A stretch of 64,000 nt of DNA from IMG/VR virus record IMGVR_UViG_3300020200_002792; one strand, written 5' to 3'. Shown here piece after piece: positions 1 through 64,000 of this stretch (the first letter of the stretch is position 1; the number at the start of each line of letters is the position of its first letter). The notes under the pieces are model-generated. The model ran no database searches and was not told the DNA's origin. It saw only the letters and a list, made by a program, of their open reading frames with translations. This DNA is from a virus. Lineage: Duplodnaviria; Heunggongvirae; Uroviricota; Caudoviricetes. The position numbers and the translations under genes are program-made.

Positions 1-322
1 CATCTGTAATTATGAAGACTGCTTTTGGATAGGCACACTTATCTTCTTTCATTACCTTTTGGATATGTGCTTCTATGATTCCAAAATTTGTGCCACCACC
101 ACCATATATTTTTCTTGAAATCAAAGTAGTCTCTCTGACTTGTGTATCAAAACAAAATAATCTTACATTGAAATTTTTAGGCAAAGATAAAGCTGCTTTG
201 AAAAACCTATTTTTGTAACCAATGCACGAACCACTTGTATCCAAAAAGAAAAATACTTCTATTTTAGTCTTATCTAACGCATCTTCTTCCATCTCAGATG
301 GCAACACTAAGTCTTGAGACAT
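1..322 (-). CDS. VWA (von Willebrand A) domain protein, N-terminal part; runs off the window start
   Basis: Own translation of the minus strand from ATG at 320-322: MSQDLVLPSEMEEDALDKTKIEVFFFLDTSGSCIGY...YGGGGTNFGIIEAH...KAVFIITDG. MIDAS-like DxSGS, GGGT and ITDG motifs. Not in the ORF track because it is truncated by the window edge. Confidence 0.5.
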   Translation of the reverse strand, partial: MSQDLVLPSEMEEDALDKTKIEVFFFLDTSGSCIGYKNRFFKAALSLPKNFNVRLFCFDTQVRETTLISRKIYGGGGTNFGIIEAHIQKVMKEDKCAYPKAVFIITD

Positions 323-373
323 GCCAACAAATCGCCTATTAAGCCTAGCCCACTGTTCTATTTCTTTGTGATC

Positions 374-1117
374 CTATTTTAATTCCTTAAATGCCCATTT
401 CTTTATTATAGTTTCCCACTTCTTTTTTGGTTTTACAGCAGTAACATCAACAAAAGTCCAGCCACCCGATCCAGTGCTAGCCTGTGCATTATTCTTTTCC
501 ACTAAGCCCCTCAAAGAATTCTTTTCTTGTGGGGTTAATTCTTTATCTAGCTTGTCAATAACTTCATCCGAATCTGGAAGTGTATCGTGCAAGTCTACAG
601 TATGCAATCCAGCAGGTATTTTGGGCAATAAATTGTAGTAAAATTCAAATGACTCATTAGTTGGCAATCCAGGCTTATCCTTGAATACTGTATCAACCCA
701 ACAAAGTTCATTGCTGTTTTTTATTTTCAACCTATCAAAGCCAAAATTGTTAACTAAGGCATGGTTCACTACAATATCTAAGGTAACATTTTTGGCTTCT
801 GTAACCTGCCCACCAATGCGTTTGCCATGATTTAAAATTACATGTAGACATTCATGGGCAATTACAAATAAGCGTTCATATGGAGTTTTTTCTTCCCAGA
901 ACTTAGGATTAAATAAAAATTCTAGGAATTCGCCCTGCTTGTTGAAACGTACTGCTGCTGTTTCAATACTATCAGTGAAAATAGGACGCCCCATCAGCCA
1001 ACATTGGTAAAAAATGGCGTGATGGATTTCCAAATCTTGACTGATGCCGATCCAGTCTTCTTTTGTTATATCCATTAGAATAAAATGTATCCAGCATTCT
1101 TCATTTTGTCCATGCAA
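374..1117 (-). CDS. DUF2201_N-like putative zinc metallopeptidase domain protein
   Basis: HExxH in a conserved context (VIAHECLHVILNHG). It sits between a MoxR-type AAA ATPase and a VWA ORF, as in MoxR-VWA(DUF2201) systems. Confidence 0.5.
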   Translation of the reverse strand: MHGQNEECWIHFILMDITKEDWIGISQDLEIHHAIFYQCWLMGRPIFTDSIETAAVRFNKQGEFLEFLFNPKFWEEKTPYERLFVIAHECLHVILNHGKRIGGQVTEAKNVTLDIVVNHALVNNFGFDRLKIKNSNELCWVDTVFKDKPGLPTNESFEFYYNLLPKIPAGLHTVDLHDTLPDSDEVIDKLDKELTPQEKNSLRGLVEKNNAQASTGSGGWTFVDVTAVKPKKKWETIIKKWAFKELK

Positions 1118-2484
1118 TAATCATAATGTTTGTAGAATGGTAACATACCTGATGCAGTGAAAAGCTTTTTAAATTCACTTTCACTTAATAAAGCGGAACC
1201 TGATGTAGAAATAGTTTGGCAACGGATATTATCTATCAATGTTTTAGCTAATGGGCATAATGCTGCTGTTTTTCTTTTTAAATATTTTTCACTGGTGCTT
1301 TTGACACATTTCATAAAAATTAGAAATGCGTCTTGAGCTTCTATTAAACTCATATTTGCTGGATAGGATGCAACTAATGTGTCAAAAATTGCCCGCCTAT
1401 GTTGGGTAGTAGTTGTAATTGCTGACTTTAATTGCGATATAGTGGTTGCCCATTTTGATGCTTTGTGTTTATCAAAATAAGTAGAAGGCATCGCTTTTTT
1501 AATTTTAAATATCAAAGAATTGTTGGTATTAGCATCGATTATTTCTTTGATTAGATCATTGTAGCACTTTGATGTCGCCTTTTTTTCTGATTCTAAAATA
1601 AATTCCCTGATTTTATTATTAGCTGAAAATAAACAAGATAGTTTTTCTTTTGGTATTAAAGGTAAAAAGAATTCCATCCAACTGCGATGAAATTCTAATT
1701 TGCATGAAGTAAAATTGTTTTCAATAGCCAAAAATTGTCTCGCCGCCTCGGTATTTTTATCTTCTATGAATTTCCAAAGCTTGTCATCTACAGGACCATT
1801 TTTCAAAACACTAAGAAGACTGCCTGGATTGCAACCCTTTGGCAGAACGTCCCTTACATCTCCACCTAAGTTAAACATTTTTAAAGCATAATCAAGCGTT
1901 CTTGGATCAACTAATTTTTTAATTTCAGCAGGAAGTTTTTGCCACCATGCAACAGCAGAATTTGCCAATGATGCGTTGTACGCTTGTGTAAAATAAGCTT
2001 TAGATGGTTCAGAAGGAACATTGAATTTTACATGAAATCTACCTTTTTGAGCCGGGTCTAATTCCTCTACTTGGTACTCTTCAGTATCCTCTGGATTGAT
2101 CGCCGCCCAAACAACTTTGAGATTGTTAAATTTTCTGCCGTTGATGGATTTAAATTGAATTAATTCCATTACGGCGTTACGGACTTTCTTTTGACTTCTG
2201 TTAAATTCATCAAAAAATAGTGCATCAATGTTATCGTCACGAAGTTCTTTGGGTAAAACTAGTTCCAAATAACCACCTTTGTCATCTTTGGCTTCCTTTG
2301 GGATTCCAATAAAATCTACCCAAGGGTCCATTGTTGAGGCACTGAAGTATTTGTATTTTAACTTTGCTCGTCCAAAAGCTGCTAAAACACGACTAGTCTT
2401 TCCTACCCCATGCGGCCCTATTAGCAGCACGTTGAGGTTATTAGCAAGCCAAAAATCTAATTTTTCGTCTCTGAGTTCAGCCAT
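1075..2484 (-). CDS. MoxR/AAA_5-family ATPase with a ~250 aa C-terminal extension
   Basis: Walker A LLIGPHGVGKTS; Walker B ALFFDEFNR; sensor-like NLKVVWAAINP. AAA_5 architecture. Confidence 0.7.
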   Translation of the reverse strand: MAELRDEKLDFWLANNLNVLLIGPHGVGKTSRVLAAFGRAKLKYKYFSASTMDPWVDFIGIPKEAKDDKGGYLELVLPKELRDDNIDALFFDEFNRSQKKVRNAVMELIQFKSINGRKFNNLKVVWAAINPEDTEEYQVEELDPAQKGRFHVKFNVPSEPSKAYFTQAYNASLANSAVAWWQKLPAEIKKLVDPRTLDYALKMFNLGGDVRDVLPKGCNPGSLLSVLKNGPVDDKLWKFIEDKNTEAARQFLAIENNFTSCKLEFHRSWMEFFLPLIPKEKLSCLFSANNKIREFILESEKKATSKCYNDLIKEIIDANTNNSLIFKIKKAMPSTYFDKHKASKWATTISQLKSAITTTTQHRRAIFDTLVASYPANMSLIEAQDAFLIFMKCVKSTSEKYLKRKTAALCPLAKTLIDNIRCQTISTSGSALLSESEFKKLFTASGMLPFYKHYDYCMDKMKNAGYILF

Positions 2485-2490
2485 AGAATT

Positions 2491-2889
2491 TTAAAGTAAC
2501 GAAATTTGTTTTAAGTTGATTGGTTTTACAAAAATTATATTTCGGTTATCTCTATGATGTTTTCGATGACAATTACAACAAATTAGTTCACATTTAGACA
2601 TTTCTGCAAGTATTTTTTCTTTGGGTGCGCAATCACTTAGTAGTCTAGAAATTTCATATAATTTTTCACTTTCATTTGTATGATGAAAATCCAAACAAGC
2701 AATATCACGTTCACCACATCTTTCGCATCCTCCTATTAATAATTTAATTTGATTAACCCATTCTTTTAATCGCTTTTTCTTAAGTTTTATTCTTTGGAGT
2801 TCTTCTTTTCTATATGCCGGGTCTTTTCTGTGATTCTTTTGATAAGCTCGCAAATATTCTTTTTGCTTTTCTTTGTCTTTGTAGCCCAT
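2491..2889 (-). CDS. HNH endonuclease, small stand-alone
   Basis: CERCGERD...LDFHH...N...CELICCNCHRKHH: a zinc-knuckle HNH motif. Confidence 0.6.
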   Translation of the reverse strand: MGYKDKEKQKEYLRAYQKNHRKDPAYRKEELQRIKLKKKRLKEWVNQIKLLIGGCERCGERDIACLDFHHTNESEKLYEISRLLSDCAPKEKILAEMSKCELICCNCHRKHHRDNRNIIFVKPINLKQISLL

Positions 2890-2980
2890 TGATTCTCCGA
2901 GTTTACTAGTTTAATAAGATAGTAAACTCAAATAATTTTTATCTATCCATCTCCATTGTATCAAGTTTTTTTTGTTTTGT

Positions 2981-3235
2981 CTATTGATAATTCGCTGCAC
3001 CACTATAAAGTGCATCTCTATTTGGTTTGTAATAAAACATAGCATCATTTATAAAAGAATCAATTTCTTTTTCTAATCTATTAAAAATTGCATTCGCATC
3101 TTGCCCAATTTTAATTTTATTTAGAGCATCTTGTAGTTTAGCATGGATCATTTTTTTAGCATTCTCTATTTCCCACTGAAATGCTTGTGCTTCTTGATTT
3201 TCCTGCATTTCATTATAAAATTGTAAAAAGCTCAT
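2981..3235 (-). CDS. hypothetical protein; weak member of the capsid-targeting N-terminus family
   Basis: Starts MSFLQFYNEMQE, loosely like the shared M-x-x-F-x-[EQ]-[YWF]-[LI]...E signature. Confidence 0.3.
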   Translation of the reverse strand: MSFLQFYNEMQENQEAQAFQWEIENAKKMIHAKLQDALNKIKIGQDANAIFNRLEKEIDSFINDAMFYYKPNRDALYSGAANYQ

Positions 3236-3452
3236 GTTTTATTTACCCGTTGACAAACAAAAAAACTAAAATATAATAAGACTATGATAGGCAAACGAGT
3301 CTCATTTTGGGAAGATTTAGGCCATAAACGCTGCATGGTCATCGAAGTAGAGTATTCTGGGGCTATTACCTCTTTGCAGGGGACAAATGCCCAAATTGCC
3401 GTAGATTTTGTAGACGGCATGAACATTGATCCTCCTGTTCTAAAAACTAAAT

Positions 3453-4049
3453 CTATTTCTGATTTACAATTCTAGGATTAAACTTATTCACTAAATTTCT
3501 TGGAACGTCAAATATTCTAGCACTACCTAGACCGTAATGGACATTTATCATGTTGGGGTTCGGGTTCTTGTCGTCAGCGTTTATGTAATTCCAAGGCACA
3601 GCTATACTGATGACTGTAGGATTTTGATTTTTTATTTGTGCTTGTCCTCTTGCTACCTGAGCCGCTGTTGCCATATTATCTGAAAAGGACTGATATGCAG
3701 ATTTCCATTCTGGATCATAATTACCAGCTATACCTCTGTAAAGTTTAAGATTATTTTGGTTAGCATGAGCATTTATAGCATTTAAATCTACTCCTTGTTG
3801 TTGTGGCTTATTTTGTATTTTTTGCATTATAGCTTGGGCAAATTGGGAACTCATCTGAACAGTTATGCCTACTGGATTGCCTTTGCGAAATACTTGCCAG
3901 TAATTGCCTTGAATTTGTTTTATACTAGCAATTGGTCCCATTTTTCGGCCATCTTGAAATTTAAGATATGTTCCATCTGGACCCCTATCTATTACATTCG
4001 CAACAAGTCCCTGAGTTTCTTCTAGAAATAACCATTGTTTGAATCGCAT
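3453..4049 (-). CDS. hypothetical protein with T4-CTS-like N-terminus
   Basis: Starts MRFKQWLFLEE. No other recognisable domain. Confidence 0.4.
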   Translation of the reverse strand: MRFKQWLFLEETQGLVANVIDRGPDGTYLKFQDGRKMGPIASIKQIQGNYWQVFRKGNPVGITVQMSSQFAQAIMQKIQNKPQQQGVDLNAINAHANQNNLKLYRGIAGNYDPEWKSAYQSFSDNMATAAQVARGQAQIKNQNPTVISIAVPWNYINADDKNPNPNMINVHYGLGSARIFDVPRNLVNKFNPRIVNQK

Positions 4050-4118
4050 TCATTATTTATTTTATTTTAAAATTAATTTCGTTGACAAAACTTGAAGCGT
4101 TTTAAATTATATATTGCA

Positions 4119-4592
4119 ATGAAAACATTCATGCAATACATAGAGGAGTCAAATCCTGTCCTTGATAAAATGTCTGGTTACTTAAATCAATTAGCGGCAA
4201 ATTTTCAATTAATTGCTCATCAAACAATGGACACCATTGCTCCTTCTATCATGAAAACTGGCTTTGGCAAAAGTGGATTGTATGGTACTAGCCTTTTGGT
4301 TAATCCACAAAGTATTATTCAAACAGCATCCACTATGTTTAGTGGCGATGGCGTGGCTCAAATTCACAAAGGAGCTAATTCTCTAGTTGTACTAGCATTT
4401 CCTAAACAAATTATCCAAAAATACAATCTCAAAGACATGAGAGATATTGACGACCACCTAATGGAATTATACTCTCAAGGCAGAATACCAATCTTTGGTT
4501 TGCCTAGTAAATATATTGTTGGCTATTTTGCCAACAGACAATTTTTTGCCAACGGACAATTTAACCCAGATATAAAATTATTGATGATTTGA
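4119..4592 (+). CDS. hypothetical protein with T4-CTS-like N-terminus (start at the internal Met of ORF 4092..4592)
   Basis: MKTFMQYIEE aligns residue-for-residue with the T4 internal-protein capsid targeting sequence MKTYQEFIAE. Confidence 0.45.
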   Translation: MKTFMQYIEESNPVLDKMSGYLNQLAANFQLIAHQTMDTIAPSIMKTGFGKSGLYGTSLLVNPQSIIQTASTMFSGDGVAQIHKGANSLVVLAFPKQIIQKYNLKDMRDIDDHLMELYSQGRIPIFGLPSKYIVGYFANRQFFANGQFNPDIKLLMI

Positions 4593-4927
4593 TTCCTTCA
4601 ACCAACTCTTCTGCCTGTACCTTCCAATGTTCTTTCAATTGGTCTTTAAATGACACACAATCATCTACGAACTCATTACATATACTTTTGTCGCCAAAAA
4701 TAACACCTATCGCCATTATTATATACCTAATGAAAATTACATGCAAAGCAAATAATAAAATGCAAATAATCTCAACCATTAGCTGCCTCTATTTCGGATT
4801 CTTCTTCACTTATAATGGTTACGGGCGGGCAATTCTCTTCGTAAAAGACTGAAACAATAAATTACTTGAATCCTTTCTGGCAACACACCAACTGTAGGGC
4901 TACGACTCCCATGCTAGTGGATGGTAA

Positions 4928-6052
4928 ATGTCTAAAGCTTTTATTACTGTTGGTCCTGAAGGTAAAAGCCATACCTTTTCTCAATTCGGCTCAGGTACAC
5001 TTGCAAATGTGCCAACCTACTTAGGCCCTAATGTCGTAGTTTGGCCAGAAGCACTCCTTAAAGAAGCCCAGCACTTGCTAGAAATTGGCCTCAGTTATCC
5101 ATTAAAGAGCGTATCTATTGATTCTAAATGCCTTATTACGACTGCATATCATAGAGCATTAAATAGATTAAGAGAAATAAAACGTGGGTTCGTTAGACAT
5201 GGCTCTTGTGGACACGGAATTGCTGAAACAAGAAAATATTGGCTTAAATACAACCAAGATTCTATTTTCGCAAAAGACCTTAAATTTCCTCATGTTCTAG
5301 AAGAAAAATTAAATCTGATCCGCCAAAGAATATTACTTGAAATACAGGAAATACAATTATCTCAAACAGAATCTGTAACAGAACAACTTGAAGTTTTTGA
5401 CTTGCCAATTAAAAAAATGGCAAAAAAACTATGGCAAACTAATTTAAAGATCGTAGAACAAATACCAAATTACAGGACAGCAGTATTTGAAGGTGCCCAA
5501 GGCGTTCTTCTGGATGAATGGTTTGGATTTTTTCCTTATGTAACCAGATCAACTGTAACTTCCAAACATGCTCATGAATTAATTACAGAAGGAGATGAAG
5601 TTACAACTATAGGTTGTATCAGACCTTATGCCACAAAACATGGAGCAGGCCCGCTTCCTAATGAAGATAAAGAATTAACAAAACATGTAAATGACACTGG
5701 TAATCCCTGGAATCAATGGCAAGAAAATTTCAGAACAGGATGGTTAGACCTGGGGTTACTTAAATATGCTCTTGATATAGAAAAAGTTGATTGCTTGGCG
5801 GTTAGCTGTATTGACCATTTAGAAAATTATCAAGAAACTCGTCTTTATGATGGTGCCTTCGATTTCAGTAAGCCAAAGTATAATATAAGGTTAATGGAAT
5901 CAAACACAGAAATATTAAAATCAACAAGACATAAGGGACATTTTATAGCCTTAGATGAATTACTAGAAAGAATAGCAATTGTCCCTATTGGCATCGAAGG
6001 AAGAGGTCCAACCTGGAAAGATAGGAAATCTAATGTATACCAAAACTTGTAA
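4928..6052 (+). CDS. adenylosuccinate synthetase family protein (PurA/PurZ-like) with degenerate N-terminal catalytic motifs
   Basis: FEGAQGVLLD...FPYVTRSTVTS (PurA GAQG...TYPYVTSS), HGAGPLPNE (VGAGPFPTE), RTGWLD. The GDEGKGK P-loop is GPEGKSH, the GGHNAGH block is absent, and IGTTGRGIGP is HGSCGHGIAE. 374 aa versus ~430 for PurA. Confidence 0.55.
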   Translation: MSKAFITVGPEGKSHTFSQFGSGTLANVPTYLGPNVVVWPEALLKEAQHLLEIGLSYPLKSVSIDSKCLITTAYHRALNRLREIKRGFVRHGSCGHGIAETRKYWLKYNQDSIFAKDLKFPHVLEEKLNLIRQRILLEIQEIQLSQTESVTEQLEVFDLPIKKMAKKLWQTNLKIVEQIPNYRTAVFEGAQGVLLDEWFGFFPYVTRSTVTSKHAHELITEGDEVTTIGCIRPYATKHGAGPLPNEDKELTKHVNDTGNPWNQWQENFRTGWLDLGLLKYALDIEKVDCLAVSCIDHLENYQETRLYDGAFDFSKPKYNIRLMESNTEILKSTRHKGHFIALDELLERIAIVPIGIEGRGPTWKDRKSNVYQNL

Positions 6053-6260
6053 TGAAAATGGAAGAATAATTTACGAAAAATATCAAAGCTGGTATGATGT
6101 ACTCCTGGATGGATATAAAATGAGTCTAATGTTCATCCTTGTAGGAATGATAGGTTTAGCCATAACTCCAATTATGGTAATAATCAATTTTTATAGACCT
6201 AAATGTATAGGCTCTGGGTCTGTAAAACCACAAACGGATCATGAATATCATTGTTTATGA
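6036..6260 (+). CDS. small hydrophobic protein (questionable)
   Basis: Internal Met of ORF 5979..6260. Hydrophobic stretch LMFILVGMIGLAITPIMVIINF. Fills the PurA-like/MetRS gap. Confidence 0.25.
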   Translation, partial: YTKTCNENGRIIYEKYQSWYDVLLDGYKMSLMFILVGMIGLAITPIMVIINFYRPKCIGSGSVKPQTDHEYHCL

Positions 6261-7783
6261 GCAAATTTTTTCTTACTACAGCTATTGATTATCCAAATAG
6301 TCTACCCCATATCGGTACTGCCTTTGAAAAAATTGGTGCTTATGTTCAGGCTAGATATCGTCGTTTCAAAGGCGATGATGTATTTTTCCTAATGGGGAAT
6401 GATGAAAATACATGGAAGGTTGCCAAACGTGCTAATGAATTAGGAGAAGAACCTAAAGCATATGTTGATCGCATGGCTTTAGAATTTAAGAAAACTTGGA
6501 ACGCCCTTAATATATCTTATGATGATTTTATTCAAACTACCGAAAAAAGACATATTCAAGGAGTAGACTTTTTTCTGAGACGTGTTATTGATCAAGGATT
6601 CGTTTATAAAAAACAATATAAAGGACTTTATTGTGAAGGTTGCGAAGCCTTTAAAACCACAAAAGAAATTGAAGAAGGCCATTGTATAAATCATAAAAAT
6701 CAAGAACTTAAAGAAATAGAAGAAGAGAATTATTTTTTCAAGCTAAGTGAATTTAAACAACCTTTAATTGATTTGTTGACTTCAAAGCAATTATTAATAC
6801 AGCCGGAATCTCGTTACAACGAAATCATGTCTGTCCTTAATGATGACCTAGAAGATATTTCAATAAGCAGGCGAAATCTAGGATGGGGGATACCTTTTCC
6901 TGGTGATCCTAGCCAGGTCGTCTATGTCTGGTTTGATGCATTGCTTAATTACATGACAGGTTGCGGTTATCCTAATAAGTCTGAATGGTGGCCTGCTGAT
7001 ATTCATTTTATTGGCAAGGATATCACTCGCTTTCATTGTTTGATCTGGCCAGCAATGATCTTAGCTTACAATACCAAATCACCTGAAATAGCACAGCCAA
7101 AGGCAGTCTTTGCTCATGGTTTTGTTAAGAACAGGGGCACAAAAATAGGCAAATCTACAGGTAATTTTGTAGACCCGCTTGAAATTGTTAAGGAATTTGG
7201 TTGTGATGCTTATCGTTACTACTTCCTAAGCCGCTGTGATTATGGAAGCGATGGCGAATATGACCGTAAACACTTCATTGAAGTTTATAACGCAGATTTA
7301 GCAAATAATTTAGGAAATCTCCTCAGTCGTGTTATTAGCATGACAATTAAATACTTTAAAGGAGATATAAGTATATCTAACTATAAACCACGTAACATAA
7401 GTGGTTGTGATGATTACTGCAAAAACATAGAAGAATGCGAATATAAAGTTGTGCTGGAAAAAATCTGGCATATATTTAGTCTTATGAATGCTTACGTTGA
7501 TGAAAATAAACCTTGGGCACTAATCAAGGAAGATAAACAAAAAACAGCAGGTGTTTTATGTGAGCTAATAAATGGATTGCGATTAATGGCTATCCTTCTA
7601 AAACCTTTCCTACCAGATACGTCTCGTAAAATATATGAATCATTTAACTTTGGATATCCTTGGAGAAAATTAACATTAGATTCTTTTTCTTCAGACTATA
7701 ATTCAAGTAATAACATTAACATAATTGCTGTGGATAAACCATCTTCTTTATTCCCAAAATATGAAATAGAAACAGCTATATAA
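6251..7783 (+). CDS. metG: methionyl-tRNA synthetase catalytic core; no C-terminal tRNA-binding extension
   Basis: HIGH-type motif YPNSLPHIGTAFE; zinc knuckles CEGCE...GHCINH; KMSKS-type KIGKSTGN; WPADIHFIGKDI. Confidence 0.8.
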   Translation: MFMSKFFLTTAIDYPNSLPHIGTAFEKIGAYVQARYRRFKGDDVFFLMGNDENTWKVAKRANELGEEPKAYVDRMALEFKKTWNALNISYDDFIQTTEKRHIQGVDFFLRRVIDQGFVYKKQYKGLYCEGCEAFKTTKEIEEGHCINHKNQELKEIEEENYFFKLSEFKQPLIDLLTSKQLLIQPESRYNEIMSVLNDDLEDISISRRNLGWGIPFPGDPSQVVYVWFDALLNYMTGCGYPNKSEWWPADIHFIGKDITRFHCLIWPAMILAYNTKSPEIAQPKAVFAHGFVKNRGTKIGKSTGNFVDPLEIVKEFGCDAYRYYFLSRCDYGSDGEYDRKHFIEVYNADLANNLGNLLSRVISMTIKYFKGDISISNYKPRNISGCDDYCKNIEECEYKVVLEKIWHIFSLMNAYVDENKPWALIKEDKQKTAGVLCELINGLRLMAILLKPFLPDTSRKIYESFNFGYPWRKLTLDSFSSDYNSSNNINIIAVDKPSSLFPKYEIETAI

Positions 7784-7833
7784 TGCATGCTGACTTTTTC
7801 AGCCAATAATTAATCATAATACTAATATAGTTT

Positions 7834-8013
7834 ATGACCTTAGCTTTACATTTAGTGGAATTATACGATTCAGGAGCGATAACTGAATATGAGTTGTATG
7901 CAAGGGCGAGAGAAAAGGGATGTTGGATGGATTTACCAAAAGCTTATAGAAAAGAATATGAGAAGTGGGATAAGGAGCATCCAGCGGACAAATGTTTTTC
8001 AATAGAGGCATAA
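7834..8013 (+). CDS. small hypothetical protein (59 aa)
   Basis: Own translation MTLALHLVELYDSGAITEYELYARAREKGCWMDLPKAYRKEYEKWDKEHPADKCFSIEA. Lies in an otherwise empty 290-bp gap. Confidence 0.25.
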   Translation: MTLALHLVELYDSGAITEYELYARAREKGCWMDLPKAYRKEYEKWDKEHPADKCFSIEA

Positions 8014-8077
8014 AATGAAAGAACAATTTAAGTTTGAGGCTGTTTTTCCAGGTGGTGTGATTAATCCTGTATGAATA

Positions 8078-9544
8078 TCAACCTTCTTGGGCGGTGGGAT
8101 AGTCTAAAACAAACCTCATTTGCCCTGCATCCCAGATTCTGTCATATCCATTTAGTTGCATGATTTCCCATTCTTTCAAATTTTTGTCATAAAATGGCAT
8201 GCTAATAAGATTCTTTTTTTGAAAACTTAGCCTACTGTGCATTGTATTGTTTCTTATATTAAAGTATGAAAAACTAGGGCGGCTCACTCCATCAAACTTA
8301 AATCCAATAGCTTTGTATAACTTTCCTTGTGAATAACGTCTGTCAGCGTAAGTAATGATGCTGCCTTTATATTTAGTCCTAAAATGATTTAAAAGTTTAC
8401 TTGCACCACCAACTACAGATGTGAAATTTTTAGTGCAGAATCTAATCATTTCATATTTGTAACTTCTGTTAAAACGACTCCCATCAAATGTCATGCAAGC
8501 AACAATATTGCCATTATACTCTAATCCATATTTTATTTTGGCGTTGTCTGGACCTTGAATGTGATTTATTGTTAAAAACTCTTCCGTTTCATACCTTTTT
8601 AATTCAACAATTTTTGTCTTTCTTGCATAAATTTTATTGCTTTTGCCCAATAAGTTAATTACTTTAGACTTGATTATGTCTTTTTTATCTTCCCATTCTG
8701 TACTGTATATTTGCACTAAATTTATATTTTTTCCCAAGGCTGCATTGCATTTGTTATAATGATACTTTCTGCCTCTTACTGTTTCTAAATGCCAATATAT
8801 TCCATGATATTCAAATCCCAAATTTAGTTCTGGAAGGTAAATATCAATTTCTTTATCTTCTAATATTTTCCTATCATTTTGCAGTATCGTTCCATTATAA
8901 TTTTCTTTAATGTATTCGTATATTTCTTTCTGTGGTTGAGAAATTTTTATTATGGCCCCACATGAAGGACAACCATTCTTTAAATGAATGTGATTCCCGG
9001 CTCTTTGTTCAAAATCTCCATGAATCGGGCATGTTATAATTATTTTATCTGACATCCTAACGAAAACTGTTTTTGCATAACTATATTTGTTTTCATGGAT
9101 GACATTAGCTATATTGATGAGAGATGTTAGTGAATGTTTGCTTATTCCTCTGCCATTACAGAATTGGCATCCGTGCTTTAAATGTTGAGTTGGCAATTGA
9201 TGCTGGATACCGTGCTTTTCGCAAATGTATTTAATTTTAGTTTGTTTATTTTTATATTCGGTAATTGAATAATTATACTTGTTTCCCCATTTATCTTTTG
9301 CTTGATTTATAAATTGCTCATTAGTTTTTTGTAATGGGTGTTTTCTTTTTTCAATTCCACATTTATAACACCCTTGTTTTTGGTGTATATGTGCATAAGG
9401 CAATATTTCAAAAATGCCATGTTTACATTTTATTTTAACTTTGGTATGTGCGTTAACGTATTCAGTTAAACTATAATCGTAAACAGAGCCATGCACCGCT
9501 ATAGCTTCAGAAATAAAAACAGGGGTTGTCTTTTTATTAGACAT
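8078..9544 (-). CDS. homing-endonuclease-like protein: three zinc-ribbon repeats, a Vsr/DUF559-type nuclease core, and an unknown C-terminal domain
   Basis: Three repeats of KxxCxxHGxF...HLxxGCxxCxG. Then LPELNLGFEYHGIYWH...R...NxxK...LGKNINLV, resembling the Vsr/DUF559 restriction-endonuclease-like core. Confidence 0.45.
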   Translation of the reverse strand: MSNKKTTPVFISEAIAVHGSVYDYSLTEYVNAHTKVKIKCKHGIFEILPYAHIHQKQGCYKCGIEKRKHPLQKTNEQFINQAKDKWGNKYNYSITEYKNKQTKIKYICEKHGIQHQLPTQHLKHGCQFCNGRGISKHSLTSLINIANVIHENKYSYAKTVFVRMSDKIIITCPIHGDFEQRAGNHIHLKNGCPSCGAIIKISQPQKEIYEYIKENYNGTILQNDRKILEDKEIDIYLPELNLGFEYHGIYWHLETVRGRKYHYNKCNAALGKNINLVQIYSTEWEDKKDIIKSKVINLLGKSNKIYARKTKIVELKRYETEEFLTINHIQGPDNAKIKYGLEYNGNIVACMTFDGSRFNRSYKYEMIRFCTKNFTSVVGGASKLLNHFRTKYKGSIITYADRRYSQGKLYKAIGFKFDGVSRPSFSYFNIRNNTMHSRLSFQKKNLISMPFYDKNLKEWEIMQLNGYDRIWDAGQMRFVLDYPTAQEG

Positions 9545-9581
9545 TATTGACTATTTTAGCATTTTTTGTTTAAAAGTCAAT

Positions 9582-9613
9582 AAAAAAGGCATGCCAATTT
9601 GACATGCCTTTTT
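9582..9613 (-). terminator. rho-independent terminator-like hairpin downstream of the major capsid gene
   Basis: Perfect 11-12 bp stem aaaaaaggcatg / catgcctttttt with a 9-nt loop and flanking T/A runs. Lies between two minus-strand genes. Confidence 0.5.
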
Positions 9614-9640
9614 AATTAGTTGTTAAAAAAAATTATCTGC

Positions 9641-11116
9641 TTAAACGATAAAATTGGCTATTGACATTCTTGCATAGAATTTAGCACCTTCACGTAGAAG
9701 TTTCTTGCCATAGCGGGTTAAGATACCCTTTCTTGGGCAGAAACTCTCTGGGTCAAGAACAACAGGTGTCTGAGTTAACGGAACGTATGGACAGTAAAAA
9801 TATCCGCTATCCATATAACTGTCTCCCTTGTAACCAGCTAAAAGCTGATTGTTTGGGAATAATGGGTCTTTGTATAGACGCCATCTGTTGTTAATTGTTC
9901 CGACGTACTGGATGCCTAAGCTGCTGGTGAAAGTCTCAGAAGGACTTGGTGCAAAACCAGCGGTTGCGGTTTCGAACATGGAAGCGACTTCAGGAGAAGT
10001 AACAATCCAGTTGCAACCACCACGCAGGGTCTTTCTGTGGACGACTGCGGAAAGTTCGACTACTTTAACATAAAGAGACTCGTACTTCTCTTTAAAGGTT
10101 TCGCCCAAAGCGGTATTAAAGTCCCAAGCGGCAACTGTACCGGCATTGTTACGAAGGTCAGTTAAGACTTCACGGTCGATTTCCAGGTTAATTTCTTGAG
10201 CCAGAACTGCGGTCAATTCGGCTTCGGCGTCTAGGTTATGCTGAGAACGCAAGTCCTGTTGAGCCTCATAGCTCCAAACTGCCTTTAACTTACGGGTACG
10301 GGCAGCGATTTCTTCGGACTCGACAACCAAGTTAATCTCAGGCAAATCTTGGTTGCACTCCATGTTGTACTCATAAGAGACAACAATGTGGTTAGGACCG
10401 GCAGCAGATGTCCACTGAACAACAACTTCGCCAGTCTCAAGATCGATGCTGGAACCAGAAGATTGGCCCTTAGCAGTTAGACCAGAAACCAAGTCGGTGA
10501 AAGTAAATGTACCAGATGCATTAACAGTGAAGGTCTGGATAGCAACGGAACCATCATAGACTGTACCTGTTACTGTTCCGGCGAATACTGGAGTGTGCTG
10601 GAGTGGAGCATAAGTAGCTGTAGTGATAACACCAGCGTCAGTGCTAGAAACTTCATTCTGCACAAACTGAGAAGCGTACCAAATGTCCAGGTTAGCAGTA
10701 CCATCGGCCAACTGCTGCAATGAATTTGCGTCATCGCCAGGGAATCCGCCATTATTGGTTGCGCCCTGAATAGCACCTTTATTGCTGCTATAACGGAAAC
10801 GCAGGTAATATACTAAACCAGTTGGGCCTAGTAATGGCTGTACGGAAACGATCTTGTTAGCGATCAACTGAGGATAGATACGACGAACAAGAGGAATAGA
10901 AATTCTCTTGAACATAGCAATATCGCCAGTGTCGGTAGCGACTTCGTTCATAAGATACTGGTTTTCAAGCAGTACGGCGCAAGCCTCTTTTTGGTGGCGA
11001 TTTTCGGTGAAATTACCTTTGCGATCATATTCACCGATACCTTCTAGCAAGCCAGTTTGAGTCCATTTCTCAGACAGCTGACGAGCTTCGTTTAAAAATC
11101 TAGCATTAGCGTTCAT
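9641..11116 (-). CDS. major capsid protein, T4 gp23-like (HK97 fold)
   Basis: Blocks matching recalled T4 gp23: VRRIYPQLIANKIVSVQPLLGPTGLVYYLR (gp23 VRRAIPNLIAFDICGVQPMNSPTGQVFALR), QQDLRSQHNLDAEAELTAVLAQEINLEIDREV (AQDLRAVHGMDADAELSGILATEIMLEINREV), YKGDSYMDSGYFYCPYVPLT (YKGPNEMDAGIYYAPYVALT). Synteny with scaffold and protease. Confidence 0.85.
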   Translation of the reverse strand: MNANARFLNEARQLSEKWTQTGLLEGIGEYDRKGNFTENRHQKEACAVLLENQYLMNEVATDTGDIAMFKRISIPLVRRIYPQLIANKIVSVQPLLGPTGLVYYLRFRYSSNKGAIQGATNNGGFPGDDANSLQQLADGTANLDIWYASQFVQNEVSSTDAGVITTATYAPLQHTPVFAGTVTGTVYDGSVAIQTFTVNASGTFTFTDLVSGLTAKGQSSGSSIDLETGEVVVQWTSAAGPNHIVVSYEYNMECNQDLPEINLVVESEEIAARTRKLKAVWSYEAQQDLRSQHNLDAEAELTAVLAQEINLEIDREVLTDLRNNAGTVAAWDFNTALGETFKEKYESLYVKVVELSAVVHRKTLRGGCNWIVTSPEVASMFETATAGFAPSPSETFTSSLGIQYVGTINNRWRLYKDPLFPNNQLLAGYKGDSYMDSGYFYCPYVPLTQTPVVLDPESFCPRKGILTRYGKKLLREGAKFYARMSIANFIV

Positions 11117-11133
11117 ATTTTTCCTTTAATTAA

Positions 11134-12054
11134 TTAACTCTTTTTTGTTCCTGCGAGCAAGTTGGCGGTATTACGATCCAGTCCCATATGCTCTAGGAGT
11201 TTTGTGTCAACTGCTTCTCGGACTGCTGGTTTGGCATCAGTTGTAGTCTCTTTAATAACTTCAACTTGCGAATCCTCAACTACACGTCCTTTCCCCTTTA
11301 CATTCTTTGCATTCTGGTTTCTTTCGTGCTTTTCATTCTTTCTACCTTCTGTCAATAATGCCTCATTATTCTTAACAGCTTCAGTTAATTTGGCGTTAAG
11401 CTGAGTATTCTGACGAGAAATATTAATGTTTCTTGATTCAACTAGCTTGACTTGAGCCTTAAGAGCTTCAACTTGCCTGTTGACTTCTTCAAGTTTGCTG
11501 ATTGCGGTTATATCTTCATCTGCTAGGTAATGGGCTGCGATATTTACGATCTTGTCTAATGCAACCTTGTACTCTGCCATGCGTGGATGGCTAAGAACGT
11601 CACGTTTTGCGTTCTCATAAATCTCTGCTCCCTTGAACTGAAGATAGGCGTCTAATTTATCGACAACATATTCTTTCATTTCCTGAAGTTTGCCGTCATA
11701 CTCATCATAAATTTCAGCTTCTCTTGAGTTGGTGGCGTTTTGAACTTCTTGAATCTTTTGTGCAGCGACTGCATACTGCTCATTCATGAATCGTGTCCAC
11801 TCTTCATTCTGGAACTCAAGACGATTACGAAGTTCAGTGATATGAGCGAAAGCTTCCTGATAGCCTTCATAACCTGTTTTTTCTGCTTCTTCTTTTTTAG
11901 CTGTCAATTCTGTGAATGCCTCTTTAAGATTGGCATCGAATTCAGCTTCTAATTCTTCCCTGGCTTCTGCCATTAATGCGTCAACAGCAGCGGTGACTTC
12001 TTTAAGTTGGTCGGCAGGAATAAATTTCTTTAATGCTTCAAGAATCTTGTCCAT
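11134..12054 (-). CDS. prohead scaffolding protein (gp22-like)
   Basis: Acidic, E/K/A-rich predicted coiled coil of 306 aa, between the protease and the major capsid gene. Confidence 0.55.
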   Translation of the reverse strand: MDKILEALKKFIPADQLKEVTAAVDALMAEAREELEAEFDANLKEAFTELTAKKEEAEKTGYEGYQEAFAHITELRNRLEFQNEEWTRFMNEQYAVAAQKIQEVQNATNSREAEIYDEYDGKLQEMKEYVVDKLDAYLQFKGAEIYENAKRDVLSHPRMAEYKVALDKIVNIAAHYLADEDITAISKLEEVNRQVEALKAQVKLVESRNINISRQNTQLNAKLTEAVKNNEALLTEGRKNEKHERNQNAKNVKGKGRVVEDSQVEVIKETTTDAKPAVREAVDTKLLEHMGLDRNTANLLAGTKKS

Positions 12055-12056
12055 AA

Positions 12057-12707
12057 TTATAATTCGCCTTTCACTTTGTTTGTTGCTTCTTTAATAACGC
12101 TACTTAATGCAGCAATAAATAAATCCTTGCTATTATGTATGCTCTCGTTCGTGATTTTTGTTGAAGAATCTGGCAGGAAATATTCTTTTTTAGAACCTGT
12201 AACTTTTTCACTGAATCCTGCATCTGGGCATGAAGCATCAGCAACAGCATCAAAGGTAATTAACTTATAGCTTTCACTGATTACTAATATGCCATTTTCA
12301 TTGACTTTTCCATTGCCAACACCACGACTACTGACACCAACGCTGACACCATTATTAAGCAATTCTTTTAATATAGAACCGTGTGGTGTAGTTAATATTT
12401 CAGCTTCACCCATTAATGTATTTCCATCCCACCATAGTTTTGTAATTAAATGGCTAGCTTTTTCGAAATGGATGATTGAATCTGCTGGATGATCAAGTTC
12501 ACCTAGAAGGCGTCTTGCTGCGACAACTTCTTGTAGTCTCTTTACATTTTCATCAAGAACTTCAAATGGATACATTCTTTTGTTCTTGTTAATTTGATTT
12601 GCCTCAGAAAACCTTCCTCTAAACTTCAGTAAATTTCTTTCACCTGTAGCTTCATTGATACAAAGTTCCAAGCCTGCATTAAAACTGTCTATTAAAAGCA
12701 TTTGCAT
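12057..12707 (-). CDS. prohead (head maturation) protease, gp21-like
   Basis: 216 aa (T4 gp21 is ~212). Sits first in a protease-scaffold-capsid order. GELDHP and SSRGVG blocks. Assignment rests mainly on synteny and size. Confidence 0.55.
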   Translation of the reverse strand: MQMLLIDSFNAGLELCINEATGERNLLKFRGRFSEANQINKNKRMYPFEVLDENVKRLQEVVAARRLLGELDHPADSIIHFEKASHLITKLWWDGNTLMGEAEILTTPHGSILKELLNNGVSVGVSSRGVGNGKVNENGILVISESYKLITFDAVADASCPDAGFSEKVTGSKKEYFLPDSSTKITNESIHNSKDLFIAALSSVIKEATNKVKGEL

Positions 12708-12737
12708 AATATTTATATATTCTGACTTATTTAATTT

Positions 12738-13850
12738 ATGCTAGCTAATTATCAAGACATATCGAATTTCCTTAACTCAAAGAGTCTTTTAGGGAATTTA
12801 ACGGATATACAACAAATTTCCTTATTAAGTGAAGCTTTATCAATTCTAGAAGAAAATGATTCTGATTTAATGGTTGCGGTGGAACATGAAATGGCTTCTT
12901 TAATACAGAGTTATTTTGTAGAGAGTAGAACAATGGGAGTTCAATTTGACGAAGGTGACGTTATTGGCTGGGTTAAAAGTTTTTTTACATGGTGGAGAGG
13001 GTTAGTTAAACACGAATGGTTGATGCCAGCTGAACCAATTATTGTTGGAAATAAGTTAAGAATGGGTGTTTTTGGTGATTGGGGGACTGGCTTATATGGC
13101 GCAGTTCCGTTAGCTAAAAGTATAGAAAAAGATGGCAATTTTGATATTTTAGTGCATTTAGGAGACGTGTATTATTCTGGAACTGAAAGCGAAGTTAAGG
13201 ATAGGTTTTTGAATTTTTGGCCAAATACCAGAGCTATATGTCGCTCTTGTAATTCAAACCATGAGATGTATACTGGTGGCTATGGATATTTTAAGCACAT
13301 TTTACCTGCTTTTAATCAATCTTCTAGTTGTTTTGCTTTTAAGAATGATAAATGGTTGATTGTAGGTTTAGACTCTGCATATCATAATTTTGACTTTAAT
13401 GAAGAACAGATGATTTGGTTGGAAAATATAGCTGATAGAAAGATTGTTTTGTTTACTCATAATCAACCATTTTCTTTGTTAAGTGTGCAGGGGACTAAAT
13501 TGGTTACTAAACTTGGCAGGCTATTAGAAGAAAAGAAGATATTTGCTTGGTATTGGGGGCATGAGCATAGGTGTGTTATTTATGATTACCATCCTGTGTT
13601 GAACTTTCATGGACGTTGTTTGGGTCATGCTGGTTATCCTTATTATAGAAGAGAAGGTGGTGATTGGATTAAGTTAGATGGTAAAAACTTTATGCCAGGT
13701 GGTTTATTATTGAATATGCCTAACCCTTATATTGATGATAGATATGGGGTTAATGGATATGCTGTCTTGGAGATTGAAGGCAATAAAATACATGAAATTT
13801 ACTATAATGCTGATGGAGTAATATTAAATGAAAAATTATTGGTTGGATAA
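12738..13850 (+). CDS. calcineurin-like metallophosphoesterase
   Basis: GDWGTG, GDVYY, NHEMY and GHEH metal-ligand motifs in canonical order. Confidence 0.75.
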   Translation: MLANYQDISNFLNSKSLLGNLTDIQQISLLSEALSILEENDSDLMVAVEHEMASLIQSYFVESRTMGVQFDEGDVIGWVKSFFTWWRGLVKHEWLMPAEPIIVGNKLRMGVFGDWGTGLYGAVPLAKSIEKDGNFDILVHLGDVYYSGTESEVKDRFLNFWPNTRAICRSCNSNHEMYTGGYGYFKHILPAFNQSSSCFAFKNDKWLIVGLDSAYHNFDFNEEQMIWLENIADRKIVLFTHNQPFSLLSVQGTKLVTKLGRLLEEKKIFAWYWGHEHRCVIYDYHPVLNFHGRCLGHAGYPYYRREGGDWIKLDGKNFMPGGLLLNMPNPYIDDRYGVNGYAVLEIEGNKIHEIYYNADGVILNEKLLVG

Positions 13851-14136
13851 AGGTAAAGTTCAAGTTAAAATATGGAAAGATGATAAGATAATTAAAAGCT
13901 TTAAGATGAATGATACCCTTGGAATTGATGGAATTAGCAATCCTTTTAAAGAAGCACATTTATTATTGGAAGCATTTAGAGAGCATCTTTCTTATTTTTA
14001 TTGTTTAGAATCGTGGGAGAAACCTGTGCCTTTATCTGAACAAGAAATTAATGAATTTAAAGCTTCTTGGCAAAAATTAAGTGGTAATCAAAAAACATAT
14101 ATTCCAGGATATAAAGTATGTTACGAGAAAATATAG
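13828..14136 (+). CDS. small protein, NYWLD-N-terminus family member 1
   Basis: Starts MKNYWLDKGK. Overlaps the phosphoesterase stop. SD-like ggag upstream. Confidence 0.4.
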   Translation: MKNYWLDKGKVQVKIWKDDKIIKSFKMNDTLGIDGISNPFKEAHLLLEAFREHLSYFYCLESWEKPVPLSEQEINEFKASWQKLSGNQKTYIPGYKVCYEKI

Positions 14137-14384
14137 CTAATGGTCAAAGTAATGATGAATATGTCACAATAATATTTGAATTGTGTGGTATAAAAGAGAC
14201 TTGGACGCAGCCAGAGATTGGCAAATGGGTAAGTGATCAGGTTGAATTAAGAAATAATTTAAGAGAATTAGTTCAATTAATTAAAAATCGTGTTGTACAA
14301 AATGTTCATGATCATCAAAAAATGGAAAGTGCTACTGAATTTATAAAGATGTGGATAGAATTTAAAAAAAATGAAGTTGGTTAA
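14118..14384 (+). CDS. hypothetical small protein
   Basis: Overlapping, same-strand member of the compact operon. Confidence 0.3.
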   Translation: MLRENIANGQSNDEYVTIIFELCGIKETWTQPEIGKWVSDQVELRNNLRELVQLIKNRVVQNVHDHQKMESATEFIKMWIEFKKNEVG

Positions 14385-14393
14385 GGAGATAAA

Positions 14394-14579
14394 ATGACTA
14401 ATTATTGGTTAGATAGAATTGAAAAACAGAAGAAAGAAGCCAACGATTATTGGACGGAATTCTTTTATACAAGTAAGAAACAAATATTAACAAGATATGG
14501 TAAAAAGAAGGTTGTTCCTTATGGAGCAACTTTCTTAAAAGATAATAAACCTATTGACTTAGATAATAAAAAAGATTAA
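14394..14579 (+). CDS. small protein, NYWLD-N-terminus family member 2
   Basis: Starts MTNYWLDRIEK. aaggag SD 7 nt upstream. Confidence 0.4.
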   Translation: MTNYWLDRIEKQKKEANDYWTEFFYTSKKQILTRYGKKKVVPYGATFLKDNKPIDLDNKKD

Positions 14580-14588
14580 CATATAGTA

Positions 14589-15035
14589 ATGAAAAAATTA
14601 CCTATATTGTTAATATTTGCTATAGGATGTAGAAATACGCCTCCTCCTGATTCAACTGGTATAGATGTTAAAGAAATACTTAAATTTGTTAATATTGAAA
14701 GAACTACTAGAAATCTTGAACCATTAGTTACAGATGACATTTTACAATTTGAAGCAGAAGATTATGCTGAAGCAATGGCTGCTATGAATAGAATGCAACA
14801 TGGTCTTAAAGGGCCATTAATGAAAAGATTAAGTGATGCAGGCTATAATGCTTCTGCTGCGGGAGAAAATATAGCTTGGAATTATAGGTCATCTTCGGCA
14901 GTTGTTAGGGGTTGGATGGATTCTTCTGGACATAGAGCTAATATATTAGGTAATTATCAAGATACTGGTATTGGTGTTGGTTATAACATTAAAGGCGAAC
15001 CATACTTTTGCCAGGTTTTTGGGAGAAAACGATGA
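14589..15035 (+). CDS. CAP/SCP (PR-1-like) domain lipoprotein
   Basis: Signal peptide with lipobox-like LIFAIGC. CAP motifs GENIAWN and SGHRANILG...GVG. Confidence 0.65.
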   Translation: MKKLPILLIFAIGCRNTPPPDSTGIDVKEILKFVNIERTTRNLEPLVTDDILQFEAEDYAEAMAAMNRMQHGLKGPLMKRLSDAGYNASAAGENIAWNYRSSSAVVRGWMDSSGHRANILGNYQDTGIGVGYNIKGEPYFCQVFGRKR

Positions 15036-15134
15036 ATTTATGGCTTGCTGGATTGTTTACTGTGATGTTCTTTGTTGATTTGTTTTGGAAATGGCGAATA
15101 GAAGCTAGATTAAAAGAGCTTGAAAGGAAATAAC
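15033..15134 (+). CDS. small single-pass membrane peptide (33 aa)
   Basis: Own translation MNLWLAGLFTVMFFVDLFWKWRIEARLKELERK. ATGA overlap with the CAP gene stop. Confidence 0.3.
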
Positions 15135-15389
15135 ATGCAAAACTTTTGGTTAGATAGAAATAAAAAAATAATTGTAGATTGGGGGAAACCAATTACACTT
15201 ACTTGTCGTGTGACAGTTGAAGGTCCAGACTTTCAAGCTTTGCAAAGGGCACCAATAACTTCAGCTACAGACTCAGAGTTAGCCCAAGCTACTGCAATTA
15301 GATTTTCTCCTGAACAGGTTACTTTTCTAAAGCTAAATGGTTCGGCTAATGATCAGGTTTTCCCCGGAGATTTGCATATTGAATCCTAA
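15135..15389 (+). CDS. small protein, NYWLD-N-terminus family member 3
   Basis: MQNFWLDRNKK at the second Met of ORF 15120..15389. Confidence 0.4.
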   Translation: MQNFWLDRNKKIIVDWGKPITLTCRVTVEGPDFQALQRAPITSATDSELAQATAIRFSPEQVTFLKLNGSANDQVFPGDLHIES

Positions 15390-15809
15390 TTGCTTAAGCC
15401 TAGAGTGTTGAAATAGTAACTGATATGCATTGAATTTACTGGTATCAAAGTCTCTGCTGGCTTGATTATTCTGATTTCTTGTTTGTATTTTCTTTTGTCT
15501 TTGACTATCAAGAGCTTCTGGATGTATTTTAAGCTTCATTACTGGTGTGTTGTTAAATAAATCAATTATAGCTTGTTCTAATACTTGAAATAACTTAAAT
15601 AATGTTTGCATAGGTACTGGTTCTGGATCAAAAGGGTCTTGATGAAACCCAGCTGTCCAATCCTTATCGCTATAAAGGTGCCAAAAATCAATGACGAATG
15701 TTATTCCGTCTAAAGTAATTTTGCCACGCCAATCTTTATCTTGTTCTATCCATGTTATCTGTGGTGATGGGCCAGTTAACTCCATTAACCATTGTGCAAA
15801 AGAAAGCAT
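15333..15809 (-). CDS. hypothetical protein with T4-CTS-like N-terminus
   Basis: Starts MLSFAQWLMELTG. ATAAATA motif just upstream. Confidence 0.4.
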   Translation of the reverse strand: MLSFAQWLMELTGPSPQITWIEQDKDWRGKITLDGITFVIDFWHLYSDKDWTAGFHQDPFDPEPVPMQTLFKLFQVLEQAIIDLFNNTPVMKLKIHPEALDSQRQKKIQTRNQNNQASRDFDTSKFNAYQLLFQHSRLKQLGFNMQISGENLIISRTI

Positions 15810-15841
15810 ATGGTATTTATGGCATTGACTTTAATAGTAAT

Positions 15842-16135
15842 TTAAATTATATTGAACAAATGAGAAAAGATTGGACTAAAGAAGAATTGAAGATATTGCA
15901 TACTAGAATTGAGATTCCTTTGGTCGAAATGTGCAAGCTTCTTCCTGGAAGAACAGGCAATGCTGTGAAGTACCCACGACCCTAAAGGGTCGGGGCTTCC
16001 TCTTTCACCCACAGTCGCTTGTGTTCCATTTAGGAGGTAAGTCTTATACCATGTCCACAGGCTTAAATTCCCCCACTTCCTGGGGTATAAGAGCCTTAAA
16101 TTTTGGTTCTCAAATACATCACACTTGGTTATCAT
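15842..16135 (-). CDS. questionable ORF whose N-terminal 57 aa are encoded by repeat A copy 1
   Basis: Shares MITKCDVFENQNLRLLYPRKWGNLSLWTWYKTYL...GSPDPLGSWVLH with ORF 63530..63976. The rest is low-quality sequence. Confidence 0.2.
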   Translation of the reverse strand: MITKCDVFENQNLRLLYPRKWGNLSLWTWYKTYLLNGTQATVGERGSPDPLGSWVLHSIACSSRKKLAHFDQRNLNSSMQYLQFFFSPIFSHLFNII

Positions 16136-16159
16136 GCGATGTATATTGAAGACGCTTTA
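15965..16159. repeat. 195-bp direct repeat A, copy 1; GC-elevated with several internal hairpins
   Basis: Near-identical (~94% then 100%) to 63806..64000. Internal stems tcttatacc/ggtataaga, cccca/tgggg and atacatc/gatgtat. ORFs read across it on both strands. Confidence 0.8.
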
Positions 16160-16202
16160 ACTTAGTATTTAGTTTGAAATTATTTCATAATTAGTCCTAT
16201 GG

Positions 16203-16303
16203 GCGACTTCATCCTCTACCCTAAAGGGCAAGCCTCTGTTTGCCTCACTCGCTTCACTCGTTCGTCTGCACAGAGGCTTGTGCTAAAGCATAGAGGTTTT
16301 CGC
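16203..16303 (+). repeat. GC-rich hairpin element X, copy 1
   Basis: cttcatcctctaccctaaagggcaagc; 10-bp stem caagcctctg/cagaggcttg; 32-nt loop; ggttttcgccgc. Present as an inverted copy at 63396..63507 with compensatory stem changes. Confidence 0.6.
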
Positions 16304-16824
16304 CGCCAAGAAGGATAAAATATATTTGGCGCAGCTGGTATATTGTGAGGTTTTATCCATTTTCTAAATTCTTTTGTATTCTTAAAATTTTTATTTCTAA
16401 CTATTTTTCTAGCTATTTTAAAAGCAAGAAATACCTTACATTTGTTAGCTAACCTATTAGTGCCAAGCCAATCACCCCAATTCGACCATTCTTTATATAC
16501 TTCGTTTGGATTTGCAGGAATATCAGTTGGTCGATCTTCTGATTTACAAAACAACCTCCATTCTTTTTGACCAGATAATTTTAAACTTACCACAATAGCT
16601 TTTGCTTTTAAAAATGGCAACCACCCTCCACGACGGCTATTAGTGCCAAGCCAATCACCCCAACATTGCCAATCATCTTTGTAAATGATATTAGGGCACC
16701 TGGGAATATCATCTGGCTTATTATCAGATTTACAGTATCTACGCCAGTCTGGGTTTTCGCTTTTTAAATTTAAAGAATGAACAAAATATTTTGCTTCTTC
16801 AAATGGTCTATATTTATTGTACAA
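16216..16824 (-). CDS. W-rich triple-repeat protein (IPxxPNxxYKxxWxxWGDWLG x3); possibly the detached C-terminal module of the upstream recombinase
   Basis: Three tandem repeats. Starts with TTG immediately after, and in frame with, the TAA of ORF 16825..18861. C-terminal tail reads into the X hairpin. Confidence 0.4.
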   Translation of the reverse strand: MYNKYRPFEEAKYFVHSLNLKSENPDWRRYCKSDNKPDDIPRCPNIIYKDDWQCWGDWLGTNSRRGGWLPFLKAKAIVVSLKLSGQKEWRLFCKSEDRPTDIPANPNEVYKEWSNWGDWLGTNRLANKCKVFLAFKIARKIVRNKNFKNTKEFRKWIKPHNIPAAPNIFYPSWRRKPLCFSTSLCADERVKRVRQTEACPLG

Positions 16825-18861
16825 TTAAATATTTCTTTTCTTTCTTGATTTAAATCGTGCAATTGTGCTTGGGCATTTATGTTTTTTCTTAGTTGCCATT
16901 GATCCCTCATAGAATTTACCGGCAAGATAATCAAACTCTTTACCTTTTGCCCAAGGATAAGACCTTGCCCTATAAAATTTTTGATAGTCTTCTTCACTAA
17001 CTTCAAGTTTCGCATCTACTCTAGTTGAATAAACACTAACGTATTTTTCTTTGTTTTGACAGTTTATATGTATTTTAATATCCATTTTATTCATAATCAA
17101 TTTTAAATCAATATCAGATGCTATGCCCTTTTTTAATTTCAATATTGCTTCTTCTAGTAAAAGTATATTCTTTTTTTCTGATAAATATTTTGGAAGGAGA
17201 TTTGGTTTTACATCCTTTTCTAATTCTATTTTTTCTCTTTCCAATTCTAAAGCTTTTTGCTTCAAGGTAGGCATACTCTCTTTTCCAATAAAGCGATACA
17301 TATTAGAAAGCTGTTCATCTATAAGTTTAATTTTGCTTACAATACCAGAATTTACCTTGTCTAATGCCAAAGAATATAGATATTCAAAATCACCATTACC
17401 AATATCAAATTGGCTTATCAAGTCCTGCATCGATAAAGCGGTATTTATTTTATAAGTGCTTAGATCATAGTTTTGCCAAAATGATAATCTAAAATAATCA
17501 TTTATTATACACACTAACATATTAAGAGCAAAAGACATACAAGCACCTGACTTATTTGTTCTATATCGTGTATTCTCCGATCTAACTACACAATGAACCT
17601 GCCTACCTCCAGAAACAAAATGGCAATCATGCACATCATCCCAAATAAAATCACTCAACCAATGAGCAGGTTTCTTTTCATAATTTCTCCTGCATAAATT
17701 ACTAAGCCCTTTACTTGCTCTAATCTTGTTCACCTTTTTTATATTTTCTGTTTGGCCAACTTCCAATGAAAGTATGTGTTGCCTTAATTCTTTCCATTCA
17801 TCAAATGGCAACAAATTAAAAATAGGCTTGTCTGGGTACACCCAATTTGATTCTGGAACATCATCGGGTTTACATTTCCCTAATCTTGCATTTCTATTCC
17901 TTTCGAATCCATCTGCTTCTTTTTTATTTCTAAAAAACATAGCGGGTGATGATGGTTTTGTAGTTTTACCAATAACAGGCAATCCAACACATACCGAATT
18001 AAGAATAAGTTTGCGACATCTTTCACCAGTCCAACCACAACCATACGAATCTTCAAAATGTTTGGTTAATTCAATAGCCAATTGATTCCAAGTGTAGCCA
18101 ATACCCATTTTTCTTTGCTCTTGACACCAATTAAAAATATACCATAATATTTCTATTCTTTCTTTGTCGCCAGTTAAACAAAGTCGTTGAATGTCCTTTG
18201 TTTTTTCGTGCTTAGACGGATTTTCTTTTTTAATTTCTCCATTAGGCATAATCACTATATGTCGTGTTTTAATACCTAACTTTTTAGCTTTCATTTTACT
18301 AATTATTTCTCGCCAAGTAAAAATATGATTGCCAAACAAATCCTCTCTTCTTACGTCACACAACCAAGGAATATTAAACCCAACATATAACCCCATTTTG
18401 GCCATCGCTTCATGTTTGCCCTTTATTCTTTTTGACAAAGATTCTAATTCATCTGTAGCAATAGCAAACAAACAAGTGGTCATAACTCTTTCAGTAATAG
18501 TTTCTGGAAAACATATATCCCATAACATATTCGGAGTAAAAATTGAGATTTTATGCGGGATAAAGAATTCATTTTTCTGTTTTTCCCATAATTCATAAGT
18601 TCCAAAACGAGTTGCATCTGAATACCACAAATTAAACCCATCAGGATGCAGACAAGATATTTCTTCTAGCTTTTTGAATGAATCTCTTTCAATGCATCCT
18701 CTTTTTTGGCCTTTATCTTCCAGCCACACATCATATTTAATTCCTAAATTATAGGCTAAATTTGCTAAAGTTTCTTTTTGACGATCACAATCTTGGTTAT
18801 TGGTTGAAACACGAACAGCAGCAACATTAATCTTTTTCTCTAAAAATTTCTTATCAGACAT
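16825..18861 (-). CDS. large serine recombinase (resolvase/invertase-type catalytic domain, 678 aa)
   Basis: N-terminal AAVRVSTNNQD...RQKE, the resolvase catalytic serine motif. Size like TnpX/phage large serine integrases. Confidence 0.7.
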   Translation of the reverse strand: MSDKKFLEKKINVAAVRVSTNNQDCDRQKETLANLAYNLGIKYDVWLEDKGQKRGCIERDSFKKLEEISCLHPDGFNLWYSDATRFGTYELWEKQKNEFFIPHKISIFTPNMLWDICFPETITERVMTTCLFAIATDELESLSKRIKGKHEAMAKMGLYVGFNIPWLCDVRREDLFGNHIFTWREIISKMKAKKLGIKTRHIVIMPNGEIKKENPSKHEKTKDIQRLCLTGDKERIEILWYIFNWCQEQRKMGIGYTWNQLAIELTKHFEDSYGCGWTGERCRKLILNSVCVGLPVIGKTTKPSSPAMFFRNKKEADGFERNRNARLGKCKPDDVPESNWVYPDKPIFNLLPFDEWKELRQHILSLEVGQTENIKKVNKIRASKGLSNLCRRNYEKKPAHWLSDFIWDDVHDCHFVSGGRQVHCVVRSENTRYRTNKSGACMSFALNMLVCIINDYFRLSFWQNYDLSTYKINTALSMQDLISQFDIGNGDFEYLYSLALDKVNSGIVSKIKLIDEQLSNMYRFIGKESMPTLKQKALELEREKIELEKDVKPNLLPKYLSEKKNILLLEEAILKLKKGIASDIDLKLIMNKMDIKIHINCQNKEKYVSVYSTRVDAKLEVSEEDYQKFYRARSYPWAKGKEFDYLAGKFYEGSMATKKKHKCPSTIARFKSRKKRNI

Positions 18862-18945
18862 GATTATCCTACATAAAAGTTTATACTCTTATATAGTATC
18901 ACCGACAATTTTTTTCTATTGCTATGGTTACAACAAAATATGCTA

Positions 18946-19464
18946 TCATAATTTATTTAGTCCGGTCGAACCAAAACCGCCTTCTGATCGTGCTGTATCG
19001 TCAACCATTCCTTCAATAAAATCAACATAAGTCCTAGCTCTAGGTATTATTTGAACATACCTGCCAGGAAGGTCTAAAGGAAAATAAAAACGCTCCTTGT
19101 CTGTATTGCTAAAATTATACATTACAACCAATATTTCGCCCCTATAACTCTCATCTATGATCCCTATTGAATTAGCTAACATCCTTCCAGACTTAAACAA
19201 AGAACTTCTTGCTACTAAATTAAAATAATATCCAGGTGACGGCTTAATCTTAATTCCAGTCCCATAAACCTCTATCCTGTCATTAACCTGCTTTAAGTCC
19301 AATAAAGTTAAATCATAGCCAGAATCAGATTCATGCTTTTTAAATGGTTCAACCGCATCTTCTCTAATTTTCTCCCAAATAACCTGTTTTGCCTCTAATT
19401 TACGCAAATCTGCACAAAAATTAGGCAAAATAGATGTTACCTCACCTTTTTTCGATTTTGCCAA
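18946..19464 (-). CDS. dut: dUTP diphosphatase
   Basis: dUTPase motifs ARSSL, GIIDESYRGE and RSEGGFGSTG. Confidence 0.8.
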   Translation of the reverse strand: MAKSKKGEVTSILPNFCADLRKLEAKQVIWEKIREDAVEPFKKHESDSGYDLTLLDLKQVNDRIEVYGTGIKIKPSPGYYFNLVARSSLFKSGRMLANSIGIIDESYRGEILVVMYNFSNTDKERFYFPLDLPGRYVQIIPRARTYVDFIEGMVDDTARSEGGFGSTGLNKL

Positions 19465-19672
19465 GACTAATTACCTTCCAAATTATAGTTGTTATTAAAG
19501 TAGAAATAATACCGAAAGGTCCAAGAAGGGCAAGAATAAAATGATAAATAAAATCTTCTCGCCATAATCGTTGGCAATGTTCATCTTTACCTACACAAAT
19601 CCTAAAACTTAACCAAAGGCTCATATACGCAATAGGAATGCTTATAAGCCACGCAATTAGCAAATAGGTCAT
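19442..19672 (-). CDS. small membrane protein
   Basis: Two hydrophobic helices. Overlaps the dut start. Confidence 0.3.
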   Translation of the reverse strand: MTYLLIAWLISIPIAYMSLWLSFRICVGKDEHCQRLWREDFIYHFILALLGPFGIISTLITTIIWKVISLGKIEKR

Positions 19673-19920
19673 ATGGGTTCTTTCATCCTTTCGAAGCCTT
19701 CTGTGGGCATTGTAGGCGTTTTAATGGGCTTTGTAGTCTGTTTTATGTAATTGTTGATTTCTTTATGCAATTCTGGGCTGGCTAAATAACAATTATCCAA
19801 GGTAACTTCGTTTGTAACAGCATCAATTTTAACAAGAGCTTTATTTTCGTGACCTTTATCATCCAAAAAGGTGACAATAGCTGGCATTAAAGCCCTAATA
19901 CCCAATATTTTCAAATTCAA
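19669..19920 (-). CDS. hypothetical small protein
   Basis: Tight overlap with the downstream gene on the same strand. Confidence 0.3.
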   Translation of the reverse strand: MNLKILGIRALMPAIVTFLDDKGHENKALVKIDAVTNEVTLDNCYLASPELHKEINNYIKQTTKPIKTPTMPTEGFERMKEPI

Positions 19921-19935
19921 CTCCTTAAATAAATA

Positions 19936-20337
19936 ATGACCTTTAGAGAATTTCTAGAATTCACTGATACTAAGCCTTTAGGAAGTATATATCAGCCATC
20001 AAATGTTTATACTGGCGTAGTTCCTTCTGCTTGGACAGGAACTCAAGCACCCGTTGCTAACTTTCAAGATGCTGCTCCCATACCTCCTGGACAGACTGAT
20101 TTCGATTTAGAACTCCCTTCTGTCACTAAAACTGCACAAATCAAATACATGAATGAAAAACGCAATCCTATATTGGTTTATCTCTCTGATGGCACACAAC
20201 TATTCCTTAGCCACGATGAATTCCGCAGAATAAAAGGCGAACCAAGAATTGGCAAAACGATAACTGTAGTAATGCAACGCAGAGCAGACGACAGATCAGG
20301 ATTGCCTTCTAAAATAAAAGACATTACTGTGCATTAG
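19936..20337 (+). CDS. hypothetical protein with T4-CTS-like N-terminus
   Basis: Starts MTFREFLEFTD. taaataaata just upstream. Confidence 0.4.
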   Translation: MTFREFLEFTDTKPLGSIYQPSNVYTGVVPSAWTGTQAPVANFQDAAPIPPGQTDFDLELPSVTKTAQIKYMNEKRNPILVYLSDGTQLFLSHDEFRRIKGEPRIGKTITVVMQRRADDRSGLPSKIKDITVH

Positions 20338-20725
20338 CCGATAAAGAAACGTTATCTACAGCCATTAAATACCATTCATTGCCTATAAATTCGTAAGTCA
20401 ATTTAGCCAAGCCATTCAAATTGACCTTTGTTGGTGCTTTGGAATCTTTCTGATCTTTAGGTAACTTAGCTGTAGCATTCATTTGAACTACAACAAAAGT
20501 AAATTCAGGTGTAGTTTTTTTACCAATTACCTTAACTGTTAAATTCTGTGTAGTGTCAAAAGGCCAAACCTGTCCAACTCCTAAAGGTGCAGTTCTGCCA
20601 TTCAAATCAGTTAAAATTCTTTCATTGGATACTGTAAAATCTGGGCTATGAGACATATTAGACTGCCAAATATAAGCACCCACTAAAGCCACTAAAAGAA
20701 CCAAAACTGCAATTAATTTATTCAT
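20324..20725 (-). CDS. secreted or membrane-anchored protein
   Basis: Start at the internal Met MNKLIAVLVLLVALVGAYIW of ORF 20324..20794. Signal/anchor-like segment. Confidence 0.35.
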   Translation of the reverse strand: MNKLIAVLVLLVALVGAYIWQSNMSHSPDFTVSNERILTDLNGRTAPLGVGQVWPFDTTQNLTVKVIGKKTTPEFTFVVVQMNATAKLPKDQKDSKAPTKVNLNGLAKLTYEFIGNEWYLMAVDNVSLSANAQ

Positions 20726-20768
20726 TGTTATCTCCTTGATTTTAATATAACTAAAAATAAATTTAAAT

Positions 20769-21812
20769 TCAAGCCATCTTCTTAGAAAATTCACTTACAG
20801 AGACAGAAGGATACTTTTCTTCCATTTCTGCTAATTTCTCAACTGCACTTTTATAGTCTTTTTTAATATTTTTAGGTATTTCTAGAATGGGCCTGATGAC
20901 AATATCCCCTAATTTCTTATTATTGAATACAGGAACACCTAGATTTTTTAATACTATAGGATCAAGGCTTCCAGGCTTAATTTCAAATTTTAATTTTTCA
21001 TTTTTCAAATCTTTAATATTTAGTTTTGCCCCAAAAACCAATTGCGAAAAAGTAACAGGAAAATCTACAATAAGATTTCCACCTTCACGCTGAAAGAAAG
21101 GATGGTCTTTTACAATAACAATAAGAAACAAATCACCAGGATTACGCCCAGGCACTTTAGATGGTTCGCCTTCGCCTGGAATCCTGATTTGCATGCCAGA
21201 ATCTATACCAGCAGGAATATCGACATTAATATTCTTATGGCCAGAAACTTTAAAGCCACTTCCAGTGCATTCCTTACAATCGACTGCACTTTCTCTACCT
21301 GTTCCTGCACATTCTTTACAAGTTTGAAATATTTTAAAAGGAGGTTGAACGACAAATTGTTTACCGCTACCTGAACATGTTTTACATCCAACCCAATCAG
21401 TGAAACCTTTGCCTTCGCATTTATCGCATTTAGAATATTGATTAACTTTAACACTTCTAGGGCATTGAACCAATATATCTTTTAATTCAAGTTCTACTTT
21501 GCATTGTATATTGCGGCCTTTTTGACTACCTCCACCAAACATACCCTCAAAGATTGAATCGAAATCAGGGAATGGGTTAGCTCTATGATGGTGATGCTTA
21601 CCTACTGTGCCAAAACTATCATATTCTGCCTTTTTATTGGCATCAGATAGGATTTCATAAGCTTCACTAACTTCTTTGAATTTAGTTGCTGCTGCTTCAT
21701 CCCCTGGATTTCTATCAGGATGGAACTGTAAAGCTAACTTTCTGAAAGATGATTTAATTTCATCTTCAGTGGCAGTTTTACTTATCCCAAGGACATCATA
21801 AGGGTTATTCAT
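20769..21812 (-). CDS. dnaJ: DnaJ (Hsp40) type I co-chaperone
   Basis: J-domain with HPD (YDVLGI...FHPDRN); G/F region; four CxxCxGxG zinc-finger repeats. Confidence 0.85.
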
Positions 21813-22122
21813 CTTCTTCTTCTATGACTGCTTTCACATTATGTGCTTCTATAATGCCCAGCACACGATCTTGTCCAGGAGGCTTTGGCATTGGTATATA
21901 ATGTCCTTGAATTACTACACGGCTACCTATCTTAAATCCTAAATTAGCTGTTTCTAATGCTGGCCCCATATCAAGGATATAAGCTTGAGGGGCACCCATA
22001 TCAGCATTCTCGTTTAAGGCAAGCCTGCTACCACTTGCCTCTTGTGCGGTTAACTGTTCAACAAGAATTTGAGACAAAACAGGACGGACTCCTTTTATTC
22101 TTCCAGGTATTTTCTTTTTCAT
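21805..22122 (-). CDS. GroES/Cpn10-family co-chaperonin (T4 gp31-like)
   Basis: 105 aa; [11 protein letters not shown]...[13 protein letters not shown] resembles Cpn10. Overlaps dnaJ by 8 nt. In T4, gp31 is required for gp23 folding. Confidence 0.5.
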
Positions 22123-22345
22123 ATAAATAATTCCTCTACTTTAGAATTAGAATGAATAAACAATGTATCGTTATTCATTTCTGGTTTATTTTCTTCTTCG
22201 TATTCTCTTTAAATACTCAAACAAAGAGTATTCGCTGATTCACGATTATAATGATAGCCTTTGTGATAAGCAGCTATCATTAAATCCATTACTTCATTTC
22301 TATTAAAATACATTGTACCTCCTTTGTTATAGTAAAATTTTAAAT

Positions 22346-23182
22346 TTATACTACGACTCTACCTTTTAATTCTTCCCAATCTTTTTCTGGCCTTACTTCA
22401 AGATTCTTTTCCCACACACCATTCATAACCTTTGGGTCAATACTCAACTCCTTAGCCAAACACATTAAAGCGTTTAAATCTTTAGGGAAACATGCAAGGC
22501 CAAATCCACACTTAGAATCCGGTCCAGGCACAGCCCAATGCGATGTTCCTAAACGCTTATCTTTTGTACTATATTCCACAACTTTATCATAGTCAATGCC
22601 AAGTTTTTGACATATTTGGTATATTTCATTAGCAAAAGAAACCTTTGTGGCTAAAAAACAATTTGTTACATATTTAACCATTTCAGCTATAGTCGAACTA
22701 GTTTTTGTAGTAGGAACATCTGGATAAGCTTGTTGATACATTTGTTTTACGACATCAACAGCATCATGCGGCCCACCAATAATAATCCTGTCTTGTTTCG
22801 CAAAATCCTCTAAAAAATTTGCTTCCCTTAAAAATTCTGGATTAAATACACATTTTACATGCTTTGATTTATTATTTATTCTTTCAGTGGTTCCAGGAAC
22901 AATCGTAGACTTTATAATTACTATTTGTTCTTTTCCTACAGCATCTATTTCATCTATAACGCTTTCGACAATACTAGTATCACATGATCCATCTTCTTTC
23001 ATTGGAGTAGGAACACAAACAAAAATTGGCCCATCAACTGCATCAACTAATTCAGCAACAGAAAATATAGAAGAATCAATAGGTTTTATGTGCCTGTCAT
23101 AAAAAAACACTTCAAATGCATGATTCATTCCAGAAATAACAGCATTGCCAACAAAGCCTTTGCCTATGACACCAAGTTTCAT
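22346..23182 (-). CDS. UDP-glucose/GDP-mannose 6-dehydrogenase family protein, truncated at the start of the C-terminal UDP-sugar-binding domain
   Basis: IGKGFVGNAV; VCVPTP; KSTIVPGTT; FNPEFLREANF; GFGLACFPKD (catalytic Cys). Ends at ...LKGRVVV, where the C-terminal domain of Ugd would begin. Confidence 0.6.
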   Translation of the reverse strand: MKLGVIGKGFVGNAVISGMNHAFEVFFYDRHIKPIDSSIFSVAELVDAVDGPIFVCVPTPMKEDGSCDTSIVESVIDEIDAVGKEQIVIIKSTIVPGTTERINNKSKHVKCVFNPEFLREANFLEDFAKQDRIIIGGPHDAVDVVKQMYQQAYPDVPTTKTSSTIAEMVKYVTNCFLATKVSFANEIYQICQKLGIDYDKVVEYSTKDKRLGTSHWAVPGPDSKCGFGLACFPKDLNALMCLAKELSIDPKVMNGVWEKNLEVRPEKDWEELKGRVVV

Positions 23183-23454
23183 TTGAAAGCTTCCTCCACG
23201 ATATCTTTAGCAAATTTATTATAAATTCTTTTCTTTTTTAATATCTTGTCTACTTTATCAACAAGATATCTTTTTGTTTCAATTAGTGAATTTCTATAGT
23301 CTTCATCTAACTTGTTTTTATAATTAATGAATTTTTCTTCTTCCAATGCCATGAATGTATTAACTTTTTCGTTAAGTTCATCCATTTCTTCATAACATTT
23401 AAGTTGAATATGCTCTACTTCACGTTCCATTTTTCGATATAGTTTACTCATCAA
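23179..23454 (-). CDS. hypothetical small protein
   Basis: Charged, coiled-coil-like. Part of a same-strand overlapping array. Confidence 0.3.
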   Translation of the reverse strand: MMSKLYRKMEREVEHIQLKCYEEMDELNEKVNTFMALEEEKFINYKNKLDEDYRNSLIETKRYLVDKVDKILKKKRIYNKFAKDIVEEAFK

Positions 23455-23683
23455 TATGCTCTCTTTTAGCTAAAACTTTTTTGGTTAATGCATGGTTGTC
23501 TTTCCATGCTTGGCTACTTTTGACTATTTTTCCGGCCCGTCCGGTATGCCAATCATCATCCCAATCAGGAGTTTCGTGACAACTATGCAAACTCCTTAAA
23601 TAAGCCAATAAATTACGTGTAGACAATTTTTCAAGTTCACTTTCAGTTAAAAGTTTTGATTTACCACGTTTTCCCATAAACAA
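23444..23683 (-). CDS. hypothetical small protein
   Basis: Same-strand overlapping array. Confidence 0.3.
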   Translation of the reverse strand: MFMGKRGKSKLLTESELEKLSTRNLLAYLRSLHSCHETPDWDDDWHTGRAGKIVKSSQAWKDNHALTKKVLAKREHIDE

Positions 23684-23942
23684 ATGTCCTTATTTTATCT
23701 GTCAATTCTTTATCAGTAACAACAGTAAGACTATTTCTACTAGGAATAAAATAAATCATAGTATTTTCTTCTATACCTTCATCCCACACCTTCTTTGCTT
23801 CTTCATCCCTATACCAAAAAAAACTATCAATTTCATCACACTCAATAACGGCATTTTCCCATTCAACAAAATTCATAATTTCTTTAATGACTTTTGTTGG
23901 GTTATTTGTTGGAATTATTGTATCGTAGCCACCTATTTCCAT
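23661..23942 (-). CDS. hypothetical small protein
   Basis: Same-strand overlapping array. Confidence 0.3.
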   Translation of the reverse strand: MEIGGYDTIIPTNNPTKVIKEIMNFVEWENAVIECDEIDSFFWYRDEEAKKVWDEGIEENTMIYFIPSRNSLTVVTDKELTDKIRTFVYGKTW

Positions 23943-25396
23943 TACTTTAATCCTTGCGCCATTTGGAAACCTTTTTCGTCATGATTAACAGTCCAAGCTA
24001 CTTTGTGAACTACTGCATCGAAAGTACCTGCTGCTGAAGGCCAACCGTATCCACTGGCCTTAACACCACCAAAAATTTGTTGTGATTCAGCCCCCACGCC
24101 TGGCAAATTAGCATACCCCAAACCGAAATCACAATTGTCCCTGACATATCTCATTTTACGATAGTCATTAGTACAAACAGCACAAGATAAACCAAATTCT
24201 GTGTCATTGTATATTTCTACTGCCTCTTCTAAACTATCAAATGGAATTATTGCGACATGTGGGCCAAAAACCTCTTGATGAAGAAATGGCAGATCACTCC
24301 ATTCACAGGTATAAACATGAGGAGTTAGAAAATAACCCTTTCTATTTAATCTTTCCCCCTTTAACAAAATATCAGCATTCCCTTCAGTGCTTCTATTATA
24401 ATCTTCTACCTTTTTTAATTGGGTAGAACTAATAAGTGGCCCCATGAAAACATCAGGTTCATCAAAAGCACCAACTTTTATATTCTTAGAAGCTTCAACA
24501 AAACGTTCAATAAATTCCTGCACCCCACTTCTTTCAATCAACAATCTTCCAGAAGAAACACATCTTTGTCCACTTAATTTATAAGCACTAATCACACATG
24601 CATTAACAGCTAAATCCATATCAGCATCAGAAAAGACTATAACCGCTGACTTGGAACCCATTTCACAAGAACAGGTTTTTCCAGTTGCAACGGCATCTTC
24701 TTTAATAAATTGTCCTACTGCTACACTTCCAGTAAAACAAATATGGTTTATATCCTTGTGGGCCGAAAGAAAATGTCCAGTAAAGCCATCTCCATGAACA
24801 AGATTAAAAACACCTTTAGGAAAACCTGCATCATGATAAAGCTCTGCCATCATTTCACTAGCAGCAGGTGCATCTTCTGATGGTTTAAGAACAACTGTGT
24901 TTCCTTCAAGAATGGCAGGAGCAGCACACCAGGCAGCACCAATAGCACAGCAAAAATTCCAGGGGGCTATCACGCCCACAACACCTTTAGGTTTTCTGAT
25001 TACATACGAATCCTTTTCAGCTATCTCAGAAGGTATAATTTCTCCGTTAGGCATTCGTCCTTTAGAGAAGGTATATTGAAGCATATGCAGAGTTTCATTT
25101 ACTTCTGCTACGCTTTCGTTTAAAGTTTTACCTGTTTCATTTGATATGCATTGCACTAAAGAATCAAATCTAGCTTTAAGCAAACCACACATATTATCAA
25201 AATATTCGGCTCTTTTTACACGACTAACCTTTCTCCACTCAGCAAATACATTTTTAGCACTTTTAACTGCATCATTTACTTCTTCGTATCTAGAATTTTG
25301 AAATTCACCTAATGATTCTTCTGTTGCTGGATTTATATTTGAGAACTCTTTACGATTTGGGATAAAGACACCATTAACATAATTATTACCGTTCAT
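23942..25396 (-). CDS. NAD(P)-dependent aldehyde dehydrogenase
   Basis: ALDH motifs VIAPWNF, LKPSE, EMGSKSA (ELGGKSP) and GQRCVSSGR (catalytic Cys). Confidence 0.85.
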   Translation of the reverse strand: MNGNNYVNGVFIPNRKEFSNINPATEESLGEFQNSRYEEVNDAVKSAKNVFAEWRKVSRVKRAEYFDNMCGLLKARFDSLVQCISNETGKTLNESVAEVNETLHMLQYTFSKGRMPNGEIIPSEIAEKDSYVIRKPKGVVGVIAPWNFCCAIGAAWCAAPAILEGNTVVLKPSEDAPAASEMMAELYHDAGFPKGVFNLVHGDGFTGHFLSAHKDINHICFTGSVAVGQFIKEDAVATGKTCSCEMGSKSAVIVFSDADMDLAVNACVISAYKLSGQRCVSSGRLLIERSGVQEFIERFVEASKNIKVGAFDEPDVFMGPLISSTQLKKVEDYNRSTEGNADILLKGERLNRKGYFLTPHVYTCEWSDLPFLHQEVFGPHVAIIPFDSLEEAVEIYNDTEFGLSCAVCTNDYRKMRYVRDNCDFGLGYANLPGVGAESQQIFGGVKASGYGWPSAAGTFDAVVHKVAWTVNHDEKGFQMAQGLK

Positions 25397-25701
25397 AAAA
25401 CGCTCCTCCTTTATTGCCGAAAGTTTTTATATAACTCTCGCCAGATATAGAATAAAAATAATTATAAATATCTTTTAGAGCTTGCACAATACCAGTTTCA
25501 TTTAATTGGCAACGAACTGCTGCAATTTAATAGGAAGGTCAGCCGAATTCTGGTTTTTGAAGTGTTTCTTTAAGGGATAGTCTATAACCTTTATACCATC
25601 CCCATGTATTAGGCCCGGTCCAAAGATTTGATATATATAATATTATTTTACGTTCTTGAAGAGTCAGCATTCATATAGATTAATATAAGTTCAATAATTA
25701 G

Positions 25702-26091
25702 TCAATTGAACTTTCTGTTTAAAAGTTCTAAAATCTTAATTCTTTCTTTTAATTTTTCAATTTCTTCAGCGGCTTCTTGAGCTAACTTATCTGGGAATAC
25801 AATTCTTGGGTCATATCTCGATTTGAGCCTTTCTAATATCCATTCAGAATTATGGTATTTTACACTCATGTCAAAAGAAAAAGTTAATTTGACGCCCTTA
25901 TAAATTTCTTCTACATAATTTTTAACAACATTATATTCACAAATAGAAACAATGCTGTCGCTAGAAACCAGTTGAATTTTCATGCTATTCAAATCTGGAT
26001 TAAATGAACATGCGAATATCGATCCGTCATCAAGTTCGACAAAAACACGTTCTGCATTGCATCCTTGAACTTTACAATTAATTACTTTCAT
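25702..26091 (-). CDS. hypothetical protein
   Basis: No recognised motif. Confidence 0.3.
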   Translation of the reverse strand: MKVINCKVQGCNAERVFVELDDGSIFACSFNPDLNSMKIQLVSSDSIVSICEYNVVKNYVEEIYKGVKLTFSFDMSVKYHNSEWILERLKSRYDPRIVFPDKLAQEAAEEIEKLKERIKILELLNRKFN

Positions 26092-26369
26092 TATGTTTCC
26101 TCTGAATCATTTAACAGATCAATAATTTCTTGTTGGGTAATAACCTTAAAACTATCAAACGTATTGATATCTATTGCTATTGGTGCTTTATTAATCTCTG
26201 TTAAAATGATAGCAAATAACGATCCATTTGTTGCGTGAAAGGTTGTTTCATACAAGCCATAGAAAACCGAACTGTTCCCACCATAAGTAAACCTACAATA
26301 ATCCCCTTCTTCGACTAATGTATTATCAAAAAAACTAACTAAACTTCCATATTCATCACAATTTAACAT
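26091..26369 (-). CDS. hypothetical protein
   Basis: No recognised motif. Confidence 0.3.
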   Translation of the reverse strand: MLNCDEYGSLVSFFDNTLVEEGDYCRFTYGGNSSVFYGLYETTFHATNGSLFAIILTEINKAPIAIDINTFDSFKVITQQEIIDLLNDSEET

Positions 26370-26370
26370 T

Positions 26371-26892
26371 TTAATCTCCTAAAGGTTTAATTAAACAAAA
26401 TATTCTTGACCCATTTAACTTAGGTTTCTGGTCAATAATAGCCTCTTCTCCTAATGCACTAATAACATAGTTCATTACTTTGAATCCTTCTTCTTTATGC
26501 GTAATTTCCCTATTTTTAAATTCTAGACTTAATTGCACTCTTTTGCCTTCAGATAAGAATTTTTTAATATTATTGATTTTAATATCGACATCGTGTATTT
26601 GTATAGCAGGACGCAGCCTGATTTCTTTAGTTTCAACAAAAGCTTCTCTTTGTTTTTTATGCTGTTCTTTTTCTTTCTGCTTCTGTTGATAGCGATACTT
26701 ATTATATTCAACGATGTGGCAGACGGGTGGATTGGCTTGAGGTACAACTTCAACTAGGTCTAAACCAGCTTCTTGGGCCATTGTCCTTGCTTTATCGGTA
26801 GGCATTATACCTATTTGTTCACCATCTCTTATTACCCTTACATTTGGAACTCTTATTTGAAAATTGACTCTGGTAAATTTCTTGTTTTGCAT
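26371..26892 (-). CDS. infC: translation initiation factor IF-3, bacterial type
   Basis: IRV..VRVI...GEQIGIM...AQEAGLDLVEV.P.ANPPVC.I..Y.KY and the C-domain KEIRLRP..DVDIK align along the whole length with bacterial IF3. Confidence 0.8.
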   Translation of the reverse strand: MQNKKFTRVNFQIRVPNVRVIRDGEQIGIMPTDKARTMAQEAGLDLVEVVPQANPPVCHIVEYNKYRYQQKQKEKEQHKKQREAFVETKEIRLRPAIQIHDVDIKINNIKKFLSEGKRVQLSLEFKNREITHKEEGFKVMNYVISALGEEAIIDQKPKLNGSRIFCLIKPLGD

Positions 26893-26895
26893 AAT

Positions 26896-28542
26896 CTAAT
26901 TTGTCTTAACTTTCTTAGAAATAGCTTCTGCCATCCTTTTCAAAGCTGGTGATATATCAAGAGAATCAACTTCACAATTTATTACGTAAAAATTCCCACT
27001 TTTAAAAGCTTTTTCCACAGCTACATCCAATTCCTTTTCGTTTTTCACTATCATGCCATCTCCTATTCCTAATAATTCGTTAACTTTATGATAGTTCCAA
27101 TTCAAAACATCATTGAATTTTCCATCTAATATAAATCTTTCTGTTGTATATCCTTTATTATTCAAAACAAAAATAATTGGGTTAAGCTTCCATCTAGCAA
27201 TTGTACTTAATTCAGTAAAAGACATTTGGAAAGCACCATCACCCACAATAACAATAGGACGTAATTTTTTATTAGCAAGACCAGCACCTAAAGCAGCAGG
27301 AATTGCAAAACCCATACTTAAATAAAACGCTTGCCCAAGAAAAGTATCGACACTTTGAGTATGCGTTAAATCAGAAGCCCCTAATAATGAGTCACCAACA
27401 TCAGCAATAATCAATGTATCTTCACTAATTATAGAATCAATCTTTTCAAACAACCTAACCGTAGTAAGTTTAACGTCATTGGCTATAAATTTAGGCAGCT
27501 TTTCCTTTGAAGGCAAAGTAGGCGTTTCACGTTTTTTAATATCTTGCCCAAATAAATTCTTGCAAAAGTCGATAAAATGCACATTGGAATAAGCATGATT
27601 TTTAACTTTTAGCTGGTCCACTGTACAAGTAACCATATCACGCTTATTGAACGCTTTAGATGGTCTATAACCAACTGTAGCTTCTGTAATTACTTCGCCA
27701 CAAACCAATAAACAATCAGAAGACTCAACCATATCCCTTACATGCTCTTTACTACTGTTGCTTCCTGCGTAAACACCTATGTATAAAGGGTGCGTTTCAT
27801 TGACAACAGATTTACTTAACAAAGTGCAAGCAACAGGAATGTTATGTCTTTCAGCAAACTTAATTAACTCTTTGCCAAGTTGAAATCTAGCTATCTCAAC
27901 GCCTGCCAAAATTACAGGAGATTTGGCATTATTAATCCAAGTTAGAACTTCTTCAATAGCATCTTCTAGATTGTGCTGATCAGTAGGTTTAGTTTTTGGA
28001 GTGCCTTGAGTATAGACATCATAATCAACAAACTTAGAAACTATATCTCTAGGTAATTCAATATAGACTGGTTGTTTTTTGTACTTTAAACATTCAAGAA
28101 CACGGTCGATTTCATAACCAGCAGTAGCGGGATTATCAAGTACCGTTTGGGCACAAGTTATATCTTTAAAGCAAGTTTTTTGGTAATCATATGTGCCAAC
28201 GCTATGATGTAATGGAGCATCGCCACGTTCTGTCATGCCTGGAGAGCCGCTAATTACAATTACAGAAGACCTTTCAGCAGATGCACCGGCAATTGAATTG
28301 GTTAATTTTAAGGCACCTACATTATAAGTGGCAATAACGCAACCAAGTCCCTTTATTCTAGCATAAGCATCAGCAGCAAAGCCAGCACCGGCTTCGTCAA
28401 CGCAATTTACTACTTCTATTTTTTTACTTTTAGAAGCAAGTTGACCAAAATAATTTAATATGTAATCTCCTGGAACACCAAAGACGTGTTTAATTCCAGC
28501 ATTTTCTAATCTTTCAATTAAAAATTCTGCTACACTTAGCAT
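26896..28542 (-). CDS. thiamine-diphosphate-dependent 2-keto-acid decarboxylase (pyruvate/indolepyruvate/KdcA family)
   Basis: N-terminal GVPGDYILNYF; ThDP motif IVIVGDGAFQMSFTELSTIARWKLNPIIFVLNNKGYTTERF. 548 aa. Confidence 0.75.
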   Translation of the reverse strand: MLSVAEFLIERLENAGIKHVFGVPGDYILNYFGQLASKSKKIEVVNCVDEAGAGFAADAYARIKGLGCVIATYNVGALKLTNSIAGASAERSSVIVISGSPGMTERGDAPLHHSVGTYDYQKTCFKDITCAQTVLDNPATAGYEIDRVLECLKYKKQPVYIELPRDIVSKFVDYDVYTQGTPKTKPTDQHNLEDAIEEVLTWINNAKSPVILAGVEIARFQLGKELIKFAERHNIPVACTLLSKSVVNETHPLYIGVYAGSNSSKEHVRDMVESSDCLLVCGEVITEATVGYRPSKAFNKRDMVTCTVDQLKVKNHAYSNVHFIDFCKNLFGQDIKKRETPTLPSKEKLPKFIANDVKLTTVRLFEKIDSIISEDTLIIADVGDSLLGASDLTHTQSVDTFLGQAFYLSMGFAIPAALGAGLANKKLRPIVIVGDGAFQMSFTELSTIARWKLNPIIFVLNNKGYTTERFILDGKFNDVLNWNYHKVNELLGIGDGMIVKNEKELDVAVEKAFKSGNFYVINCEVDSLDISPALKRMAEAISKKVKTN

Positions 28543-28570
28543 TGTTATATTTATAGTTATTATTTCTTTT

Positions 28571-28903
28571 TTACATTAAACTTAAAGGACATAAACCACC
28601 AGTTATAACCAACATAAACACAAACTGAACAGCGGCTATAATGAAGGCCACAATAAACGCTTTAACTCTGCTGTAATTATAATAAACTATTAAAAAAGCT
28701 AAAGCAAGACATGTGCCGAAAAACTTTATGGAAATAAGCAAAGGCAAATTTTCACCACTATAAATAAGCACCAATTTTGCCAAAGGATTATGCTCATAGC
28801 TAGATGTTACGGGATACTTAAGATTCAGGTAAGTATCCAGAACAGAAACTAAAACTATGATAAACAAAAATATGCTAAAGATAATATCTATAAATCTTTT
28901 CAT
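28571..28903 (-). CDS. small polytopic membrane protein
   Basis: Three or four hydrophobic helices. Confidence 0.3.
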   Translation of the reverse strand: MKRFIDIIFSIFLFIIVLVSVLDTYLNLKYPVTSSYEHNPLAKLVLIYSGENLPLLISIKFFGTCLALAFLIVYYNYSRVKAFIVAFIIAAVQFVFMLVITGGLCPLSLM

Positions 28904-29142
28904 TCCTTATCTTCTTCTTGATCATCCTTGGAATCTTCTATATTATCTTTTTCTTTTGGTTTTTGCAATTCCTCTTTTTCTGATTTTTCTACTTTTTTAA
29001 CATTTGGTTTTTTATCTTTAACATCTTCTGGCTTTTCTTGAGGAACTGGTTTTTTCTTTTCGACTTGTTTTTTATCGACCACATCCTTTAATTTTGCCAA
29101 TTCTTTCTTTAAACTGTCTACAGATGCAAGCCAGTTATCCAT
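28900..29142 (-). CDS. K/E-rich low-complexity protein
   Basis: Highly charged repeats (KKPVPQEKPEDVKDKKPNVKK). Confidence 0.3.
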   Translation of the reverse strand: MDNWLASVDSLKKELAKLKDVVDKKQVEKKKPVPQEKPEDVKDKKPNVKKVEKSEKEELQKPKEKDNIEDSKDDQEEDKE

Positions 29143-29153
29143 ATCATGAGAAA

Positions 29154-29360
29154 CTATTGGCTCTTTCTTTTTTTTTTGGAACCCTTTTTCTTCTTGTTTC
29201 TCTTTACAATGGCATCTTTAACAGCAGGAGTAGCTGTATTTCTTGAATTGATTTCTGCATCTGGGATTGTTGGGCCTAAACCAAGTGCAGCTTGCTTTCT
29301 AGATCGACCAAAAGCACTATCTTCATTCTTGGCAAGCAACCAATCATTAAATGTGATCAT
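29154..29360 (-). CDS. small basic protein with T4-CTS-like N-terminus (candidate internal protein)
   Basis: MITFNDWLLAKNE at the internal Met of ORF 29154..29375. C-terminal KRNKKKKGSKKKRKSQ. gatatataaatta abuts the ATG. Confidence 0.4.
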   Translation of the reverse strand: MITFNDWLLAKNEDSAFGRSRKQAALGLGPTIPDAEINSRNTATPAVKDAIVKRNKKKKGSKKKRKSQ

Positions 29361-29441
29361 TAATTTATATATCAATTTACATAAAAAAACAGAAAGAAGA
29401 ACTTAATCTTCTTTCTGTTTTAAAAAGAAAGAACTGCTACA

Positions 29442-30188
29442 TTAATTCTTTTGCGACAGACCCATTTCAGCTTTCATCTTATCCAAAACTTCCTTAGCTT
29501 CTTCTCTCCTAAGGGACTCTTCAGCTTCAATTTCTTCCAAGCCAACTCTGGAAAGTTCTCTTGATACTTGAGACTTGCCACGGTTAACATCGATTTGCCT
29601 TTGAATTTCGGCTTCAACTTCTCCAAGGCCATCAAATTGGTTAACCTTCATATCAAATCTTTCTGCTAAACTAGCCGTTTCAGCATCAACTTTACTAAGG
29701 CGAAGTTCTGCCTGCAACCTTCTAGCTTTCTCATTAGCATCCGTAATTTTTTGCTTGGCATATTGAATTTTCTTTAAGTTATTTTGGAAAGTTTCATTTA
29801 CCAAGGAAAGTTGCTGACTCTTTTCTTGCAAATCACCTTCAGCTTTTTTAAGTTGAATAGCATATTCGGAAGCTCTATTCTCGTCGCCAGTAGTCAAGGA
29901 ACTTTTAACCTTAACTGTTAAAAGTTCCACATCCTTCTTACCATTAGTTATAGCTCTTTTCATGCTTTCAACCAATGCACTATATTCATCCAAGCCTTTT
30001 CTAGCATCACTTAATTCTTCAGCGGCCCTATCGACTTCGCTTTGGTAGACAGCCACAGGATCAGCCCGCCAAATAAACCTAGAAAGTTTACCAAATTGCG
30101 CACCTAAAGCCGCCAAAATGCGCATCACATTTCTTCGTTGTGTCAAAAACAATACTACTACTACACCCACAATAATCCATGTCGTCAT
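29442..30188 (-). CDS. PspA/IM30-like coiled-coil protein with an N-terminal TM segment
   Basis: TM helix, then MRILAALGAQFGKLSRFIWRADPVAVYQSEVDRAAEEL and long heptad coiled coil, as in PspA/Vipp1. Confidence 0.45.
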   Translation of the reverse strand: MTTWIIVGVVVVLFLTQRRNVMRILAALGAQFGKLSRFIWRADPVAVYQSEVDRAAEELSDARKGLDEYSALVESMKRAITNGKKDVELLTVKVKSSLTTGDENRASEYAIQLKKAEGDLQEKSQQLSLVNETFQNNLKKIQYAKQKITDANEKARRLQAELRLSKVDAETASLAERFDMKVNQFDGLGEVEAEIQRQIDVNRGKSQVSRELSRVGLEEIEAEESLRREEAKEVLDKMKAEMGLSQKN

Positions 30189-30200
30189 TTTGTTTTCTCC

Positions 30201-30755
30201 TTAGTAAATCTTTATCTTATCAACACAAATCTCATGCCCATGCCACAACTGAAACCAACCTATATCAGAACTCATTTCAACAAAAAGATGTTCCACAATA
30301 GGTTGATTGGCTTCATTTTCAATCTGCCTAACATAATGCCAATATGAAAGCTTACCAGATGCTCCATCAATTGTTGCAGCTACATCAAAGTTATGAGCAG
30401 AAGTCCTAAAATATTTATCAATGTGCGAACCTTGTGATATCTCAAGTTCTCCTGATTCGCATTCTAAAAGATCATAAAACTCCTGCGAATATCCAAACTG
30501 ATCATAAAGCTTAAGCAGCAATGCAATTTCTTTTCCATCTTTACATAACCAGGGATCACTTCTTATGTGGATTTCTTCATCCAAACAATAATCTGCAAAT
30601 TGACTGCCTTTACTTGAATATTGTAAAATATCCCTAACAGTTCCTTCTAACTCATGGTCAACAGCTTCCACACATATAACTGACCCAATATGAGCTTTCA
30701 AAGGATTAAAAGCATTACTCTGAAATATATTTGTAAAAAAGGACCATATCGACAT
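30201..30755 (-). CDS. hypothetical protein (start taken at internal Met MSIWSFF)
   Basis: No recognised motif. Confidence 0.3.
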   Translation of the reverse strand: MSIWSFFTNIFQSNAFNPLKAHIGSVICVEAVDHELEGTVRDILQYSSKGSQFADYCLDEEIHIRSDPWLCKDGKEIALLLKLYDQFGYSQEFYDLLECESGELEISQGSHIDKYFRTSAHNFDVAATIDGASGKLSYWHYVRQIENEANQPIVEHLFVEMSSDIGWFQLWHGHEICVDKIKIY

Positions 30756-31609
30756 TACTCTTTTTTCCTCAGTATCATGACAAGCATAACAAAAATAACA
30801 ACACAAAAAATAGCAATTAAAATAAATTTCAAATTTTCTGGTATTTCAAATTCATCAAATGTATTCGCAAACATGTCAGCGTACATTAGATCACCATCCA
30901 TACCTTCTGGCACAAATGACTCATCTCTTGTAATATTTTGATTTTCCATTTCCTCTATGATGCCATGAAGCTTGGAATTACTGTGCAAAAGATCGTTATA
31001 CCTCTGTTGGTCCATTGTCTCTCTGTGGTGATACAGCCATGCAGCTTGTTCTCTCAAATTCCTATCTAAGAGCCACAAGAAGAAAAGATCGGAATAATGA
31101 TCATTATATCGCTTTATTTCCCTATTTCTATAATCTCTGTAAAAAGAGTTTTGCCTAGTCACTCTATCTTTAATTTTATCTTTTTCAAAATGTTTTTGTA
31201 TTTTACTTTGATCTGCTCCTTTTTGCAAAAATGCTTTTTTACTAGCTTCTTTTTTTTGATGCATGTTAGCTTTTGGATCATAATTTACATTAGGCTTAAC
31301 GCCCACAATAGGTTTCGGGCTAGAATTGCTTTTAGCTGATCCATATTTATCTGGAGGAGGGTTATTCTTTGGTGGATTATTTTTAGGAGTGTTCTTTGGC
31401 CTATCATCTTTTACTAGTATTTGTTTAGAAGGATTAGTAGGGTCAAATATAGGAACAGGCTTAGAATTTGGTTTACCTGTGCCAAAATCTTCCTCTTTTT
31501 CTTGCTCTAAAATGTCTTTTTCTATTTTTTTAACTGGTAGGTCTGGTTCCTGAGAAGAAACAATCCCTAATGCCAGAAAGAAAAAAGTAAAAGTAAAAAA
31601 TAACCTCAT
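30755..31609 (-). CDS. secreted Pro-rich protein with a C-terminal membrane anchor
   Basis: Signal peptide MRLFFTFTFFFLALGIVSS; PKNNPPKNNPPPD low complexity; C-terminal TM FILIAIFCVVIFVMLVMIL. Confidence 0.4.
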   Translation of the reverse strand: MRLFFTFTFFFLALGIVSSQEPDLPVKKIEKDILEQEKEEDFGTGKPNSKPVPIFDPTNPSKQILVKDDRPKNTPKNNPPKNNPPPDKYGSAKSNSSPKPIVGVKPNVNYDPKANMHQKKEASKKAFLQKGADQSKIQKHFEKDKIKDRVTRQNSFYRDYRNREIKRYNDHYSDLFFLWLLDRNLREQAAWLYHHRETMDQQRYNDLLHSNSKLHGIIEEMENQNITRDESFVPEGMDGDLMYADMFANTFDEFEIPENLKFILIAIFCVVIFVMLVMILRKKE

Positions 31610-31633
31610 GATTTAATACTACCATGAAATAAA

Positions 31634-31945
31634 TCAAGTTTCAATAGCACATAAAGACATTTTTCCAGCTTCGATAAAAGCCAAAGTCTTCATATCCATT
31701 TCTTCTTTAGCTTTTTTATGACTTTCCATTATAACAATCAACCTTCTTTTCATCACTCCAATCCATTTTTTTGCAGCATATACCCCTGTATGATCAACAA
31801 AATTTTCAAAATCACCATTAAAACAGAAATAATAATTTACAAAACTTCTTTCGACTGCCGTGCTATAATACTTATATAAATATCTATGTTCTTTTGGCAA
31901 TTCATATTCAAAAAGTTCACCGCTAATTAACTTCAAGTCTTTCAT
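31634..31945 (-). CDS. hypothetical protein
   Basis: No recognised motif. Confidence 0.3.
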   Translation of the reverse strand: MKDLKLISGELFEYELPKEHRYLYKYYSTAVERSFVNYYFCFNGDFENFVDHTGVYAAKKWIGVMKRRLIVIMESHKKAKEEMDMKTLAFIEAGKMSLCAIET

Positions 31946-32376
31946 TTAATTTTAACTTTATACCCTTCACATATTTCTAAATACATCACAGTTATTCCTA
32001 CAGAAAAACATTTAGGAACGCCCGCAACGCAGCAATTTGACAACAATTCTAAAAGATATTTAACATCTTCTGGGATTTGTCCAACGTGTTCTAAACCCTC
32101 AAGTTGATCTTTAGAATAATCTTTGCCAATTGCATCATAAATGAAATCTGCGCTATTGCATACATTATAATTGGTAACTAAATCAATATATCTTGCTGAA
32201 TGTAAAATCTTTTTTGGGATTGGGCCACCACAAAAAAGTGATTTATCAGCAAAAAACTTATCAATATAGTATTTGGCAAGCATTTCCACATCCTTGTGAA
32301 AATAATCAAATTCAAATTCAGGTTCTTTGTCAGACTCATACAAGTTTTCTTCTAATTCTTGATTTTTCAAAATCAT
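31942..32376 (-). CDS. hypothetical protein
   Basis: No recognised motif. Confidence 0.3.
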   Translation of the reverse strand: MILKNQELEENLYESDKEPEFEFDYFHKDVEMLAKYYIDKFFADKSLFCGGPIPKKILHSARYIDLVTNYNVCNSADFIYDAIGKDYSKDQLEGLEHVGQIPEDVKYLLELLSNCCVAGVPKCFSVGITVMYLEICEGYKVKIK

Positions 32377-32394
32377 GCGAACCTCGATCAGTAG

Positions 32395-32694
32395 TCATAA
32401 TCCCTGTTCGATATGTTTAAGAATTGGATAACCATCACAATTATCACCCAATGGTATTCCAGCCTTCTTAGGATCATTCCCTTTTTTCTTATAATCCTTA
32501 ATTAAGTCTGTAACCGAATCATCAATTTCAGTTTTTTTGGAAGATTTTTTCAAACAATACCACTTTGTCGGGTCAATTTCATCTCTAGCTAAGTAACGAC
32601 AACGCTTGGAGTTACCGTTAAAAGCCAAGCATACATTCTGGATTTGTTTTAAACTAAGCATTATAGTTTCCTTTATGCTTAGCAACCGCAACAC
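32395..32694 (-). CDS. small Cys-containing protein (probable start at internal Met)
   Basis: CLAFNGNSKRCRY...WYC. Overlaps the downstream HNH gene end. Confidence 0.25.
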   Translation of the reverse strand: MLRLLSIKETIMLSLKQIQNVCLAFNGNSKRCRYLARDEIDPTKWYCLKKSSKKTEIDDSVTDLIKDYKKKGNDPKKAGIPLGDNCDGYPILKHIEQGL

Positions 32695-33244
32695 AAAAAT
32701 TGATAAAATCTTCTTGCTTAAAATCTTGTTTCATAAAATTTATCCATTTATGCACCCACTGAACATTGTCTTTGGTATAGCCTTTCAAAGAATCTATTCT
32801 ATCCAAAGAAGCCGTAGTTTCACCATACATATCCCCCTTTATTGTGTTTGCAAAAACTATAGGGAATCCAGACAAAGCACACAAGCCTTTTTGTTTCTCA
32901 AACAAATTATATAAAAATTTCTTAATTTCATCATTTGTATTTCCCAAACAAACATCAAACTTTTTACATTGTTTGATTCTAGAAAACATCCTTGATGGTA
33001 CTCTGTTTTTATTTTTTTGTTCTGAACATTTTCTACAAGATAAGCTTTTGCCTAATCTTAAATGCGAGCCATTTACAGGTTTCTCTAAACCACATTCACA
33101 TCTACAAAGCCAATATGCATTATAATCATTGCACTTGTATTCATTGTCACGCTTTAAAACTGTCCATTTACCAAAACATTTGCCTGCTAAATTTTCTGTC
33201 TTTTTACCACGCAAATTATCTCCAAACTGTGTATTCAACACCAA
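32654..33244 (-). CDS. HNH_3-type homing endonuclease, paralog of 47443..48036
   Basis: Cys pairs, then GLCALSG...ASLDRIDSLKGYTKDNVQWV...N..K. Same architecture and length as ORF 47443..48036. Confidence 0.55.
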   Translation of the reverse strand: MVLNTQFGDNLRGKKTENLAGKCFGKWTVLKRDNEYKCNDYNAYWLCRCECGLEKPVNGSHLRLGKSLSCRKCSEQKNKNRVPSRMFSRIKQCKKFDVCLGNTNDEIKKFLYNLFEKQKGLCALSGFPIVFANTIKGDMYGETTASLDRIDSLKGYTKDNVQWVHKWINFMKQDFKQEDFINFCVAVAKHKGNYNA

Positions 33245-33701
33245 TGTCTGAAATCAAAATCCCAAAACAATGCTCTATTTCATGCTGATGCACAATGGCA
33301 TCCGTATTAATAAATTCCAAGTTTATATCAGTAATAACTAATTTGTCAAGAGCAAGTAATTCTTTTCCAATAACTTTTATTTTATCAAACCTCTTCACAA
33401 AATAATATCGTAAATCACCGTTTTCTTTTTTTAATGACAAACATCCTTCTAAAGAATCACTTTTATTTCCAATGCCTTCGTAACTACAATTCAAGAAATA
33501 TCGATGCCCGCTGCCAGATTTAATTAAATACAATTTCCAAGGAATACCAACTTGCGAAGCAGAAATGCCTATGCCATTTTCTTTTGTACATAAATCTGAA
33601 AGCAATAAACAAATACGATAAATCTCCTTCAAATCACCTTCTGGACAATTTGCTATTTCCTTTGGTATGTCTGCAACAGGGACTAATTTCAATTTTTGCA
33701 T
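33216..33701 (-). CDS. def: peptide deformylase
   Basis: PDF motifs GIGISASQVG (GxGxAAxQ), EGCLS and QHEIEHCFG (HExxH). Confidence 0.8.
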   Translation of the reverse strand: MQKLKLVPVADIPKEIANCPEGDLKEIYRICLLLSDLCTKENGIGISASQVGIPWKLYLIKSGSGHRYFLNCSYEGIGNKSDSLEGCLSLKKENGDLRYYFVKRFDKIKVIGKELLALDKLVITDINLEFINTDAIVHQHEIEHCFGILISDIGVEYTVWR

Positions 33702-33702
33702 A

Positions 33703-33960
33703 TTAACTACAAAAATGGTTTACAAGTGCGTCACTCTTTTTTTCAAGCCAACTCTTTAACCCTTCTTTATCACCTTTCAAATTAATAGGAATCTTCACTA
33801 TCACAGGTATAATATCGTCATCTAAAATCAAAAATCTATCTAACACATCACGAATAAGTTGAGATACATTATTTAAACCTTTTTGTTTAGATAAAGATTT
33901 CAATTTATCGTGCATCTCTGGTTCTAAAGATAAACTAACAACTTTAACGTTCCTGCTCAT
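33703..33960 (-). CDS. ribbon-helix-helix (CopG-like) DNA-binding protein, putative
   Basis: 85 aa; N-terminal beta-strand then two helices (VKVVSLSLEPEMHDKLKSLSKQKGLNNVSQLIRDVL). Confidence 0.35.
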   Translation of the reverse strand: MSRNVKVVSLSLEPEMHDKLKSLSKQKGLNNVSQLIRDVLDRFLILDDDIIPVIVKIPINLKGDKEGLKSWLEKKSDALVNHFCS

Positions 33961-34204
33961 AATTATTCCTTTGGAAAAAATGCTCTTTTAATTTTTCACG
34001 AAGTTTGAAGGCTTCCGATTCTTTCCTTTTTCTACGCCTCTTCCTAGACCTGCTTTCATATGCTTCATGATCCCTATATGCTTGTAAAACACCTGCTTTA
34101 CTACACTGCTTTTTAAATTCATTATGCATTTTCTTGAAAGCTACATCACGGTCATCATATGAATTCGATTTAGCTTCAATTCTTACCCTCACCATATTTG
34201 CCAT
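33944..34204 (-). CDS. rpsU: ribosomal protein bS21
   Basis: VRVRIEAK...DVAFKKMHNEFKKQCSKAGVLQAYRDHEAYE...RKRRRKRK, typical of bS21. Confidence 0.7.
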   Translation of the reverse strand: MANMVRVRIEAKSNSYDDRDVAFKKMHNEFKKQCSKAGVLQAYRDHEAYESRSRKRRRKRKESEAFKLREKLKEHFFQRNNYEQER

Positions 34205-34207
34205 TAT

Positions 34208-35350
34208 TTACTCCTTTGATCTACTAAAAAATCTCACTCCAAGCCTTTTAATCTTCTTTTTTCTAACTATAGCATAATCAATTATCTCTGTAGAACTTCC
34301 AGTTGAGGGCCATTCTTCTCTATCCAACAAAGGCAAAAAAGAATTCAACCTAGTCATAATATTATCCACTAAATTATAACCCCAAACCAAGTCATTCCCG
34401 CCACCTATAATAGTAGGAAAACTAAAAATATACTGTTTAGGTAATGTAGGGGCACAAAGGTCATCAATTTCATATTCTCTTAATTTTGTATATCTAGACC
34501 TTTCATCAACTGCAATAAAAGGACATCTGGCGGCTAAAGCAAACCTAGAAATACCAGTAAATACATCCAAAACACAGCCAGTTACTCGCATTGTAGAAAA
34601 AACCTTGCCCATGTCAGACTCATTTGTATATAAGCAATTATTTAAAAACACGGAAGAAAGATCATGAGTCAATGGCCCCTTATAAATAACTGGCATAAAC
34701 TTATCATCAAGCAATCTTTTTACTAAATATACCCAAAAATCTTTAGAAGCAGCTATTTGCGTTATAGAATTTAACTTCCAAGATTGCAAATATACAGAAG
34801 GATATAAAAATACTTTATAACCACCCCTTTTATTTAATTCATTATTAAATTCTTTGCCTAAAATAGCAGAAGATGGAATTTCTGGCAATGCCCTTTTTAT
34901 AACTTTATACTTATTCCAAAATTCATCAGTTATCCCATTATTATAAAACTTACTAAATTCTTCACCAGGAATAACATCTTCAAAAAAATATTGATTAATA
35001 TTCCTAAAATAAGTAGACAAATGCCCATTATTGTTATCAAATTTAGAGGCATTATAATATAATCTCTGCAATGAATCTTCATTACCTATTTCCCAATATT
35101 CGTCCACATACGGAAACAACACCTTAAAGCCAGGCCAAGAACAAAAAATTAAATATTTACTAGCTTTATCTTCTTCTCGAAATCGATTTAAAATTAAACT
35201 ACTCATTACGAAAAGGGATCGAAAATCGCCAAAAAATGGAACTACACAAATATTGACTGGATCAACAGGTATATTGCGTTCATTGTAGCAAATCCTGTTG
35301 AATCCACATTTTTCAGCTGCTTTTTTCAAAAAACCTTTTACATCACTCAT
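34208..35350 (-). CDS. GT9-like glycosyltransferase (heptosyltransferase fold), paralog A
   Basis: N-terminal ICVVPFFGDFRSLFVMSSLILNRF...LIFCSWPGFKVLFPYVDEYWE and C-terminal VFTGISRFALAARCPFIAV resemble GT9 (GDxIxxxP...VDEV; DSGPMHLAAALGTP). Paralogous to 35671..36816. Confidence 0.4.
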   Translation of the reverse strand: MSDVKGFLKKAAEKCGFNRICYNERNIPVDPVNICVVPFFGDFRSLFVMSSLILNRFREEDKASKYLIFCSWPGFKVLFPYVDEYWEIGNEDSLQRLYYNASKFDNNNGHLSTYFRNINQYFFEDVIPGEEFSKFYNNGITDEFWNKYKVIKRALPEIPSSAILGKEFNNELNKRGGYKVFLYPSVYLQSWKLNSITQIAASKDFWVYLVKRLLDDKFMPVIYKGPLTHDLSSVFLNNCLYTNESDMGKVFSTMRVTGCVLDVFTGISRFALAARCPFIAVDERSRYTKLREYEIDDLCAPTLPKQYIFSFPTIIGGGNDLVWGYNLVDNIMTRLNSFLPLLDREEWPSTGSSTEIIDYAIVRKKKIKRLGVRFFSRSKE

Positions 35351-35418
35351 ATTTCAGATATAATAGTGAACTATCCCTCCTTTAAGATAGCAGCTTTCTG
35401 GCGTAAAAAGGAAATAAT

Positions 35419-35688
35419 ATGCATGCATGTTGTTTAGCAGTAATTGGTGCCATTTGTCCAAGATTTCTTTTATTTTTTATTTGGCTTTTGACAGATTGGA
35501 TTGGACAAGCTTATCAAACATCCATCTGGCCCTTTCTTGGCTTTCTTTTCATGCCCTATACAACCCTGGTCTATATGGCCTCTTTCTTTAACCAAGGACA
35601 ATTAATAGGCTGGTGGATTCCACTCTTTATCTTAGCGGTACTTTGTGATTGCGGGACAATAACCATAACTCTAAAATCCGAACGGTAA
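35419..35688 (+). CDS. small polytopic membrane protein
   Basis: Hydrophobic throughout. Lies between the two GT9-like paralogs on the opposite strand. Confidence 0.3.
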   Translation: MHACCLAVIGAICPRFLLFFIWLLTDWIGQAYQTSIWPFLGFLFMPYTTLVYMASFFNQGQLIGWWIPLFILAVLCDCGTITITLKSER

Positions 35689-36816
35689 TCTGTGTTTGTT
35701 GCTCTCAACCATAGAAGAAACCGCAACAGGAGAATCAACCATACCTATTTTCATCTTCCAATTATCTGCTTGCATTTCTTTAATACACTTCTGCACTAAA
35801 AACATAGCTGATTCATGATTATTATAAACGCTCAAATAATGACTTAAAACAACCTTAGCTTTTCCAGTTGTACACAAAGACAACCTGTAAGCCTCTTGCC
35901 CTTGACCAAATAACTGATCTGGACTTTCAAAAATTATATAAGGCGTTTCTACCAAAGCAGCTAATCTAGTGCTTGCTGTCCAAAACTGTACTGTAAAATT
36001 CAATTGTTTAATAATAGCTAAAGTTAATTCTAAATCTCTAGCCTCTGGCATCCTGCTTAAATCTATTATATCATTCGCAGGGCAAGCTAACGTCGATTGC
36101 TTCTCTCCAAACCAAATAGGAGTATAACCCATATTTCTTAACAACTTAATTAATTTAACATAAAATTCAGGCTGTAAATTACGCCCATAAGTTGATCTAT
36201 TCCTTGCTACTATTCCAACAGGATTAACCCCCAAAAATTTCTTGGCTTGCTCCATTTTTTGCTGAGAAGGAAGGGGAACAGGTGTCATAGTCTTTTTATA
36301 ACCATGCACATCAGCAAATAAACCCCTTTTTATTTCTTCTGAATTACATTTGGGACAAAATTGTACATGATCAGATTGCCCCCAAAAGTGTTTGCATTTT
36401 AAACAATTATTTCCAACAGTCACTCTGCCCATATAATCAGAAGAAAAAACGTTGCCATACTTAATCGCCACTTTTTCTAACTTTTGAAGATTTCTGCTAT
36501 TATTATGAAAAGCTAAACAATAATCTCTTAACCATTGTACTTCTTCCTTAGTTTCCCAATATTCATCAACCAAATGCTTATACAAATACATTCTTCCATA
36601 CCAGCCCATTACTATAAAATAAGCATTAGGGTTTTCCTTGATGATTCTAGGAATGCAATATAAAACGCTCATTATTTCACAACCAAATTCAGAAAAACAA
36701 CAAATTACAATTATATCCTTTGTGTTTTCTGGTTTTGGCCTATCCGTGAACTTATAAATATTAAAATCAATATTTACAATAGGTTCTTTATTTTTTCTAA
36801 ATATAGTCATTGACAC
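35671..36816 (-). CDS. GT9-like glycosyltransferase, paralog B
   Basis: DIIVICCFSEFGCEIMSVLYCIPRIIKENPNAYFIVMG...LVDEYWE; GVNPVGIVARNRSTYGRNLQPEFYVKLIKLLRNMGYTPIWFG; ETPYIIFESPD. GTG start. Confidence 0.5.
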   Translation of the reverse strand: MSMTIFRKNKEPIVNIDFNIYKFTDRPKPENTKDIIVICCFSEFGCEIMSVLYCIPRIIKENPNAYFIVMGWYGRMYLYKHLVDEYWETKEEVQWLRDYCLAFHNNSRNLQKLEKVAIKYGNVFSSDYMGRVTVGNNCLKCKHFWGQSDHVQFCPKCNSEEIKRGLFADVHGYKKTMTPVPLPSQQKMEQAKKFLGVNPVGIVARNRSTYGRNLQPEFYVKLIKLLRNMGYTPIWFGEKQSTLACPANDIIDLSRMPEARDLELTLAIIKQLNFTVQFWTASTRLAALVETPYIIFESPDQLFGQGQEAYRLSLCTTGKAKVVLSHYLSVYNNHESAMFLVQKCIKEMQADNWKMKIGMVDSPVAVSSMVESNKHRLPFGF

Positions 36817-36980
36817 TTTAACCTAAACATTTTAATTATAGTCCCACAATCAGGACATTTAAATTTTCTTATACCATGACAATTAGCACATGGTTTAAAT
36901 TCAACAAGACCCTTAAGTTCATCCTTTGTACCTAAAGTCTTCTTATACCACTGACATTTCTTACATTTTAAAATAAACAT
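36807..36980 (-). CDS. small zinc-ribbon protein (57 aa, two CxxC pairs)
   Basis: Own translation MFILKCKKCQWYKKTLGTKDELKGLVEFKPCANCHGIRKFKCPDCGTIIKMFRLKCQ. Below the size cut-off of the ORF track. Confidence 0.3.
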   Translation of the reverse strand: MFILKCKKCQWYKKTLGTKDELKGLVEFKPCANCHGIRKFKCPDCGTIIKMFRLKCQ

Positions 36981-37018
36981 ATTGACTCACCTTTTAATTA
37001 AGTTATAATAGTTATAAA

Positions 37019-38200
37019 GTGAGGTTTAATATGACTCCAGGACAAACAAAAGCATGTATCATTAGTGGTATTGTAATATTTTTACTTTTATTCGTATGGT
37101 TCTTCTTCGTTCCACCTTATAATACACCAAAATTTCAAGCAATTGACAATAACCAAACAGGATTCTTAGTCCCATTGGATCAAGGAACATCAGATCAAGC
37201 CCATTTTGAATCAGCAGCCTTCTTAAAAGATAGAAAAGTTGCTACAAAAAGAGTGCAAATACATAGAAGATGGGTACAACAAGGATGGCTTTATACCACA
37301 GGTGAATATCTTGACACAGAAAGATTAATCGTAGTTGATAGAAGCCCTGTTATTAGAGAATGGGCAGAATCAGATGAAGGAAAAACTGATGATTCACTTA
37401 GGGCACAAACTAAAGATGGAACAGGACTTAAATTAAATTTTACTTGCACAGCTTATATTCCTGAGTCTGACCAAAATAATGCAGAAGGTGCAGAACACTT
37501 CCTTTATTATTACAAAGGAGACAATTTAGCACATGTTATGGACAAAGAAGTAAAAGCCAAAGTGCAAGCTGTGGCTTCTGAATTTACTGCACAATACCCT
37601 CTAGAAACTCTTCGTGGAACACAGCACAAACTTGTAGAAGCAGTTAGAGAAGATGTAATACCATTTTTCAAGAAAAGAGGTATTTCAATAACTAATATCG
37701 GTATGGTAGGAGGATTTCATTACGTAAACAGACAAATCCAGAAATCTATTGACGATGCTATCAGTGCCCAACAATTAAAAATAGCAGCACAAGCTATGCA
37801 AGAAAAAGAAAAGGTAGAACAACAAACAAAACTTTATAATCAAGAAATTTATAATAAAACAATGGTATTAGAAGCAGAAGGTAAAGCAAAAGCCGCTGTA
37901 GCACAAGCAGAGGGTGAAGCCAAAGCTAAATTAGCAGCAGCACAAATTGATGCAGAAGCAGCCAAACTAAGAGCAAGCGGTGAAGCAGCAGCAATAAAAA
38001 TCCAAGCTGATGCGGAAACATATAAATATAAGCTATATGACCAGTTCAAAGATATGATTATATCTCTAAAAAATATAGAATTGGAAAAAGCTTGGAAAAC
38101 ACAATGGAATGGTTCTGTACCAAGTATGATTCTGCAAGGTACATCGCAATCAGGACTTATGCCTATATTTCCATTAAATTTAGATAAAAGTCATAAATAA
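37019..38200 (+). CDS. SPFH/band-7 (flotillin/HflK-like) membrane protein
   Basis: N-terminal TM; SPFH core; Ala/Glu-rich coiled coil EAEGKAKAAVAQAEGEAKAKLAAAQIDAEAAKLRASGEAAAI. Confidence 0.6.
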   Translation: MRFNMTPGQTKACIISGIVIFLLLFVWFFFVPPYNTPKFQAIDNNQTGFLVPLDQGTSDQAHFESAAFLKDRKVATKRVQIHRRWVQQGWLYTTGEYLDTERLIVVDRSPVIREWAESDEGKTDDSLRAQTKDGTGLKLNFTCTAYIPESDQNNAEGAEHFLYYYKGDNLAHVMDKEVKAKVQAVASEFTAQYPLETLRGTQHKLVEAVREDVIPFFKKRGISITNIGMVGGFHYVNRQIQKSIDDAISAQQLKIAAQAMQEKEKVEQQTKLYNQEIYNKTMVLEAEGKAKAAVAQAEGEAKAKLAAAQIDAEAAKLRASGEAAAIKIQADAETYKYKLYDQFKDMIISLKNIELEKAWKTQWNGSVPSMILQGTSQSGLMPIFPLNLDKSHK

Positions 38201-38203
38201 TGA

Positions 38204-38428
38204 ATGATTACTTTTAATCAGTTTTTGGAAATAGAAAAAGCGCCCATCATTGACTTAGGAGGGAGAATTGCTGTAATAGATGATACACAAGACCCTCCTA
38301 AATGGAAAACTATAGCCAAAATATTTCCTGCATCTAGAGCAAAAGCCATAGAAGTTGCAATTAAAAACAATTTAAAATCTTTTTGGTTAATTGATGATAC
38401 AGGAAACAAACAATACATTAATCTCTAA
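38204..38428 (+). CDS. small protein with T4-CTS-like N-terminus
   Basis: Starts MITFNQFLEIEKA. cataaataatg just upstream. Confidence 0.4.
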   Translation: MITFNQFLEIEKAPIIDLGGRIAVIDDTQDPPKWKTIAKIFPASRAKAIEVAIKNNLKSFWLIDDTGNKQYINL

Positions 38429-39084
38429 GACAAGTATTCTTTTCTAAACTCTGGATTCAATTCGCTACTAAGTTCATCAATCTTAGTCATCAAAGAATCA
38501 ATTTGAGAAATAATCTTTTGAACTCCTGAATCCTGAGTCATTGGATCAGCAGCCAGTTTAGCCGTAAGATTATTTAATTCTTCCTTCATTTTATGCAATG
38601 TCATTAATTCACTACCACCAGTCCAATCAGGGGTAACTCTAGTAACCTTTGTAACTTCATCACTTGTATCTGGGCCTCTAGTTGTAAAAGAAACAGGATT
38701 AGCCAACTTCCCCATATCATCAGTAATTGTAGCCACACTCTTGCCGTCAAATTTACTGGTAGGTGCTAAATCCTTAGGTTTAACAGGAGCGTCTTCATTA
38801 AGGTTTGCCATTTCGTCACCAGTTAAAGAAGAATCATGAGTTTCTTCATCTGCAAAAATATCAGGAGTATCTGCTGCGTTTCGTGATAGTTTATAAACTT
38901 TTGTCCAATAATCATGGTCTGCATCTTTTAAAGTAGACTCACTGCTAGGCTTATTTAAACCAAAAAAGTCACTTCCATAAGAAGTCTGTGTTGGTGGTTG
39001 CGGTTTAGATTTGAAAGCCTCAGATTTTTGTGCTTTGTCCCACTGATCTACCCATTTATCGAAATTATCACGTATGTCTTCCAT
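38425..39084 (-). CDS. hypothetical acidic protein
   Basis: No recognised motif. D/E/T-rich. Confidence 0.3.
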   Translation of the reverse strand: MEDIRDNFDKWVDQWDKAQKSEAFKSKPQPPTQTSYGSDFFGLNKPSSESTLKDADHDYWTKVYKLSRNAADTPDIFADEETHDSSLTGDEMANLNEDAPVKPKDLAPTSKFDGKSVATITDDMGKLANPVSFTTRGPDTSDEVTKVTRVTPDWTGGSELMTLHKMKEELNNLTAKLAADPMTQDSGVQKIISQIDSLMTKIDELSSELNPEFRKEYLS

Positions 39085-39105
39085 AGAATTATATAGTTAA
39101 ATGAA

Positions 39106-39375
39106 CTAAACTTTTGGCTTACTAGACAACGGATTAAGTCTGGAATAAGCTATCTTTCTCCAACCAAATCTTTTCTTTGGTTCATTACTGCCTGTTAAAG
39201 CGTAGTATACATATGGTAAAGTTCCTGATGCTGCTGTCATCATAGTTTGGTCAAAGCCAGAATCTGGTCCAAGAGCCAAATCCGCAGCACCATGAATAAT
39301 TCCTTTAGCGCCGCCAACTACTTTATCCCAGACACCTTCACCCTTAAGAGTTAGATATTCATTAAAAGTAATCAT
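39106..39375 (-). CDS. small Gly-rich protein with T4-CTS-like N-terminus
   Basis: Starts MITFNEYLTLKGE. aatatataaa abuts the ATG. Confidence 0.4.
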   Translation of the reverse strand: MITFNEYLTLKGEGVWDKVVGGAKGIIHGAADLALGPDSGFDQTMMTAASGTLPYVYYALTGSNEPKKRFGWRKIAYSRLNPLSSKPKV

Positions 39376-39400
39376 TTATTTATATATTATAATTTTAGTG

Positions 39401-40516
39401 CTATTTCAGCCATTTCGGGATATAAGTTGAAGGACTTACCCAAATTAATTCTTCTTCTGCTCTAGATGCAGCAGTATAATTCCATCGCTTCATATCCCAC
39501 AAATCACAGTTTTGCTCATAAACCATTACCTTTGGGCATTGACTACCTTGAAATTTATGACACGTAATAGCATAAGCATAATCAAAAGGATGTGGTGTAT
39601 CTCTGCCAAATTCAAATTGATTCTTTTCTTTGCCCCACTGATTTCCATTAAATTTTACATCACAATAATACAAATCATCTGCAATAAAACTAATTTTTTT
39701 CTTTTTCAAATCAACTTTATCAACTATTCCTTGTAACCCATTAAACAAACCAAAAGGTTTACTATTTCTAAGGCATATAATTCTATCACCTTTTTCTACT
39801 AATTCCTTTTTACCTAAAAAATTTCTGACATTATTGTTTATTTCTACTCTGGTTCTATTAAAACCACAAATAATTTGATCAACTTCTGCTTGCATTTTAT
39901 CAGTGACAGATGAAGAAGCAACAAACTTAACCTTATCACCCCCTTTAAACTTAGTTGGTTTTCCTCCCTTACGGATATGATCTGCAAAAAAAGCAATTTC
40001 TCCAGCATTTCTATGAATAGTTTCCAATTTAAACATAGGATTAGCCATTACATTAATATCCTTGCCAATAGGCTCAAGCTGGCCATGATCACCTATAAAT
40101 ATAATTGGCAAAGAAAAAGAAAGAAGATCACCATAAAGGTCTTCACTCAACATACTAGATTCATCGACAAGAAAACCATCTATAAACAATTCATTTCTCT
40201 GTTTTAAAACAAATTCCAAGGTGCCTTCGTCATCTTTGAATGGTTTATAAATAAGACTATGAATTGTAGAAGAATCTAATCCCTTCTTCCTAAGAACTTG
40301 TGCGGCTTTTCCTGTATAAGCACATATTGCATAAGAAGGAAGAATCTGAGATAAAGTTGCAAGGCATGTGCTTTTGCCACACCCCGCTGCGCCGCCTAAA
40401 CTAATAATTTGTTCATTGCCTTTTTTTAAAGCATTAATTATTCCTGAAACAACTATTTTTTGTTCATGCGTCAATATTATCATGTTTAATGTATTTTTCG
40501 ACAAAAAGATTTTCAT
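39401..40516 (-). CDS. SF1B DNA helicase, Dda/RecD-like
   Basis: Walker A GGAAGCGKST; GDHGQLEPIG (motif III/IV region); YAITCHKFQGSQ (motif VI). Confidence 0.65.
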   Translation of the reverse strand: MKIFLSKNTLNMIILTHEQKIVVSGIINALKKGNEQIISLGGAAGCGKSTCLATLSQILPSYAICAYTGKAAQVLRKKGLDSSTIHSLIYKPFKDDEGTLEFVLKQRNELFIDGFLVDESSMLSEDLYGDLLSFSLPIIFIGDHGQLEPIGKDINVMANPMFKLETIHRNAGEIAFFADHIRKGGKPTKFKGGDKVKFVASSSVTDKMQAEVDQIICGFNRTRVEINNNVRNFLGKKELVEKGDRIICLRNSKPFGLFNGLQGIVDKVDLKKKKISFIADDLYYCDVKFNGNQWGKEKNQFEFGRDTPHPFDYAYAITCHKFQGSQCPKVMVYEQNCDLWDMKRWNYTAASRAEEELIWVSPSTYIPKWLK

Positions 40517-41306
40517 AACGTTCAGTAAATTTAATAACGCCTGACTTTCTTAACAGTGCTATCTCACGATCAGATAACAATGCATGATCTTTTAATTGAT
40601 ATATTAAATTATTTTCTTCACAATATTTACACGCTGCTTCTTTTTTAAGTTTAACAATTTTTGATTTATGAAGTTTAATTGGTTTGATTTCAATTAAATA
40701 TTTTTTGTTTACTAAAAAATCAGGACTATATGTTCTTTCCTTCCCATCCCAATTAACATATTTTATTTTTATCCTTTCAGCACTCTCCCAATTACTGTCG
40801 CTTTCATCCAAATAAATCATATAAGACAATTCTCTTAAACTTCTAAAGAAAATGTTTTTATACCACCCACTCCATCCATTGCCAGCCCCTTGAGGAGTTG
40901 GTTTACCATACATCGGATTATTTGATCCGCTTGAATTCTTACGTTGTTTTTCTTTAAAAGATTCCATTAATTCATTAGCTCTTATTTCTCCATATTTCTT
41001 AACCCACACTTCGTAAACAGTTTTGCCATACATCGCATTGTTTGACCCGCTAGAAAGTGCAGACATTTTTTTCTTATAAGAATCTGTTTGTGTAAAAGAA
41101 ACATCTCTATTCTTTGAAATCTTCTCCTTAGTTGCTTTTGAATGTTTTTTTCCGTAAAATGGATTTTTTTCACCTACCCAATTTAAATTTTTAACAGTAC
41201 AAGAACAACATAGACTATTTTTAGACAAAGCATACGAACAACCATATTTGCTTGCATACTCTAAAACTTTATTACATTGAGGGCAATTTCTTTTATATTG
41301 AACCAT
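40464..41306 (-). CDS. homing-endonuclease-like protein: N-terminal zinc ribbon, three NUMOD3 repeats, C-terminal PD-(D/E)xK nuclease domain
   Basis: CPQCNK...CCSC; NPFYGKKHSKATKEKIS, NAMYGKT, NPMYGKP (NUMOD3); YSPDFLV...YLIEIKP (D...E.K). Confidence 0.5.
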   Translation of the reverse strand: MVQYKRNCPQCNKVLEYASKYGCSYALSKNSLCCSCTVKNLNWVGEKNPFYGKKHSKATKEKISKNRDVSFTQTDSYKKKMSALSSGSNNAMYGKTVYEVWVKKYGEIRANELMESFKEKQRKNSSGSNNPMYGKPTPQGAGNGWSGWYKNIFFRSLRELSYMIYLDESDSNWESAERIKIKYVNWDGKERTYSPDFLVNKKYLIEIKPIKLHKSKIVKLKKEAACKYCEENNLIYQLKDHALLSDREIALLRKSGVIKFTERYENLFVEKYIKHDNIDA

Positions 41307-41334
41307 ACTTTAAAACAGTAAGGTTCCGACATAT

Positions 41335-44300
41335 TCAGCAAACAAGTTCATGTTCGCTCCTCAAAACACAAAGCCTAATATCATCTTCTTTACGTTTGGC
41401 TACCTTATGTCTTTCCCATTTAGGAGGACTTTCAAAAGTAAATCTCCTAAAGCCACCTGACGGCCCCTTTAACCTCATCCTTAACAACTTGCCTGGAATT
41501 ATTTCTTCTTTAAATCTTTCAAAGTCTTCTTTCCATACCTGAATCTGTTGCATTTCGCTATTTGCATCCTCTGCTTCGACTAACCAATATGTGTTGTTTT
41601 TCTTAGACATCATGCTCTTGACAGTCAAAATCCTTAATTCAACAGGATTATTTTCCTCTATACATACTTTAAAATCTTCAAATGTCATCCCACCACAATA
41701 GTCAGGACTCTTAGAAAGAGGATGATCCCATAAAAACCCATAATAAGCAAGTTGGGATGCTTCTAAAGATTCATAGTTTTCAAGAATCTTGTCAGCTATT
41801 TCATATTCTTCAGAAACAAAAGGTTTTTCTTCCAAACCAGTCTTAGAAGTTTCCAATCCTCTATAATAATTCTTTAAAACTGTCAAACCTTTCTTCAAAC
41901 TGTTCTTCATACAATAATCATAAATTTCCTTATTGTTATCTGGAAAATGCCATAACTCCTCTGGGACGATTGCCTCAATTTGTTCCTTCAATTCCTTTTG
42001 TCTTCTAATCCACCGCCTTCTTTTTTCATCAATTCTCTTCCTAGACTTCTTAACCCATTCAGCATACTTCAATAAATGGACAACATCTTCGCCAAAAATT
42101 CTAAGACCAATCAAAGGTTTAAGAACTGCCGTATCCGTACCAAATTTATTCAAAAAGTCATCAAAATCATTATAGGGTTGGTTATCTACTACCCTTTGGA
42201 CTACAGCATCTCCAATCCCAACAATATTAGAAATTCCATAATATATTTCTTCATCAACAATAGCTGCTTTAGCTTTAGATTTGCTAATATCGATTGGATT
42301 TACCTTGATATTATGCAATTCAGCTTCCATTTTGTATTCTTTGAGTTTGTCAACCTTATCTTCACAAACAAGACTAGATGTATAAAACTCAATTGGATAA
42401 TGAGCTTTAAAATAAAGAAGCCGCATAGCAATAACACAGTAACCGCAAGAATGACTATTATGGACTAGAATGCCATTAGCAATATAATTATGATTATTTT
42501 TAATACAAATATCATAAGTTTTATCTTTGCCGCATTTCTTAATTGATTTTACTTGCGTCCAAAAAATATTACTGTTAACTATTTTCAATAATTCAACATG
42601 CTTAAAAGTTTTAGCAATTATTTCAATAGTTTTTCTTAAAAAAGACTTCTTGTTTTTATCTTTCAAAAGAATTCTATGAGTCAGTCCACATTTATCTAAG
42701 CAATATCTGCCATACGACTTTCTAATTTCAAGGAGATAAGGCATTACAAGATTATATGGCAGCATATCACGTTCGTTACAGAAGATACTATATTTATAGA
42801 GAAAACTTTGATCACATTTTTTAGAACACATATATTTGCCTATACTTTTAGCAAATCTTTCCCTCCAATTATACCCTCCAACTTTAACTATATAACCTAT
42901 TTTTCTCATTCCCCGATAATTAAAAAATTTCTTATTTAACACAGAAACAAAACCTATTCTGAGCAAAAGTTCTTGCACTTGCTCTGCTAATTTCAAAGAA
43001 GATGTGGCATAGTAAGTGTTGCTTCTATCTACACATCCATCCCCTTCCCACATTCGTCCAAGCAATAACATGATTTGCTTAGAAGATAATTGAAAAACCC
43101 AATCAGGTAAAAATTTTTGAGGAGCTTTTTTCCAACACAAATCATTTTTCCTGGCCCATTGCAACAAATTAGTGGGAACATATTTTTTATAACTTCCAGA
43201 ATGGCCTGAATTAATACAGATTACCCACTTATCTTTGTAGTATTGCTTAGTAATATGAGACTTTCCAAATTTCTTAGCTGCCTTTACAAAATCATCAACA
43301 TAAAATTCATCTTGATTAAAAAAATACAAAGAACTAGGATGACAGGTATTACCTTCTGTAATTAAACCAGCTAAAACTATCAGTTCATGACTTTCAACTT
43401 TATGAGTGGCTACACAATCTCTTTTGGAAGGTAAAGCTACCCAATCACCAAGCTTCAAATCACTTAAAGGAATCCATCCTATATCAGTTAAAAATTTATG
43501 TTTTTCTGTACATTTAATAGCATGGTGAGATTTAGTGATTAATTCAAAAATTGATTTTTCACCATTATCAAAAACATCTTCTATAACAGATATTTCAAAT
43601 TTGCCATTCTTATCTAAAGAACCAGTCTTCATTCCCTTTTTAGCTTCACGGACCTTAAATGGTATTCCAAATTCATCGTATAAAACAGAATCGCCATGCA
43701 AGCACTTGTTGAAGCTGTACCCACTAAATGCCTCTATTTGAGTCCAAAATTCATTCATCTTTTCCAAACTATATCCCAATCGTTTCATGCCATTCTCAAT
43801 GAAACGATTTTTATAAGTCTGGAATAAATCAAGCCTCTTTTTGGATATAGCTTTTCTGACAATCTCACAATCTTTTAATGGCACATCACCTATTTGATTC
43901 AATATTCGCATGATTTGTTCTTGATAGATCATACAACCATAAGTTTCTCCCAAAATAGGTTTCAAAAGAGGATGAAGTCCATAAGCTTCACCCTTTTTTC
44001 TTTTTATATAAACTTCTGATTGTGCAATGGCCCCTGGACGATAAACGCTAAGATACGCCATCAAATCATTGAACCCATCAACACCGCCTTTTTTAACCAA
44101 TTGTCTCATGCCTTCGCTATCAAACTGAAATATGCCTCTTAAATCTGCTTTATTTGCCATTTCAATCGATTTAGGAGCATTCAAATAAGAAGTATCTGAC
44201 CAATCTTTCTTTCCAGGCTTTGCACAAATACTAGTTAAACCATGTCTATCTTTTACTAATTTTTTAGCTATAGCTATTTGTTTTAAATTAGACAAAGACA

Positions 44301-45048
44301 ACAAATCAAACTTAACCAAACCAACAGGCCCTAAATCCTGACCATGTAAACCTTCCACCCAAGCTGTACAAGGCAAATCATCTTTGTCTTTAACCAATGG
44401 GACAAAATTATTGATAGGTTTGCTGGATATAATTAATCCTCCAGCATGCTTACCCATACTATTGTTTCTATGCAAAAGCTTTTTAGCCGCTGTTGCTACT
44501 TCTGGATGATCCTCACAATACTTCTTCATTTCTGGAAATAACTCAACAGCTTTATCCCAGGTTAATGTTTTGCCTTCATCGTCCTTTAAACCCAATTTTT
44601 TAGTTACAGCCGTTACTTCATCTTTATCACAACTATACACTCTGGCCATATTTTGAAGTGCTGATTTAATGCCGAAAGTGTTATAGCTACCAATATTGGC
44701 TACAAATTCTTGGCCATAAAATTTTGGTGCCCAGATGTTCTTCAGATAATCTCGAACTTCTGGAAGAAAGTCGCAGTCCGAATCAGGCATGTCACCGTAA
44801 ACGTAGGTAGGCTCTTTGTCTATCTCTAAATCGTCTACTATGCCTAAAAGATATGGGATTAAGAGGTTTTTTTGATTATAAGGATATCTGATTTGCTTTT
44901 TGTGTAAATCTAGAAAATAATCATGCTTGTTTTGAGCATCTATTTCTTTTAATTCCAGGGCTAATCTCTTAGTATACTTCTCTTCTTTAAGCCCTTTACT
45001 TTCTAACCTAGCATTTAGAATTATAATCAATTCATCTTTAGCTTCCAT
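41335..45048 (-). CDS. dnaE: DNA polymerase III alpha (DnaE), C-terminal part; contains an intein. DnaE-homologous start is Met87 (44788..44790); aa 1-86 are a degenerate duplicate of an N-half segment
   Basis: MGKHAGGLIISS (AGKHAGGVVIAP), GLVKFDLLSLSNL (GLVKFDFLGLRTL), GIFQFDSEGMRQL...YRPGA (GVFQLESRGMKDL...FRPGP), FSGYSFNK[intein]SHSCGYCVIAMRLLYFKAHYPIEF ([32 protein letters not shown]). MPDSDCDF matches MPDFDVDF. Confidence 0.85.
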   Translation of the reverse strand: MEAKDELIIILNARLESKGLKEEKYTKRLALELKEIDAQNKHDYFLDLHKKQIRYPYNQKNLLIPYLLGIVDDLEIDKEPTYVYGDMPDSDCDFLPEVRDYLKNIWAPKFYGQEFVANIGSYNTFGIKSALQNMARVYSCDKDEVTAVTKKLGLKDDEGKTLTWDKAVELFPEMKKYCEDHPEVATAAKKLLHRNNSMGKHAGGLIISSKPINNFVPLVKDKDDLPCTAWVEGLHGQDLGPVGLVKFDLLSLSNLKQIAIAKKLVKDRHGLTSICAKPGKKDWSDTSYLNAPKSIEMANKADLRGIFQFDSEGMRQLVKKGGVDGFNDLMAYLSVYRPGAIAQSEVYIKRKKGEAYGLHPLLKPILGETYGCMIYQEQIMRILNQIGDVPLKDCEIVRKAISKKRLDLFQTYKNRFIENGMKRLGYSLEKMNEFWTQIEAFSGYSFNKCLHGDSVLYDEFGIPFKVREAKKGMKTGSLDKNGKFEISVIEDVFDNGEKSIFELITKSHHAIKCTEKHKFLTDIGWIPLSDLKLGDWVALPSKRDCVATHKVESHELIVLAGLITEGNTCHPSSLYFFNQDEFYVDDFVKAAKKFGKSHITKQYYKDKWVICINSGHSGSYKKYVPTNLLQWARKNDLCWKKAPQKFLPDWVFQLSSKQIMLLLGRMWEGDGCVDRSNTYYATSSLKLAEQVQELLLRIGFVSVLNKKFFNYRGMRKIGYIVKVGGYNWRERFAKSIGKYMCSKKCDQSFLYKYSIFCNERDMLPYNLVMPYLLEIRKSYGRYCLDKCGLTHRILLKDKNKKSFLRKTIEIIAKTFKHVELLKIVNSNIFWTQVKSIKKCGKDKTYDICIKNNHNYIANGILVHNSHSCGYCVIAMRLLYFKAHYPIEFYTSSLVCEDKVDKLKEYKMEAELHNIKVNPIDISKSKAKAAIVDEEIYYGISNIVGIGDAVVQRVVDNQPYNDFDDFLNKFGTDTAVLKPLIGLRIFGEDVVHLLKYAEWVKKSRKRIDEKRRRWIRRQKELKEQIEAIVPEELWHFPDNNKEIYDYCMKNSLKKGLTVLKNYYRGLETSKTGLEEKPFVSEEYEIADKILENYESLEASQLAYYGFLWDHPLSKSPDYCGGMTFEDFKVCIEENNPVELRILTVKSMMSKKNNTYWLVEAEDANSEMQQIQVWKEDFERFKEEIIPGKLLRMRLKGPSGGFRRFTFESPPKWERHKVAKRKEDDIRLCVLRSEHELVC
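42457..43704 (-). mobile_element. LAGLIDADG intein in DnaE at the GYGFNK/SHS site (416 aa)
   Basis: Starts CLHGDSVLYD, ends ILVHN followed by S. LAGLIDADG blocks ELIVLAGLITEGNT and LLLGRMWEGDGCV. Junction codons checked against the DNA. Confidence 0.8.
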
Positions 45049-45075
45049 CCATCATTTATATCGTTTACTTAATTT

Positions 45076-45279
45076 TCAGTCAATACTAAATAGACCCCCA
45101 ATAGAATTTGGATAAGCACTTAAATCATCCCCCTGATACTCGCTAACTCTCACAACAGACAACCATTTATTGCTTTTCATATATTTATTCGCTTCTTCCT
45201 CATCAATAAAAACCTTAGTTAAAAACCAAGGAGAAAAAAGCCCACCATAATCATCTTCATAAATTAAGTAGACTTTCAT
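45076..45279 (-). CDS. hypothetical small protein
   Basis: 67 aa, overlaps the upstream gene stop. Confidence 0.3.
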   Translation of the reverse strand: MKVYLIYEDDYGGLFSPWFLTKVFIDEEEANKYMKSNKWLSVVRVSEYQGDDLSAYPNSIGGLFSID

Positions 45280-47345
45280 TTGAATCCCATTGACCTTTCT
45301 ATATCCTGGTCAGAAGAAATGTATTCCTTCATTGAAGACAAAGTAAAAATAGCATCTTCGTATTCATCACCAAGGATTATAACGGCAACAAACAATTCTT
45401 TCAAATGTGCAATACTAAATCCATTCGTATCTTCAATCCATTTAGAAAGAGGAACTTTTAATTCTTTTACTTTATCACCCATCAAATATTCAAAATACAA
45501 TTTTCTACTTTCTTCATTTGGATGACCTATCTTGAACCTCTTATCAAACCTGCTTGGCCTATTAATGACTCTTGGACCTAATTCTTCTGGATAATTAGTA
45601 GTTGCCAAGAATACGCACTTGTGGACACATTCAACACCATCCAATATATTCAAAACACCAGATTCATCACCATAATTATGCATTATCGCATCTAAATCTT
45701 CCATCAAAACTACAACAGGTGTTTCTGGCTGAATTGTTCTGAATATTCTCATGCCTTCTATGAAAATATGAGGATGACAAAATTTAACTACTATGCCGCC
45801 TCTTTCAACCACATCTTTCATAATAAGTTGAATAGAACTCGATTTACCACTATTATGATGAACAATATAATCAGAAGTTAAATATAAATGATCACCCGAA
45901 ATTGTAAACCCATAAAACTTCCCTTTGCCAAGAGATTCAATTTTTCTAATGCCTGTTCTTAACGGGTCTTTATTAGGCATTCCAACTAGTGCTTTTTTTC
46001 TTGCAAGTTTTACAGGAATTCTAGAAATATCACCAAATATGTTAAGCCGCCAATAATCTCCTTCAAAGTCTATTTCTTTAATTCCTTTTTTTACTTTTTT
46101 AATTGTCACACCAAAACCAAGACTTCTAGCCAATTCAACTATCTGCCAAGCCAACCTTTCTCTTTTCTGAATAATTTCAAAATAATCTTTATAACCTTTT
46201 TTCTTAAATTTAGCACTTTTCCTCCAGGTAGCAACACAATAACCTCCATCAGTATCAACTAACCCTGCCAATAAACCTAGCCTTTGCTGCACTGAAGAAT
46301 ACATATAATTATCTGGGATGTGCTTATCCTCCAATACATTTAAATTTCTTAATTCATTTAAAACATAATTGCCGCCTTTTGATCCATCGCCAACTATATT
46401 CAAAGCCCAACAAATAGAATCTGTTTTACGCCTTTCTGTTAAAGATAGTCCAAAACAAAATGCATATTTTCTCAAATATTCTTTTATTTCCTGGTCAGCA
46501 GAATTAACCTCAGTTTTACCTTCAGAACCATCACCCAGCCAAACTCCTAAAAAATAAGGTTCCAATGGCAATTCTTGTTTTTTTTCAAAATTCACTCCAA
46601 TTCTGTACAACTTAAACGACCATTGAGAGCATTTGGTCAAATTCATATAATCATTTAATTTAATATTCATTACAGGAGGAAATCTCAATTCAACGCTACT
46701 AGTTCTTCTTAAACTTAAAACATGATTGCCATTTACTACAAAAGGTTCTCCCTTATTAGGATATACTCTGTACATTTCATCGATACCATGCCTTAATTCT
46801 AATACCCTACGTGGCTTAGAATCAGGCCCCATAAGTAAATCACCAACTTCTACGTCTTCTACTTTCTTAGTTTTCCCATCAAACATTCTAATCAATGTGC
46901 CTTTTCCATGACACCCAGCAGGGCCGTATAATATCACGCCCCTTTTGTATGCTAAACCAAATTCTTTAAATACCGCTTCCTTATCCCAGAATTTTTTAAT
47001 CTCATCAACAACCTTTTCTGAATTAGTTTGAGGAAATCTAATAAGACCTTCAGTTTTTACTGGAACTTTTTCAAAATATATACCAACTCCAGGAGCTTGA
47101 AGAATGTCATAAACTCCAGGAATAAGCTTATCTATTGTGTGACTAGCAGGTATGAAAGTTCTTTTGTCAGAAGTAGTCCATTGAACTAAATTGCCAAGCT
47201 TAACTTGTTGTTCTTCTTTTTCTTCTGACATATCACTACCACGACAAGAAGTAGCATATGCTTTATTGTAAGGTTTATATGCTGGTTCTTTTTCTGCCGC
47301 ACTTTTTAATAACTCAATTAACTCACTATCTTCTTCTCTTGACAT
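45276..47345 (-). CDS. classic-clade AAA ATPase with an intein in the Walker A loop
   Basis: Extein reads VILYGPAG[intein]SGKSSSIQ (Walker A), then VVVLMEDLD (Walker B) and second region of homology ATTNYPEELGPRVINRPSRFDKRF. Confidence 0.7.
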   Translation of the reverse strand: MSREEDSELIELLKSAAEKEPAYKPYNKAYATSCRGSDMSEEKEEQQVKLGNLVQWTTSDKRTFIPASHTIDKLIPGVYDILQAPGVGIYFEKVPVKTEGLIRFPQTNSEKVVDEIKKFWDKEAVFKEFGLAYKRGVILYGPAGCHGKGTLIRMFDGKTKKVEDVEVGDLLMGPDSKPRRVLELRHGIDEMYRVYPNKGEPFVVNGNHVLSLRRTSSVELRFPPVMNIKLNDYMNLTKCSQWSFKLYRIGVNFEKKQELPLEPYFLGVWLGDGSEGKTEVNSADQEIKEYLRKYAFCFGLSLTERRKTDSICWALNIVGDGSKGGNYVLNELRNLNVLEDKHIPDNYMYSSVQQRLGLLAGLVDTDGGYCVATWRKSAKFKKKGYKDYFEIIQKRERLAWQIVELARSLGFGVTIKKVKKGIKEIDFEGDYWRLNIFGDISRIPVKLARKKALVGMPNKDPLRTGIRKIESLGKGKFYGFTISGDHLYLTSDYIVHHNSGKSSSIQLIMKDVVERGGIVVKFCHPHIFIEGMRIFRTIQPETPVVVLMEDLDAIMHNYGDESGVLNILDGVECVHKCVFLATTNYPEELGPRVINRPSRFDKRFKIGHPNEESRKLYFEYLMGDKVKELKVPLSKWIEDTNGFSIAHLKELFVAVIILGDEYEDAIFTLSSMKEYISSDQDIERSMGFK
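45852..46913 (-). mobile_element. LAGLIDADG intein in the P-loop of the AAA ATPase (354 aa; coordinates from codon arithmetic)
   Basis: Starts CHGKGTLIRMFDG, ends YIVHHN followed by SGKS. LAGLIDADG blocks YFLGVWLGDGSEG and LGLLAGLVDTDGGY. Confidence 0.7.
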
Positions 47346-47442
47346 TAAAAAACTCCATCCGATTATAGATGGAGTATAAGAAATAAAAATAATTATTACA
47401 AGGCCAAAAAATAACCCCAGCTTTTTATGGCTAGGGTTATTG

Positions 47443-48036
47443 CTAAGGGAAAGTCAAATAACTTGAAACTGCTTTACAAAACTCAACCAAATTATTCTCA
47501 GGCCATTCAAATTTGGCAAGTTGTGCTATTAAAGCTACAAACTGAATATTGCCTTTTATATAACCTTTACCACTATCTATCCTATCTAAACTTGCCCTGT
47601 CGGGAGTGCGTGGTAATTTTGAACCAATAGTAGGCAAATTTTTAAGTTGCCATCCAGTATACGGGCAAACACCTTTTTGTTTTTCCCACTGTTCTTTAAG
47701 ATCAATTAATGTAACGCCACATTCTTTATTATTTCTTCTTATAATGTTTCGATAATGCCAACGAAAAGGCGAATATTCATCTGGTGTCCGTACTTTTAAA
47801 TTTTCAGGTCTACCACCACCTAAATGTTTATAATTATCCTTTCCTGCACATCTAAGAGAACAATAAATTTTCCTGCCTAGCTTTTCATTTCTTGATAGCT
47901 CACCAACTTCTCTTAAAAATGTTTTACCACAAATAAAACACTGAACTTCTTTTTTCATAAAAACCTCCATTATAACATAGTAAGTTATAATGGAGGTTGT
48001 CGAAATTTTATTGGAGGCGTTGGGGATTGAACCCAA
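47443..48036 (-). CDS. HNH_3-type homing endonuclease, paralog of 32654..33244; true start probably an internal Met near 47955
   Basis: CFICGK...CSLRCAG...GVCPYTG...ASLDRIDSGKGYIKGNIQFV...N. The N-terminal 25 codons of the ORF overlap the tmRNA 3' end. Confidence 0.55.
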   Translation of the reverse strand: MGSIPNASNKISTTSIITYYVIMEVFMKKEVQCFICGKTFLREVGELSRNEKLGRKIYCSLRCAGKDNYKHLGGGRPENLKVRTPDEYSPFRWHYRNIIRRNNKECGVTLIDLKEQWEKQKGVCPYTGWQLKNLPTIGSKLPRTPDRASLDRIDSGKGYIKGNIQFVALIAQLAKFEWPENNLVEFCKAVSSYLTFP

Positions 48037-48362
48037 GTGAACGTGTAATGATGATTAAGCCTCTACATGCTTATCTCCTTGTTCATTACAGTTTTAGAAC
48101 TACAAAGAGCAAAAGTCCACAAACTGTTACGACATATTTTCTCATCTAAAAGCAAGTCGTCCGCTAATAGACCAGCTAGATTTTACATCAGGCTTTTGGA
48201 CGCATCCAGCATTAGCTTCCTGAGCCTGTTGGCCGACTTAAGCAGCCAAAGAGTAAGAAACTTCCTCAATTAAGAGTAATCGCATTTTATACTGGCCTTG
48301 CGATTAACCAGTGCATGCCACATTAACCACGCAACTTACCGTTTCGAAACCAATTCGCCCCC
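48012..48362 (-). ncRNA. ssrA: tmRNA (ssrA), ~351 nt; ends approximate
   Basis: RC reads 5' GGGGGCGAAUUGGUUUCGAAACGG...GUGGCAUGCACUGG (cf. E. coli GGGGCUGAUUCUGGAUUCGACGGG...GUGCAUGCCGAGG) and ends ...CUUGGGUUCAAUCCCCAACGCCUCCA (T-arm plus 7-bp acceptor pairing with the 5' end, discriminator A). Internal tag frame ...GAG GAA GUU UCU UAC UCU UUG GCU GCU UAA = EEVSYSLAA-stop (E. coli ends YALAA). Confidence 0.65.
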
Positions 48363-48435
48363 GATTTGTCAAAGACCTACTAATCTATTTATTCTATAGT
48401 AAAAAGTTTTAAAATCAAGCCCCCTATATAGAAAT

Positions 48436-49221
48436 ATGATAAAATTCTCTGAATATTTGGACAACCAAGGCAAAATGGAAAAAACAAAAATCTCTGTGGA
48501 TGGAGATACAGGCCCAAGTCCAACAAAAGCACCAGAACCAGCCGCAAAAAAGGGCAAAAACTGGAAATGCGAAACCACTTTGGCTGAAAAACCAAAGGAT
48601 TACGCAACCAGTACACAACCAGACAAACAAATGGTTATGAAAGACAAGGACGCCAAGCCTGGTTTGGGCACTGAAGGAGATAAAAAACTAATTTATGAAC
48701 CAGAAACTCCTACAAAATCAACCGCTGATGGCATGGTAAATATCAAACCTACTTGGCCAAAAGCTACTGAGAAAACTACAGCTACAGCAGAAAGTTTTAT
48801 CAATGCCACCAAAGATATGTCTACAGAAGAGTTTGTAGCTTATTTGTCTGAAACTAAAGAAAAAGAAGAACACCCATTAAAGACAATCATTAATGCCGTT
48901 CGCTTAATGAAAGACAATGATAAGCTTACTGAAACCTTTGTAAGAGAAACACGCAGACAAGGCTCTTTGGATATTCTAGTAAATGAAATGTTCAAATTAG
49001 AAGAATCATACAAAGGTTTAGCTACATTACTTTCAGATATCAGCCATCAGAATAGACTAAACGATGCTATTAAAGAAAGCACTGAAGCACCTGCATCCGA
49101 AACAGAAGGCGAAGATAAGAAAGCAGTCGGTAAAAGGAAAGCCAAATCCATAAAAGGACAACCAATGGATATGGGAAACGATGTTGTAAGTTCTAAAGCT
49201 TCTATGTCGAACAAGAAGTAG
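48436..49221 (+). CDS. low-complexity K/E/T/P-rich protein with T4-CTS-like N-terminus (candidate internal/ejected protein)
   Basis: Starts MIKFSEYLDNQGKME. 261 aa, largely predicted disordered. Confidence 0.4.
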   Translation: MIKFSEYLDNQGKMEKTKISVDGDTGPSPTKAPEPAAKKGKNWKCETTLAEKPKDYATSTQPDKQMVMKDKDAKPGLGTEGDKKLIYEPETPTKSTADGMVNIKPTWPKATEKTTATAESFINATKDMSTEEFVAYLSETKEKEEHPLKTIINAVRLMKDNDKLTETFVRETRRQGSLDILVNEMFKLEESYKGLATLLSDISHQNRLNDAIKESTEAPASETEGEDKKAVGKRKAKSIKGQPMDMGNDVVSSKASMSNKK

Positions 49222-49236
49222 TTTTTCTACTTTCAA

Positions 49237-49377
49237 CTAACCAAAGCTGTTTATATTTGGTTCATCAGGTGGATAATAGTATTCATTACAGTTTTTATAT
49301 AAACAGATATACATTTTACACCTTGCATCCCAAGAAACGCCTCTTTGTTTGCATGATGGACAGTTATACATATACAT
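49237..49377 (-). CDS. small Cys-rich protein (46 aa), questionable
   Basis: Own translation MYMYNCPSCKQRGVSWDARCKMYICLYKNCNEYYYPPDEPNINSFG, preceded by gagg. Below the ORF-track cut-off. Confidence 0.2.
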   Translation of the reverse strand: MYMYNCPSCKQRGVSWDARCKMYICLYKNCNEYYYPPDEPNINSFG

Positions 49378-49381
49378 AGTT

Positions 49382-50041
49382 TTACCTCTCATACTTGTAA
49401 TTATCCACAAAATCTTTCAAGTGCTTCTCGTAGTCTGTAAGTTCTCCAAGAGCAAACCGTGGTGCTAATAAATCGCAATAATTTGCCAGTGTTTTGCAAG
49501 CGTGTTCATAACTGTTATAAATACCTGGATATTCTGATCTTTCATTAATATGCTTATTTCGGGCATTATCCAACCAATCATTTATGGGAACAAGCATTTT
49601 TTGCCAGCTTCCATTCCTGTGCATTGACCAGCCTGGAGATTCGACGTTCCAATGGAAGTAATCTTCACCTTCGTTACAAAAAAGATCGAAACCATCAGCG
49701 AGTGCTTGTAGTAATTCGGCATCCGTGAGATACTTGCGAGGGTGCTTCTTGTCCCAGGCTTCTTGACGACGATCATCCCATATCTTCTCATACTTCTTGT
49801 ACAAATTTTTCTCATCATCCCAATAACCATAGATAGTCCACTGCCCTGGCCACAAATGACGTGCTGATTCTTTAATCTCAACGTGCCATATCTCTTTCAA
49901 CCACTGCAAGTATGCTGGGTCTTTCCAACGTGATTCATCTTTGCCCCAAGGGTTGTTGTTGTTTTCCATGCTATTATTACAGTTAAATTGGGTCCAAGTT
50001 CTCAAATTCCAAACTAATACTTTTACCGCCTCTAGCTTCAC
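49382..50041 (-). CDS. W-rich hypothetical protein
   Basis: 219 aa with many W/K/D residues. Overlaps the dnaE N-half stop by 59 nt. Confidence 0.3.
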   Translation of the reverse strand: MKLEAVKVLVWNLRTWTQFNCNNSMENNNNPWGKDESRWKDPAYLQWLKEIWHVEIKESARHLWPGQWTIYGYWDDEKNLYKKYEKIWDDRRQEAWDKKHPRKYLTDAELLQALADGFDLFCNEGEDYFHWNVESPGWSMHRNGSWQKMLVPINDWLDNARNKHINERSEYPGIYNSYEHACKTLANYCDLLAPRFALGELTDYEKHLKDFVDNYKYER

Positions 50042-52547
50042 TTAAAAATCTGCTAAATAACAAACCATGTTCAACAGGGTCTACATCAGTAATACCAAGT
50101 ACATAACAAATTAATGAGCCTAAGTTAGAGTTGTGAGCAATAAATGAAGATGTTAAATAATTACTTTCATTCTCTACTTCAATGTCATAAACTTTGCCGC
50201 CAGAAGAAACTTTTGTTATTTCTCTCACTTGAACTAAATAACCATTGTCTTTAATTCTATAGCGATAAGATTTTTGATAATTATTTTCGGACAATCCTTT
50301 TATATGAGGAATATTAATGCTATATTCAACGTTTCTAGTATCACTTCTTTTGTCATATCTATTATAAAGATTAATAGAAGCAGGAATATCTATAGACAAA
50401 CAAATATGTCTTACCTCATGAGCCATTCTTACTGAACTTGTAGTAAATTTTATTTTATTTTTGTCTAATCCACCATCAGTAAGAAAAAATCCTTTTAAAA
50501 ATGCCAGTTTTAATTTCTTAGGCAAATTAAACACAACATCTGGAACGTGTTTGGTCTGCGCAGTTAGTTTATAATCACAAAACAATTCTTTCATCAATTT
50601 TTTAAGAAGAAGGTTAGTCGAATGAAACTGGACAAGTTTTTTAGTTTTTGAATAATATCTTCTCATGCAAAGCCCGAATTCATCTTCGAACATATGTCTA
50701 CAGAACTCAAAAACATCCGTGTTTTCGCTATGAGTACATAAAGAAACTCTATTAGGAGCATTTGTTATAAAAAATCCATTGCCACAAAACATGCCAATAA
50801 ACGTAGCAAAATCTTCATTCCATTGAATAAATCTGTTTATTTTATATTTCTTATAATTATTCGTATAACTTATCTTATTTTCTGTTATATCTAAATTTTC
50901 TCCATATTTAGCCAAATCAATAATTTCTGGCACTCCTTCTTTTATATCAAATCTAGGAATAAACAACCAATCTCCAACTTCAATTTGATCGACTGGAATC
51001 CAGTTCATATCTCCAGTAGGTTCCAGAGTTAATTTTACTTTTTTCTTATTCTCCTCTGAATAATGATCGAATTTATGATCTATTCTTTTCTTCTCACACA
51101 ATATTTTATGGTCAGAAGTAAAAGATTCTCCTTGATTGAATCCATAATATGTCTTTATATTAATCAACTCTTCATCACAAGGATATTCGAATAAATTCAA
51201 TATTTTCCTTTCCTTGCCGCTTGCGCTGTAAACCAAATCACCAAGTTTGGCTTCTCCTAATTTTTTCACTTTCCCATTAGGCATGAAAAGCAAATTATTA
51301 TAATGGCCACAACCTCTGCCCGGCCCATAAGCATCACTTCCGTCACCCCATCCTAGTATCTCAGGACAAACTCTTATAGCCTCATCCATAATCTGTTTTT
51401 GAATCAAAAAATAAGAAGAAAATTCCTTATGGCATATCAAATTATATTCTTCTTTTAATCTATTTAAATATTCTCTAGTTGTTGGCAAGCCTCTTTCTTT
51501 AAATCCTTGTATCATCAAATCTTGCAATTTATCGTCATCATTATCAAGTTTAGGCAACTTCATTGATGTATCAAGCTGGACATTACCTGCTTTTCTGGCT
51601 ATTTCAACAGTATTCATCTTAGCTTGTTTGAAAATGTCATAATCTATCTCTTGATAATCTTTAGCCCATTTTTCATTTAATTCTTCTTCAGTCTTCATCC
51701 ATAAATTACTGTCTTGCAGTTCAAAGAAATCTTTATAATTATCATCCGTCATTTTTTTCTGAATTTCTTTTATGGTATTTTTTGTTTGCACCATCAACAT
51801 TAATCTTTGAAATTGGCTATCGCCTGGTGAAAGATAATGGCAGTCATTAGTTAAAATTATTTTCAATCCATACTTGTCAGCAGCTTTAATAATGAATAAG
51901 TCATAAGGCTTCTGTTTTACAAAATCCAAAAGCATTATTTCCAGATAAAAATACTCCTTACCAAACATAGAAATGTACTTTTCTATCATTTGGTAGCCAG
52001 CTTCTTCTCCACCATTCTCAAATGCCTGTCCTATTTCGGAAGCATAACAACAGGAAGTGAATATAATGCCTTCTTTGTACTTTAAAAGCTGTTCATGATT
52101 GACTCTAGGTTTATAATAAAAACCTTTGTTCCAAGCTAAAGAAGAAAGCGTAACTAAATTGCTATATCCTGTTAAATTATAAGCCAAAGCTAATAAGTGA
52201 AAACCCCTTCTTCGCATCAACTTAAGTTCTTTGGGATTTAATGAATCTAGATATTTCTGCAATTCATTTTCAGAAGAGTATTCGATTTGCAAAGGATTAA
52301 CATAAAACTCAATTCCGAAGATGGGTTTTAAAGATTTATTTTTATACGAATCATCTTTCTTATTGGATGCTTTACAGTATTTAATTTGATTTGGAGGAGC
52401 CGCTAACATGCCATGATCAGTTACACATAAATAATCTCCATGTCCTTTCCAATATGCTGCATATTCTGAAATTTCCCCAAAACCATCTAGTAAAGAGTAT
52501 GAACTATGAACATGAAGCGGCTCATATCCAACTATTTCATTTTTCAT
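49983..52547 (-). CDS. dnaE: DNA polymerase III alpha (DnaE), N-terminal part (PHP domain onward); contains an intein and ends 11 aa after the position equivalent to E. coli ...NPERVS
   Basis: PLHVHSSYSLLDG and CVTDHGML (PHP motifs), KPIFGIEFYV, ILTNDCHYLSPGDSQFQRL (VATNDVRFIDSSDFDAHEIRV), SYFLIQKQIMDEA, YGPGRG[intein]SNLGSLICYVLGITDVDPVEHGLLFSRFL ([35 protein letters not shown]). Confidence 0.85.
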   Translation of the reverse strand: MKNEIVGYEPLHVHSSYSLLDGFGEISEYAAYWKGHGDYLCVTDHGMLAAPPNQIKYCKASNKKDDSYKNKSLKPIFGIEFYVNPLQIEYSSENELQKYLDSLNPKELKLMRRRGFHLLALAYNLTGYSNLVTLSSLAWNKGFYYKPRVNHEQLLKYKEGIIFTSCCYASEIGQAFENGGEEAGYQMIEKYISMFGKEYFYLEIMLLDFVKQKPYDLFIIKAADKYGLKIILTNDCHYLSPGDSQFQRLMLMVQTKNTIKEIQKKMTDDNYKDFFELQDSNLWMKTEEELNEKWAKDYQEIDYDIFKQAKMNTVEIARKAGNVQLDTSMKLPKLDNDDDKLQDLMIQGFKERGLPTTREYLNRLKEEYNLICHKEFSSYFLIQKQIMDEAIRVCPEILGWGDGSDAYGPGRGCGHYNNLLFMPNGKVKKLGEAKLGDLVYSASGKERKILNLFEYPCDEELINIKTYYGFNQGESFTSDHKILCEKKRIDHKFDHYSEENKKKVKLTLEPTGDMNWIPVDQIEVGDWLFIPRFDIKEGVPEIIDLAKYGENLDITENKISYTNNYKKYKINRFIQWNEDFATFIGMFCGNGFFITNAPNRVSLCTHSENTDVFEFCRHMFEDEFGLCMRRYYSKTKKLVQFHSTNLLLKKLMKELFCDYKLTAQTKHVPDVVFNLPKKLKLAFLKGFFLTDGGLDKNKIKFTTSSVRMAHEVRHICLSIDIPASINLYNRYDKRSDTRNVEYSINIPHIKGLSENNYQKSYRYRIKDNGYLVQVREITKVSSGGKVYDIEVENESNYLTSSFIAHNSNLGSLICYVLGITDVDPVEHGLLFSRFLSEARGGKSISLEFENLDPI
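50130..51311 (-). mobile_element. LAGLIDADG intein in DnaE at the GPGRG/S site (394 aa)
   Basis: Starts CGHYNNLLFMPNG, ends FIAHN followed by SNLGS. LAGLIDADG blocks FIGMFCGNGFFI and LAFLKGFFLTDGGLD. Junction codons checked against the DNA. Confidence 0.8.
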
Positions 52548-53527
52548 TTCTTACTTATAAACCTTATGCCCTTTTTAGTCAACCATTCCTCAAAATCTGC
52601 CAAACAATATTTTCCGCTTTTACTGTTATTTTCAAAAGCTTCTAAAGGTCGTAAATTTTCTAAACAATTAATGAGCGATAAATCATATAATCCATAATCT
52701 ACAAAAGCTTTTATAGGCCAAATGTGATCAATATGCCATTTATCATTCTTAATTTTCTCATAATTTGGGTGATTCAAAATGTGTTCTTGCAATTGTTTAT
52801 AATCATATCCCAACAACGTCGCTGTCCTTTTATTCTTGACTCTTCCAGTGGCATTCAAAGACATTCTAACTAATTTATAACACCTTTGACGGAAAATAAG
52901 CTCATTTGCTAATGCCTTTCTGTCACTTCGCCATTCATAATGATTTTTTCCTGATCTGCTTTTAATAGAACATTGTAAACACATACCACTTTTTCTAAAG
53001 TTACCCCAAGTAACAACAGATTTCTCTCCACACTTACAAATATAATCTAATTTTTTATTAGCTTTCTCATATCGGCTCAGAAGAATACAACCTTTTTCTA
53101 CAAATTTTTGGGCAACATAATCATGACTTAAAGTTTGTTTTTCAGAAGATTTTTTATTACCACATTTTTTGCATCTATTGCCTGATTTAAACCTCCAAAA
53201 AGTAATTTTAGATTCTCTCCCACATTTACAAACATATCTTAAAGGAATTCTAGCATTTACATATTCTGTTTCTAACAATACACATTTATTTTCCTTAAAA
53301 TATTGCCTAACATAATCAATACTTAATCTAAATCTTTCAGACTGCTTCCTAGCATGACATTTAGAACAAAAAATTGATTTTCTAAAATTAATAAAACTTT
53401 TAACAAAAACATTACCACAAACACAAACATATTCTAGTGGCAACTTTATATCTTGGCATTCTTTAGACAAAAGAGTACATTGTTTTGATTCAAAAAAGTT
53501 TTTAACATCTTCATAAGTATATTTCAT
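52544..53527 (-). CDS. zinc-ribbon-repeat HNH endonuclease
   Basis: Four tandem ~45-aa modules (Y.C.CG......F...G..C..C). Then HIDHIWP...N...N HNH core. Confidence 0.55.
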   Translation of the reverse strand: MKYTYEDVKNFFESKQCTLLSKECQDIKLPLEYVCVCGNVFVKSFINFRKSIFCSKCHARKQSERFRLSIDYVRQYFKENKCVLLETEYVNARIPLRYVCKCGRESKITFWRFKSGNRCKKCGNKKSSEKQTLSHDYVAQKFVEKGCILLSRYEKANKKLDYICKCGEKSVVTWGNFRKSGMCLQCSIKSRSGKNHYEWRSDRKALANELIFRQRCYKLVRMSLNATGRVKNKRTATLLGYDYKQLQEHILNHPNYEKIKNDKWHIDHIWPIKAFVDYGLYDLSLINCLENLRPLEAFENNSKSGKYCLADFEEWLTKKGIRFISKK

Positions 53528-53547
53528 ACTTTATCATAGTAATTCCC

Positions 53548-54261
53548 CTAATCAATATCCGGTAACATGAAGCTGTGCATGGTTCCATAAATCACACCCA
53601 TTCTAGGGAAGAAACAATCATGCCCGGCAGAAGTTTCAAGAATAGAATTTTTTTTCAATGCTTCGCTTACCCACCAAGGACTTGAACGATTGCCAATGAA
53701 CAGTTTGCATCCAGCTATAATCTGAGCTAGCTCCATATAATCTTGTATTGGATAAAAAGGGATATGACCAGCTATTGGGCAAAAAATATCATGTTCATAT
53801 TTAAACCCAACAAAAACTGCATTTTTACCATATTTTTCAACAATTGTACGCCAAGGAAAATGACTTGTTGTATACCTTATACTTCTATGCATTATAACTT
53901 GGGCAACATACTTTGGTTCTGGAACTTTAATCCAAGGTTCTTCTAGAGGATGTTCTGGCATGTCATAACAATTTGTATGCATTTCCGCCAAATTCTTACC
54001 TTGTCCAAAGCATCTTCTCCATTTATCTAGATTTTCTCCCACAACATGTTGCTTCCATTCTACACTTTTAATATATGATTGATATTCAAGAAGTGGTTTC
54101 AAAACTGCAACTCTATCAGGGGTCATTCTTCCTTGTGGACCGGAAGGAAATAAAACTAAATGCCCACCGCCTAATGCTTTAATTAAAGTAAGGCCAGCAA
54201 TTAAATCGCCTATGTCACCAGTATGGCTAAAATACTTTATTACTTTTTGAACATGTAACAC
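53548..54261 (-). CDS. short GT9-like (heptosyltransferase-fold) protein, third paralog
   Basis: HTGDIGDLIAGLTLIKALG... and ELAQIIAGCKLFIGNRSSPWWVSEAL resemble the GT9 N- and C-terminal signatures. Only 237 aa. Confidence 0.35.
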   Translation of the reverse strand: MLHVQKVIKYFSHTGDIGDLIAGLTLIKALGGGHLVLFPSGPQGRMTPDRVAVLKPLLEYQSYIKSVEWKQHVVGENLDKWRRCFGQGKNLAEMHTNCYDMPEHPLEEPWIKVPEPKYVAQVIMHRSIRYTTSHFPWRTIVEKYGKNAVFVGFKYEHDIFCPIAGHIPFYPIQDYMELAQIIAGCKLFIGNRSSPWWVSEALKKNSILETSAGHDCFFPRMGVIYGTMHSFMLPDID

Positions 54262-54277
54262 AAAAAGTATTTATTAA

Positions 54278-54490
54278 TTAATCAGCCTTTTTAGTAACAC
54301 TCTTTTTCCACTCTTCAAACTCATTTTGAATAGTCATTGCTGCATTTTCCAGTTCTTTCAAATCAGACTGGAATTTATCATAAACTACCTTAAATTCAGC
54401 CTTTAAACGCTTTTTTTGTTCAGCAATTTCAACTATCTTCTTGGAAAATTCAACAAAGCTATCACTTAATAGAAATTCAACTGGTTCCAT
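54278..54490 (-). CDS. hypothetical small coiled-coil protein
   Basis: Same-strand overlapping array. Confidence 0.3.
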   Translation of the reverse strand: MEPVEFLLSDSFVEFSKKIVEIAEQKKRLKAEFKVVYDKFQSDLKELENAAMTIQNEFEEWKKSVTKKAD

Positions 54491-54698
54491 TTTTACCCCT
54501 TATTAACAGAGTAAATTTATTTCCATTTTTATCGTTAAATGTAATATTAGATTCGCCCTCAAGAGTTATTGTTACCTTGTTATCCATATTTAATTGAGAA
54601 TAAAAAACAATAGGTTCATCATTACCAAATTGAAAGCAAAATTCCAGCTTTTTAGATTTATTATTTAACCAAAAGTTATCAAAAAACATAGGCAACAT
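54477..54698 (-). CDS. hypothetical small protein
   Basis: Same-strand overlapping array. Confidence 0.3.
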   Translation of the reverse strand: MLPMFFDNFWLNNKSKKLEFCFQFGNDEPIVFYSQLNMDNKVTITLEGESNITFNDKNGNKFTLLIRGKNGTS

Positions 54699-54891
54699 TG
54701 TCCTTTATTGTAATTTCTTTAGCTTTACCAGTCATCACAAAATATGGTTGACTCTTTCTTATCCTGCCATGAGTAAACACATTGCAGAAAATATTATCTA
54801 CCAAAAAACATTTGTTGTGATAATGAACACTAATTACTGGTTTGCCTGCTTTTTTACTAGCTGGCTTATTATAATGGTAAAAGAAGGTCAT
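54679..54891 (-). CDS. hypothetical small protein
   Basis: Same-strand overlapping array. Confidence 0.3.
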   Translation of the reverse strand: MTFFYHYNKPASKKAGKPVISVHYHNKCFLVDNIFCNVFTHGRIRKSQPYFVMTGKAKEITIKDNVAYVF

Positions 54892-55580
54892 GAAAAAAGA
54901 TACTCCGGTGGTTCAATCATTTCTACTATGTTAGCCTTATCCGCAAATAATTGTAAGGGCAAGTAGCACAATATCTTTTTAAGCCCCGAATCATAACTTT
55001 TCTTGCCTGAATCTCGCTTAAACCTCAATTCTGCACCTGGGCATTCTTCGGACTTGAAACACCTATTTTTGTCATGTAATTCAGAATCACTCATCAACCA
55101 TTCTTTCAAAACCTTTACATAAGCTGGTTTCATCAATTCTGGATATGGAATCATCATTAGTTTTTTCCATGAATTATCCAAAACATTATAATAAATGCCA
55201 TCAAACTTAAAATCCCTTGCTATAAAATCAGCTTCAATTTTTGAATTTCTTAGAATTAAATTATTTACTTCATCTTTTCCTGGATATGGTTGCAACAAAG
55301 CACACCCTATGTCCGTTCCACTGTTTGGCTGTCTGAATTTATTTTGGCAATATAAATAATTACCATCTACCAAAGTCTTTGCATCTCTTTTGTTATTTTT
55401 ATCTTCTTTTTCTGAACATTCTTCCCAATTTTTGATATTTTGTCCTTTATAGGGTATTCCGTGAAAATTAATGGTATCAAGAATCCAATTTTCTACTAGT
55501 TTTGATTTTTTAAGTCGGACTGGAAATGGTAATTTGTGCAAATCCTCATACGAATTCATTAATGATGTTAATTTATCCAT
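54888..55580 (-). CDS. hypothetical protein
   Basis: No recognised motif. Confidence 0.3.
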   Translation of the reverse strand: MDKLTSLMNSYEDLHKLPFPVRLKKSKLVENWILDTINFHGIPYKGQNIKNWEECSEKEDKNNKRDAKTLVDGNYLYCQNKFRQPNSGTDIGCALLQPYPGKDEVNNLILRNSKIEADFIARDFKFDGIYYNVLDNSWKKLMMIPYPELMKPAYVKVLKEWLMSDSELHDKNRCFKSEECPGAELRFKRDSGKKSYDSGLKKILCYLPLQLFADKANIVEMIEPPEYLFS

Positions 55581-55618
55581 AAATGATAAATTAACACAAT
55601 CATTAAATTAAAACAATA

Positions 55619-57232
55619 TCATTTATAATCATCGTATTCAAGTCGTTTCATTACAACAGTATCTTTATCTGCATCCTTGCCAACACACAAGAATACAACT
55701 TCATCGCCACCATAATTTCTACTAGCAAGCACAATTTCACTGCCCCATAAAGAATACAAAGCAGTCATTGTTTCCCTAGTATATCTTTCTTCTAACATCC
55801 TGCCATCCCAAACATGTTGTAAAAGCATCCAGCCTTTATTTCTGTGATTAGGATCGGTTAATCTTATATCAGGAAGACCTCTATTTAACTTACTTCTTAC
55901 TAAATTATTCTTAATTTTCTTGAAACTTTCTGGCGTATCCCCTCTGTTTTCAATAACATGATCACCATTAGGCTGTCTCTTCCATTCAAAGAACTCGTAC
56001 TTCTGGCAGAAATCTTGTGTGAAAAATTCATTAATCAACATCACATCATCATAATATTTCCTAACTTCAAATACTTTTTCCCTACCTTTACCCAACTTTT
56101 CATCCCAATTTTCTTTTTTATTCAAATCTCGACAATTTTCCCATTCATCTCCAAATTTACCTTTATCCCATCTATCTTCTATATCCATAAGAAGTTGGAA
56201 CCCAAGTCTATACGGATTAGCACCATATTTGTCACCTAAAACCATCATTTTGTGTTTTGCATATTCAATAATACCACATCCATAATTTGTACCAATCATA
56301 TCTGCCCAACCACGGCGGCACATCATGTCAAAATCGCCATAACTTGCAAATCCCTCATTAATTGTCTTAGTCATTCCTTGAGGACTAAAATACAAAGCTT
56401 CATCATAAAGCATGCTTGCAATATCAGCTTGCCACGGTTTTAGAGGAGCATAATTCTTTATAAAACCAAATATATCCTTTTCTGGTTCGGCAAAAATACC
56501 CAAATCCTTAATTTTATCAATATGCTTTATTCTTTCATCTTCTTTTTCTTTAAATTCTTTGGTATTAAAATAAGGTTCCATGTAATCATGACCCACAGGC
56601 ACCATTACTCTTCTTGGCAACTCATATTCTTTTTTATCTTGAATAATTGGTTCTTGAATTTGTCTTTCATCCCATATCTTTACTGGATCAATCAATGTTT
56701 CAATTGCCAAAATATTATCAATAAATTCAAAAACCGTCTCTGCTCCGTATCTGTCAATATATTTTCTAATTCTATTTCCGTGATTGGCCATCTTATTCAT
56801 CATGCCAGTATTTGTTGGCTTGAACACTATGTTGTTTTTAAAGAAATCATTATGAAATGTAGCATGAGCAACAACTGTAGCATTATCTAAAAGCGTATTT
56901 GAATTCAAAAGATACATTACACAAGGAGATGTGTTGATCACGATTTCGAACACTCTTTGCATGCCATATTCATAACCTTTATGAAATTCTTCGTATGCCA
57001 TTCCAAACCGCCAATGAGGATAACGATTTGGAAAGCCGTTATAAGCCACAATCTCGCTCATCTCGTCATAAGTTAGTTTTTGGATAATGGTAGGATAAAA
57101 ATCGGCACCGGCTTCACGACAGGCAACAAGAATCTTAGAAAATAAATCTTTTTCAATTTCTGTTAAGTGCTGCCCAGGAACAGTAGCATTTCCTGAAAGT
57201 AATGGGGCACCACGACCAAATTTTGAATACAT
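55619..57232 (-). CDS. SpoVR/YcgB family protein
   Basis: ADFYPTIIQKL..DEM.EIVAYNGFPNRYPHWRFGMAYEEFHKGYEYGMQRVFEIVINTSPCVMYLL matches the SpoVR N-terminal signature. Operonic with YeaH-like and PrkA-like genes. Confidence 0.7.
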   Translation of the reverse strand: MYSKFGRGAPLLSGNATVPGQHLTEIEKDLFSKILVACREAGADFYPTIIQKLTYDEMSEIVAYNGFPNRYPHWRFGMAYEEFHKGYEYGMQRVFEIVINTSPCVMYLLNSNTLLDNATVVAHATFHNDFFKNNIVFKPTNTGMMNKMANHGNRIRKYIDRYGAETVFEFIDNILAIETLIDPVKIWDERQIQEPIIQDKKEYELPRRVMVPVGHDYMEPYFNTKEFKEKEDERIKHIDKIKDLGIFAEPEKDIFGFIKNYAPLKPWQADIASMLYDEALYFSPQGMTKTINEGFASYGDFDMMCRRGWADMIGTNYGCGIIEYAKHKMMVLGDKYGANPYRLGFQLLMDIEDRWDKGKFGDEWENCRDLNKKENWDEKLGKGREKVFEVRKYYDDVMLINEFFTQDFCQKYEFFEWKRQPNGDHVIENRGDTPESFKKIKNNLVRSKLNRGLPDIRLTDPNHRNKGWMLLQHVWDGRMLEERYTRETMTALYSLWGSEIVLASRNYGGDEVVFLCVGKDADKDTVVMKRLEYDDYK

Positions 57233-57240
57233 GTTAATCC

Positions 57241-58458
57241 TTATAAAGACATGTCAAATAAAACAGCTTCTTTTTTGCCTAAAAGTTCAATAATAGCTTT
57301 TTTAATAGCCAAGTTGCGTTCGTCATCTGACAATTCATCAGGTTCCCAACTTCCAGAAGAATAATCAATACTTTTTTCTTTTCCTATGGAAACTGATCTG
57401 TAATTAGCTTTATTCTCCAAATTATCATCAACAAATTTCTTCAAACTTCTTTTATAATCATAAGCCATAATCTGAGTGATACCAAATAGATTGCAGACAT
57501 TAGGAGGAAATTTTTCTTTCAAAGTATTCAGAAAAACATCATTATCTTCATCATAATTATCCCCATCCGTGAAATAGAACACATAAATATTCCATTTTTC
57601 TGGAGGAAATCTGTCTATAAATTGATTAGCCATTAATTTTAAACAGCTACTGCAAGTTGTACCGCCGCCATACCTATATGAATAAAATTTCTTTTCATCA
57701 AGTTCCTGAGCAACTGTATCATGCCAAAAATAACATCTCTCAACTCGTTCATAGAAATGCCTAATCCAAACATCAATCCACCAACACATGTCACTAACCA
57801 CATTACATTTCCAATCATCCATAGAACCAGAACCGTCCCTGCCAAACATAATTACTGCATTGCTACTAGGCTTTTTAATTTCCTTCCATTGTCTAAACCT
57901 GAAATCTCTATCGATTGGAGTTATCAGTTGGATAGGCTGATTTAATCCAGGAAGTTGATGCAAATTATTGATTTCACCTGTAGCACACAAACGCCTTAAA
58001 GCTTCCAACATGGTCCTGCGAAGATGTCTTAAGCTATCTGGACCATTTAAAGATATGTTATTGTATTTTATATCGAATTCATCAACCGTATCATTTTCTT
58101 TGGGTCTAAGATCGGGTAAACACAGTTGGTCCTTCATGAATTGAAGTATATATTCCATAGGAACACTTACCTCAACTCCTTCGCCTTCTTCTTGCCCTGC
58201 ACCATTGCCTTTTTCACCTTCTTTATCACTATCTATAACATCGCCTTTTTTACCAGGCCCACGACCAATACCAGTTGTTGGATCACCATAAATAATGTGC
58301 GGAGTATTAATGCGTGGTAAAGCTATAGACATATGACCATTTTTACCCTTTTTGGCAGTAAAACGTCCCGTATCGAAAAACTTTTTCAGGGCTTTACGTA
58401 AGTTTCCTCCTATAACGTCCCAAAAATGTTTTCGGTCTATTTCAATATTTTTTGGCAT
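57241..58458 (-). CDS. YeaH/YhbH (DUF444) family protein
   Basis: IALPRINTPHIIYGDPTTGIGRGPGKKGDVID... resembles DUF444. Middle gene of the prkA-yeaH-spoVR arrangement. Confidence 0.65.
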   Translation of the reverse strand: MPKNIEIDRKHFWDVIGGNLRKALKKFFDTGRFTAKKGKNGHMSIALPRINTPHIIYGDPTTGIGRGPGKKGDVIDSDKEGEKGNGAGQEEGEGVEVSVPMEYILQFMKDQLCLPDLRPKENDTVDEFDIKYNNISLNGPDSLRHLRRTMLEALRRLCATGEINNLHQLPGLNQPIQLITPIDRDFRFRQWKEIKKPSSNAVIMFGRDGSGSMDDWKCNVVSDMCWWIDVWIRHFYERVERCYFWHDTVAQELDEKKFYSYRYGGGTTCSSCLKLMANQFIDRFPPEKWNIYVFYFTDGDNYDEDNDVFLNTLKEKFPPNVCNLFGITQIMAYDYKRSLKKFVDDNLENKANYRSVSIGKEKSIDYSSGSWEPDELSDDERNLAIKKAIIELLGKKEAVLFDMSL

Positions 58459-58465
58459 TTATAGC

Positions 58466-61400
58466 CTAATCCTTATTGCTTTGAGTACCAGCAAATAGAC
58501 TGCCAACATAATTTAATACATCCGTGGCAGACTGCTGATTATATTTATACTGATCTATTAATCTCTTCTTGACCAAATCAATCTTTTCTTGCAAATCAGG
58601 TTGAACAGTACCAGCAGACTCCACATCTAATGAAGACAATTTAACATGTTCCTTGACATCATCAAATAGTTTAGCTTTCAAAGCTTTTTTCAACTGCTGG
58701 TCACTATCCCATCTAAACTTCTCGCCTTTATTAGCCAAATCACCGATAAAAGCAGCTATAGAAGTTCTAAAAGCGTCAATGCCTCTTTCTGGAACGTCAA
58801 TCTTTTCTTCAATTGACCTCATTAACTTCTCGCTAGGTGGTTCTTCCCTTTGAGTGAATGGGTTCTTGATTTTAGATTTCCTAATATATGCCATCACATT
58901 ATCGATGTAATTAGCACAAATTCTTTCAAGAGCCTTGGCATCACCGCTTAAAGCTTCTCTTACCTCATCTTTTAAAATTTCATTCAATTCTTGTATTGTT
59001 AGCTCCACACAGGTATGGTATCTAGCTAATTCTTCTTTATCTTTGATCAAAGCGTGATTATCCAATCCTTCTCTAATTTCATTCATAACCATAAAAGGAT
59101 TAATATAATCATAATTTGCACTCAAACAATTGCTAATCTTATCTTGTGTATACCTAGCACTGATACCAAATTCCATTCCCTCTTCTGGATATTTGTCCTT
59201 ATATTCCTTGACTGTTTCTTCATTAAACCCAGGTAATATTTCGCCATTATACAACTTAGCTTTCTGTACTGGTGTTAATTTACCTTCTTTATCTGGAGAT
59301 AACCTTGTTAGAATTGTCCACAATGCAGCGACTTCAATAGTATGAGGAGCAATATGTTGTGGAACTTTGCCTTCGCCATAATCTTGCTCCAAAACTTTAA
59401 TTTCATCAGCCAATCTTGTCAAGTATGGAACGTCTATCTTAACAGTACGATCTTTCAAAGCTTCCATGAAAGGATTGCCGAGAAGTTTCTTGTACTCTGG
59501 TTGATTTGAATGGCCCAAAAGCATCTGATCCACAGAAACTTGACTAAACTTCTTAGGTTTAATTTGTTTCTCTTGGCTTGCTCCTAAAAGATCATATAAG
59601 AACTCTTGTGCCAATTTCAGCATTTCAATGAATTCAACTAATCCTCTATTACCAACACATAATTCGCCATTAAAACCAAACGAATTATGGCTAACAAAAC
59701 CGTTGGCCCAATAAGCATGTGTTTCAGGAACGCTCAAATCATAAACATTAATTTTACCTACTTTAGATATGCTTTGGATTGGCAACCAAATAAATTCATC
59801 AGTTAATATTTGTTTTAATGTTTGATAATCAACATCATCATGTGATACTTCTATACTTTCCAAGAAATGTGCCAAAGTTTCATAAGCAACATTAGGTTTT
59901 CTTATTGCATCATGCAAACTACCATTATATTTGCTAATCAAACTAGCCTTATTAGTAGCTTTTTTAAACAAATTAAGCATCAAAGGCTTAATATTAGGCA
60001 AAACATCTACATTAGGAGATGCTTTAGTATCAGTCAAATATCCAGCAGTAAATCTTTTTTCCAAAGAAGGAATAAATTTCAATAATTTGTTGACATTTTT
60101 TCCATAACAACGAACTCGCCAACATCCTTCGTCTTGATATATACCGGATATTACACCAAATGCAAGCAAAACAGATTGAACTTGATCACATAAAACTTCA
60201 GAACAAGAAACAAAAACAGATGTATTAGAACCATTGTTGTTTCTTAAATTTCCATCTGTCTCAAACAATCCCCGCAAAAATTCTGCAACTATAGGAGCAG
60301 GAGAAGCTAAGATACAATCTGGAATGGTCTTAAAAGCAGCATGAGAACAAACCCCTAAAACTTCTTTAAACCAAGATACAAGTTTATTACAACAAACTCT
60401 AGCCACTCCGCTATGATCTTCACGTTGATCGTTTCTTAATTCAATATTGAAACATTCTTGGCATAAATCAATAAAGTCTTGCCTTCTATCATCTTCTTTT
60501 TGAGTATACCCAAATTCATAATTATGAGAATTTTCATTAACATAAATATGGCCATCTCCAGTCCACAAACCTAATAAATATGCTAATTTCTTAGTAACTT
60601 TAGTTGGGAAAATTAAATTATGCTTTTCATTTCCATACATTTCTGGATTAAATGGAGGCAGTTCTACCTCTTTACCAGCCTCCATTTTTAAATATGGACT
60701 TGCTCCTCTAATTAAAGCAATATAATCTCCACTATTTAAATGTTTAACATGTTTCCAAACAACTTGACCATTTTCTAATGTCAAAAACCTATGTTGTTTC
60801 GTACAAGTAATTGAATATCCCAACTTAGTTTTAACTTTATAAGCAGTTTTCTTCCCGCCATTATAAACACTATTAATAGAATTTAATTTATCCTTATCAA
60901 AACTTTGCACCATCAAATCAGAATAAGCAAAACAATCTGCTTTTAATTCATTAGGAACAAACTTTTTAATTTTTCCAATGCCATTGTTTGTAAAAATTAA
61001 AGTATCTCCAGCAACACATCTCGCATCAGCGTCACTGCCAAAATGGGCAAGATTTCTAAAATTAACATCACCAGTTAACTCTGTAGCATCTTGGTTTTTT
61101 TCATCTTTAGGTTGGAAAGTACCAATACCAACTCGATCTGATTCGGAGTGAACCTTTCTCATTACAACGATATGTTCTTTTAATACTTTTTCCCAATCCC
61201 CATCATACAAATTCATTAGCTCATCCATGAATATCTTACATCTTGGGCACAATTCTCCATCACATTTCAACCTATAAACCTTATTTCTTTGTTCCTTAGG
61301 CAAACTATCAAGGTAAACCTCATTTAACTCTGCAAACATCTTAGTTCTGATATTTTGCGGAACTAACTTAATTGGGTCTTCATTCATAGGACAACAATCT

Positions 61401-61876
61401 TCGTCACTAATAAAAACCTTTTGAGGAAGTTTAATCCATTTAAAGGAATACCAAGCTCCTGCATCTGTCCTTGAATATCTTTCCAGACCCTTTTTAAGAA
61501 GTCTCGCTATAGTTGATTTAGCTGAGCCTACTGGACCGTGTAACAACAAAATACGCTTTTCAGTACCATAATTACCTGCTGCACCTTTAATAAACTTAAC
61601 AATACTATCTAATGTTTCTTCTAAACCAAAAATGGGTACTTCTTCGTCATCAAAAAACTTATAATGATTAAGACTCTTGTGGTATTTTATGAAAGGCTCA
61701 TATCCTTTAGAACAAACCATATCATAAATTCTCTGATAAGCTGTTCTGACAAGCAAAGGATTTTCAAAAACCTTTCCAAGATATTCGTCAAATGATATCT
61801 TTTCATGCAAATTAGCGTATAAATTTTTATCGAATCTCTCTGCAAGCTTACTTAAAGAGTCAAATTTCTTTTCCAT
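58466..61876 (-). CDS. PrkA/YeaG-type AAA+ serine protein kinase interrupted by an intein (extein ~691 aa)
   Basis: N-terminal AAA block ILLLHGPVGSAKSTIARLLK. Extein length after intein removal fits PrkA (~640-700 aa). Confidence 0.75.
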   Translation of the reverse strand: MEKKFDSLSKLAERFDKNLYANLHEKISFDEYLGKVFENPLLVRTAYQRIYDMVCSKGYEPFIKYHKSLNHYKFFDDEEVPIFGLEETLDSIVKFIKGAAGNYGTEKRILLLHGPVGSAKSTIARLLKKGLERYSRTDAGAWYSFKWIKLPQKVFISDEDCCPMNEDPIKLVPQNIRTKMFAELNEVYLDSLPKEQRNKVYRLKCDGELCPRCKIFMDELMNLYDGDWEKVLKEHIVVMRKVHSESDRVGIGTFQPKDEKNQDATELTGDVNFRNLAHFGSDADARCVAGDTLIFTNNGIGKIKKFVPNELKADCFAYSDLMVQSFDKDKLNSINSVYNGGKKTAYKVKTKLGYSITCTKQHRFLTLENGQVVWKHVKHLNSGDYIALIRGASPYLKMEAGKEVELPPFNPEMYGNEKHNLIFPTKVTKKLAYLLGLWTGDGHIYVNENSHNYEFGYTQKEDDRRQDFIDLCQECFNIELRNDQREDHSGVARVCCNKLVSWFKEVLGVCSHAAFKTIPDCILASPAPIVAEFLRGLFETDGNLRNNNGSNTSVFVSCSEVLCDQVQSVLLAFGVISGIYQDEGCWRVRCYGKNVNKLLKFIPSLEKRFTAGYLTDTKASPNVDVLPNIKPLMLNLFKKATNKASLISKYNGSLHDAIRKPNVAYETLAHFLESIEVSHDDVDYQTLKQILTDEFIWLPIQSISKVGKINVYDLSVPETHAYWANGFVSHNSFGFNGELCVGNRGLVEFIEMLKLAQEFLYDLLGASQEKQIKPKKFSQVSVDQMLLGHSNQPEYKKLLGNPFMEALKDRTVKIDVPYLTRLADEIKVLEQDYGEGKVPQHIAPHTIEVAALWTILTRLSPDKEGKLTPVQKAKLYNGEILPGFNEETVKEYKDKYPEEGMEFGISARYTQDKISNCLSANYDYINPFMVMNEIREGLDNHALIKDKEELARYHTCVELTIQELNEILKDEVREALSGDAKALERICANYIDNVMAYIRKSKIKNPFTQREEPPSEKLMRSIEEKIDVPERGIDAFRTSIAAFIGDLANKGEKFRWDSDQQLKKALKAKLFDDVKEHVKLSSLDVESAGTVQPDLQEKIDLVKKRLIDQYKYNQQSATDVLNYVGSLFAGTQSNKD
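59684..61018 (-). mobile_element. LAGLIDADG intein in PrkA (445 aa)
   Basis: Starts CVAGDTLIFTNNG, ends GFVSHN followed by SFG. LAGLIDADG blocks LAYLLGLWTGDGHIY and EFLRGLFETDGNL. Confidence 0.75.
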
Positions 61877-61930
61877 TATATCTCCTTACTAATAAATTAT
61901 AACTAATATAAAAGTTAATGCAATACGTAT

Positions 61931-62263
61931 TTAAATTTTTCCGAAATCAAAATTAGCATCATTATTGAAATCATTAATGTCATTAAAAGGTTGTGTTCCC
62001 ATATGAGATGCCGCTTCTGCCCTGCGACGTTCACCTTTAGCCTGTTCCATGTTATGATCAGCCACATAAGAAAAAGAATCAGCTTTGCTGGTTCCTCTTG
62101 GATTAGTAAAAATAACTTCTAAACAAGCAGTTGGTAATTGAATTTTTCGCTTAGACTTGCAATTAGGGCATTTCACTTTACTATATTTGCCAGTAGCATC
62201 ATATGGAACTAAATCTATATAAACTAAATCACATTTTTTACACGAAAATCGATATGAAGGCAT
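61931..62263 (-). CDS. FmdB-like zinc-ribbon protein
   Basis: YRFSCKKCD...VKCPNCKS: CxxC...CxxC within the first 40 aa. Confidence 0.35.
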   Translation of the reverse strand: MPSYRFSCKKCDLVYIDLVPYDATGKYSKVKCPNCKSKRKIQLPTACLEVIFTNPRGTSKADSFSYVADHNMEQAKGERRRAEAASHMGTQPFNDINDFNNDANFDFGKI

Positions 62264-62548
62264 TTATTCCTCTTCTTCGTCTTCCTGAAATTCGGCCATT
62301 ACCAAATATTTAAATATATTATAGGTTTCTATGATTATTTTTAATTTATTTTTTTTAGTTCTAAACTTCCAAAACCAAGATTTTTCAAGAAATTGAACAG
62401 TTTTATGAAGTAACTTCTGGTTCATATCTATTTGGACCAAATTTAACTGCATCAATTCCAAAGAATTATTCATTTGTTCCTGTTCGTTATTACCTTCTGT
62501 ATCTGGGAACAAGTTTTCATCCTCTTCATCATCGTCAAATCTTCTCAT
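62264..62548 (-). CDS. acidic hypothetical protein
   Basis: D/E-rich N- and C-termini. Confidence 0.3.
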   Translation of the reverse strand: MRRFDDDEEDENLFPDTEGNNEQEQMNNSLELMQLNLVQIDMNQKLLHKTVQFLEKSWFWKFRTKKNKLKIIIETYNIFKYLVMAEFQEDEEEE

Positions 62549-62550
62549 TT

Positions 62551-63087
62551 TTACCTCAAATTTAAGTAAATATTAGCTATCTGCTTCCAAATTCTAAGAA
62601 CTTTAACACCATTAACATCCAATTTATCATCCATAAAATTATCTGCTAATACAAATGGGCAATCTACTTTATTATCTATCCACTCAGATATAACAAAGTT
62701 ACCAAAACCATTTTTATAAGAAACAAATGAATAATATTTATCTTCATTTACGTCACACAAAAACTTGTCAGTATTATCTAAAGTAGTATTTAAGACATTA
62801 AGCGTCTCTTCGCTCAATTCTCTAATAGCCACAACAAATGAGTCTAAAACTAATAAATTACTATTTTTAGGTGGATTTTTAGATAAATGAAAGGGAACTT
62901 GACACTTTCTAGGCCATGAAAATATCTGATCTTTTATATCAGCGGCGTTGCAATAAATAGAAACTTCTGCATCTGGCACATTCTTTTTAAGAGAATACCA
63001 ACAGCAGAAGGCTGACCAATCACCTGAATAGCTAAAATTGGTTTTAATAGCTATTTTAAGATTCATTCCTAATGGATTTATCTGCAC
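62551..63087 (-). CDS. hypothetical protein
   Basis: No recognised motif. Confidence 0.3.
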   Translation of the reverse strand: MQINPLGMNLKIAIKTNFSYSGDWSAFCCWYSLKKNVPDAEVSIYCNAADIKDQIFSWPRKCQVPFHLSKNPPKNSNLLVLDSFVVAIRELSEETLNVLNTTLDNTDKFLCDVNEDKYYSFVSYKNGFGNFVISEWIDNKVDCPFVLADNFMDDKLDVNGVKVLRIWKQIANIYLNLR

Positions 63088-63099
63088 ATTCTAATAGAG

Positions 63100-63384
63100 T
63101 TAATGTTTGCGATTAGCTATGCCAGTTTTGTTTAAAATATATGGTCTAGCAGGAAGATGTCCAGTTTTGAAAGGATTCATATGCTCTGGACCGCCTTTTC
63201 GAAAGATTTGTCTTGGAATTTGCTTGCCAAAATCTAAATTACTTATTCCACGTAATTTTAATTCATCAAGTGCTAAAAACTCCTTAAAAGTCATATTGTA
63301 TTTATCACAATAATAAGTTATTCTGGCTCCCAAAATTCCTCTCCATTTTTCCAATAATGGACAATATATCCAGGACCAGACCAA
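63100..63384 (-). CDS. hypothetical protein
   Basis: No recognised motif. Confidence 0.3.
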   Translation of the reverse strand: MVWSWIYCPLLEKWRGILGARITYYCDKYNMTFKEFLALDELKLRGISNLDFGKQIPRQIFRKGGPEHMNPFKTGHLPARPYILNKTGIANRKH

Positions 63385-63395
63385 TGATATTTTTT

Positions 63396-63507
63396 ATCTA
63401 ATTGAGCGGCGAAAACCCCTACTTCGCTAGAAGCAAGCATACGGCAGGGAGTTGAGCGAAGCGAAACGACCAGAGTATGCTTGCCCTTTAGGGTAGGGGA
63501 TGAAGCC
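63396..63507 (-). repeat. GC-rich hairpin element X, copy 2, inverted relative to copy 1
   Basis: The reverse complement matches X1 in both flanks (cttcatcccctaccctaaagggcaagc; ggttttcgccgc). Stem gcaagcatac/gtatgcttgc has compensatory changes relative to X1. Confidence 0.6.
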
Positions 63508-63529
63508 GTCTCCTAAAAATAACACCTAA

Positions 63530-63976
63530 TCAACCAATCATTGAACACTGATTGCACTCACTAACATTTGCACCGCTAGAAAGTGCCTCAAAATCTTCCT
63601 TCTCTTCCATGTCATATAACTGATACAATATTTCATAGTAATCATGCTCTGTCGCACCAATATGCAAATCATAGAAGTGCTGTCTTCCTGCATCCGATAA
63701 CAAATACTCGGTCATGCGATATATGGCATCCTTCTCATTCTTGCCAGCAGGAGCAATAAGTTCTCCAATAGCAGCAGAAACTAAATTTGTATCACCGACA
63801 TAAGGGTGAAGTACCCACGACCCTAAAGGGTCGGGGCTTCCTGCTTCATCCACAGTCGCTTGTATTCCACTTGGGAGGTAAGTCTTATACCATGTCCACA
63901 GGCTTAAATTCCCCCACTTCCTGGGGTATAAGAGCCTTAAATTTTGGTTCTCAAATACATCACACTTGGTTATCAT
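63530..63976 (-). CDS. hypothetical protein; N-terminal 57 aa encoded within repeat A copy 2, unique C-terminal 91 aa
   Basis: Unique part ...GDTNLVSAAIGELIAPAGKNEKDAIYRMTEYLLSDAGRQHFYDLHIGATEHDYYEILYQLYDMEEKEDFEAL looks protein-like. N-terminus shared with ORF 15842..16135. Confidence 0.3.
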   Translation of the reverse strand: MITKCDVFENQNLRLLYPRKWGNLSLWTWYKTYLPSGIQATVDEAGSPDPLGSWVLHPYVGDTNLVSAAIGELIAPAGKNEKDAIYRMTEYLLSDAGRQHFYDLHIGATEHDYYEILYQLYDMEEKEDFEALSSGANVSECNQCSMIG

Positions 63977-64000
63977 GCGATGTATATTGAAGACGCTTTA
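63806..64000. repeat. 195-bp direct repeat A, copy 2; truncated by the window end
   Basis: Matches 15965..16159. Confidence 0.8.

What the first reader, a model, noticed from the sequence alone, without database searches (positions are those of the whole stretch)
41335..52547. dnaE (Pol III alpha) is split into two ORFs 4.9 kb apart, with a duplicated junction segment and a selfish-element-rich cassette in between
The N-half (49983..52547) covers the PHP domain through the position equivalent to E. coli ...FLNPERVS, then adds an 11-aa tail (ISLEFENLDPI) and stops. The C-half (41335..45048) has an internal Met87 at exactly the next conserved position (MPDSDCDF = MPDFDVDF). The 86 codons in frame before that Met are a degenerate second copy of the N-half segment (RLALELKEIDAQNKHDYFLDL...LLIPYLLGIVDDLEIDKEP versus N-half YLNRLKEEYNLICHKEFSSYFLIQ...[17 protein letters not shown]). 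That copy lacks the GPGRGSG motif where the N-half carries its intein. The gap (45049..49982) holds an AAA ATPase with an intein in its P-loop, an HNH endonuclease, a tmRNA and two hypothetical genes. Each half also carries its own LAGLIDADG intein. This resembles homing-endonuclease-driven gene splitting seen in T4-like phages (gp39/gp60; Aeh1 nrdA). The clean split point plus a partial duplication is unusual, and a two-subunit Pol III alpha would be functionally notable.
Basis: seen in the sequence. Interest (0 to 1): 0.75.

Follow-up and report, generated by a model that had tools for sequence, protein, structure and literature searches.

The report
Two-gene DnaE polymerase of huge phages
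The phage's main DNA-copying enzyme is encoded as two separate genes that overlap by a duplicated piece of the catalytic centre, an arrangement shared by well over a hundred related giant phages, so it is an old, working two-part polymerase and not a recent accident caused by selfish DNA.

Summary
dnaE is split into an N-half (49983..52547, -) and a C-half (41335..45048, -). Each half carries a LAGLIDADG intein. The C-half starts with 86 codons homologous to the end of the N-half. The gap contains an intein-bearing AAA ATPase, an HNH-like gene and a tmRNA.

The split is not a private, recent, endonuclease-driven event. Nearly all of the 120 closest homologues of each half are half-length proteins, on contigs up to 669 kb. 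The leader and the N-half tail are conserved across the clade. The core of the gap (an opposite-strand gene plus the tmRNA) is also conserved. The HNH gene and the inteins are later, lineage-specific arrivals.

The overlap covers about E. coli residues 313-406 and shows complementary loss. The N-half keeps the RGS nucleotide loop, but its copy of the catalytic strand is dead (ISLEF). The C-half keeps DxDxD and has lost RGS.

The best reading is a non-covalent 53 + 95 kDa Pol III alpha whose active site is built from both chains. The few relatives with a contiguous dnaE nest inside the split clade, which suggests secondary re-fusion. No split intein or intron is present at the break.

The parts
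49983..52547 (-). dnaE N-half ORF, 854 aa including the intein. The mature extein is 460 aa (53.2 kDa): the PHP domain plus the N-terminal palm.
   Evidence: Pfam PHP E 1.3e-34. AF2 model pLDDT 85, Foldseek match to Pol III alpha E 5e-24.
50130..51311 (-). LAGLIDADG intein (394 aa) inserted at GPGRG|S of the N-half. It has Cys1, TSDH (block B), a terminal HN and Ser at +1.
   Evidence: Relatives P0022 and P0063 carry inteins at the same site.
50031..50129 (-). Second part of the N-half palm module, after the intein: [33 protein letters not shown]. R445 corresponds to E. coli R396. Together with 51312..51527 it forms the module that carries the RGS loop.
   Evidence: This is the most conserved part of the N-half, with mean pairwise identity 0.71.
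49986..50030 (-). N-half tail GGKSISLEFENLDPI. It is a degenerate copy of the catalytic beta-strand, with KSISLEF aligned to PDIDIDF. Four in-frame stops follow it (TAA CTG TAA TAA TAG).
   Evidence: The phmmer alignment to M. tuberculosis DnaE1 runs through the catalytic strand. The tail is conserved across the clade. pLDDT is below 50 in the isolated chain. Stop codons are read.
41335..45048 (-). dnaE C-half ORF, 1237 aa including the intein. The mature extein is 821 aa (95.0 kDa): leader, catalytic strand, the rest of the palm, thumb, fingers, HhH and OB.
   Evidence: AF2 pLDDT 88.8, Foldseek match to 7pu7 and 2hpi at E 6e-31. An identical protein, P0121, occurs on 6 contigs.
44791..45048 (-). 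C-half leader, aa 1-86. It is a diverged but conserved second copy of the palm module (RL..E..EI, YFLDL, NxxNLL.PYLLGIV) and lacks RGS.
   Evidence: E32, N58, N61 and G85 are invariant in 93 sequences. Mean pairwise identity is 0.52. AF2 pLDDT is 91-97.
44767..44790 (-). True catalytic strand MPDSDCDF. D89, D91 and D93 correspond to E. coli D401, D403 and D405.
   Evidence: pLDDT is below 50 in the C-half modelled alone.
42457..43704 (-). LAGLIDADG intein (416 aa) at GYSFNK|SHS of the C-half.
48436..49221 (+). Conserved gene of unknown function on the opposite strand (N-terminus M..F.EYL..KGK). It occupies the gap in every split locus inspected.
   Evidence: It has no Pfam or PHROG family.
48009..48362 (-). 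tmRNA gene, on the same strand as dnaE. It is a conserved occupant of the gap.
   Evidence: Rfam RF00023 in the window, L001, L003, L005, L028, L053 and L054.
47443..48036 (-). HNH / endonuclease VII-like ORF. It is a lineage-specific insertion between the tmRNA and the AAA gene.
   Evidence: PHROG 3322 at E 1e-15. It is absent at this position in L001, L003 and L005.
45276..47345 (-). AAA ATPase (extein 335 aa) carrying a 354-aa intein (45852..46913) in the P-loop. Relatives have the gene without the intein.
45076..45279 (-). 67-aa ORF just upstream of the C-half, of unknown function.
49237..50041 (-). Two unassigned ORFs downstream of the N-half. The first is listed at 219 aa, but its likely start is the ATG at 49969. 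The second is 57 aa with two CxxC pairs.
   Evidence: They have no homologue in L001.

Best explanation
The window shows the standard form of an old, clade-wide two-gene DnaE found in huge phages.

Gene 1 encodes the PHP domain and the N-terminal palm, up to and including the RGS nucleotide-binding loop and its helix. It ends in a dead copy of the catalytic strand (KSISLEF in place of PDxDxDF).

Gene 2 begins with a diverged copy of the same palm module in which NxxNLL replaces GPGRGS. It then carries the true catalytic strand (DxDxD), the third catalytic Asp, the thumb, fingers, HhH and OB.

Each precursor removes one cis-splicing LAGLIDADG intein. The resulting 53-kDa and 95-kDa chains stay separate and assemble without a covalent link. 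The polymerase active site is then composite: RGS comes from chain 1 and the carboxylates from chain 2.

The overlap of about 95 residues (E. coli 313-406) is the trace of a partial duplication followed by complementary loss. That loss makes both genes indispensable. The leader and the tail most likely serve as the docking surface between the two chains.

The gap is not an intron and not a recent selfish insertion. Its conserved core is an opposite-strand gene plus a tmRNA, and in this subgroup also an AAA ATPase. The HNH gene, the three inteins and the flanking endonucleases came later.

Shown: the split, its conservation, the homology of the overlap, the complementary motif pattern, and the absence of intein or intron signals at the break. 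Inferred: heterodimer assembly, the composite active site, the docking role of leader and tail, and the direction of evolution.
For: Clade-wide split:
- The 120 best homologues of the N-half extein are almost all 437-489 aa. Those of the C-half are 820-935 aa without a PHP domain. Both occur on contigs up to 669 kb.
- Both halves lie on the same contigs in the same order.
- 26 of the 150 best 50%-identity cluster representatives stop 11-39 aa after xFxRFL.

Overlap:
- hhalign of leader against N-module gives E 8.6e-6.
- tblastn places both segments on the same residues of contiguous DnaEs.
- phmmer aligns the N-half tail through the catalytic strand of solved M. tuberculosis DnaE1.
- The C-half aligns to E. 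coli from residue 397.

Purifying selection:
- The leader has invariant E32, N58 and N61 and a mean identity of 0.52, against 0.38 for the C-terminal region.
- RGS is invariant in the N-halves even where the flanking GPG varies.

Structure models:
- In separate AF2 models the leader is confident (pLDDT 91-97).
- The catalytic strand of the C-half (84-93) and the N-half tail (445-460) are both below 50, as expected for elements that need the partner chain.
- Both models match solved Pol III alpha.

Re-fused relatives keep the N-half module and discard the leader and tail, with canonical RGS-to-PD spacing of 38. The N-module is therefore competent to pair with the C-half strand.

Nothing joins the halves:
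- No Rfam intron within 14 kb.
- No intein hit at the break.
- Four in-frame stops follow the N-half.
- A gene on the opposite strand lies in the gap.

Independent assemblies are identical.
Against: - No direct evidence shows that the two chains bind each other or that the RGS of the N-half reaches the C-half active site.
- A fair heterodimer prediction could not be run.
- The leader keeps the hydrophobic core residues of the canonical module. It could therefore occupy the canonical site itself, leaving the N-half as an accessory subunit.
- Low pLDDT at the catalytic strand is weak evidence, and the window sequence there (MPDSDCDF) departs from the clade consensus FPDIDVDY.
- The trees are neighbour-joining only.
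- How a re-fusion could move the N-half past the intervening genes is unexplained.
Confidence: 0.7

Rival explanations
1. The C-half is a self-sufficient polymerase. Its own leader fills the canonical palm position, with the invariant Asn-rich loop replacing RGS. The N-half is then an accessory PHP subunit (a proofreading exonuclease or pyrophosphatase) that carries a vestigial palm fragment used only for docking.
For: The leader keeps the core residues of the module (RL..E..I, YFL, LL.PYLLGI), has invariant N58 and N61, and is modelled with pLDDT 91-97. PHP-reduced contiguous DnaEs exist in Pbunavirus and Wifcevirus phages.
Against: RGS and the whole N-module are the most conserved part of the N-half, at 0.71 identity. 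The catalytic strand is not modelled confidently next to the leader. The fused relatives kept the N-module and dropped the leader.
Confidence: 0.2
2. One reading: a recent gene fracture in this genome, caused by insertion of a homing-endonuclease cassette, as with Aeh1 nrdA/mobE or T4 gp39/gp60.
For: In this window the locus is crowded with selfish elements: an HNH-like ORF in the gap, three inteins, an HNH-like gene upstream and a NUMOD3/TnsA-like gene downstream.
Against: The split, leader and tail are shared by more than 100 divergent relatives. Relatives lack the HNH gene and the inteins. The minimal gap, in L053, holds only a non-endonuclease gene and a tmRNA.
Confidence: 0.05
3. The contiguous dnaE of LR756511-like phages is the ancestral state, and the split arose once from it. 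In that case the tree root is misplaced and no re-fusion occurred.
For: Their junction is perfectly canonical in spacing and motif. All cellular DnaEs are contiguous. A re-fusion requires moving the N-half past hyp-tmRNA-AAA.
Against: The contiguous clade is nested in 100/100 bootstraps for the N region and 98/100 for the C region. The nearer outgroups are themselves split at the same site. Midpoint rooting and equal distances to the outgroups agree with nesting.
Confidence: 0.2
4. The halves are joined after translation by an atypical split intein, with a short N-fragment in the tail and a long C-fragment in the leader. Alternatively they are joined at the RNA level by an intron or by ribosomal bypass.
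For: Cyanobacterial dnaE and three phage-like DnaE loci from ocean metagenomes are split by split inteins (PMC2677866).
Against: The leader is homologous to the polymerase palm, not to Hint domains. There is no terminal HN and no Cys, Ser or Thr at +1; the consensus is G[DE][FY]PD. Rfam finds no intron. The 4.9-kb gap holds an opposite-strand gene. Four in-frame stops follow the N-half.
Confidence: 0.03

Closest known systems
Cyanobacterial split dnaE (dnaE-n / dnaE-c, Synechocystis and relatives) with a naturally split intein
   Same: The catalytic alpha subunit of Pol III is encoded by two genes. The arrangement is fixed in a whole clade.
   Different: In cyanobacteria the break lies elsewhere in the gene (in the fingers near ..AEY|CFNK, from my own knowledge). 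The halves end and begin with split-intein fragments that trans-splice into one chain, and the genes are far apart (for the general description). Here the break lies in the palm between E. coli residues 396 and 397. There is no split intein, the ends overlap by about 95 residues, and both genes sit on one strand a few kb apart.
'Fractured genes' of marine phage-like metagenomic loci, including three DnaE loci (Dassa et al. 2009, PMC2677866)
   Same: [quoted passage not shown] The loci are mainly phage and include DnaE.
   Different: [quoted passage not shown] Here there are no split-intein halves. The conserved gap content is a non-endonuclease gene plus a tmRNA, and the coding ends are duplicated.
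Intein-less gene fracture by a homing endonuclease (Aeh1 nrdA-a/nrdA-b with mobE; T4 gp39/gp60). Recalled, and mentioned in PMC2677866.
   Same: Two polypeptides are presumed to reassemble into one enzyme without covalent joining.
   Different: Those are clean breaks caused by an endonuclease gene that is still present, and they are confined to one or a few phages. Here no endonuclease is conserved, the ends overlap with complementary motif loss, and the state is ancient and widespread.
Split family-B replicases (Methanothermobacter PolB, T4-like gp43A/B, Nanoarchaeum PolB with a split intein). From my own knowledge, not tested here.
   Same: A replicative polymerase works as two separately encoded chains.
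   Different: They belong to a different polymerase family and fold. To my knowledge no duplicated overlap spanning the catalytic strand has been reported.
Canonical contiguous DnaE (E. coli, Thermus aquaticus and M. tuberculosis structures 2hnh, 2hpi and 7pu7)
   Same: The same domains occur in the same order, the same catalytic motifs are present, and both halves match these folds.
   Different: These are single chains with one copy of the RGS module.

Membership tests
C-family DNA polymerase III alpha (DnaE) | N-terminal PHP domain | tested here: met
   Pfam PF02811 at E 1.3e-34 on the N-half. The AF2 model matches PHP plus palm of 3e0d and 5fku.
C-family DNA polymerase III alpha (DnaE) | Pol-beta-like palm with an RGS loop, a DxD strand and a third Asp | tested here: met
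   All motifs are present but divided between the two ORFs. RGS is at N-half extein residues 411-413. D89, D91 and D93 and the invariant D248 are in the C-half.
C-family DNA polymerase III alpha (DnaE) | Fingers, HhH and OB domains | tested here: met
   PF17657 at E 1.6e-35 and PF14579 at E 2.8e-10. C-terminal beta strands 717-789 give OB-fold hits.
C-family DNA polymerase III alpha (DnaE) | Single polypeptide | tested here: not met
   There are two ORFs 4.9 kb apart. Four in-frame stops follow the first, and a gene on the opposite strand lies between them.
Split-intein dnaE (cyanobacterial type) and 'fractured genes' | Split-intein N- and C-fragments at the broken ends (N-terminal nucleophile, terminal HN, +1 Cys/Ser/Thr) | tested here: not met
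   No Hint or intein hit at the tail or the leader. The leader ends in G[DE] and is followed by [FYWM]PD. The leader is homologous to the polymerase palm.
Fractured genes (Dassa et al. 2009) | Free-standing homing endonuclease gene between the two parts | tested here: not met
   An HNH-like ORF is present in this window but absent from the gaps of L003, L005 and L053, where the split is the same.
Fractured genes (Dassa et al. 2009) | [quoted passage not shown] | tested here: met
   Same strand, 1.0 to more than 9.6 kb apart, in the loci where both halves are seen.
Endonuclease-driven intein-less gene fracture (Aeh1 nrdA type) | Clean break with the causative endonuclease gene at the break | tested here: not met
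   The ends overlap by about 95 residues. No endonuclease is conserved in the gap.
Endonuclease-driven intein-less gene fracture (Aeh1 nrdA type) | The two polypeptides assemble into an active enzyme | not testable with these tools
   This needs co-purification and an activity assay. A heterodimer prediction was not possible.
Cis-splicing LAGLIDADG inteins (three copies) | Cys1, block-B His, terminal HN, +1 Ser, and a nested LAGLIDADG or Hom_end domain | tested here: met
   CGHYNN...TSDH...IAHN|S; CLHGDS...TEKH...LVHN|S; CHGKGT...NGNH...VHHN|S. Pfam Intein_splicing, LAGLIDADG_3 and Hom_end_hint all hit.
tmRNA (RF00023) | Score above the Rfam gathering threshold over the full model | tested here: met
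   82.5 bits against a threshold of 47, over model positions 1-374. Orthologues in six relatives score 100-146 bits. ARAGORN found none.

The most novel reading that the evidence does not exclude
A large clade of huge phages, and several more distant lineages, replicates with an obligate two-chain C-family polymerase. Its active site is assembled across the chain boundary by exchange of duplicated palm sub-modules. The RGS module of the N-half pairs with the DxD strand of the C-half. The dead strand of the N-half pairs with the RGS-less module of the C-half, forming an inactive pseudo-palm that acts as a clasp. The state arose by partial duplication and complementary loss, has kept a tmRNA and one unknown gene nested inside the polymerase gene ever since, and has been reversed at least once by in-register re-fusion.
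Probability: 0.3. Interest if true: 0.85.

Novelty: new variant of a known kind. Interest (0 to 1): 0.68.

Why it matters
Replicative polymerases encoded in pieces are known, but I found no other case in which a C-family polymerase is broken inside the catalytic palm and not joined by an intein.

The conserved overlap with complementary loss of RGS and DxD would be a natural example of subfunctionalisation within a single active site. It would show that the Pol III alpha palm can be assembled from two chains. That is relevant to how the fold forms, to engineering split polymerases, and to annotation.

Annotation is directly affected. These genes are currently labelled as two 'DNA polymerase III alpha' genes or as hypothetical proteins, and automated pipelines may read them as pseudogenes.

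The finding also offers a testable case of gene fission followed by re-fusion. It flags a conserved tmRNA plus unknown-gene pair nested in the replicase locus of huge phages.

Tried and rejected
- Megablast of the locus against GenBank phages found no match.
- A single-protein scan of IMG/VR found nothing. The scan with an alignment worked.
- Heterodimer modelling failed. The window concatenation was accepted, but MAFFT misplaced the C-half leaders or the N-half rows, or aligned the contiguous homologues' module to the leader. Any model would have been biased, so none was run.
- Searching for a cultured phage with the same split gave nothing. Pbunavirus and Wifcevirus DnaE are contiguous. Bacillus phage Edson gene 2310 is interrupted after the catalytic strand, at a different position. 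Pectobacterium phage PcaP2EGY is contiguous. Several actinophages have DnaE annotated as two CDS, but broken elsewhere.
- Literature searches found only the cyanobacterial split intein and the 'fractured genes' paper.
- The opposite-strand gap gene matches no Pfam or PHROG family.
- Promoter and terminator scans were no better than shuffled sequence and were not used.
- No remnant of the leader was found in contiguous loci.
- Split intein, intron, assembly chimera and pseudogene were considered and rejected. The reasons are in the full report.
Full report
**1. What is in the window.**

On the minus strand, ORF 49983..52547 (854 aa) carries a PHP domain and the first part of the Pfam DNA_pol3_alpha domain, up to profile position 98. 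ORF 41335..45048 (1237 aa) carries the same domain from position 100 (residue 86) onward, followed by the finger and HhH domains.

Each ORF holds a LAGLIDADG intein. The N-half intein is aa 413-806, inserted at GPGRG|S. The C-half intein is aa 449-864, inserted at FNK|SHS. Both have Cys1, a block-B His, a terminal HN and Ser at +1. Removing them leaves exteins of 460 aa (53.2 kDa) and 821 aa (95.0 kDa).

Reading in the dnaE direction, the 4.9-kb gap contains:
- two unassigned ORFs;
- a 261-aa gene on the opposite strand (48436..49221);
- a tmRNA at 48009..48362 (Rfam 82.5 bits; missed by ARAGORN);
- an HNH / endonuclease VII-like ORF (PHROG hits);
- an AAA ATPase with a 354-aa intein in its P-loop;
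- a 67-aa ORF.

The N-half ends with TAA CTG TAA TAA TAG, that is, four in-frame stops.

**2. It is not an artefact.**

The C-half protein is identical on six contigs from different samples. One of these (ENA ERZ27247963) covers window 39512..55048, the whole split locus, at 100% identity without gaps.

**3. The duplication is real and larger than described.**

A profile of 108 leaders against a profile of 111 N-half ends gives E 8.6e-6. The alignment pairs RL..E..EI, YFL and LL.PYLLGIV with their canonical counterparts, with a gap of about 20 residues where the N-half has ...GWGDGSEAVGPGRGS.

tblastn gives independent support. It aligns C-half residues 13-86 or 63-86 to the same stretch of contiguous phage DnaEs that the N-half end matches.

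The '11-aa tail' of the N-half is not an arbitrary addition. phmmer aligns the N-half end to solved M. tuberculosis DnaE1 straight through the catalytic strand: 'rgg.ksislefe' against 'rtsmpdididfd'. The tail is thus a copy of that strand in which the three aspartates have become Ser, Ser and Glu.

In E. coli numbering, the N-half's R445 aligns with R396, the last residue before the tail. The C-half has G85 at V397, D89 at D401 and D91 at D403. The two proteins overlap over roughly E. coli 313-406. The N-half keeps RGS and has lost DxD. The C-half keeps DxDxD and has NxxNLL where RGS should be.

**4. The split is the rule in a large clade.**

The 120 best database homologues of the N-half extein (57-71% identity) are almost all 437-489 aa. 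Those of the C-half are 820-935 aa and lack a PHP domain. Both are found on contigs up to 669 kb.

Contexts from ENA and JGI show the same order: PrkA, DUF444, SpoVR, small ORFs, DnaE-N, opposite-strand gene(s), tmRNA, AAA, small ORFs, DnaE-C, helicase.

In 80 IMG/VR loci, only four carry a contiguous gene, plus GenBank LR756511. In the others the C-half lies 1.0 to more than 9.6 kb downstream, or beyond the 10 kb fetched.

Among the 150 best representatives of 50%-identity clusters, 26 are N-half-only proteins that stop 11-39 residues after xFxRFL. At least a dozen of these share only 32-43% identity with the window. Each ends in a short strand-like tail such as MKLEV, LCLEI or MRLDL. PHROGs already contains half-length families: 7513 and 13169 for the N-half, and 11165, 12219 and 21652 for the C-half.

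**5. Both overlap copies are under selection.**

In 93 C-halves the leader has invariant E32, N58, N61 and G85, and near-invariant R28, L29, E35, Y44, F45, L62, L63, L67 and L68. Its mean pairwise identity is 0.52. That lies between the catalytic core (0.63) and the C-terminal region (0.38).

The N-half module is the most conserved part of that protein (0.71). RGS is invariant even where the flanking GPG varies.

Met87 is F, Y or W in most relatives. It is therefore not a hidden start codon, and the leader is translated.

**6. The gap is not a selfish cassette.**

The window is collinear with LR756511 over more than 25 kb. The one difference is that the N-half lies upstream of the block made of the opposite-strand gene, the tmRNA and the AAA gene. 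In LR756511 that block precedes an intact dnaE.

In every split locus inspected, the gap holds a homologue of the opposite-strand gene (N-terminus M..F.EYL..KGK). In L053 the 1040-nt gap holds only that gene and a tmRNA, which ends 52 nt before the C-half.

The HNH-like ORF and all three inteins are missing from L001, L003 and L005. The HNH-like gene upstream of the N-half and the NUMOD3/TnsA-like gene downstream of the C-half have no homologue in L001. The selfish elements are therefore secondary.

**7. Contiguous relatives look like re-fusions.**

In neighbour-joining trees the contiguous genes form one clade that is sister to the window's subgroup and nested inside the split clade.
- With distant outgroups, nesting holds in 100/100 bootstraps for the N region and 98/100 for the C region.
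- With nearer outgroups the sister group of the main clade is itself N-half-only.
- Midpoint rooting and equal distances to the outgroups agree.

The fused genes retain the N-half module and have lost both the tail and the leader. Their RGS-to-PD spacing is the canonical 38 residues, and no leader remnant survives.

An in-register crossover between the N-half tail and the homologous C-half strand would give exactly this junction. What remains unexplained is how the intervening genes ended up upstream. I rate re-fusion at about 0.7-0.75. The alternative is ancestral contiguity with a misplaced root.

**8. How it probably works.**

Nothing joins the halves:
- no intron in Rfam within 14 kb;
- no Hint domain at the break;
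- no HN or +1 nucleophile at the end of the leader;
- multiple in-frame stops after the N-half;
- a gene on the opposite strand in between.

The two chains must therefore act together or separately.

AF2 models of the separate exteins are good (pLDDT 85 and 88.8), and both match solved Pol III alpha. Two segments are unconfident: the N-half tail (445-460) and the C-half catalytic strand (84-93), both below 50. Directly upstream of that strand, the leader scores 91-97. This is weak evidence, but it fits strands that need a partner.

Two further points bear on the mechanism. RGS is invariant in the N-half. The fused descendants kept the N-module and dropped the leader.

Taken together, these observations favour a heterodimer with a composite active site, with leader and tail as the docking elements. 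My confidence in this step is about 0.65.

The main rival is that the leader completes the palm and the N-half is an accessory PHP subunit (about 0.2).

**9. Comparison with known systems.**

The literature held here knows 'split DnaE' only in two forms. One is the cyanobacterial split-intein gene. The other is three 'fractured' DnaE loci from ocean metagenomes that have split inteins and a homing endonuclease between the parts.

The present arrangement shares only two features with them: the enzyme is encoded in pieces, and it is largely a phage trait. It fails their defining features (a split intein, an endonuclease at the break). It adds a conserved overlapping duplication with complementary motif loss.

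I file it as a new variant of the genes-in-pieces kind, and as a member of the DnaE family in every respect except the single chain.

**10. Verdict.**

It is more interesting in its architecture: an ancient, conserved, apparently undescribed two-chain Pol III alpha, split through the catalytic centre.

Noticed in passing
window 48436..49221 (+); L001 3551..4462; L053 11315..11812; L048 11699..13120: A gene of unknown function (N-terminus M..F.EYL..KGK, 165-473 aa, low-complexity middle) sits on the opposite strand in the gap between the DnaE halves in every split locus examined. In the contiguous relatives it sits just upstream. It has no Pfam or PHROG family.
   Followed up: partly
window 48009..48362 (-); L053 11887..12230; L028 13825..14183; L054 12763..13117; L001 4531..4885: A phage tmRNA gene is a conserved neighbour of the polymerase. 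In the minimal loci it ends 52-72 nt before the C-half start. ARAGORN does not detect the window copy, although Rfam scores it at 82.5 bits. Its tag peptide was not determined.
   Followed up: partly
window 45450..45518 (inside the 3' extein of the AAA ATPase gene): Three Logan contigs from different runs all end at exactly window position 45518, and a JGI contig ends at 45450. This may mark strain-level variation near the intein-bearing AAA gene, for example alleles with and without the intein that differ in flanking co-conversion tracts.
   Followed up: no
window 52544..53527 (-) and 40464..41306 (-): Free-standing endonuclease-like genes flank both halves. An HNH-like ORF overlaps the N-half start by 4 nt. 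A NUMOD3 plus TnsA-like-N ORF lies 29 nt after the C-half stop. Neither has a homologue in the LR756511 locus (L001).
   Followed up: partly
window 33216..34204 (-), 55619..58458 (-): The surroundings are typical of huge phages. They include homologues of ribosomal protein S21 and peptide deformylase (by identity with L094 annotation) and a DUF444 - SpoVR pair, with PrkA further upstream in relatives.
   Followed up: no
P0261, P0262, P0266, P0275, P0289, P0304, P0329, P0339, P0345, P0348, P0350, P0352, P0377: N-half-only DnaE proteins that share only 32-43% identity with the window stop at the same site, with short strand-like tails. In the tree some of them group with contiguous DnaEs. The break at this site is therefore either very old with several re-fusions, or recurrent.
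   Followed up: partly
L091 5911..7335 (Bacillus phage Edson, gene GAKEdson_2310): This 474-aa 'hypothetical protein' is a DnaE N-part. It reads through MPDVDTD and then diverges into unrelated sequence. The interruption is different, just after the catalytic strand, and could be an intron or a frameshift.
   Followed up: no
GenBank phages MT771345 (Gordonia phage Sienna), MH153812 (Rhodococcus phage Grayson), PQ114744 (Microbacterium phage Poultress): In these actinophages the DnaE-like gene is annotated as two CDS, in Sienna with a hypothetical gene in between. The breaks lie inside the N-terminal region, not at the site studied here.
   Followed up: no
window 49237..49410 (-): A 57-aa ORF with two CxxC pairs, resembling a zinc ribbon, lies between the N-half and the opposite-strand gene. 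It has no homologue in LR756511.
   Followed up: no

Follow-up and report, generated by a model that had tools for sequence, protein, structure and literature searches.

Phages that encode their own tmRNA have been described several times. In one survey tmRNA genes were found in 2.3% of phage genomes (PMC9004378), and phage tmRNAs have been reported in huge phages (Al-Shayeb et al. 2020, PMC7162821), in the RefSeq viruses of the 2025 tmRNA database (PMC11915505) and, as a two-piece molecule, in phage Melnitz (PMC9004378). The gene analysed here is of this already described kind. It lies in a 64,000-nt stretch of phage DNA, the IMG/VR record IMGVR_UViG_3300020200_002792, called the window hereafter. 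Like the described phage tmRNAs it is complete and belongs to a phage with a large, lytic-type genome that carries other translation factors as well. It differs from them in that ARAGORN, the tool used in those surveys, misses at default settings the window copy and 7 of the 14 lineage tmRNAs that Rfam detects, and in that the lineage gene keeps one syntenic position next to an AAA ATPase gene. A sequence-only reading of the window had called phage-borne tmRNAs rare. This needs some qualification: besides the 2.3% of the survey, they have been reported in huge phages, and in the present lineage the tmRNA is the rule.

Two further systems are close to the nuclease gene that follows the tmRNA. 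In cyanophage S-PM2 the free-standing nuclease F-CphI and the psbA intron form the case of 'collaborative homing' (PMC6083498), and group I introns bearing LAGLIDADG nucleases have been found in the T-loop of tmRNA genes (PMC11915505). We return to both after the tmRNA itself.

The window locus is a genuine, structurally intact one-piece tmRNA gene of a huge phage. The Rfam model RF00023 matches 48009..48362 on the minus strand over its full length (model positions 1-374) with 82.5 bits and an E-value of 1.8e-30, where the gathering score is 47. The gene proper, 351 nt long, lies at 48012..48362 on the minus strand, with G1 at 48362 and the discriminator A at 48012; it is supported by the Rfam match, by ARAGORN run with -ps90, which gives the same ends, and by covariation in 16 syntenic homologues. 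The RNA reads 5' GGGGGCGAAUUGGUUUCGAAACGG ... GGGUUCAAUCCCCAACGCCUCC-A 3'. In these points the sequence-only reading was correct: it had proposed a phage-encoded tmRNA of about 351 nt on the minus strand and a covariance-model search as a check, and the full model does fit, including the tRNA-like domain and the pseudoknots. Its more specific claims of a tRNA-Ala-like acceptor and T-arm domain, of an E. coli-like box, which is GUGGCAUGC in the 5' strand of helix P2, and of an internal frame EEVSYSLAA-UAA also agree with the structure described below.

The overall architecture is that of the bacterial SsrA. As in E. coli, there is a tRNA-Ala-like domain with a G3:U pair and a long P2 with GCAUGC/GCAUGU, the elements come in the order PK1, tag frame and PK2-PK4, the stop codon is placed in the loop of helix 5, and the tag is about 10 residues long with LAA at its end. 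Unlike the bacterial SsrA, the window tmRNA is encoded by a phage, its resume codon is GAG (Glu) and not GCN, its tag ends in YSLAA and not YALAA, and it has neither an encoded CCA nor a nearby smpB. The gene sequence runs through CCUCCA directly into AUA (CCUCCA-AUA), and none of the 16 lineage tmRNA genes encodes a CCA. The CCA of the window tmRNA would need to be added post-transcriptionally, and its membership in the tmRNA class is unaffected by this. Such addition is usual for many bacterial tRNA genes. Maturation of the tmRNA would depend on a CCA-adding enzyme.

All coordinates in this paragraph are on the minus strand. The acceptor stem has seven base pairs, in which the 5' strand GGGGGCG (48356..48362) pairs with CGCCUCC (48013..48019) and G3:U is kept. 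The T-arm UUGGG-UUCAAUC-CCCAA, with a 5-bp stem and a 7-nt loop, lies together with the 3' acceptor strand and the discriminator A at 48012..48036. Its loop UUCAAUC is continuous, so the window tmRNA is intron-less, and the group I intron model RF00028 has zero matches in the window. The 5' strand of P2 finds its partner AAGCAUGU at RNA positions 293-298. PK1 (48279..48313) is built from the stems CUGG/CCAG and AUCGCA/UGCGAU. The tag frame (48238..48267) reads GAG GAA GUU UCU UAC UCU UUG GCU GCU UAA, nine codons for EEVSYSLAA and a stop, and UA precedes the resume codon GAG at -5/-4 (48271..48272) in the context UAAUU|GAG. The frame overlaps the helix 5 hairpin UUGGCUG-CUUAAGU-CGGCCAA (48229..48249), whose loop holds the UAA stop. 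PK2 (48175..48228), PK3 (48129..48171) and PK4 (48075..48126) fill the region 48075..48228. Downstream of the gene, a 15-bp hairpin with a U run (47962..47998; -22 kcal/mol, z -7.4, with 0 of 200 shuffles as good) is the likely tmRNA terminator. A sigma-70-like promoter match upstream of the gene (48391..48418) is no better than chance, and we claim no promoter.

The alignment of 16 syntenic tmRNAs of related huge phages indicates that this fold is under selection. Over the 86 pairs of the acceptor stem, P2, PK1-PK4, H5 and the T-arm, 86.5% of the cells are paired, compared with 37-45% when the 3' partners are slid in the same alignment. Compensatory changes occur in 70 of the 86 pairs, and none of 500 shuffles reaches the observed values. 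The signal is spread over the whole molecule. G3:U is present in 16/16 sequences while acceptor pairs 5 and 6 covary (GC, CG, UA, AU), the T-stem is 100% paired with covariation in four of its five pairs, and helices 6 and 7 of PK1 are 98.8% and 87.5% paired with compensatory changes in 9 of 11 pairs. Helices 8 and 9 of the helix 5 hairpin are 70-78% paired. For helices 10-17 (PK2-PK4) the values are 59-88%, with compensatory changes in nearly all pairs; the weakest stem is PK3 stem 2 with 59%. The tag frame is conserved as well: it has 9-11 codons with one exception, every resume codon starts with G and is preceded by UA at -5/-4, and all the tags end in (A/S/R)(L/M)AA. The window tag is alone among the 16 in having Ser at -4 (YSLAA). 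The tags of this lineage presumably resemble those of the Bacteroidota type.

Taken with the gene order described below, we consider it highly probable that the window encodes a functional, canonical one-piece tmRNA, inherited vertically among huge phages with T4-type capsids, next to a separate, selfish homing endonuclease specialised on tmRNA genes; the expression, charging, tagging, benefit to the phage and cleavage site are what we infer. The precursor transcript would end at the strong hairpin just downstream and be trimmed, and CCA would be added enzymatically because it is not encoded. Alanyl-tRNA synthetase would charge the RNA with alanine via G3:U. Together with SmpB the tmRNA would then enter the stalled ribosomes of the infected cell, where translation is predicted to restart at GAG and to append A-EEVSYSLAA, the ribosome being freed at UAA. 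The product would bear a C-terminal LAA degron for ClpXP-type proteases. Ribosome rescue and proteolysis tagging, the role proposed in the sequence-only reading, would be reasonable for the RNA. The window also encodes MetRS, IF3 and peptide deformylase, and for a phage that brings these along the gain may be that ribosomes are kept recycling during infection. The tmRNA may depend on the host for SmpB because no SmpB gene is present in the 64-kb window; SmpB genes are found in Lak phages and in LR756501-4.

The phage RNA could also act on the trans-translation of the host instead of serving as an ordinary rescue RNA. It might displace the host tmRNA and so alter the fate of the tagged proteins, or it might tag host proteins selectively so that their amino acids are recycled. 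Expression in E. coli of a mycobacteriophage tmRNA that lacks a coding region is reported to inhibit the endogenous tmRNA (PMC11915505), for another phage it has been suggested that host proteins are tagged selectively (PMC9004378), and the Ser at -4 and the Glu resume codon of the window tag are unusual. We nevertheless think this unlikely, as the tag frame is intact with the LAA end of ordinary proteolysis tags, the (L/M)AA end is kept in 16/16 lineage tags, and the sequence gives no sign of substrate selectivity.

The tmRNA occupies a fixed slot in the lineage, and the nuclease gene comes and goes beside it. The window gp23-type capsid protein shares 77.7% identity with its counterpart in LR756511.1, the closest record, a 595-kb uncultured phage. 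In LR756511.1 and 14 of 17 related IMG/VR loci a tmRNA holds this slot, with the same AAA ATPase gene downstream of it. In the window this conserved downstream neighbour (45276..47345, minus strand) encodes a classical, Cdc48/FtsH/PAN-like ATPase with a Hint/LAGLIDADG-type intein in the P-loop. On the other side, the divergent upstream neighbour orf261 (48436..49221, plus strand), which has no family match, recurs as a homologue preceding the tmRNA in those related loci where one was detected. The nuclease gene is missing from most of these tmRNA loci. L031, L037, L040 and L042 lack it at this site; in the nuclease-free L031 the gap between the tmRNA and the AAA ATPase gene is 100 nt. When L039, which has the nuclease gene, is compared with L037 and L047, which do not, both flanks align and the cassette falls within the tmRNA terminator hairpin. 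In the larger tmRNA-AAA gaps of relatives the ORFs look, by eye and in comparison with the window's proteins only, like unrelated accessory genes.

The sequence-only reading had seen in the adjoining HNH gene a hint that the tmRNA is mobile. The adjacency is real, with an HNH-fold nuclease ORF 53 nt downstream, but the fixed slot orf261 – tmRNA – AAA ATPase speaks against the hint. Because this slot is constant across the lineage and mostly free of the nuclease, these comparisons indicate that the tmRNA is inherited vertically with the phage lineage and that the nuclease gene, not the tmRNA, is the inserted mobile element. It is a separate, selfish element, probably a free-standing homing endonuclease gene, inserted into the terminator region of the tmRNA; the 3' arm of the terminator hairpin includes the GGAGG ribosome-binding site of the nuclease ORF. 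That reading had also placed the locus inside a dnaE split, and the two halves do flank it on the minus strand. The N-terminal half (49983..52547) has the PHP domain and the start of the NTPase domain, the C-terminal half (41335..45048) has the rest of the NTPase domain, the fingers and HhH, and each carries a LAGLIDADG intein. The split is a gene order conserved in a sub-clade and was not caused by the tmRNA inserting into dnaE.

It could still be argued that the tmRNA and the nuclease gene form a single mobile cassette that the phage acquired recently. Homing endonucleases co-convert flanking DNA, and the tmRNA and the nuclease are the only features that the window shares with the unrelated contigs L001-L030: none of the flanking proteins of the window (dnaE, AAA, orf261, SpoVR) recurs in these IMG/VR loci. 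The mostly nuclease-free slot in LR756511.1 and 14 of 17 related loci is at odds with one cassette, and so are the boundaries of the nuclease insertion, which lie outside the tmRNA, in the terminator. In addition, the nuclease gene always faces the 3' end of the tmRNA but in either orientation, being convergent with it in L012, L044 and L063, which points to separate insertions. A joint and recent acquisition is hence quite improbable in our judgement.

ARAGORN does not call the gene with default settings, and with the threshold lowered to 90% (-ps90) it returns exactly the ends 48362..48012 but labels the gene a pseudogene with the four-residue tag ARPV. The ARAGORN search, which the sequence-only reading had also proposed as a check, is therefore negative at default and positive for the ends at 90%, with a label and a tag that do not stand. 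We treat the default miss as a miss of the tool and not as counter-evidence, because the lowered threshold gives the same ends and because 7 of the 14 tmRNAs that Rfam detects in related loci escape ARAGORN too. A decaying relic might nonetheless be suspected from the pseudogene label and from the 82.5 bits, a score exceeded by 11 of the 15 other tmRNAs that were scored in the lineage (range 60-151 bits). All the helices pair in the window sequence and covary across the lineage, however, G3:U, the T-loop, the resume context and the stop in the H5 loop are all intact, ARPV falls within PK1 and is plainly wrong as a tag, and the identical locus is present in at least five metagenome samples. We regard decay as very improbable. 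Published counts of phage tmRNAs are probably too low, since ARAGORN misses the window gene and about half of its relatives.

A megablast search with 47000-49500 and a blastn search with the tmRNA gave no match in the phage collection, exact-pattern scans of IMG/VR for the tmRNA 5' and 3' ends gave nothing, and a degenerate pattern of P2 plus the tag found the L001 contig alone in IMG/VR and zero cases in the metagenome collection.

The window is phage DNA; besides the gp23-type capsid protein it encodes a prohead protease. It also contains a serine-recombinase-like ORF at 16825..18861. The idea that the tmRNA sequence is bacterial, a host ssrA or a prophage attachment-site remnant, can point to this ORF and to the fact that ssrA is a frequent integration site whose fragments are common in prophages (PMC11915505, PMC9004378), but it is scarcely credible for a full-length gene, not a 3' fragment, that lies with the gp23-type capsid and prohead protease genes, has its best matches in huge-phage genomes and IMG/VR contigs and has no DNA-level match in the phage collection.

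The nuclease gene itself (47443..47958, minus strand, starting 53 nt after the tmRNA) is free-standing and encodes 171 residues with a PacI-like HNH fold. The protein has no hit in Pfam or NCBIfam, and searching its sequence against the PDB brought up nothing but weak, spurious matches to tau protein. It matches the PHROGs 3322 'endonuclease' (E 7.5e-16), 1035 'endonuclease VII' and 3118 'HNH endonuclease', and it shows the beta-beta-alpha-metal fold. The family motif is S-L-D125-R126-I-D ... Y133 ... N137 with an invariant Asn, and the window protein retains all the family-invariant residues. No catalytic His is conserved in the family, and D125-R126 stands where the Endo VII-type enzymes have D-H. 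Lacking the usual His, the protein may be a PacI-like variant, and its activity is putative. Its fold is like that of PacI (PDB 3m7k / 3ldy), but the sequence identity is only 15%, and PacI, unlike a phage homing endonuclease, is an enzyme of restriction. Membership in the DHHRN family of F-CphI was also considered. This family is defined by a central DHDH motif flanked by CX2-4C and CX2C (PMC6083498), and the motif of the window protein rules it out.

Members of this family are found mainly beside tmRNA genes. About 23 of 28 relatives, taken over two samples, abut the 3' end of a tmRNA, though near-duplicate loci among the linked cases (L007/L008, L010/L015) mean that such counts overstate the number of independent cases. 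Sixteen of the best 19 IMG/VR relatives abut a tmRNA and two more lie beside sub-threshold matches to permuted tmRNA models, while seven of nine further protein clusters from general metagenomes do so. The family has at least 258 members, with no Pfam hits and with names that never go beyond 'hypothetical protein'. We conclude from this linkage that the nuclease probably homes specifically to tmRNA genes. Its likely targets are those tmRNA alleles of co-infecting phages that lack the endonuclease gene; it would cut them near their 3' (T-arm) end, and its gene would then spread through recombinational repair. Comparison of the T-loop and T-stem sequences of nuclease-bearing and nuclease-free tmRNA genes gave no consistent difference from which a target site or a basis of self-immunity could be inferred. 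That the nuclease also cuts the host ssrA, leaving the phage copy as the cell's source of tmRNA, is unlikely.

The family occurs in several genomic arrangements. T-loop group I introns are present in six of the related loci. In four of them (L001, L044, L048, L064) the nuclease gene stands beside a tmRNA with an endonuclease-free intron, in the other two (L014, L016) it is embedded in the intron in antisense, and in the window and about 18 other loci it adjoins an intron-less tmRNA gene. As in the F-CphI system, a small free-standing nuclease gene thus adjoins a conserved gene that in some genomes carries an endonuclease-free group I intron, and the same nuclease family is found inside the intron elsewhere. 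Unlike in that system, the neighbour is an RNA gene and not psbA, the window tmRNA has no intron, and the motif is D-R-I-D with an invariant Tyr and Asn and not DHDH. With the LAGLIDADG-bearing T-loop introns the present loci share the gene and the use of its T-loop region by mobile elements. They differ in that the nuclease has an HNH fold, is mostly free-standing and is antisense to the tmRNA when intronic. The Pfam-based screen that described those introns (PMC11915505) would miss this nuclease because the family is invisible to Pfam.

We tentatively propose, with somewhat less than even confidence, that this unannotated HNH-fold family without the usual catalytic His and with a PacI-like structure is devoted to homing into phage tmRNA genes, and that all stages of the proposed route from a free-standing endonuclease to a mobile intron are visible within it. 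If so, free-standing homing endonucleases would have a new class of target in tmRNA genes, the loci would provide the 'collaborative homing' model of intron mobility with intermediates that form a natural series, and the family would supply small nucleases that are sequence-specific and have an unusual active site. The window tmRNA is a further case of very large phages carrying parts of the translation apparatus, and the tmRNA of this lineage, being syntenic, conserved and structurally selected, is well suited to studying how a phage benefits from having its own ribosome-rescue RNA. More unusual is the unannotated nuclease family, which occurs almost exclusively at the 3' ends of phage tmRNA genes. 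Directly after the stop codon of the window nuclease gene there is a second hairpin with a U run (47410..47441, minus strand), which at -17.2 kcal/mol and z -2.2 is a weak signal.

The window encodes a tmRNA, as the sequence-only reading had proposed. The Rfam tmRNA model (RF00023; gathering score 47) matches 48009..48362 (-) over its full length with 82.5 bits and an E-value of 1.8e-30, and it is the sole family above threshold in the 64-kb window. All the sequence elements named in that reading were present when we read the gene directly: the 5' end GGGGGCGAAUUGGUUUCGAAACGG, the box GUGGCAUGC, a frame ending EEVSYSLAA-UAA and the 3' end GGGUUCAAUCCCCAACGCCUCC-A. ARAGORN, which had been suggested as a check, called no tRNA or tmRNA across the 64-kb window with default settings, and with the threshold lowered to 90% it recovered the gene ends at exactly 48362..48012, flagged as a pseudogene and with the wrong tag 'ARPV'; this tag is a clear mis-call, its position falling within pseudoknot 1. 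The default settings also miss 7 of 14 unambiguous tmRNAs in related loci (L036, L040, L043, L044, L045, L048 and L049), so we treat the silence on the window as a limit of the tool. These seven and the window gene score 60-151 bits with Rfam. Phage tmRNA surveys based on ARAGORN are probably under-counting. Phage tmRNAs are an established class, to which this gene adds another member.

The gene has a complete anatomy on the minus strand. The 5' strand of the acceptor stem (48356..48362) pairs with 48013..48019 in 7 bp including a G3:U, and the discriminator A at 48012 is followed by AUA, so CCA is not encoded. The T-arm (48020..48036, UUGGG-UUCAAUC-CCCAA) has no intron, and P2 joins 48313..48318 to 48065..48070 (GCAUGC : GCAUGU). 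The four pseudoknots PK1 to PK4 lie at 48279..48313, 48175..48228, 48129..48171 and 48075..48126, respectively. The tag frame at 48238..48267 reads GAG GAA GUU UCU UAC UCU UUG GCU GCU UAA with UAAUU just before it, and helix 5 (48229..48249) holds the stop codon UAA in its loop. The resume codon was assigned to GAG because of the comparison of tag frames across homologues, and the peptide appended would be A-EEVSYSLAA.

Within its lineage this tmRNA is conserved, and its structure is under selection. We gathered 19 related IMG/VR loci using the AAA ATPase encoded at 45276..47345 (-) as a probe, and 14 of the 17 scanned for tmRNA have one that precedes the ATPase gene in the same orientation (60-151 bits). 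The closest record, the uncultured huge-phage assembly LR756511.1, has the order SpoVR, an oppositely oriented orf261 homologue, tmRNA (122 bits) and AAA ATPase, with an unsplit dnaE farther downstream. We aligned 16 lineage tmRNAs, among them the window gene and two copies that we had spliced in silico, and scored the acceptor stem, P2, both stems of PK1-PK4, H5 and the T-arm. Standard pairs occupy 86.5% of the cells, compared with 37-45% after shifting the 3' partners by 1-3 columns; compensatory change is seen at 70 of the 86 pairs, and none of 500 shuffles reached any of the observed structure measures. G3:U is found in all 16 and an encoded CCA in none. The resume codons all begin with G and have UA at -5/-4. 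The tag frames have 9-11 codons and end in (A/S/R)(L/M)AA, with one longer exception in L049; examples are EEVSYSLAA in the window, DEVSYAMAA (L001), DETVYALAA (L044), ANPEFAMAA (L031), ATPYEYALAA (L037) and AENTYALAA (L042). The divergent upstream neighbour orf261 (48436..49221, +; 261 aa), which has no family match, holds this position in 12 related loci among those inspected.

The tmRNA does lie inside a split dnaE, as had been noted, yet this arrangement is not special to the window, since L033 has the same order of dnaE-N, orf261, tmRNA, AAA and dnaE-C. In eleven loci besides L033 dnaE-C immediately follows the ATPase, while L031, L037, L040 and L042 have a single unsplit dnaE, without intein, downstream of the same orf261-tmRNA-AAA block. 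The split is thus a rearrangement within a sub-clade, built around this older block. The two halves in the window (41335..45048 and 49983..52547, both minus strand) are ~5 kb apart with a LAGLIDADG intein in each. dnaE-C starts with ~85 residues without counterpart in the unsplit relatives, a segment of which resembles the dnaE-N region just before the split.

The sequence-only reading also hinted that the tmRNA itself is mobile, which turned out to be wrong. Comparison of the loci indicates that the mobile part is the HNH ORF beside it (47443..47958, -), which LR756511.1, L037, L040 and L042 lack at the corresponding site; these relatives keep the tmRNA, with less than ~100 nt between it and the ATPase. 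When L039 is aligned with L037 and L047, both sides match around a clean ~570-bp insertion within the tmRNA terminator hairpin. In the window a 15-bp hairpin with a U run (47962..47998; -22 kcal/mol, z -7.4) follows the tmRNA and carries the GGAGG ribosome-binding site of the HNH ORF in its 3' arm. The ATPase gene is likewise preceded by a hairpin (47352..47375), and the two leaders are alike in having a GGAG(G) site in the 3' arm, a U run and then ATG; L037 shows this design ahead of its ATPase gene, as do L039 and L048 ahead of the HNH gene. It may couple termination with translation control.

The HNH proteins form a nuclease family linked to tmRNA genes. The ORF's 19 best relatives in IMG/VR include 14 that adjoin an Rfam-scored tmRNA, two (L004 and L018) that adjoin sub-threshold matches to permuted tmRNA models, and one (L017) with no tmRNA match beside it. 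In the other two, L014 and L016, the HNH gene lies antisense within a group I intron interrupting the T-loop of an opposite-strand tmRNA, and the exon junctions read directly are ...GGGUU, the intron, and then CGAAUCCC...CUCCA. These split genes, at 2920-4153 (-) in L014 and about 2916-4300 (-) in L016, are unreported by the Rfam tmRNA model; the intron scores 83-97 bits (RF00028) and the HNH gene has the intron core on one side and the 3' exon on the other. None of the flanking proteins of the window (dnaE, AAA, orf261 and SpoVR) was found in the IMG/VR loci of the HNH relatives. A second sample, taken from general metagenome assemblies, gave 9 other protein clusters, of which 7 adjoin a tmRNA, including one convergent pair on a 603-kb contig and one intron form, and the two exceptions are near tRNA genes. 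A RAGATH-9 RNA (RF03146, 122 bits; L067 3256-3401, L068 3227-3372) and a tRNA were seen near one of the two non-tmRNA homologues. GOLLD RNA (RF02032, 316-330 bits), which has no match in the window, occurs on the strand opposite to the tmRNA-HNH pair, at a distance of 1-2 kb, in five viral contigs (L005 4412-4825, L006 4897-5311, L007 2429-2836, L008 4175-4582 and L011 1657-2066).

The 3' end of the tmRNA always points toward the HNH gene, 5 to ~330 nt away and with the gene in either orientation. T-loop introns are present in six loci (L001, L014, L016, L044, L048 and L064); the intron form makes up about 0.9% of the unique sequences in the tmRNA database (PMC11915505). In the ATPase-probed loci, which are unbiased for HNH, both intron-bearing tmRNAs have an HNH gene, which is found in 4 of 16 overall. 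This linkage is what would be expected of a homing endonuclease with its target in the 3' part of tmRNA genes, and the arrangement parallels the 'collaborative homing' of F-CphI and the psbA intron (PMC6083498). The T-loop sequences do not distinguish the HNH-bearing from the HNH-free tmRNA genes. The family invariants are two N-terminal Cys pairs, C98, S123, D125, R126, Y133 and N137, and no His is conserved in the motif SLDRID...Y...N, hence an HNH fold without the canonical motif. Membership in the F-CphI family was rejected, since that family bears DHDH, which this motif does not fit. We came across no description, in the literature searched, of the linkage between this unannotated family with a PacI-like fold and tmRNA genes, and we consider the linkage to be the part worth following up.

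From the established knowledge of trans-translation, the G3:U pair would let alanyl-tRNA synthetase recognise the tmRNA, and together with SmpB the RNA would enter ribosomes stalled on messages that are truncated or lack a stop codon. Its alanine would then receive the nascent chain, translation would resume on the tag frame and terminate at UAA, and the C-terminal LAA would mark the product for ClpXP-type proteases. We found no gene for SmpB within the 64-kb window; Lak phages and the largest huge phages (LR756501-4) have one. The roles proposed for phage tmRNAs include the upkeep of the hijacked translation machinery and the tagging of host proteins so that their amino acids can be recycled (PMC7162821, PMC9004378). 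The simplest reading here is the former, for a phage also carrying MetRS (6251..7783), IF3 (26371..26892) and peptide deformylase (33216..33701). The neighbouring ATPase is a single-module classical AAA with nearest matches to Cdc48/p97, FtsH and proteasome-activating nucleotidases; it could conceivably be linked in function to tagged proteins, but this is pure speculation.

The context is that of a huge phage. The window also encodes DnaJ (20769..21812), the PrkA/DUF444/SpoVR trio, a prohead protease and a gp23-type major capsid protein that shares 77.7% identity with its counterpart in LR756511.1 (595,163 bp). The G+C content at 10001..12000 rises up to 0.435 against ~0.33 elsewhere, coinciding with the major capsid gene (9641..11116) and an adjoining ORF. 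The locus is genuine rather than an artefact of assembly, because four JGI samples and one Logan run contain the identical HNH protein amid the same neighbours. The window has several inteins as well as free-standing endonuclease genes, and a 20-kb stretch is unusually rich in such selfish elements, with inteins in AAA (between GPAG and SGKS of the Walker A loop, reading C...HN), PrkA (58466..61876) and the two dnaE genes, and at least three endonuclease genes (40464..41306, 47443..47958 and 52544..53527). The last of these encodes 327 aa related to PHROG HNH families and overlaps the dnaE-N start by 4 nt; a copy 56% identical occupies the same position in L047 (6669-7442).

Follow-up and report, generated by a model that had tools for sequence, protein, structure and literature searches.

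A PrkA-DUF444-SpoVR gene module with an intein in prkA in a member of a lineage of very large phages

We analyzed a 64,000-nucleotide stretch of viral DNA (IMG/VR record IMGVR_UViG_3300020200_002792), referred to here as the window. Its minus strand carries three co-directional open reading frames that encode a PrkA/YeaG-family AAA+ protein interrupted by an intein, a DUF444 protein and a SpoVR-like protein (Table 1). They lie exactly at the coordinates given for them in an earlier note on this DNA. Only 7 and 8 nt separate the genes, and a ribosome-binding site (AAGGAG or AAGGAT) lies ahead of every one of them. Scans for promoters and terminators were uninformative.

Table 1. Features of the triad locus and its upstream neighbor, in window coordinates.
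Feature	Coordinates	Strand	Evidence
PrkA/YeaG-family AAA+ protein precursor	58466..61876	-	AAA_PrkA E=3.6e-72; PrkA_C E=1.7e-65; phrog_22605 E=1e-92
PrkA N-extein, aa 1-286, with Walker A	61019..61876	-	intein boundary and alignment
Class-1 intein with LAGLIDADG homing endonuclease, 445 aa, PrkA aa 287-731	59684..61018	-	
PrkA C-extein, aa 732-1136: remainder of AAA+ domain and PrkA C-terminal domain	58466..59683	-	
DUF444 (YeaH/YhbH-like) protein	57241..58458	-	DUF444 E=8e-61; phrog_19072 E=2e-58
SpoVR/YcgB-like protein	55619..57232	-	SpoVR E=1.7e-98; SpoVR_C E=5e-8
Small Zn-ribbon protein, 110 aa	61931..62263	-	weak match to Zn_ribbon_8 (E=2e-4), under the Pfam cut-off

The three family assignments made in the note are backed by Pfam E-values of 8e-61 to 2e-98, and the profile searches supported both DUF444 and SpoVR, the calls it had named beforehand as open to refutation. 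All Pfam family matches in the triad were far above the gathering score, apart from a sub-threshold match to ORC6 (19.1 bits against a cut-off of 22.2), so the triad matches are not due to chance.

PrkA is 1136 aa long before splicing and 691 aa after it. The AAA_PrkA match falls in two stretches with the intein between them, and the C-terminal domain (PF06798) is complete (profile positions 1-255 of 255). The spliced extein aligned along its full length, and across the splice junction, with the solved PrkA structure PDB 9xip_A (E=1.8e-205; query residues 16-684 with chain residues 36-690). The Walker A motif, G114-P-x-G-x-x-K120-S121 (GPVGSAKST), and a block of the form N298-R-G-x-x-E303-x-x-E306 are invariant across the phage homologs. 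The unspliced sequence did not reach the cut-off of NCBIfam NF011999, the E. coli-type YeaG equivalog (166.5 bits against 576). Judged by these matches, the window protein is a member of the PrkA/YeaG family and not a YeaG equivalog. The earlier note had called it an AAA+ serine kinase, a label that is disputed. PrkA biochemistry is contested in bacteria: YeaG was reported to be a kinase, B. subtilis PrkA a weak protease, and B. anthracis PrkA neither. PrkA of B. subtilis and B. anthracis shows no kinase activity, pure protein failed to reproduce the protease activity that had been reported, function needs Walker A, and ATP induces oligomers (PMC9512850, PMC13001217).

The 445-aa intein was also found as described, with all of the canonical splicing residues: Cys1, TKQH (TxxH) at 73-76, SHN at the C-terminus (443-445) and Ser at +1. 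It matched Intein_splicing (E=5e-18) and LAGLIDADG_3 (E=4e-16) in Pfam, as well as TIGR01445 and TIGR01443. Two LAGLIDADG motifs with Asp (LWTGDGH at 151 and LFETDGN at 251) are conserved in homologous inteins. Eleven extein residues lie between its insertion point and the invariant NRGxxExxE block downstream. Because the intein separates this block from Walker A, the unspliced protein would be unable to form the AAA+ fold; from its residues, the intein appears competent for self-splicing and would have to excise for PrkA to work. Retention of the splicing residues indicates that prkA has been kept functional. GC content at third codon positions is 0.17 in the intein and 0.26-0.29 in the exteins.

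The site is vacant in many relatives, including the closest ones, P0012 and LR756511 (P0019), in which PrkA (~694 aa) has no intein. Two other clade members (P0094 and P0119) have a different intein 8 residues downstream, and three members of the clade (P0130, P0131 and P0147) have inteins in SpoVR. Planctomycetota-type PrkA inteins, such as that of a Gemmataceae metagenome-assembled genome (protein P0005), occupy the same insertion site (...D-x-R | C...H-N | +1). They are full-length homologs with 43-44% identity and the same LAGLIDADG endonuclease, but the +1 residue is Cys instead of the Ser found in the window, and the extein around the window intein is phage-type, 52% identical to the bacterial exteins.

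The DUF444 protein scored 206.8 bits against PF04285 (gathering score 27) and missed the NCBIfam equivalog cut-offs (PRK05325 subfamilies, best 280 bits against 388; spore_yhbH, 214 against 468), and on these scores it is best classed as a divergent member of the family. It consists of an N-terminal region, a disordered Gly/Glu-rich linker (approximately residues 37-98) and a C-terminal vWA domain. The MIDAS is complete (D208-x-S210-x-S212, T267 and D298) and invariant in 40 clade homologs. In an AlphaFold model, pLDDT was 85-92 over residues 200-360, and Foldseek matched this model to vWA domains with probability 1.00, including those of NorD from the NorQD complex and Rea1-MIDAS. The identification of DUF444 as a vWA domain that has the full MIDAS motif is apparently undescribed.

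The third protein scored 330.5 bits against SpoVR (PF04293; gathering score 27) and 33.3 bits against SpoVR_C (PF24755; 27.6), and missed the equivalog cut-off of NCBIfam NF008737 (157 bits against 679). We aligned the SpoVR motifs of the window protein with those of YcgB from E. coli, of three phage homologs and of a diverse set of six bacterial proteins. The family motifs PHW, YE(I/M)VIN, H-x3/4-H-x-x-FFKNN and NEG(W/F)A(S/T) are present; conservation is good in the window protein, in E. coli YcgB, in Ralstonia phage RsoM2USA and in the majority of the bacterial proteins, whereas the motifs are degenerate in the two Thermus phage proteins. H123, H127 and E293 are candidate ligands of a putative metal site. 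The two conserved His residues lie on one helix, with a one-residue variation of their spacing in E. coli-type proteins, and the conserved Glu lies on a later helix in the motif N-E-G-(F/W)-A, which we take to resemble the third-ligand motif of M1 aminopeptidases. The catalytic Glu of HExxH is absent: the window has H123-A-T-F-H127, and all homologs that we examined, across the family, have A or V as the second residue of this motif. We therefore do not class SpoVR as a peptidase. Only SpoVR profiles were matched, and no peptidase family profile, even at E<=10 and with fragments, and a Foldseek comparison was not significant. Gluzincin metallopeptidases (M1, M32, M4 and DUF885 folds) have Glu after the first His where SpoVR has A or V, and differ also in that the two SpoVR motifs are ~165 residues apart. 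As modeled, SpoVR appears to be a zincin-like fold with conserved His/His/Glu and without the catalytic Glu, followed by the SpoVR_C domain, an arrangement that is apparently undescribed.

The earlier note had left it possible that the contig is bacterial chromosome. The contig proved to be phage. We found a major head protein (phrog_138/Gp23; Gp23 E=2e-83) at 9641..11116 and a head maturation (prohead) protease (phrog_207) at 12057..12707. The nearest database relative is a 595-kb 'uncultured phage', LR756511.1, which is collinear with the window from 20 to 62 kb. GC content is uniform at ~34% and the genes are co-directional, whereas the nearest bacterial loci have a median GC of 62%. The identical 1136-aa PrkA, accompanied by DUF444 and SpoVR, was independently assembled in at least three data sets, with partial copies in three more, so the locus is not an assembly artefact. 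The carrier is a large phage of freshwater type.

The co-occurrence survey proposed in the note gave a consistent picture. Among 377 PrkA-encoding stretches in IMG/VR, all 75 loci with enough sequence to be tested hold the three genes, and all 75 keep the order PrkA→DUF444→SpoVR and the strand. This strict order across IMG/VR phage loci is apparently undescribed. The same synteny is found on a 79-kb contig and on a 669,797-bp contig, and alignments of 37-40 homologs from the clade show no variation at catalytic-type residues. Among the matches in IMG/VR and protein databases, the PrkAs of the clade share 56-69% identity with the window extein after splicing, and identity to the nearest cellular PrkAs reaches a plateau at 49-53%, which argues for an old viral lineage and not a recent capture. 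LR756511.1 and related megaphage contigs of 540-670 kb are the closest relatives (identity of 78% for the major capsid protein, 67% for PrkA, 57% for DUF444 and 56% for SpoVR). They share the neighborhood Zn-ribbon - PrkA - DUF444 - SpoVR - ... - DnaE - AAA with the window but differ in that PrkA and DUF444 are separated in some members by small open reading frames or, as in the closest relative, by a Macro-domain gene, and in that the capsid block of LR756511 is sited elsewhere.

A gene upstream of PrkA is a further part of this neighborhood. Homologs of the small Zn-ribbon gene of the window occur upstream of PrkA in 73 of 80 IMG/VR loci, compared to 0 of 80 bacterial loci, and in relatives a gene with a weak Zn_ribbon_8 match is 1-2 genes upstream. 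The encoded protein is a possible fourth component of the module. As a phage-specific feature, this gene is apparently undescribed.

Taken together, the locus is almost certainly an intact, co-transcribed phage copy of the prokaryotic PrkA(YeaG)-YeaH(DUF444)-SpoVR(YcgB) module, with a mobile LAGLIDADG intein in prkA. Very large phages of myovirus-like type, a widespread lineage in which relatives reach 540-670 kb, have inherited it as a fixed block of synteny. Pseudogenisation of the triad genes was not seen in relatives.

The note had stated that no characterised phage-borne copy was known. This stands insofar as none has been studied functionally, but copies are already catalogued in Thermus phages, RsoM2USA, megaphages and PHROGs; the locus adds a solid example, and the phage-borne triad is already known as a kind. 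In Thermus phage phiYS40, SpoVR and a serine kinase have been annotated, and the DUF444 gene lies next to them. The genes are also present in Thermus phages MN1, Lalka, TMA and phiLo, in Ralstonia phage RsoM2USA (ORF30-29-28) and in three further megaphages, and PHROGs contains three families, one for each triad gene. At least four phage lineages that are unrelated to one another carry the module. As in the window, all three genes are phage-borne and clustered in phiYS40/TMA/phiLo/YS40_Isch, MN1/Lalka and RsoM2USA. RsoM2USA has the gene order of the window, unlike the Thermus phages, in which the order is DUF444-SpoVR-(x)-PrkA. These triads are distant from that in the window (25-32% identity for PrkA and 22-27% for SpoVR) and none has an intein. 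The paper on RsoM2USA places SpoVR and PrkA in separate functional classes, and this triad carrier has a latent period of 270 min (PMC8504454). In a virome study, spoVR was reported to be the most abundant viral 'sporulation' auxiliary metabolic gene, and manipulation of host persistence was already proposed (PMC8940887).

The bacterial counterparts, yeaG-yeaH-ycgB and prkA-yhbH-spoVR (E. coli, Shewanella, Pseudomonas and Bacillus), consist of these three Pfam families as well, arranged and oriented as in the window. The likeness to a bacterial operon that had been noted held at 48 of 48 bacterial loci with all three genes, which share order and strand. The bacterial module also shares the Walker A, MIDAS and SpoVR His/His/Glu motifs, but the nearest cellular copies are only ~50% (PrkA), 35% (DUF444) and 39% (SpoVR) identical, and the window module differs in being phage-encoded, in the intein in prkA, and in the extra upstream Zn-ribbon gene not found in bacterial loci. 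The bacterial operons are under RpoS/NtrC/sigma-E type control, and the window triad is presumably free of it.

The triad also resembles MoxR-type AAA+/vWA-MIDAS systems (RavA-ViaA, NorQ-NorD and CbbQ-CbbO), in which an AAA+ ATPase adjoins a vWA protein with an intact MIDAS. The MoxR-vWA-metallopeptidase pairs of jumbo phages share the peptidase-like third element (PMC7824862). However, PrkA is not MoxR but forms an AAA+ family of its own, marked by a C-terminal domain unique to it, and the peptidase-like element of the triad (SpoVR) is a separate protein without the catalytic Glu. We use the resemblance as a 'works-like' analogy and do not claim membership.

On balance, the locus as a whole is probably best explained, with some reservation, as a module for protein remodelling, of AAA+/vWA/zincin-like make-up, whose target is the physiology of the host. 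As a working mechanism, we tentatively propose the sequence of splicing, PrkA oligomer, DUF444 adaptor and SpoVR effector or client; the gene identities, motifs, conservation and synteny are shown, along with the modeled folds, whereas we infer the complex, its clients and the effect on the host. The intein would excise itself after translation, and spliced PrkA would form an ATP-driven AAA+ oligomer. The DUF444 protein may be a vWA/MIDAS adaptor bridging the PrkA ring to a client, like the partners of MoxR-type ATPases, and SpoVR, with its zincin-derived putative metal site, may be an effector, a substrate-recognition subunit or a client. Expression from the phage genome, beside replication genes, would let the pathway escape the stress-dependent control of the host, and the module could set or hold the infected cell in a nutrient- or osmotic-stress-adapted state that sustains a long infection. 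It is plausible, as suggested earlier, that the phage may remodel a starvation or persistence pathway of its host. In bacteria, the link among the three products is cofitness, and the phenotypes concern osmotic stress and stress for nitrogen and carbon. DnaJ, PspA/IM30 and SPFH genes are further contents of the window.

Other readings are less favored. An improbable one is that the triad is a virion-assembly chaperone, in which PrkA and its vWA partner fold, process or assemble structural proteins and SpoVR is a processing peptidase-like subunit. The proposed parallels are jumbo-phage MoxR-vWA systems and tail development in Acidianus two-tailed virus; the combination of AAA+, vWA/MIDAS and metallopeptidase-like proteins resembles the pairs of group 2.2 jumbo phages (PMC7824862), the vWA fold of DUF444 and the predicted zincin-like fold of SpoVR would suit such a function, and strict conservation in the clade is expected of core morphogenesis. 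However, the triad lies in a replication and metabolism block (DnaE, helicase and AAA), ~45 kb from the capsid genes in the window and ~175 kb in LR756511. In addition, another AAA ATPase gene of the window has a DUF2201_N metallopeptidase-like gene right after it, which fits an Iyer-type pair, the cellular homologs serve non-viral stress physiology, and SpoVR lacks the catalytic Glu.

Slightly more doubtful is a function in counter-defence or inter-phage competition, by which the module would remodel, sequester or degrade defence or stress-alarm proteins of the host or of competing elements. Many anti-defence functions are found in large phages, AAA+/adaptor systems can target specific proteins, and occurrence in unrelated lineages fits repeated selection; the Macro-domain gene of the closest relative is a hint of ADP-ribosylation conflicts. 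Yet PADLOC matched only homing-endonuclease models, on the intein only, known genes for defence or anti-defence are not consistent neighbors of the triad, and the bacterial phenotypes are of nutrient and osmotic stress, not phage resistance.

It is very unlikely that the triad is neutral cargo, a host-derived passenger (moron) tolerated by a very large genome with no role in infection. Cellular-type genes are common in huge phages (the window has MetRS, purA-like, ALDH and TPP-enzyme genes), and YeaG and YeaH of 'Enterobacter phage LAU1' lie at the very edge of the record and resemble host flank. This reading is already largely refuted by conservation: the order is kept at every testable locus, the motif residues are invariant, the group stands apart from cellular lineages, and the intein keeps its splicing residues. 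Finally, a bacterial chromosome or a mis-assembled phage/host chimera is almost certainly not the source of the contig, even though the triad is typically cellular and a 546-kb contig with a homolog is labeled as a 'Crenarchaeota archaeon' metagenome-assembled genome, given that the contig itself encodes a Gp23-type capsid protein and a prohead protease, and given its uniform composition and orientation, its collinearity with a phage genome, the GC content of the nearest bacterial loci and the assembly of the locus from several independent samples.

Beyond the remodelling module favored above, the triad might, although we think it unlikely, be one ATP-driven protein-processing machine, with PrkA as motor, YeaH as vWA/MIDAS adaptor and SpoVR as a metal- and peptide-binding subunit that maybe cleaves non-canonically. 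If so, this would explain why purified PrkA alone has no robust kinase or protease activity, and two domains whose function has long been unknown would gain both a fold and a role. That inteins have repeatedly invaded prkA (at least three sites) as well as spoVR would then mark genes that are essential to the phage, and a clade of giant phages would be keeping a diverged version of the machine, with a phage-only Zn-ribbon subunit, as a core set that reprograms the host proteome.

We found that the three consecutive minus-strand genes described in the earlier note match our ORF table exactly, and Pfam profile searches upheld the assignment of their products to PrkA, DUF444 and SpoVR (see the table below). 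The 445-aa intein reported inside PrkA was also recovered: Intein_splicing and LAGLIDADG_3 profiles matched between the two AAA_PrkA stretches of the ORF. NCBIfam agreed at the family level for all three proteins. All of its equivalog cut-offs were missed, so the three are divergent family members and are not orthologous to their E. coli or Bacillus counterparts. At the level of Pfam families, and judged by sequence, the module is of the PrkA/DUF444/SpoVR type, an identification that we regard as very nearly certain, and its proteins are not equivalogs of those of the model organisms. Gaps of 7 and 8 nt lie between the genes, and an AAGGAG or AAGGAT ribosome-binding site precedes each of them. 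In a promoter scan, shuffled sequence gave more promoter-like sites than the real sequence did, and a terminator scan returned none. Residues 16-684 of the spliced PrkA (the joined N- and C-exteins, 691 aa) aligned without a break to the 692-aa chain of PDB entries 9xip/9xiq/9xir, titled 'Serine protein kinase' (E=1.8e-205).

Features of the window, in order of position, with supporting matches where available
Feature	Coordinates	Strand	Remarks
DUF2201_N putative metallopeptidase-domain protein	374..1117		after the AAA ATPase gene
AAA ATPase	1075..2484		
Adenylosuccinate synthetase-like	4928..6052		
Methionyl-tRNA synthetase	6251..7783		
Free-standing HNH/homing endonuclease	8078..9544		adjoins the capsid gene
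Gp23-type major capsid protein	9641..11116		Pfam E=2e-83, phrog_138
Head maturation protease	12057..12707		phrog_207
DnaJ, full-length	20769..21812		J domain, CXXCXGXG, C-terminal domain
UDP-glucose dehydrogenase-like	22346..23182		
Aldehyde dehydrogenase	23942..25396		
TPP-dependent enzyme	26896..28542		
PspA/IM30-family protein	29442..30188		
SPFH/Band 7 protein	37019..38200		
NUMOD3/TnsA-like ORF	40464..41306		
AAA ATPase with Hom_end_hint-type intein	45276..47345		
Free-standing HNH/homing endonuclease	52544..53527		
SpoVR	55619..57232	-	537 aa; Pfam SpoVR E=1.7e-98 + SpoVR_C
DUF444	57241..58458	-	405 aa; Pfam DUF444 E=8e-61
PrkA	58466..61876	-	1136 aa; Pfam AAA_PrkA (two stretches) E=3.6e-72; C-terminal PrkA domain over the whole profile, E=1.7e-65
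PrkA intein	59684..61018	-	Cys287 to Asn731, 445 aa

In agreement with the earlier note, the window is phage DNA and not bacterial chromosome. It encodes a Gp23-type capsid protein and a head maturation protease, its GC content is even at about 34%, and from 20 to 62 kb it is collinear with 309-349 kb of LR756511.1, an uncultured phage of 595,163 bp that is its closest record in the phage collection. The collinear part includes the genes for DnaJ, aldehyde dehydrogenase, the TPP enzyme, DnaE, AAA and the triad; the first 20 kb of the window, with the capsid block, is placed elsewhere in LR756511. Identity between the two was 78% for the major capsid protein, 66% for PrkA, 57% for DUF444 and 56% for SpoVR. 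A non-phage origin of the stretch is thus refuted, and bacterial contamination or a phage-host chimera was rejected. Independent assemblies from a number of JGI, ENA and Logan data sets contain the same locus, and in no fewer than three of these the 1136-aa PrkA is identical, so an assembly artefact is ruled out. The longest contig with proteins identical to those of the window is 74,250 bp. JGI samples 3300020193, 3300020197 and 3300020084 are probably Lake Tanganyika metagenomes. A megablast of the triad against phage genomes gave zero nucleotide matches; only protein-level searches were informative.

Several other properties of the window were recorded. Cellular-type metabolic and translation genes occupy 4928..7783 and 22346..28542, and the aldehyde dehydrogenase and TPP-dependent enzyme are 59-62% identical to LR756511 genes at the syntenic position. 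GC content peaks at 0.435 over the major capsid gene (10001..12000; about 0.34 overall), and GC3 is 0.42 in that gene and about 0.27 in the triad, which fits the strong codon bias of a highly expressed gene. A 678-aa protein (16825..18861) has a weak N-terminal serine-recombinase (Resolvase) match, and a tRNA scan of the window found no tRNAs.

The module is conserved across a lineage of very large phages. A single-protein scan of IMG/VR with SpoVR gave only 3 loci and was replaced by an alignment-based scan with PrkA, which identified 377 PrkA-encoding stretches. Among the best 80 of these (56-66% identical), 75 carry all three genes on one strand in the order PrkA, DUF444, SpoVR, and the remaining five are cut off less than 2 kb from PrkA. 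Among intein-free PrkA homologs, the closest share 65-69% identity over the extein where aligned in full, and contigs that encode such homologs measure 542,969, 546,492, 586,250, 587,351, 590,099, 595,163, 596,617, 623,153 and 669,797 bp. One of them, the contig of 546,492 bp, is on record as a MAG of a 'Crenarchaeota archaeon'; it probably represents a megaphage genome that was binned wrongly. Immediately upstream of PrkA in the window lies a 110-aa Zn-ribbon ORF (61931..62263). A homolog occupies this place at 73 of 80 phage loci, against 0 of 80 bacterial prkA loci, and the protein may serve the module as a fourth, phage-specific component or as a regulator. The two contexts examined have the same gene order: Zn-ribbon, PrkA, small ORFs and sometimes a Macro-domain gene, DUF444, SpoVR and, further on, DnaE(PHP) and AAA. 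The Logan contig from SRR24472945 with the closest PrkA relative has a Macro-domain gene between PrkA and DUF444 (12188..12847), an insertion that the window lacks.

Cellular relatives are more distant. Identity to the nearest cellular PrkAs, from Chloroflexota, Planctomycetota, Myxococcota and Calditrichota, reaches a plateau at 49-53%, and the nearest cellular loci (median GC 62%) encode DUF444 and SpoVR proteins about 35% and 39% identical to those of the window. Recent capture from a host was rejected, since cellular PrkAs are at most about 53% identical to the spliced window extein and members of the phage clade are 56-69% identical. Given this distance and the synteny across the clade, the module looks like an old, vertically inherited part of this viral lineage.

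Phage copies are already on record. Surveying 50,697 phage records for co-occurrence of the genes, as the earlier note had proposed, we found PrkA in 17, all of which also match DUF444. The carriers include the Thermus myoviruses phiYS40, TMA, YS40_Isch and phiLo, the Thermus siphoviruses MN1, Lalka8, Lalka27a and Lalka27b, the Ralstonia jumbo phage RsoM2USA (ORF30-29-28, in the gene order of the window), and the megaphages LR756511, LR756502, LR745206 and LR756504. In 'Enterobacter phage LAU1' the triad-type genes are at the edge of the record and look like host flank. All three genes are clustered in LR745206 and LR756504. In LR756502.1 (642 kb, Mahaphage-like) PrkA and DUF444 lie at about 274-277 kb and the SpoVR match at about 520 kb, some 245 kb away, so the module is not contiguous in every phage. 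PHROGs holds one family for each triad protein, and the annotation of phiYS40 includes 'SpoVR' and 'serine kinase'. The paper on RsoM2USA names both SpoVR and PrkA, in separate functional classes (PMC8504454), and in a study of marine viromes spoVR exceeded all other viral 'sporulation' AMGs in abundance, which was accompanied by the proposal that persistence of the host is promoted by viruses (PMC8940887). None of the jumbo-phage papers listed in our literature search mentions SpoVR, and the comparative analysis of Iyer et al. mentions neither PrkA nor DUF444. The earlier statement that no phage-borne copy had been characterised therefore needs qualification: a phage-borne triad is less rare than it implied, and published genomes and PHROGs already contain phage copies. 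With these copies and the persistence idea on record, the finding as submitted is confirmatory and not surprising.

Arg286 is the last extein residue before the PrkA intein, which lies well past Walker A; 11 extein residues separate the insertion point from the invariant N-R-G-x-x-E-x-x-E block downstream. With the intein at this position, the AAA+ domain presumably cannot fold without splicing. The intein has Cys1, a block B TKQH motif, two LAGLIDADG motifs that keep their Asp (LWTGDGH and LFETDGN), a terminal His-Asn and Ser+1. Its GC3 is 0.17, compared to 0.26-0.29 for the exteins. Homologous inteins (43-44% identity, full-length) occupy the same site in PrkA proteins of about 1120 aa, one of them labelled as coming from a Gemmataceae MAG; the exteins of these proteins are only 52% identical to that of the window. 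PrkA inteins are thus already present in databases, and the one described here was probably transferred between the prkA genes of cells and those of viruses. The closest relatives in the phage clade have a PrkA without an intein. Two other PrkA homologs (P0094 and P0119) contain an unrelated intein 8 residues downstream, another (P0006) has yet another insertion site, and three SpoVR homologs of about 930 aa (P0130, P0131 and P0147) also contain inteins. These comparisons indicate that inteins have invaded the module repeatedly: PrkA has at least three different insertion sites, and in related phages SpoVR has been entered as well. A literature search for PrkA inteins found no paper; the results were dominated by eukaryotic PRKA/AMPK.

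The density of selfish elements in the window is unusually high. Four intein-containing genes lie within about 20 kb (41335..61876): PrkA, an AAA ATPase and both parts of a split DnaE (DNA polymerase III alpha), and the table lists further mobile elements. The PHP/N-part of DnaE (49983..52547) and its finger/HhH C-part (41335..45048) have one LAGLIDADG intein each. In the window, the intein-bearing AAA gene and small ORFs lie between the two parts, whereas in LR756511 the parts are adjacent and the AAA gene follows both.

The Walker A (GPVGSAKST), NRGxxExxE, QE, H/N and DR motifs are invariant in phage PrkA homologs, including those of the Thermus and Ralstonia phages. E. coli YeaG has been reported to autophosphorylate. 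PrkA from B. subtilis had no kinase activity and degraded casein slowly in an ATP-dependent manner that required Walker A K108, and the ATP site was required for PrkA function (PMC9512850). Highly purified B. anthracis PrkA, of the clade III AAA+ class, had neither activity and formed oligomers with ATP (PMC13001217). For the DUF444 protein, an AlphaFold model based on a 40-sequence alignment had a confident α/β domain at residues ~190-360, after a disordered Gly/Glu-rich linker. Foldseek matched this domain to vWA domains with probability 1.00, among them NorD of the NorQ-NorD AAA+ complex and Rea1-MIDAS, and the MIDAS signature (D208-x-S210-x-S212 … T267 … D298) is invariant across the clade. 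A sequence search of the PDB found no solved relatives of DUF444 or SpoVR.

The SpoVR model was good (pLDDT 82, pTM 0.77), and Foldseek found nothing significant for it in the PDB. H123-A-T-F-H127 lies on a single long helix, and a later one holds N292-E293-G-F-A-S-Y. E. coli YcgB and the proteins of diverse bacteria and of other phages conserve the two motifs, with degenerate forms in two Thermus phage proteins. The second motif resembles the M1 aminopeptidase motif that holds the third zinc ligand, a likeness that we treat as a lead. In the homologs examined, the first His is followed by Ala or Val in every case and never by Glu; in SpoVR of the E. coli type one additional residue separates the two His. 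Pfam searches at E<=10 with SpoVR and two fragments matched no peptidase family, which leaves the zincin link without sequence-level support. On the model, and with the catalytic Glu missing from the motifs, we read SpoVR as zincin-derived, possibly metal-binding, and predict that it is not a canonical peptidase.

In bacteria the three genes show cofitness (r>0.7) in six species, and most bacteria have them in a single operon (bioRxiv 10.1101/072470). If the module works like other pairs of AAA+ and vWA-MIDAS proteins, PrkA would assemble after splicing into an oligomer driven by ATP. DUF444 would serve this oligomer as MIDAS adaptor, and SpoVR would be an effector, recognition subunit or client. 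The triad block is placed among replication genes and not structural genes, and the window also encodes proteins of proteostasis and envelope stress (DnaJ, PspA/IM30 and SPFH). The best-supported reading, which we hold tentatively, is that the phage brings its own copy of a stress-adaptation module and uses it to control the physiology of the infected cell while a long infection lasts. It is unlikely that the triad is instead a chaperone for virion assembly, because the window already has a separate AAA and DUF2201_N pair (374..2484) that fits the jumbo-phage MoxR-type system of Iyer et al. This pair, the second AAA+/peptidase-like system of the window, resembles the MoxR-vWA-metallopeptidase chaperone pair of group 2.2 jumbo phages. 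A role of the triad in counter-defence seems less likely still, as a PADLOC search gave no relationship to defence systems. That the genes are neutral cargo is contradicted by their invariant motifs and by conservation of the triad in 75 of 75 loci.

Four aspects of the module appear to be undescribed in the searchable literature: its strict conservation and synteny across a widespread megaphage lineage, the Zn-ribbon gene that adjoins it specifically in phages, the repeated and independent entry of inteins into prkA and spoVR, and the predicted zincin-like domain of SpoVR that lacks the catalytic Glu. Few gene clusters of bacteria and archaea that lack a known mechanism are as widespread as PrkA/YeaH/SpoVR. 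The structural reading offers targets for mutagenesis in the vWA/MIDAS adaptor and in the zincin-like SpoVR, and could help to resolve the dispute over whether PrkA is a kinase or a protease. The Thermus phages phiYS40 and MN1 and the Ralstonia phage RsoM2USA are tractable systems for probing the viral need for the module. Counts of viral 'spoVR' in viromes probably mark the three-gene module and not sporulation. That so diverged a triad has been kept in all 75 testable loci of a giant-phage lineage argues for a function needed during infection.
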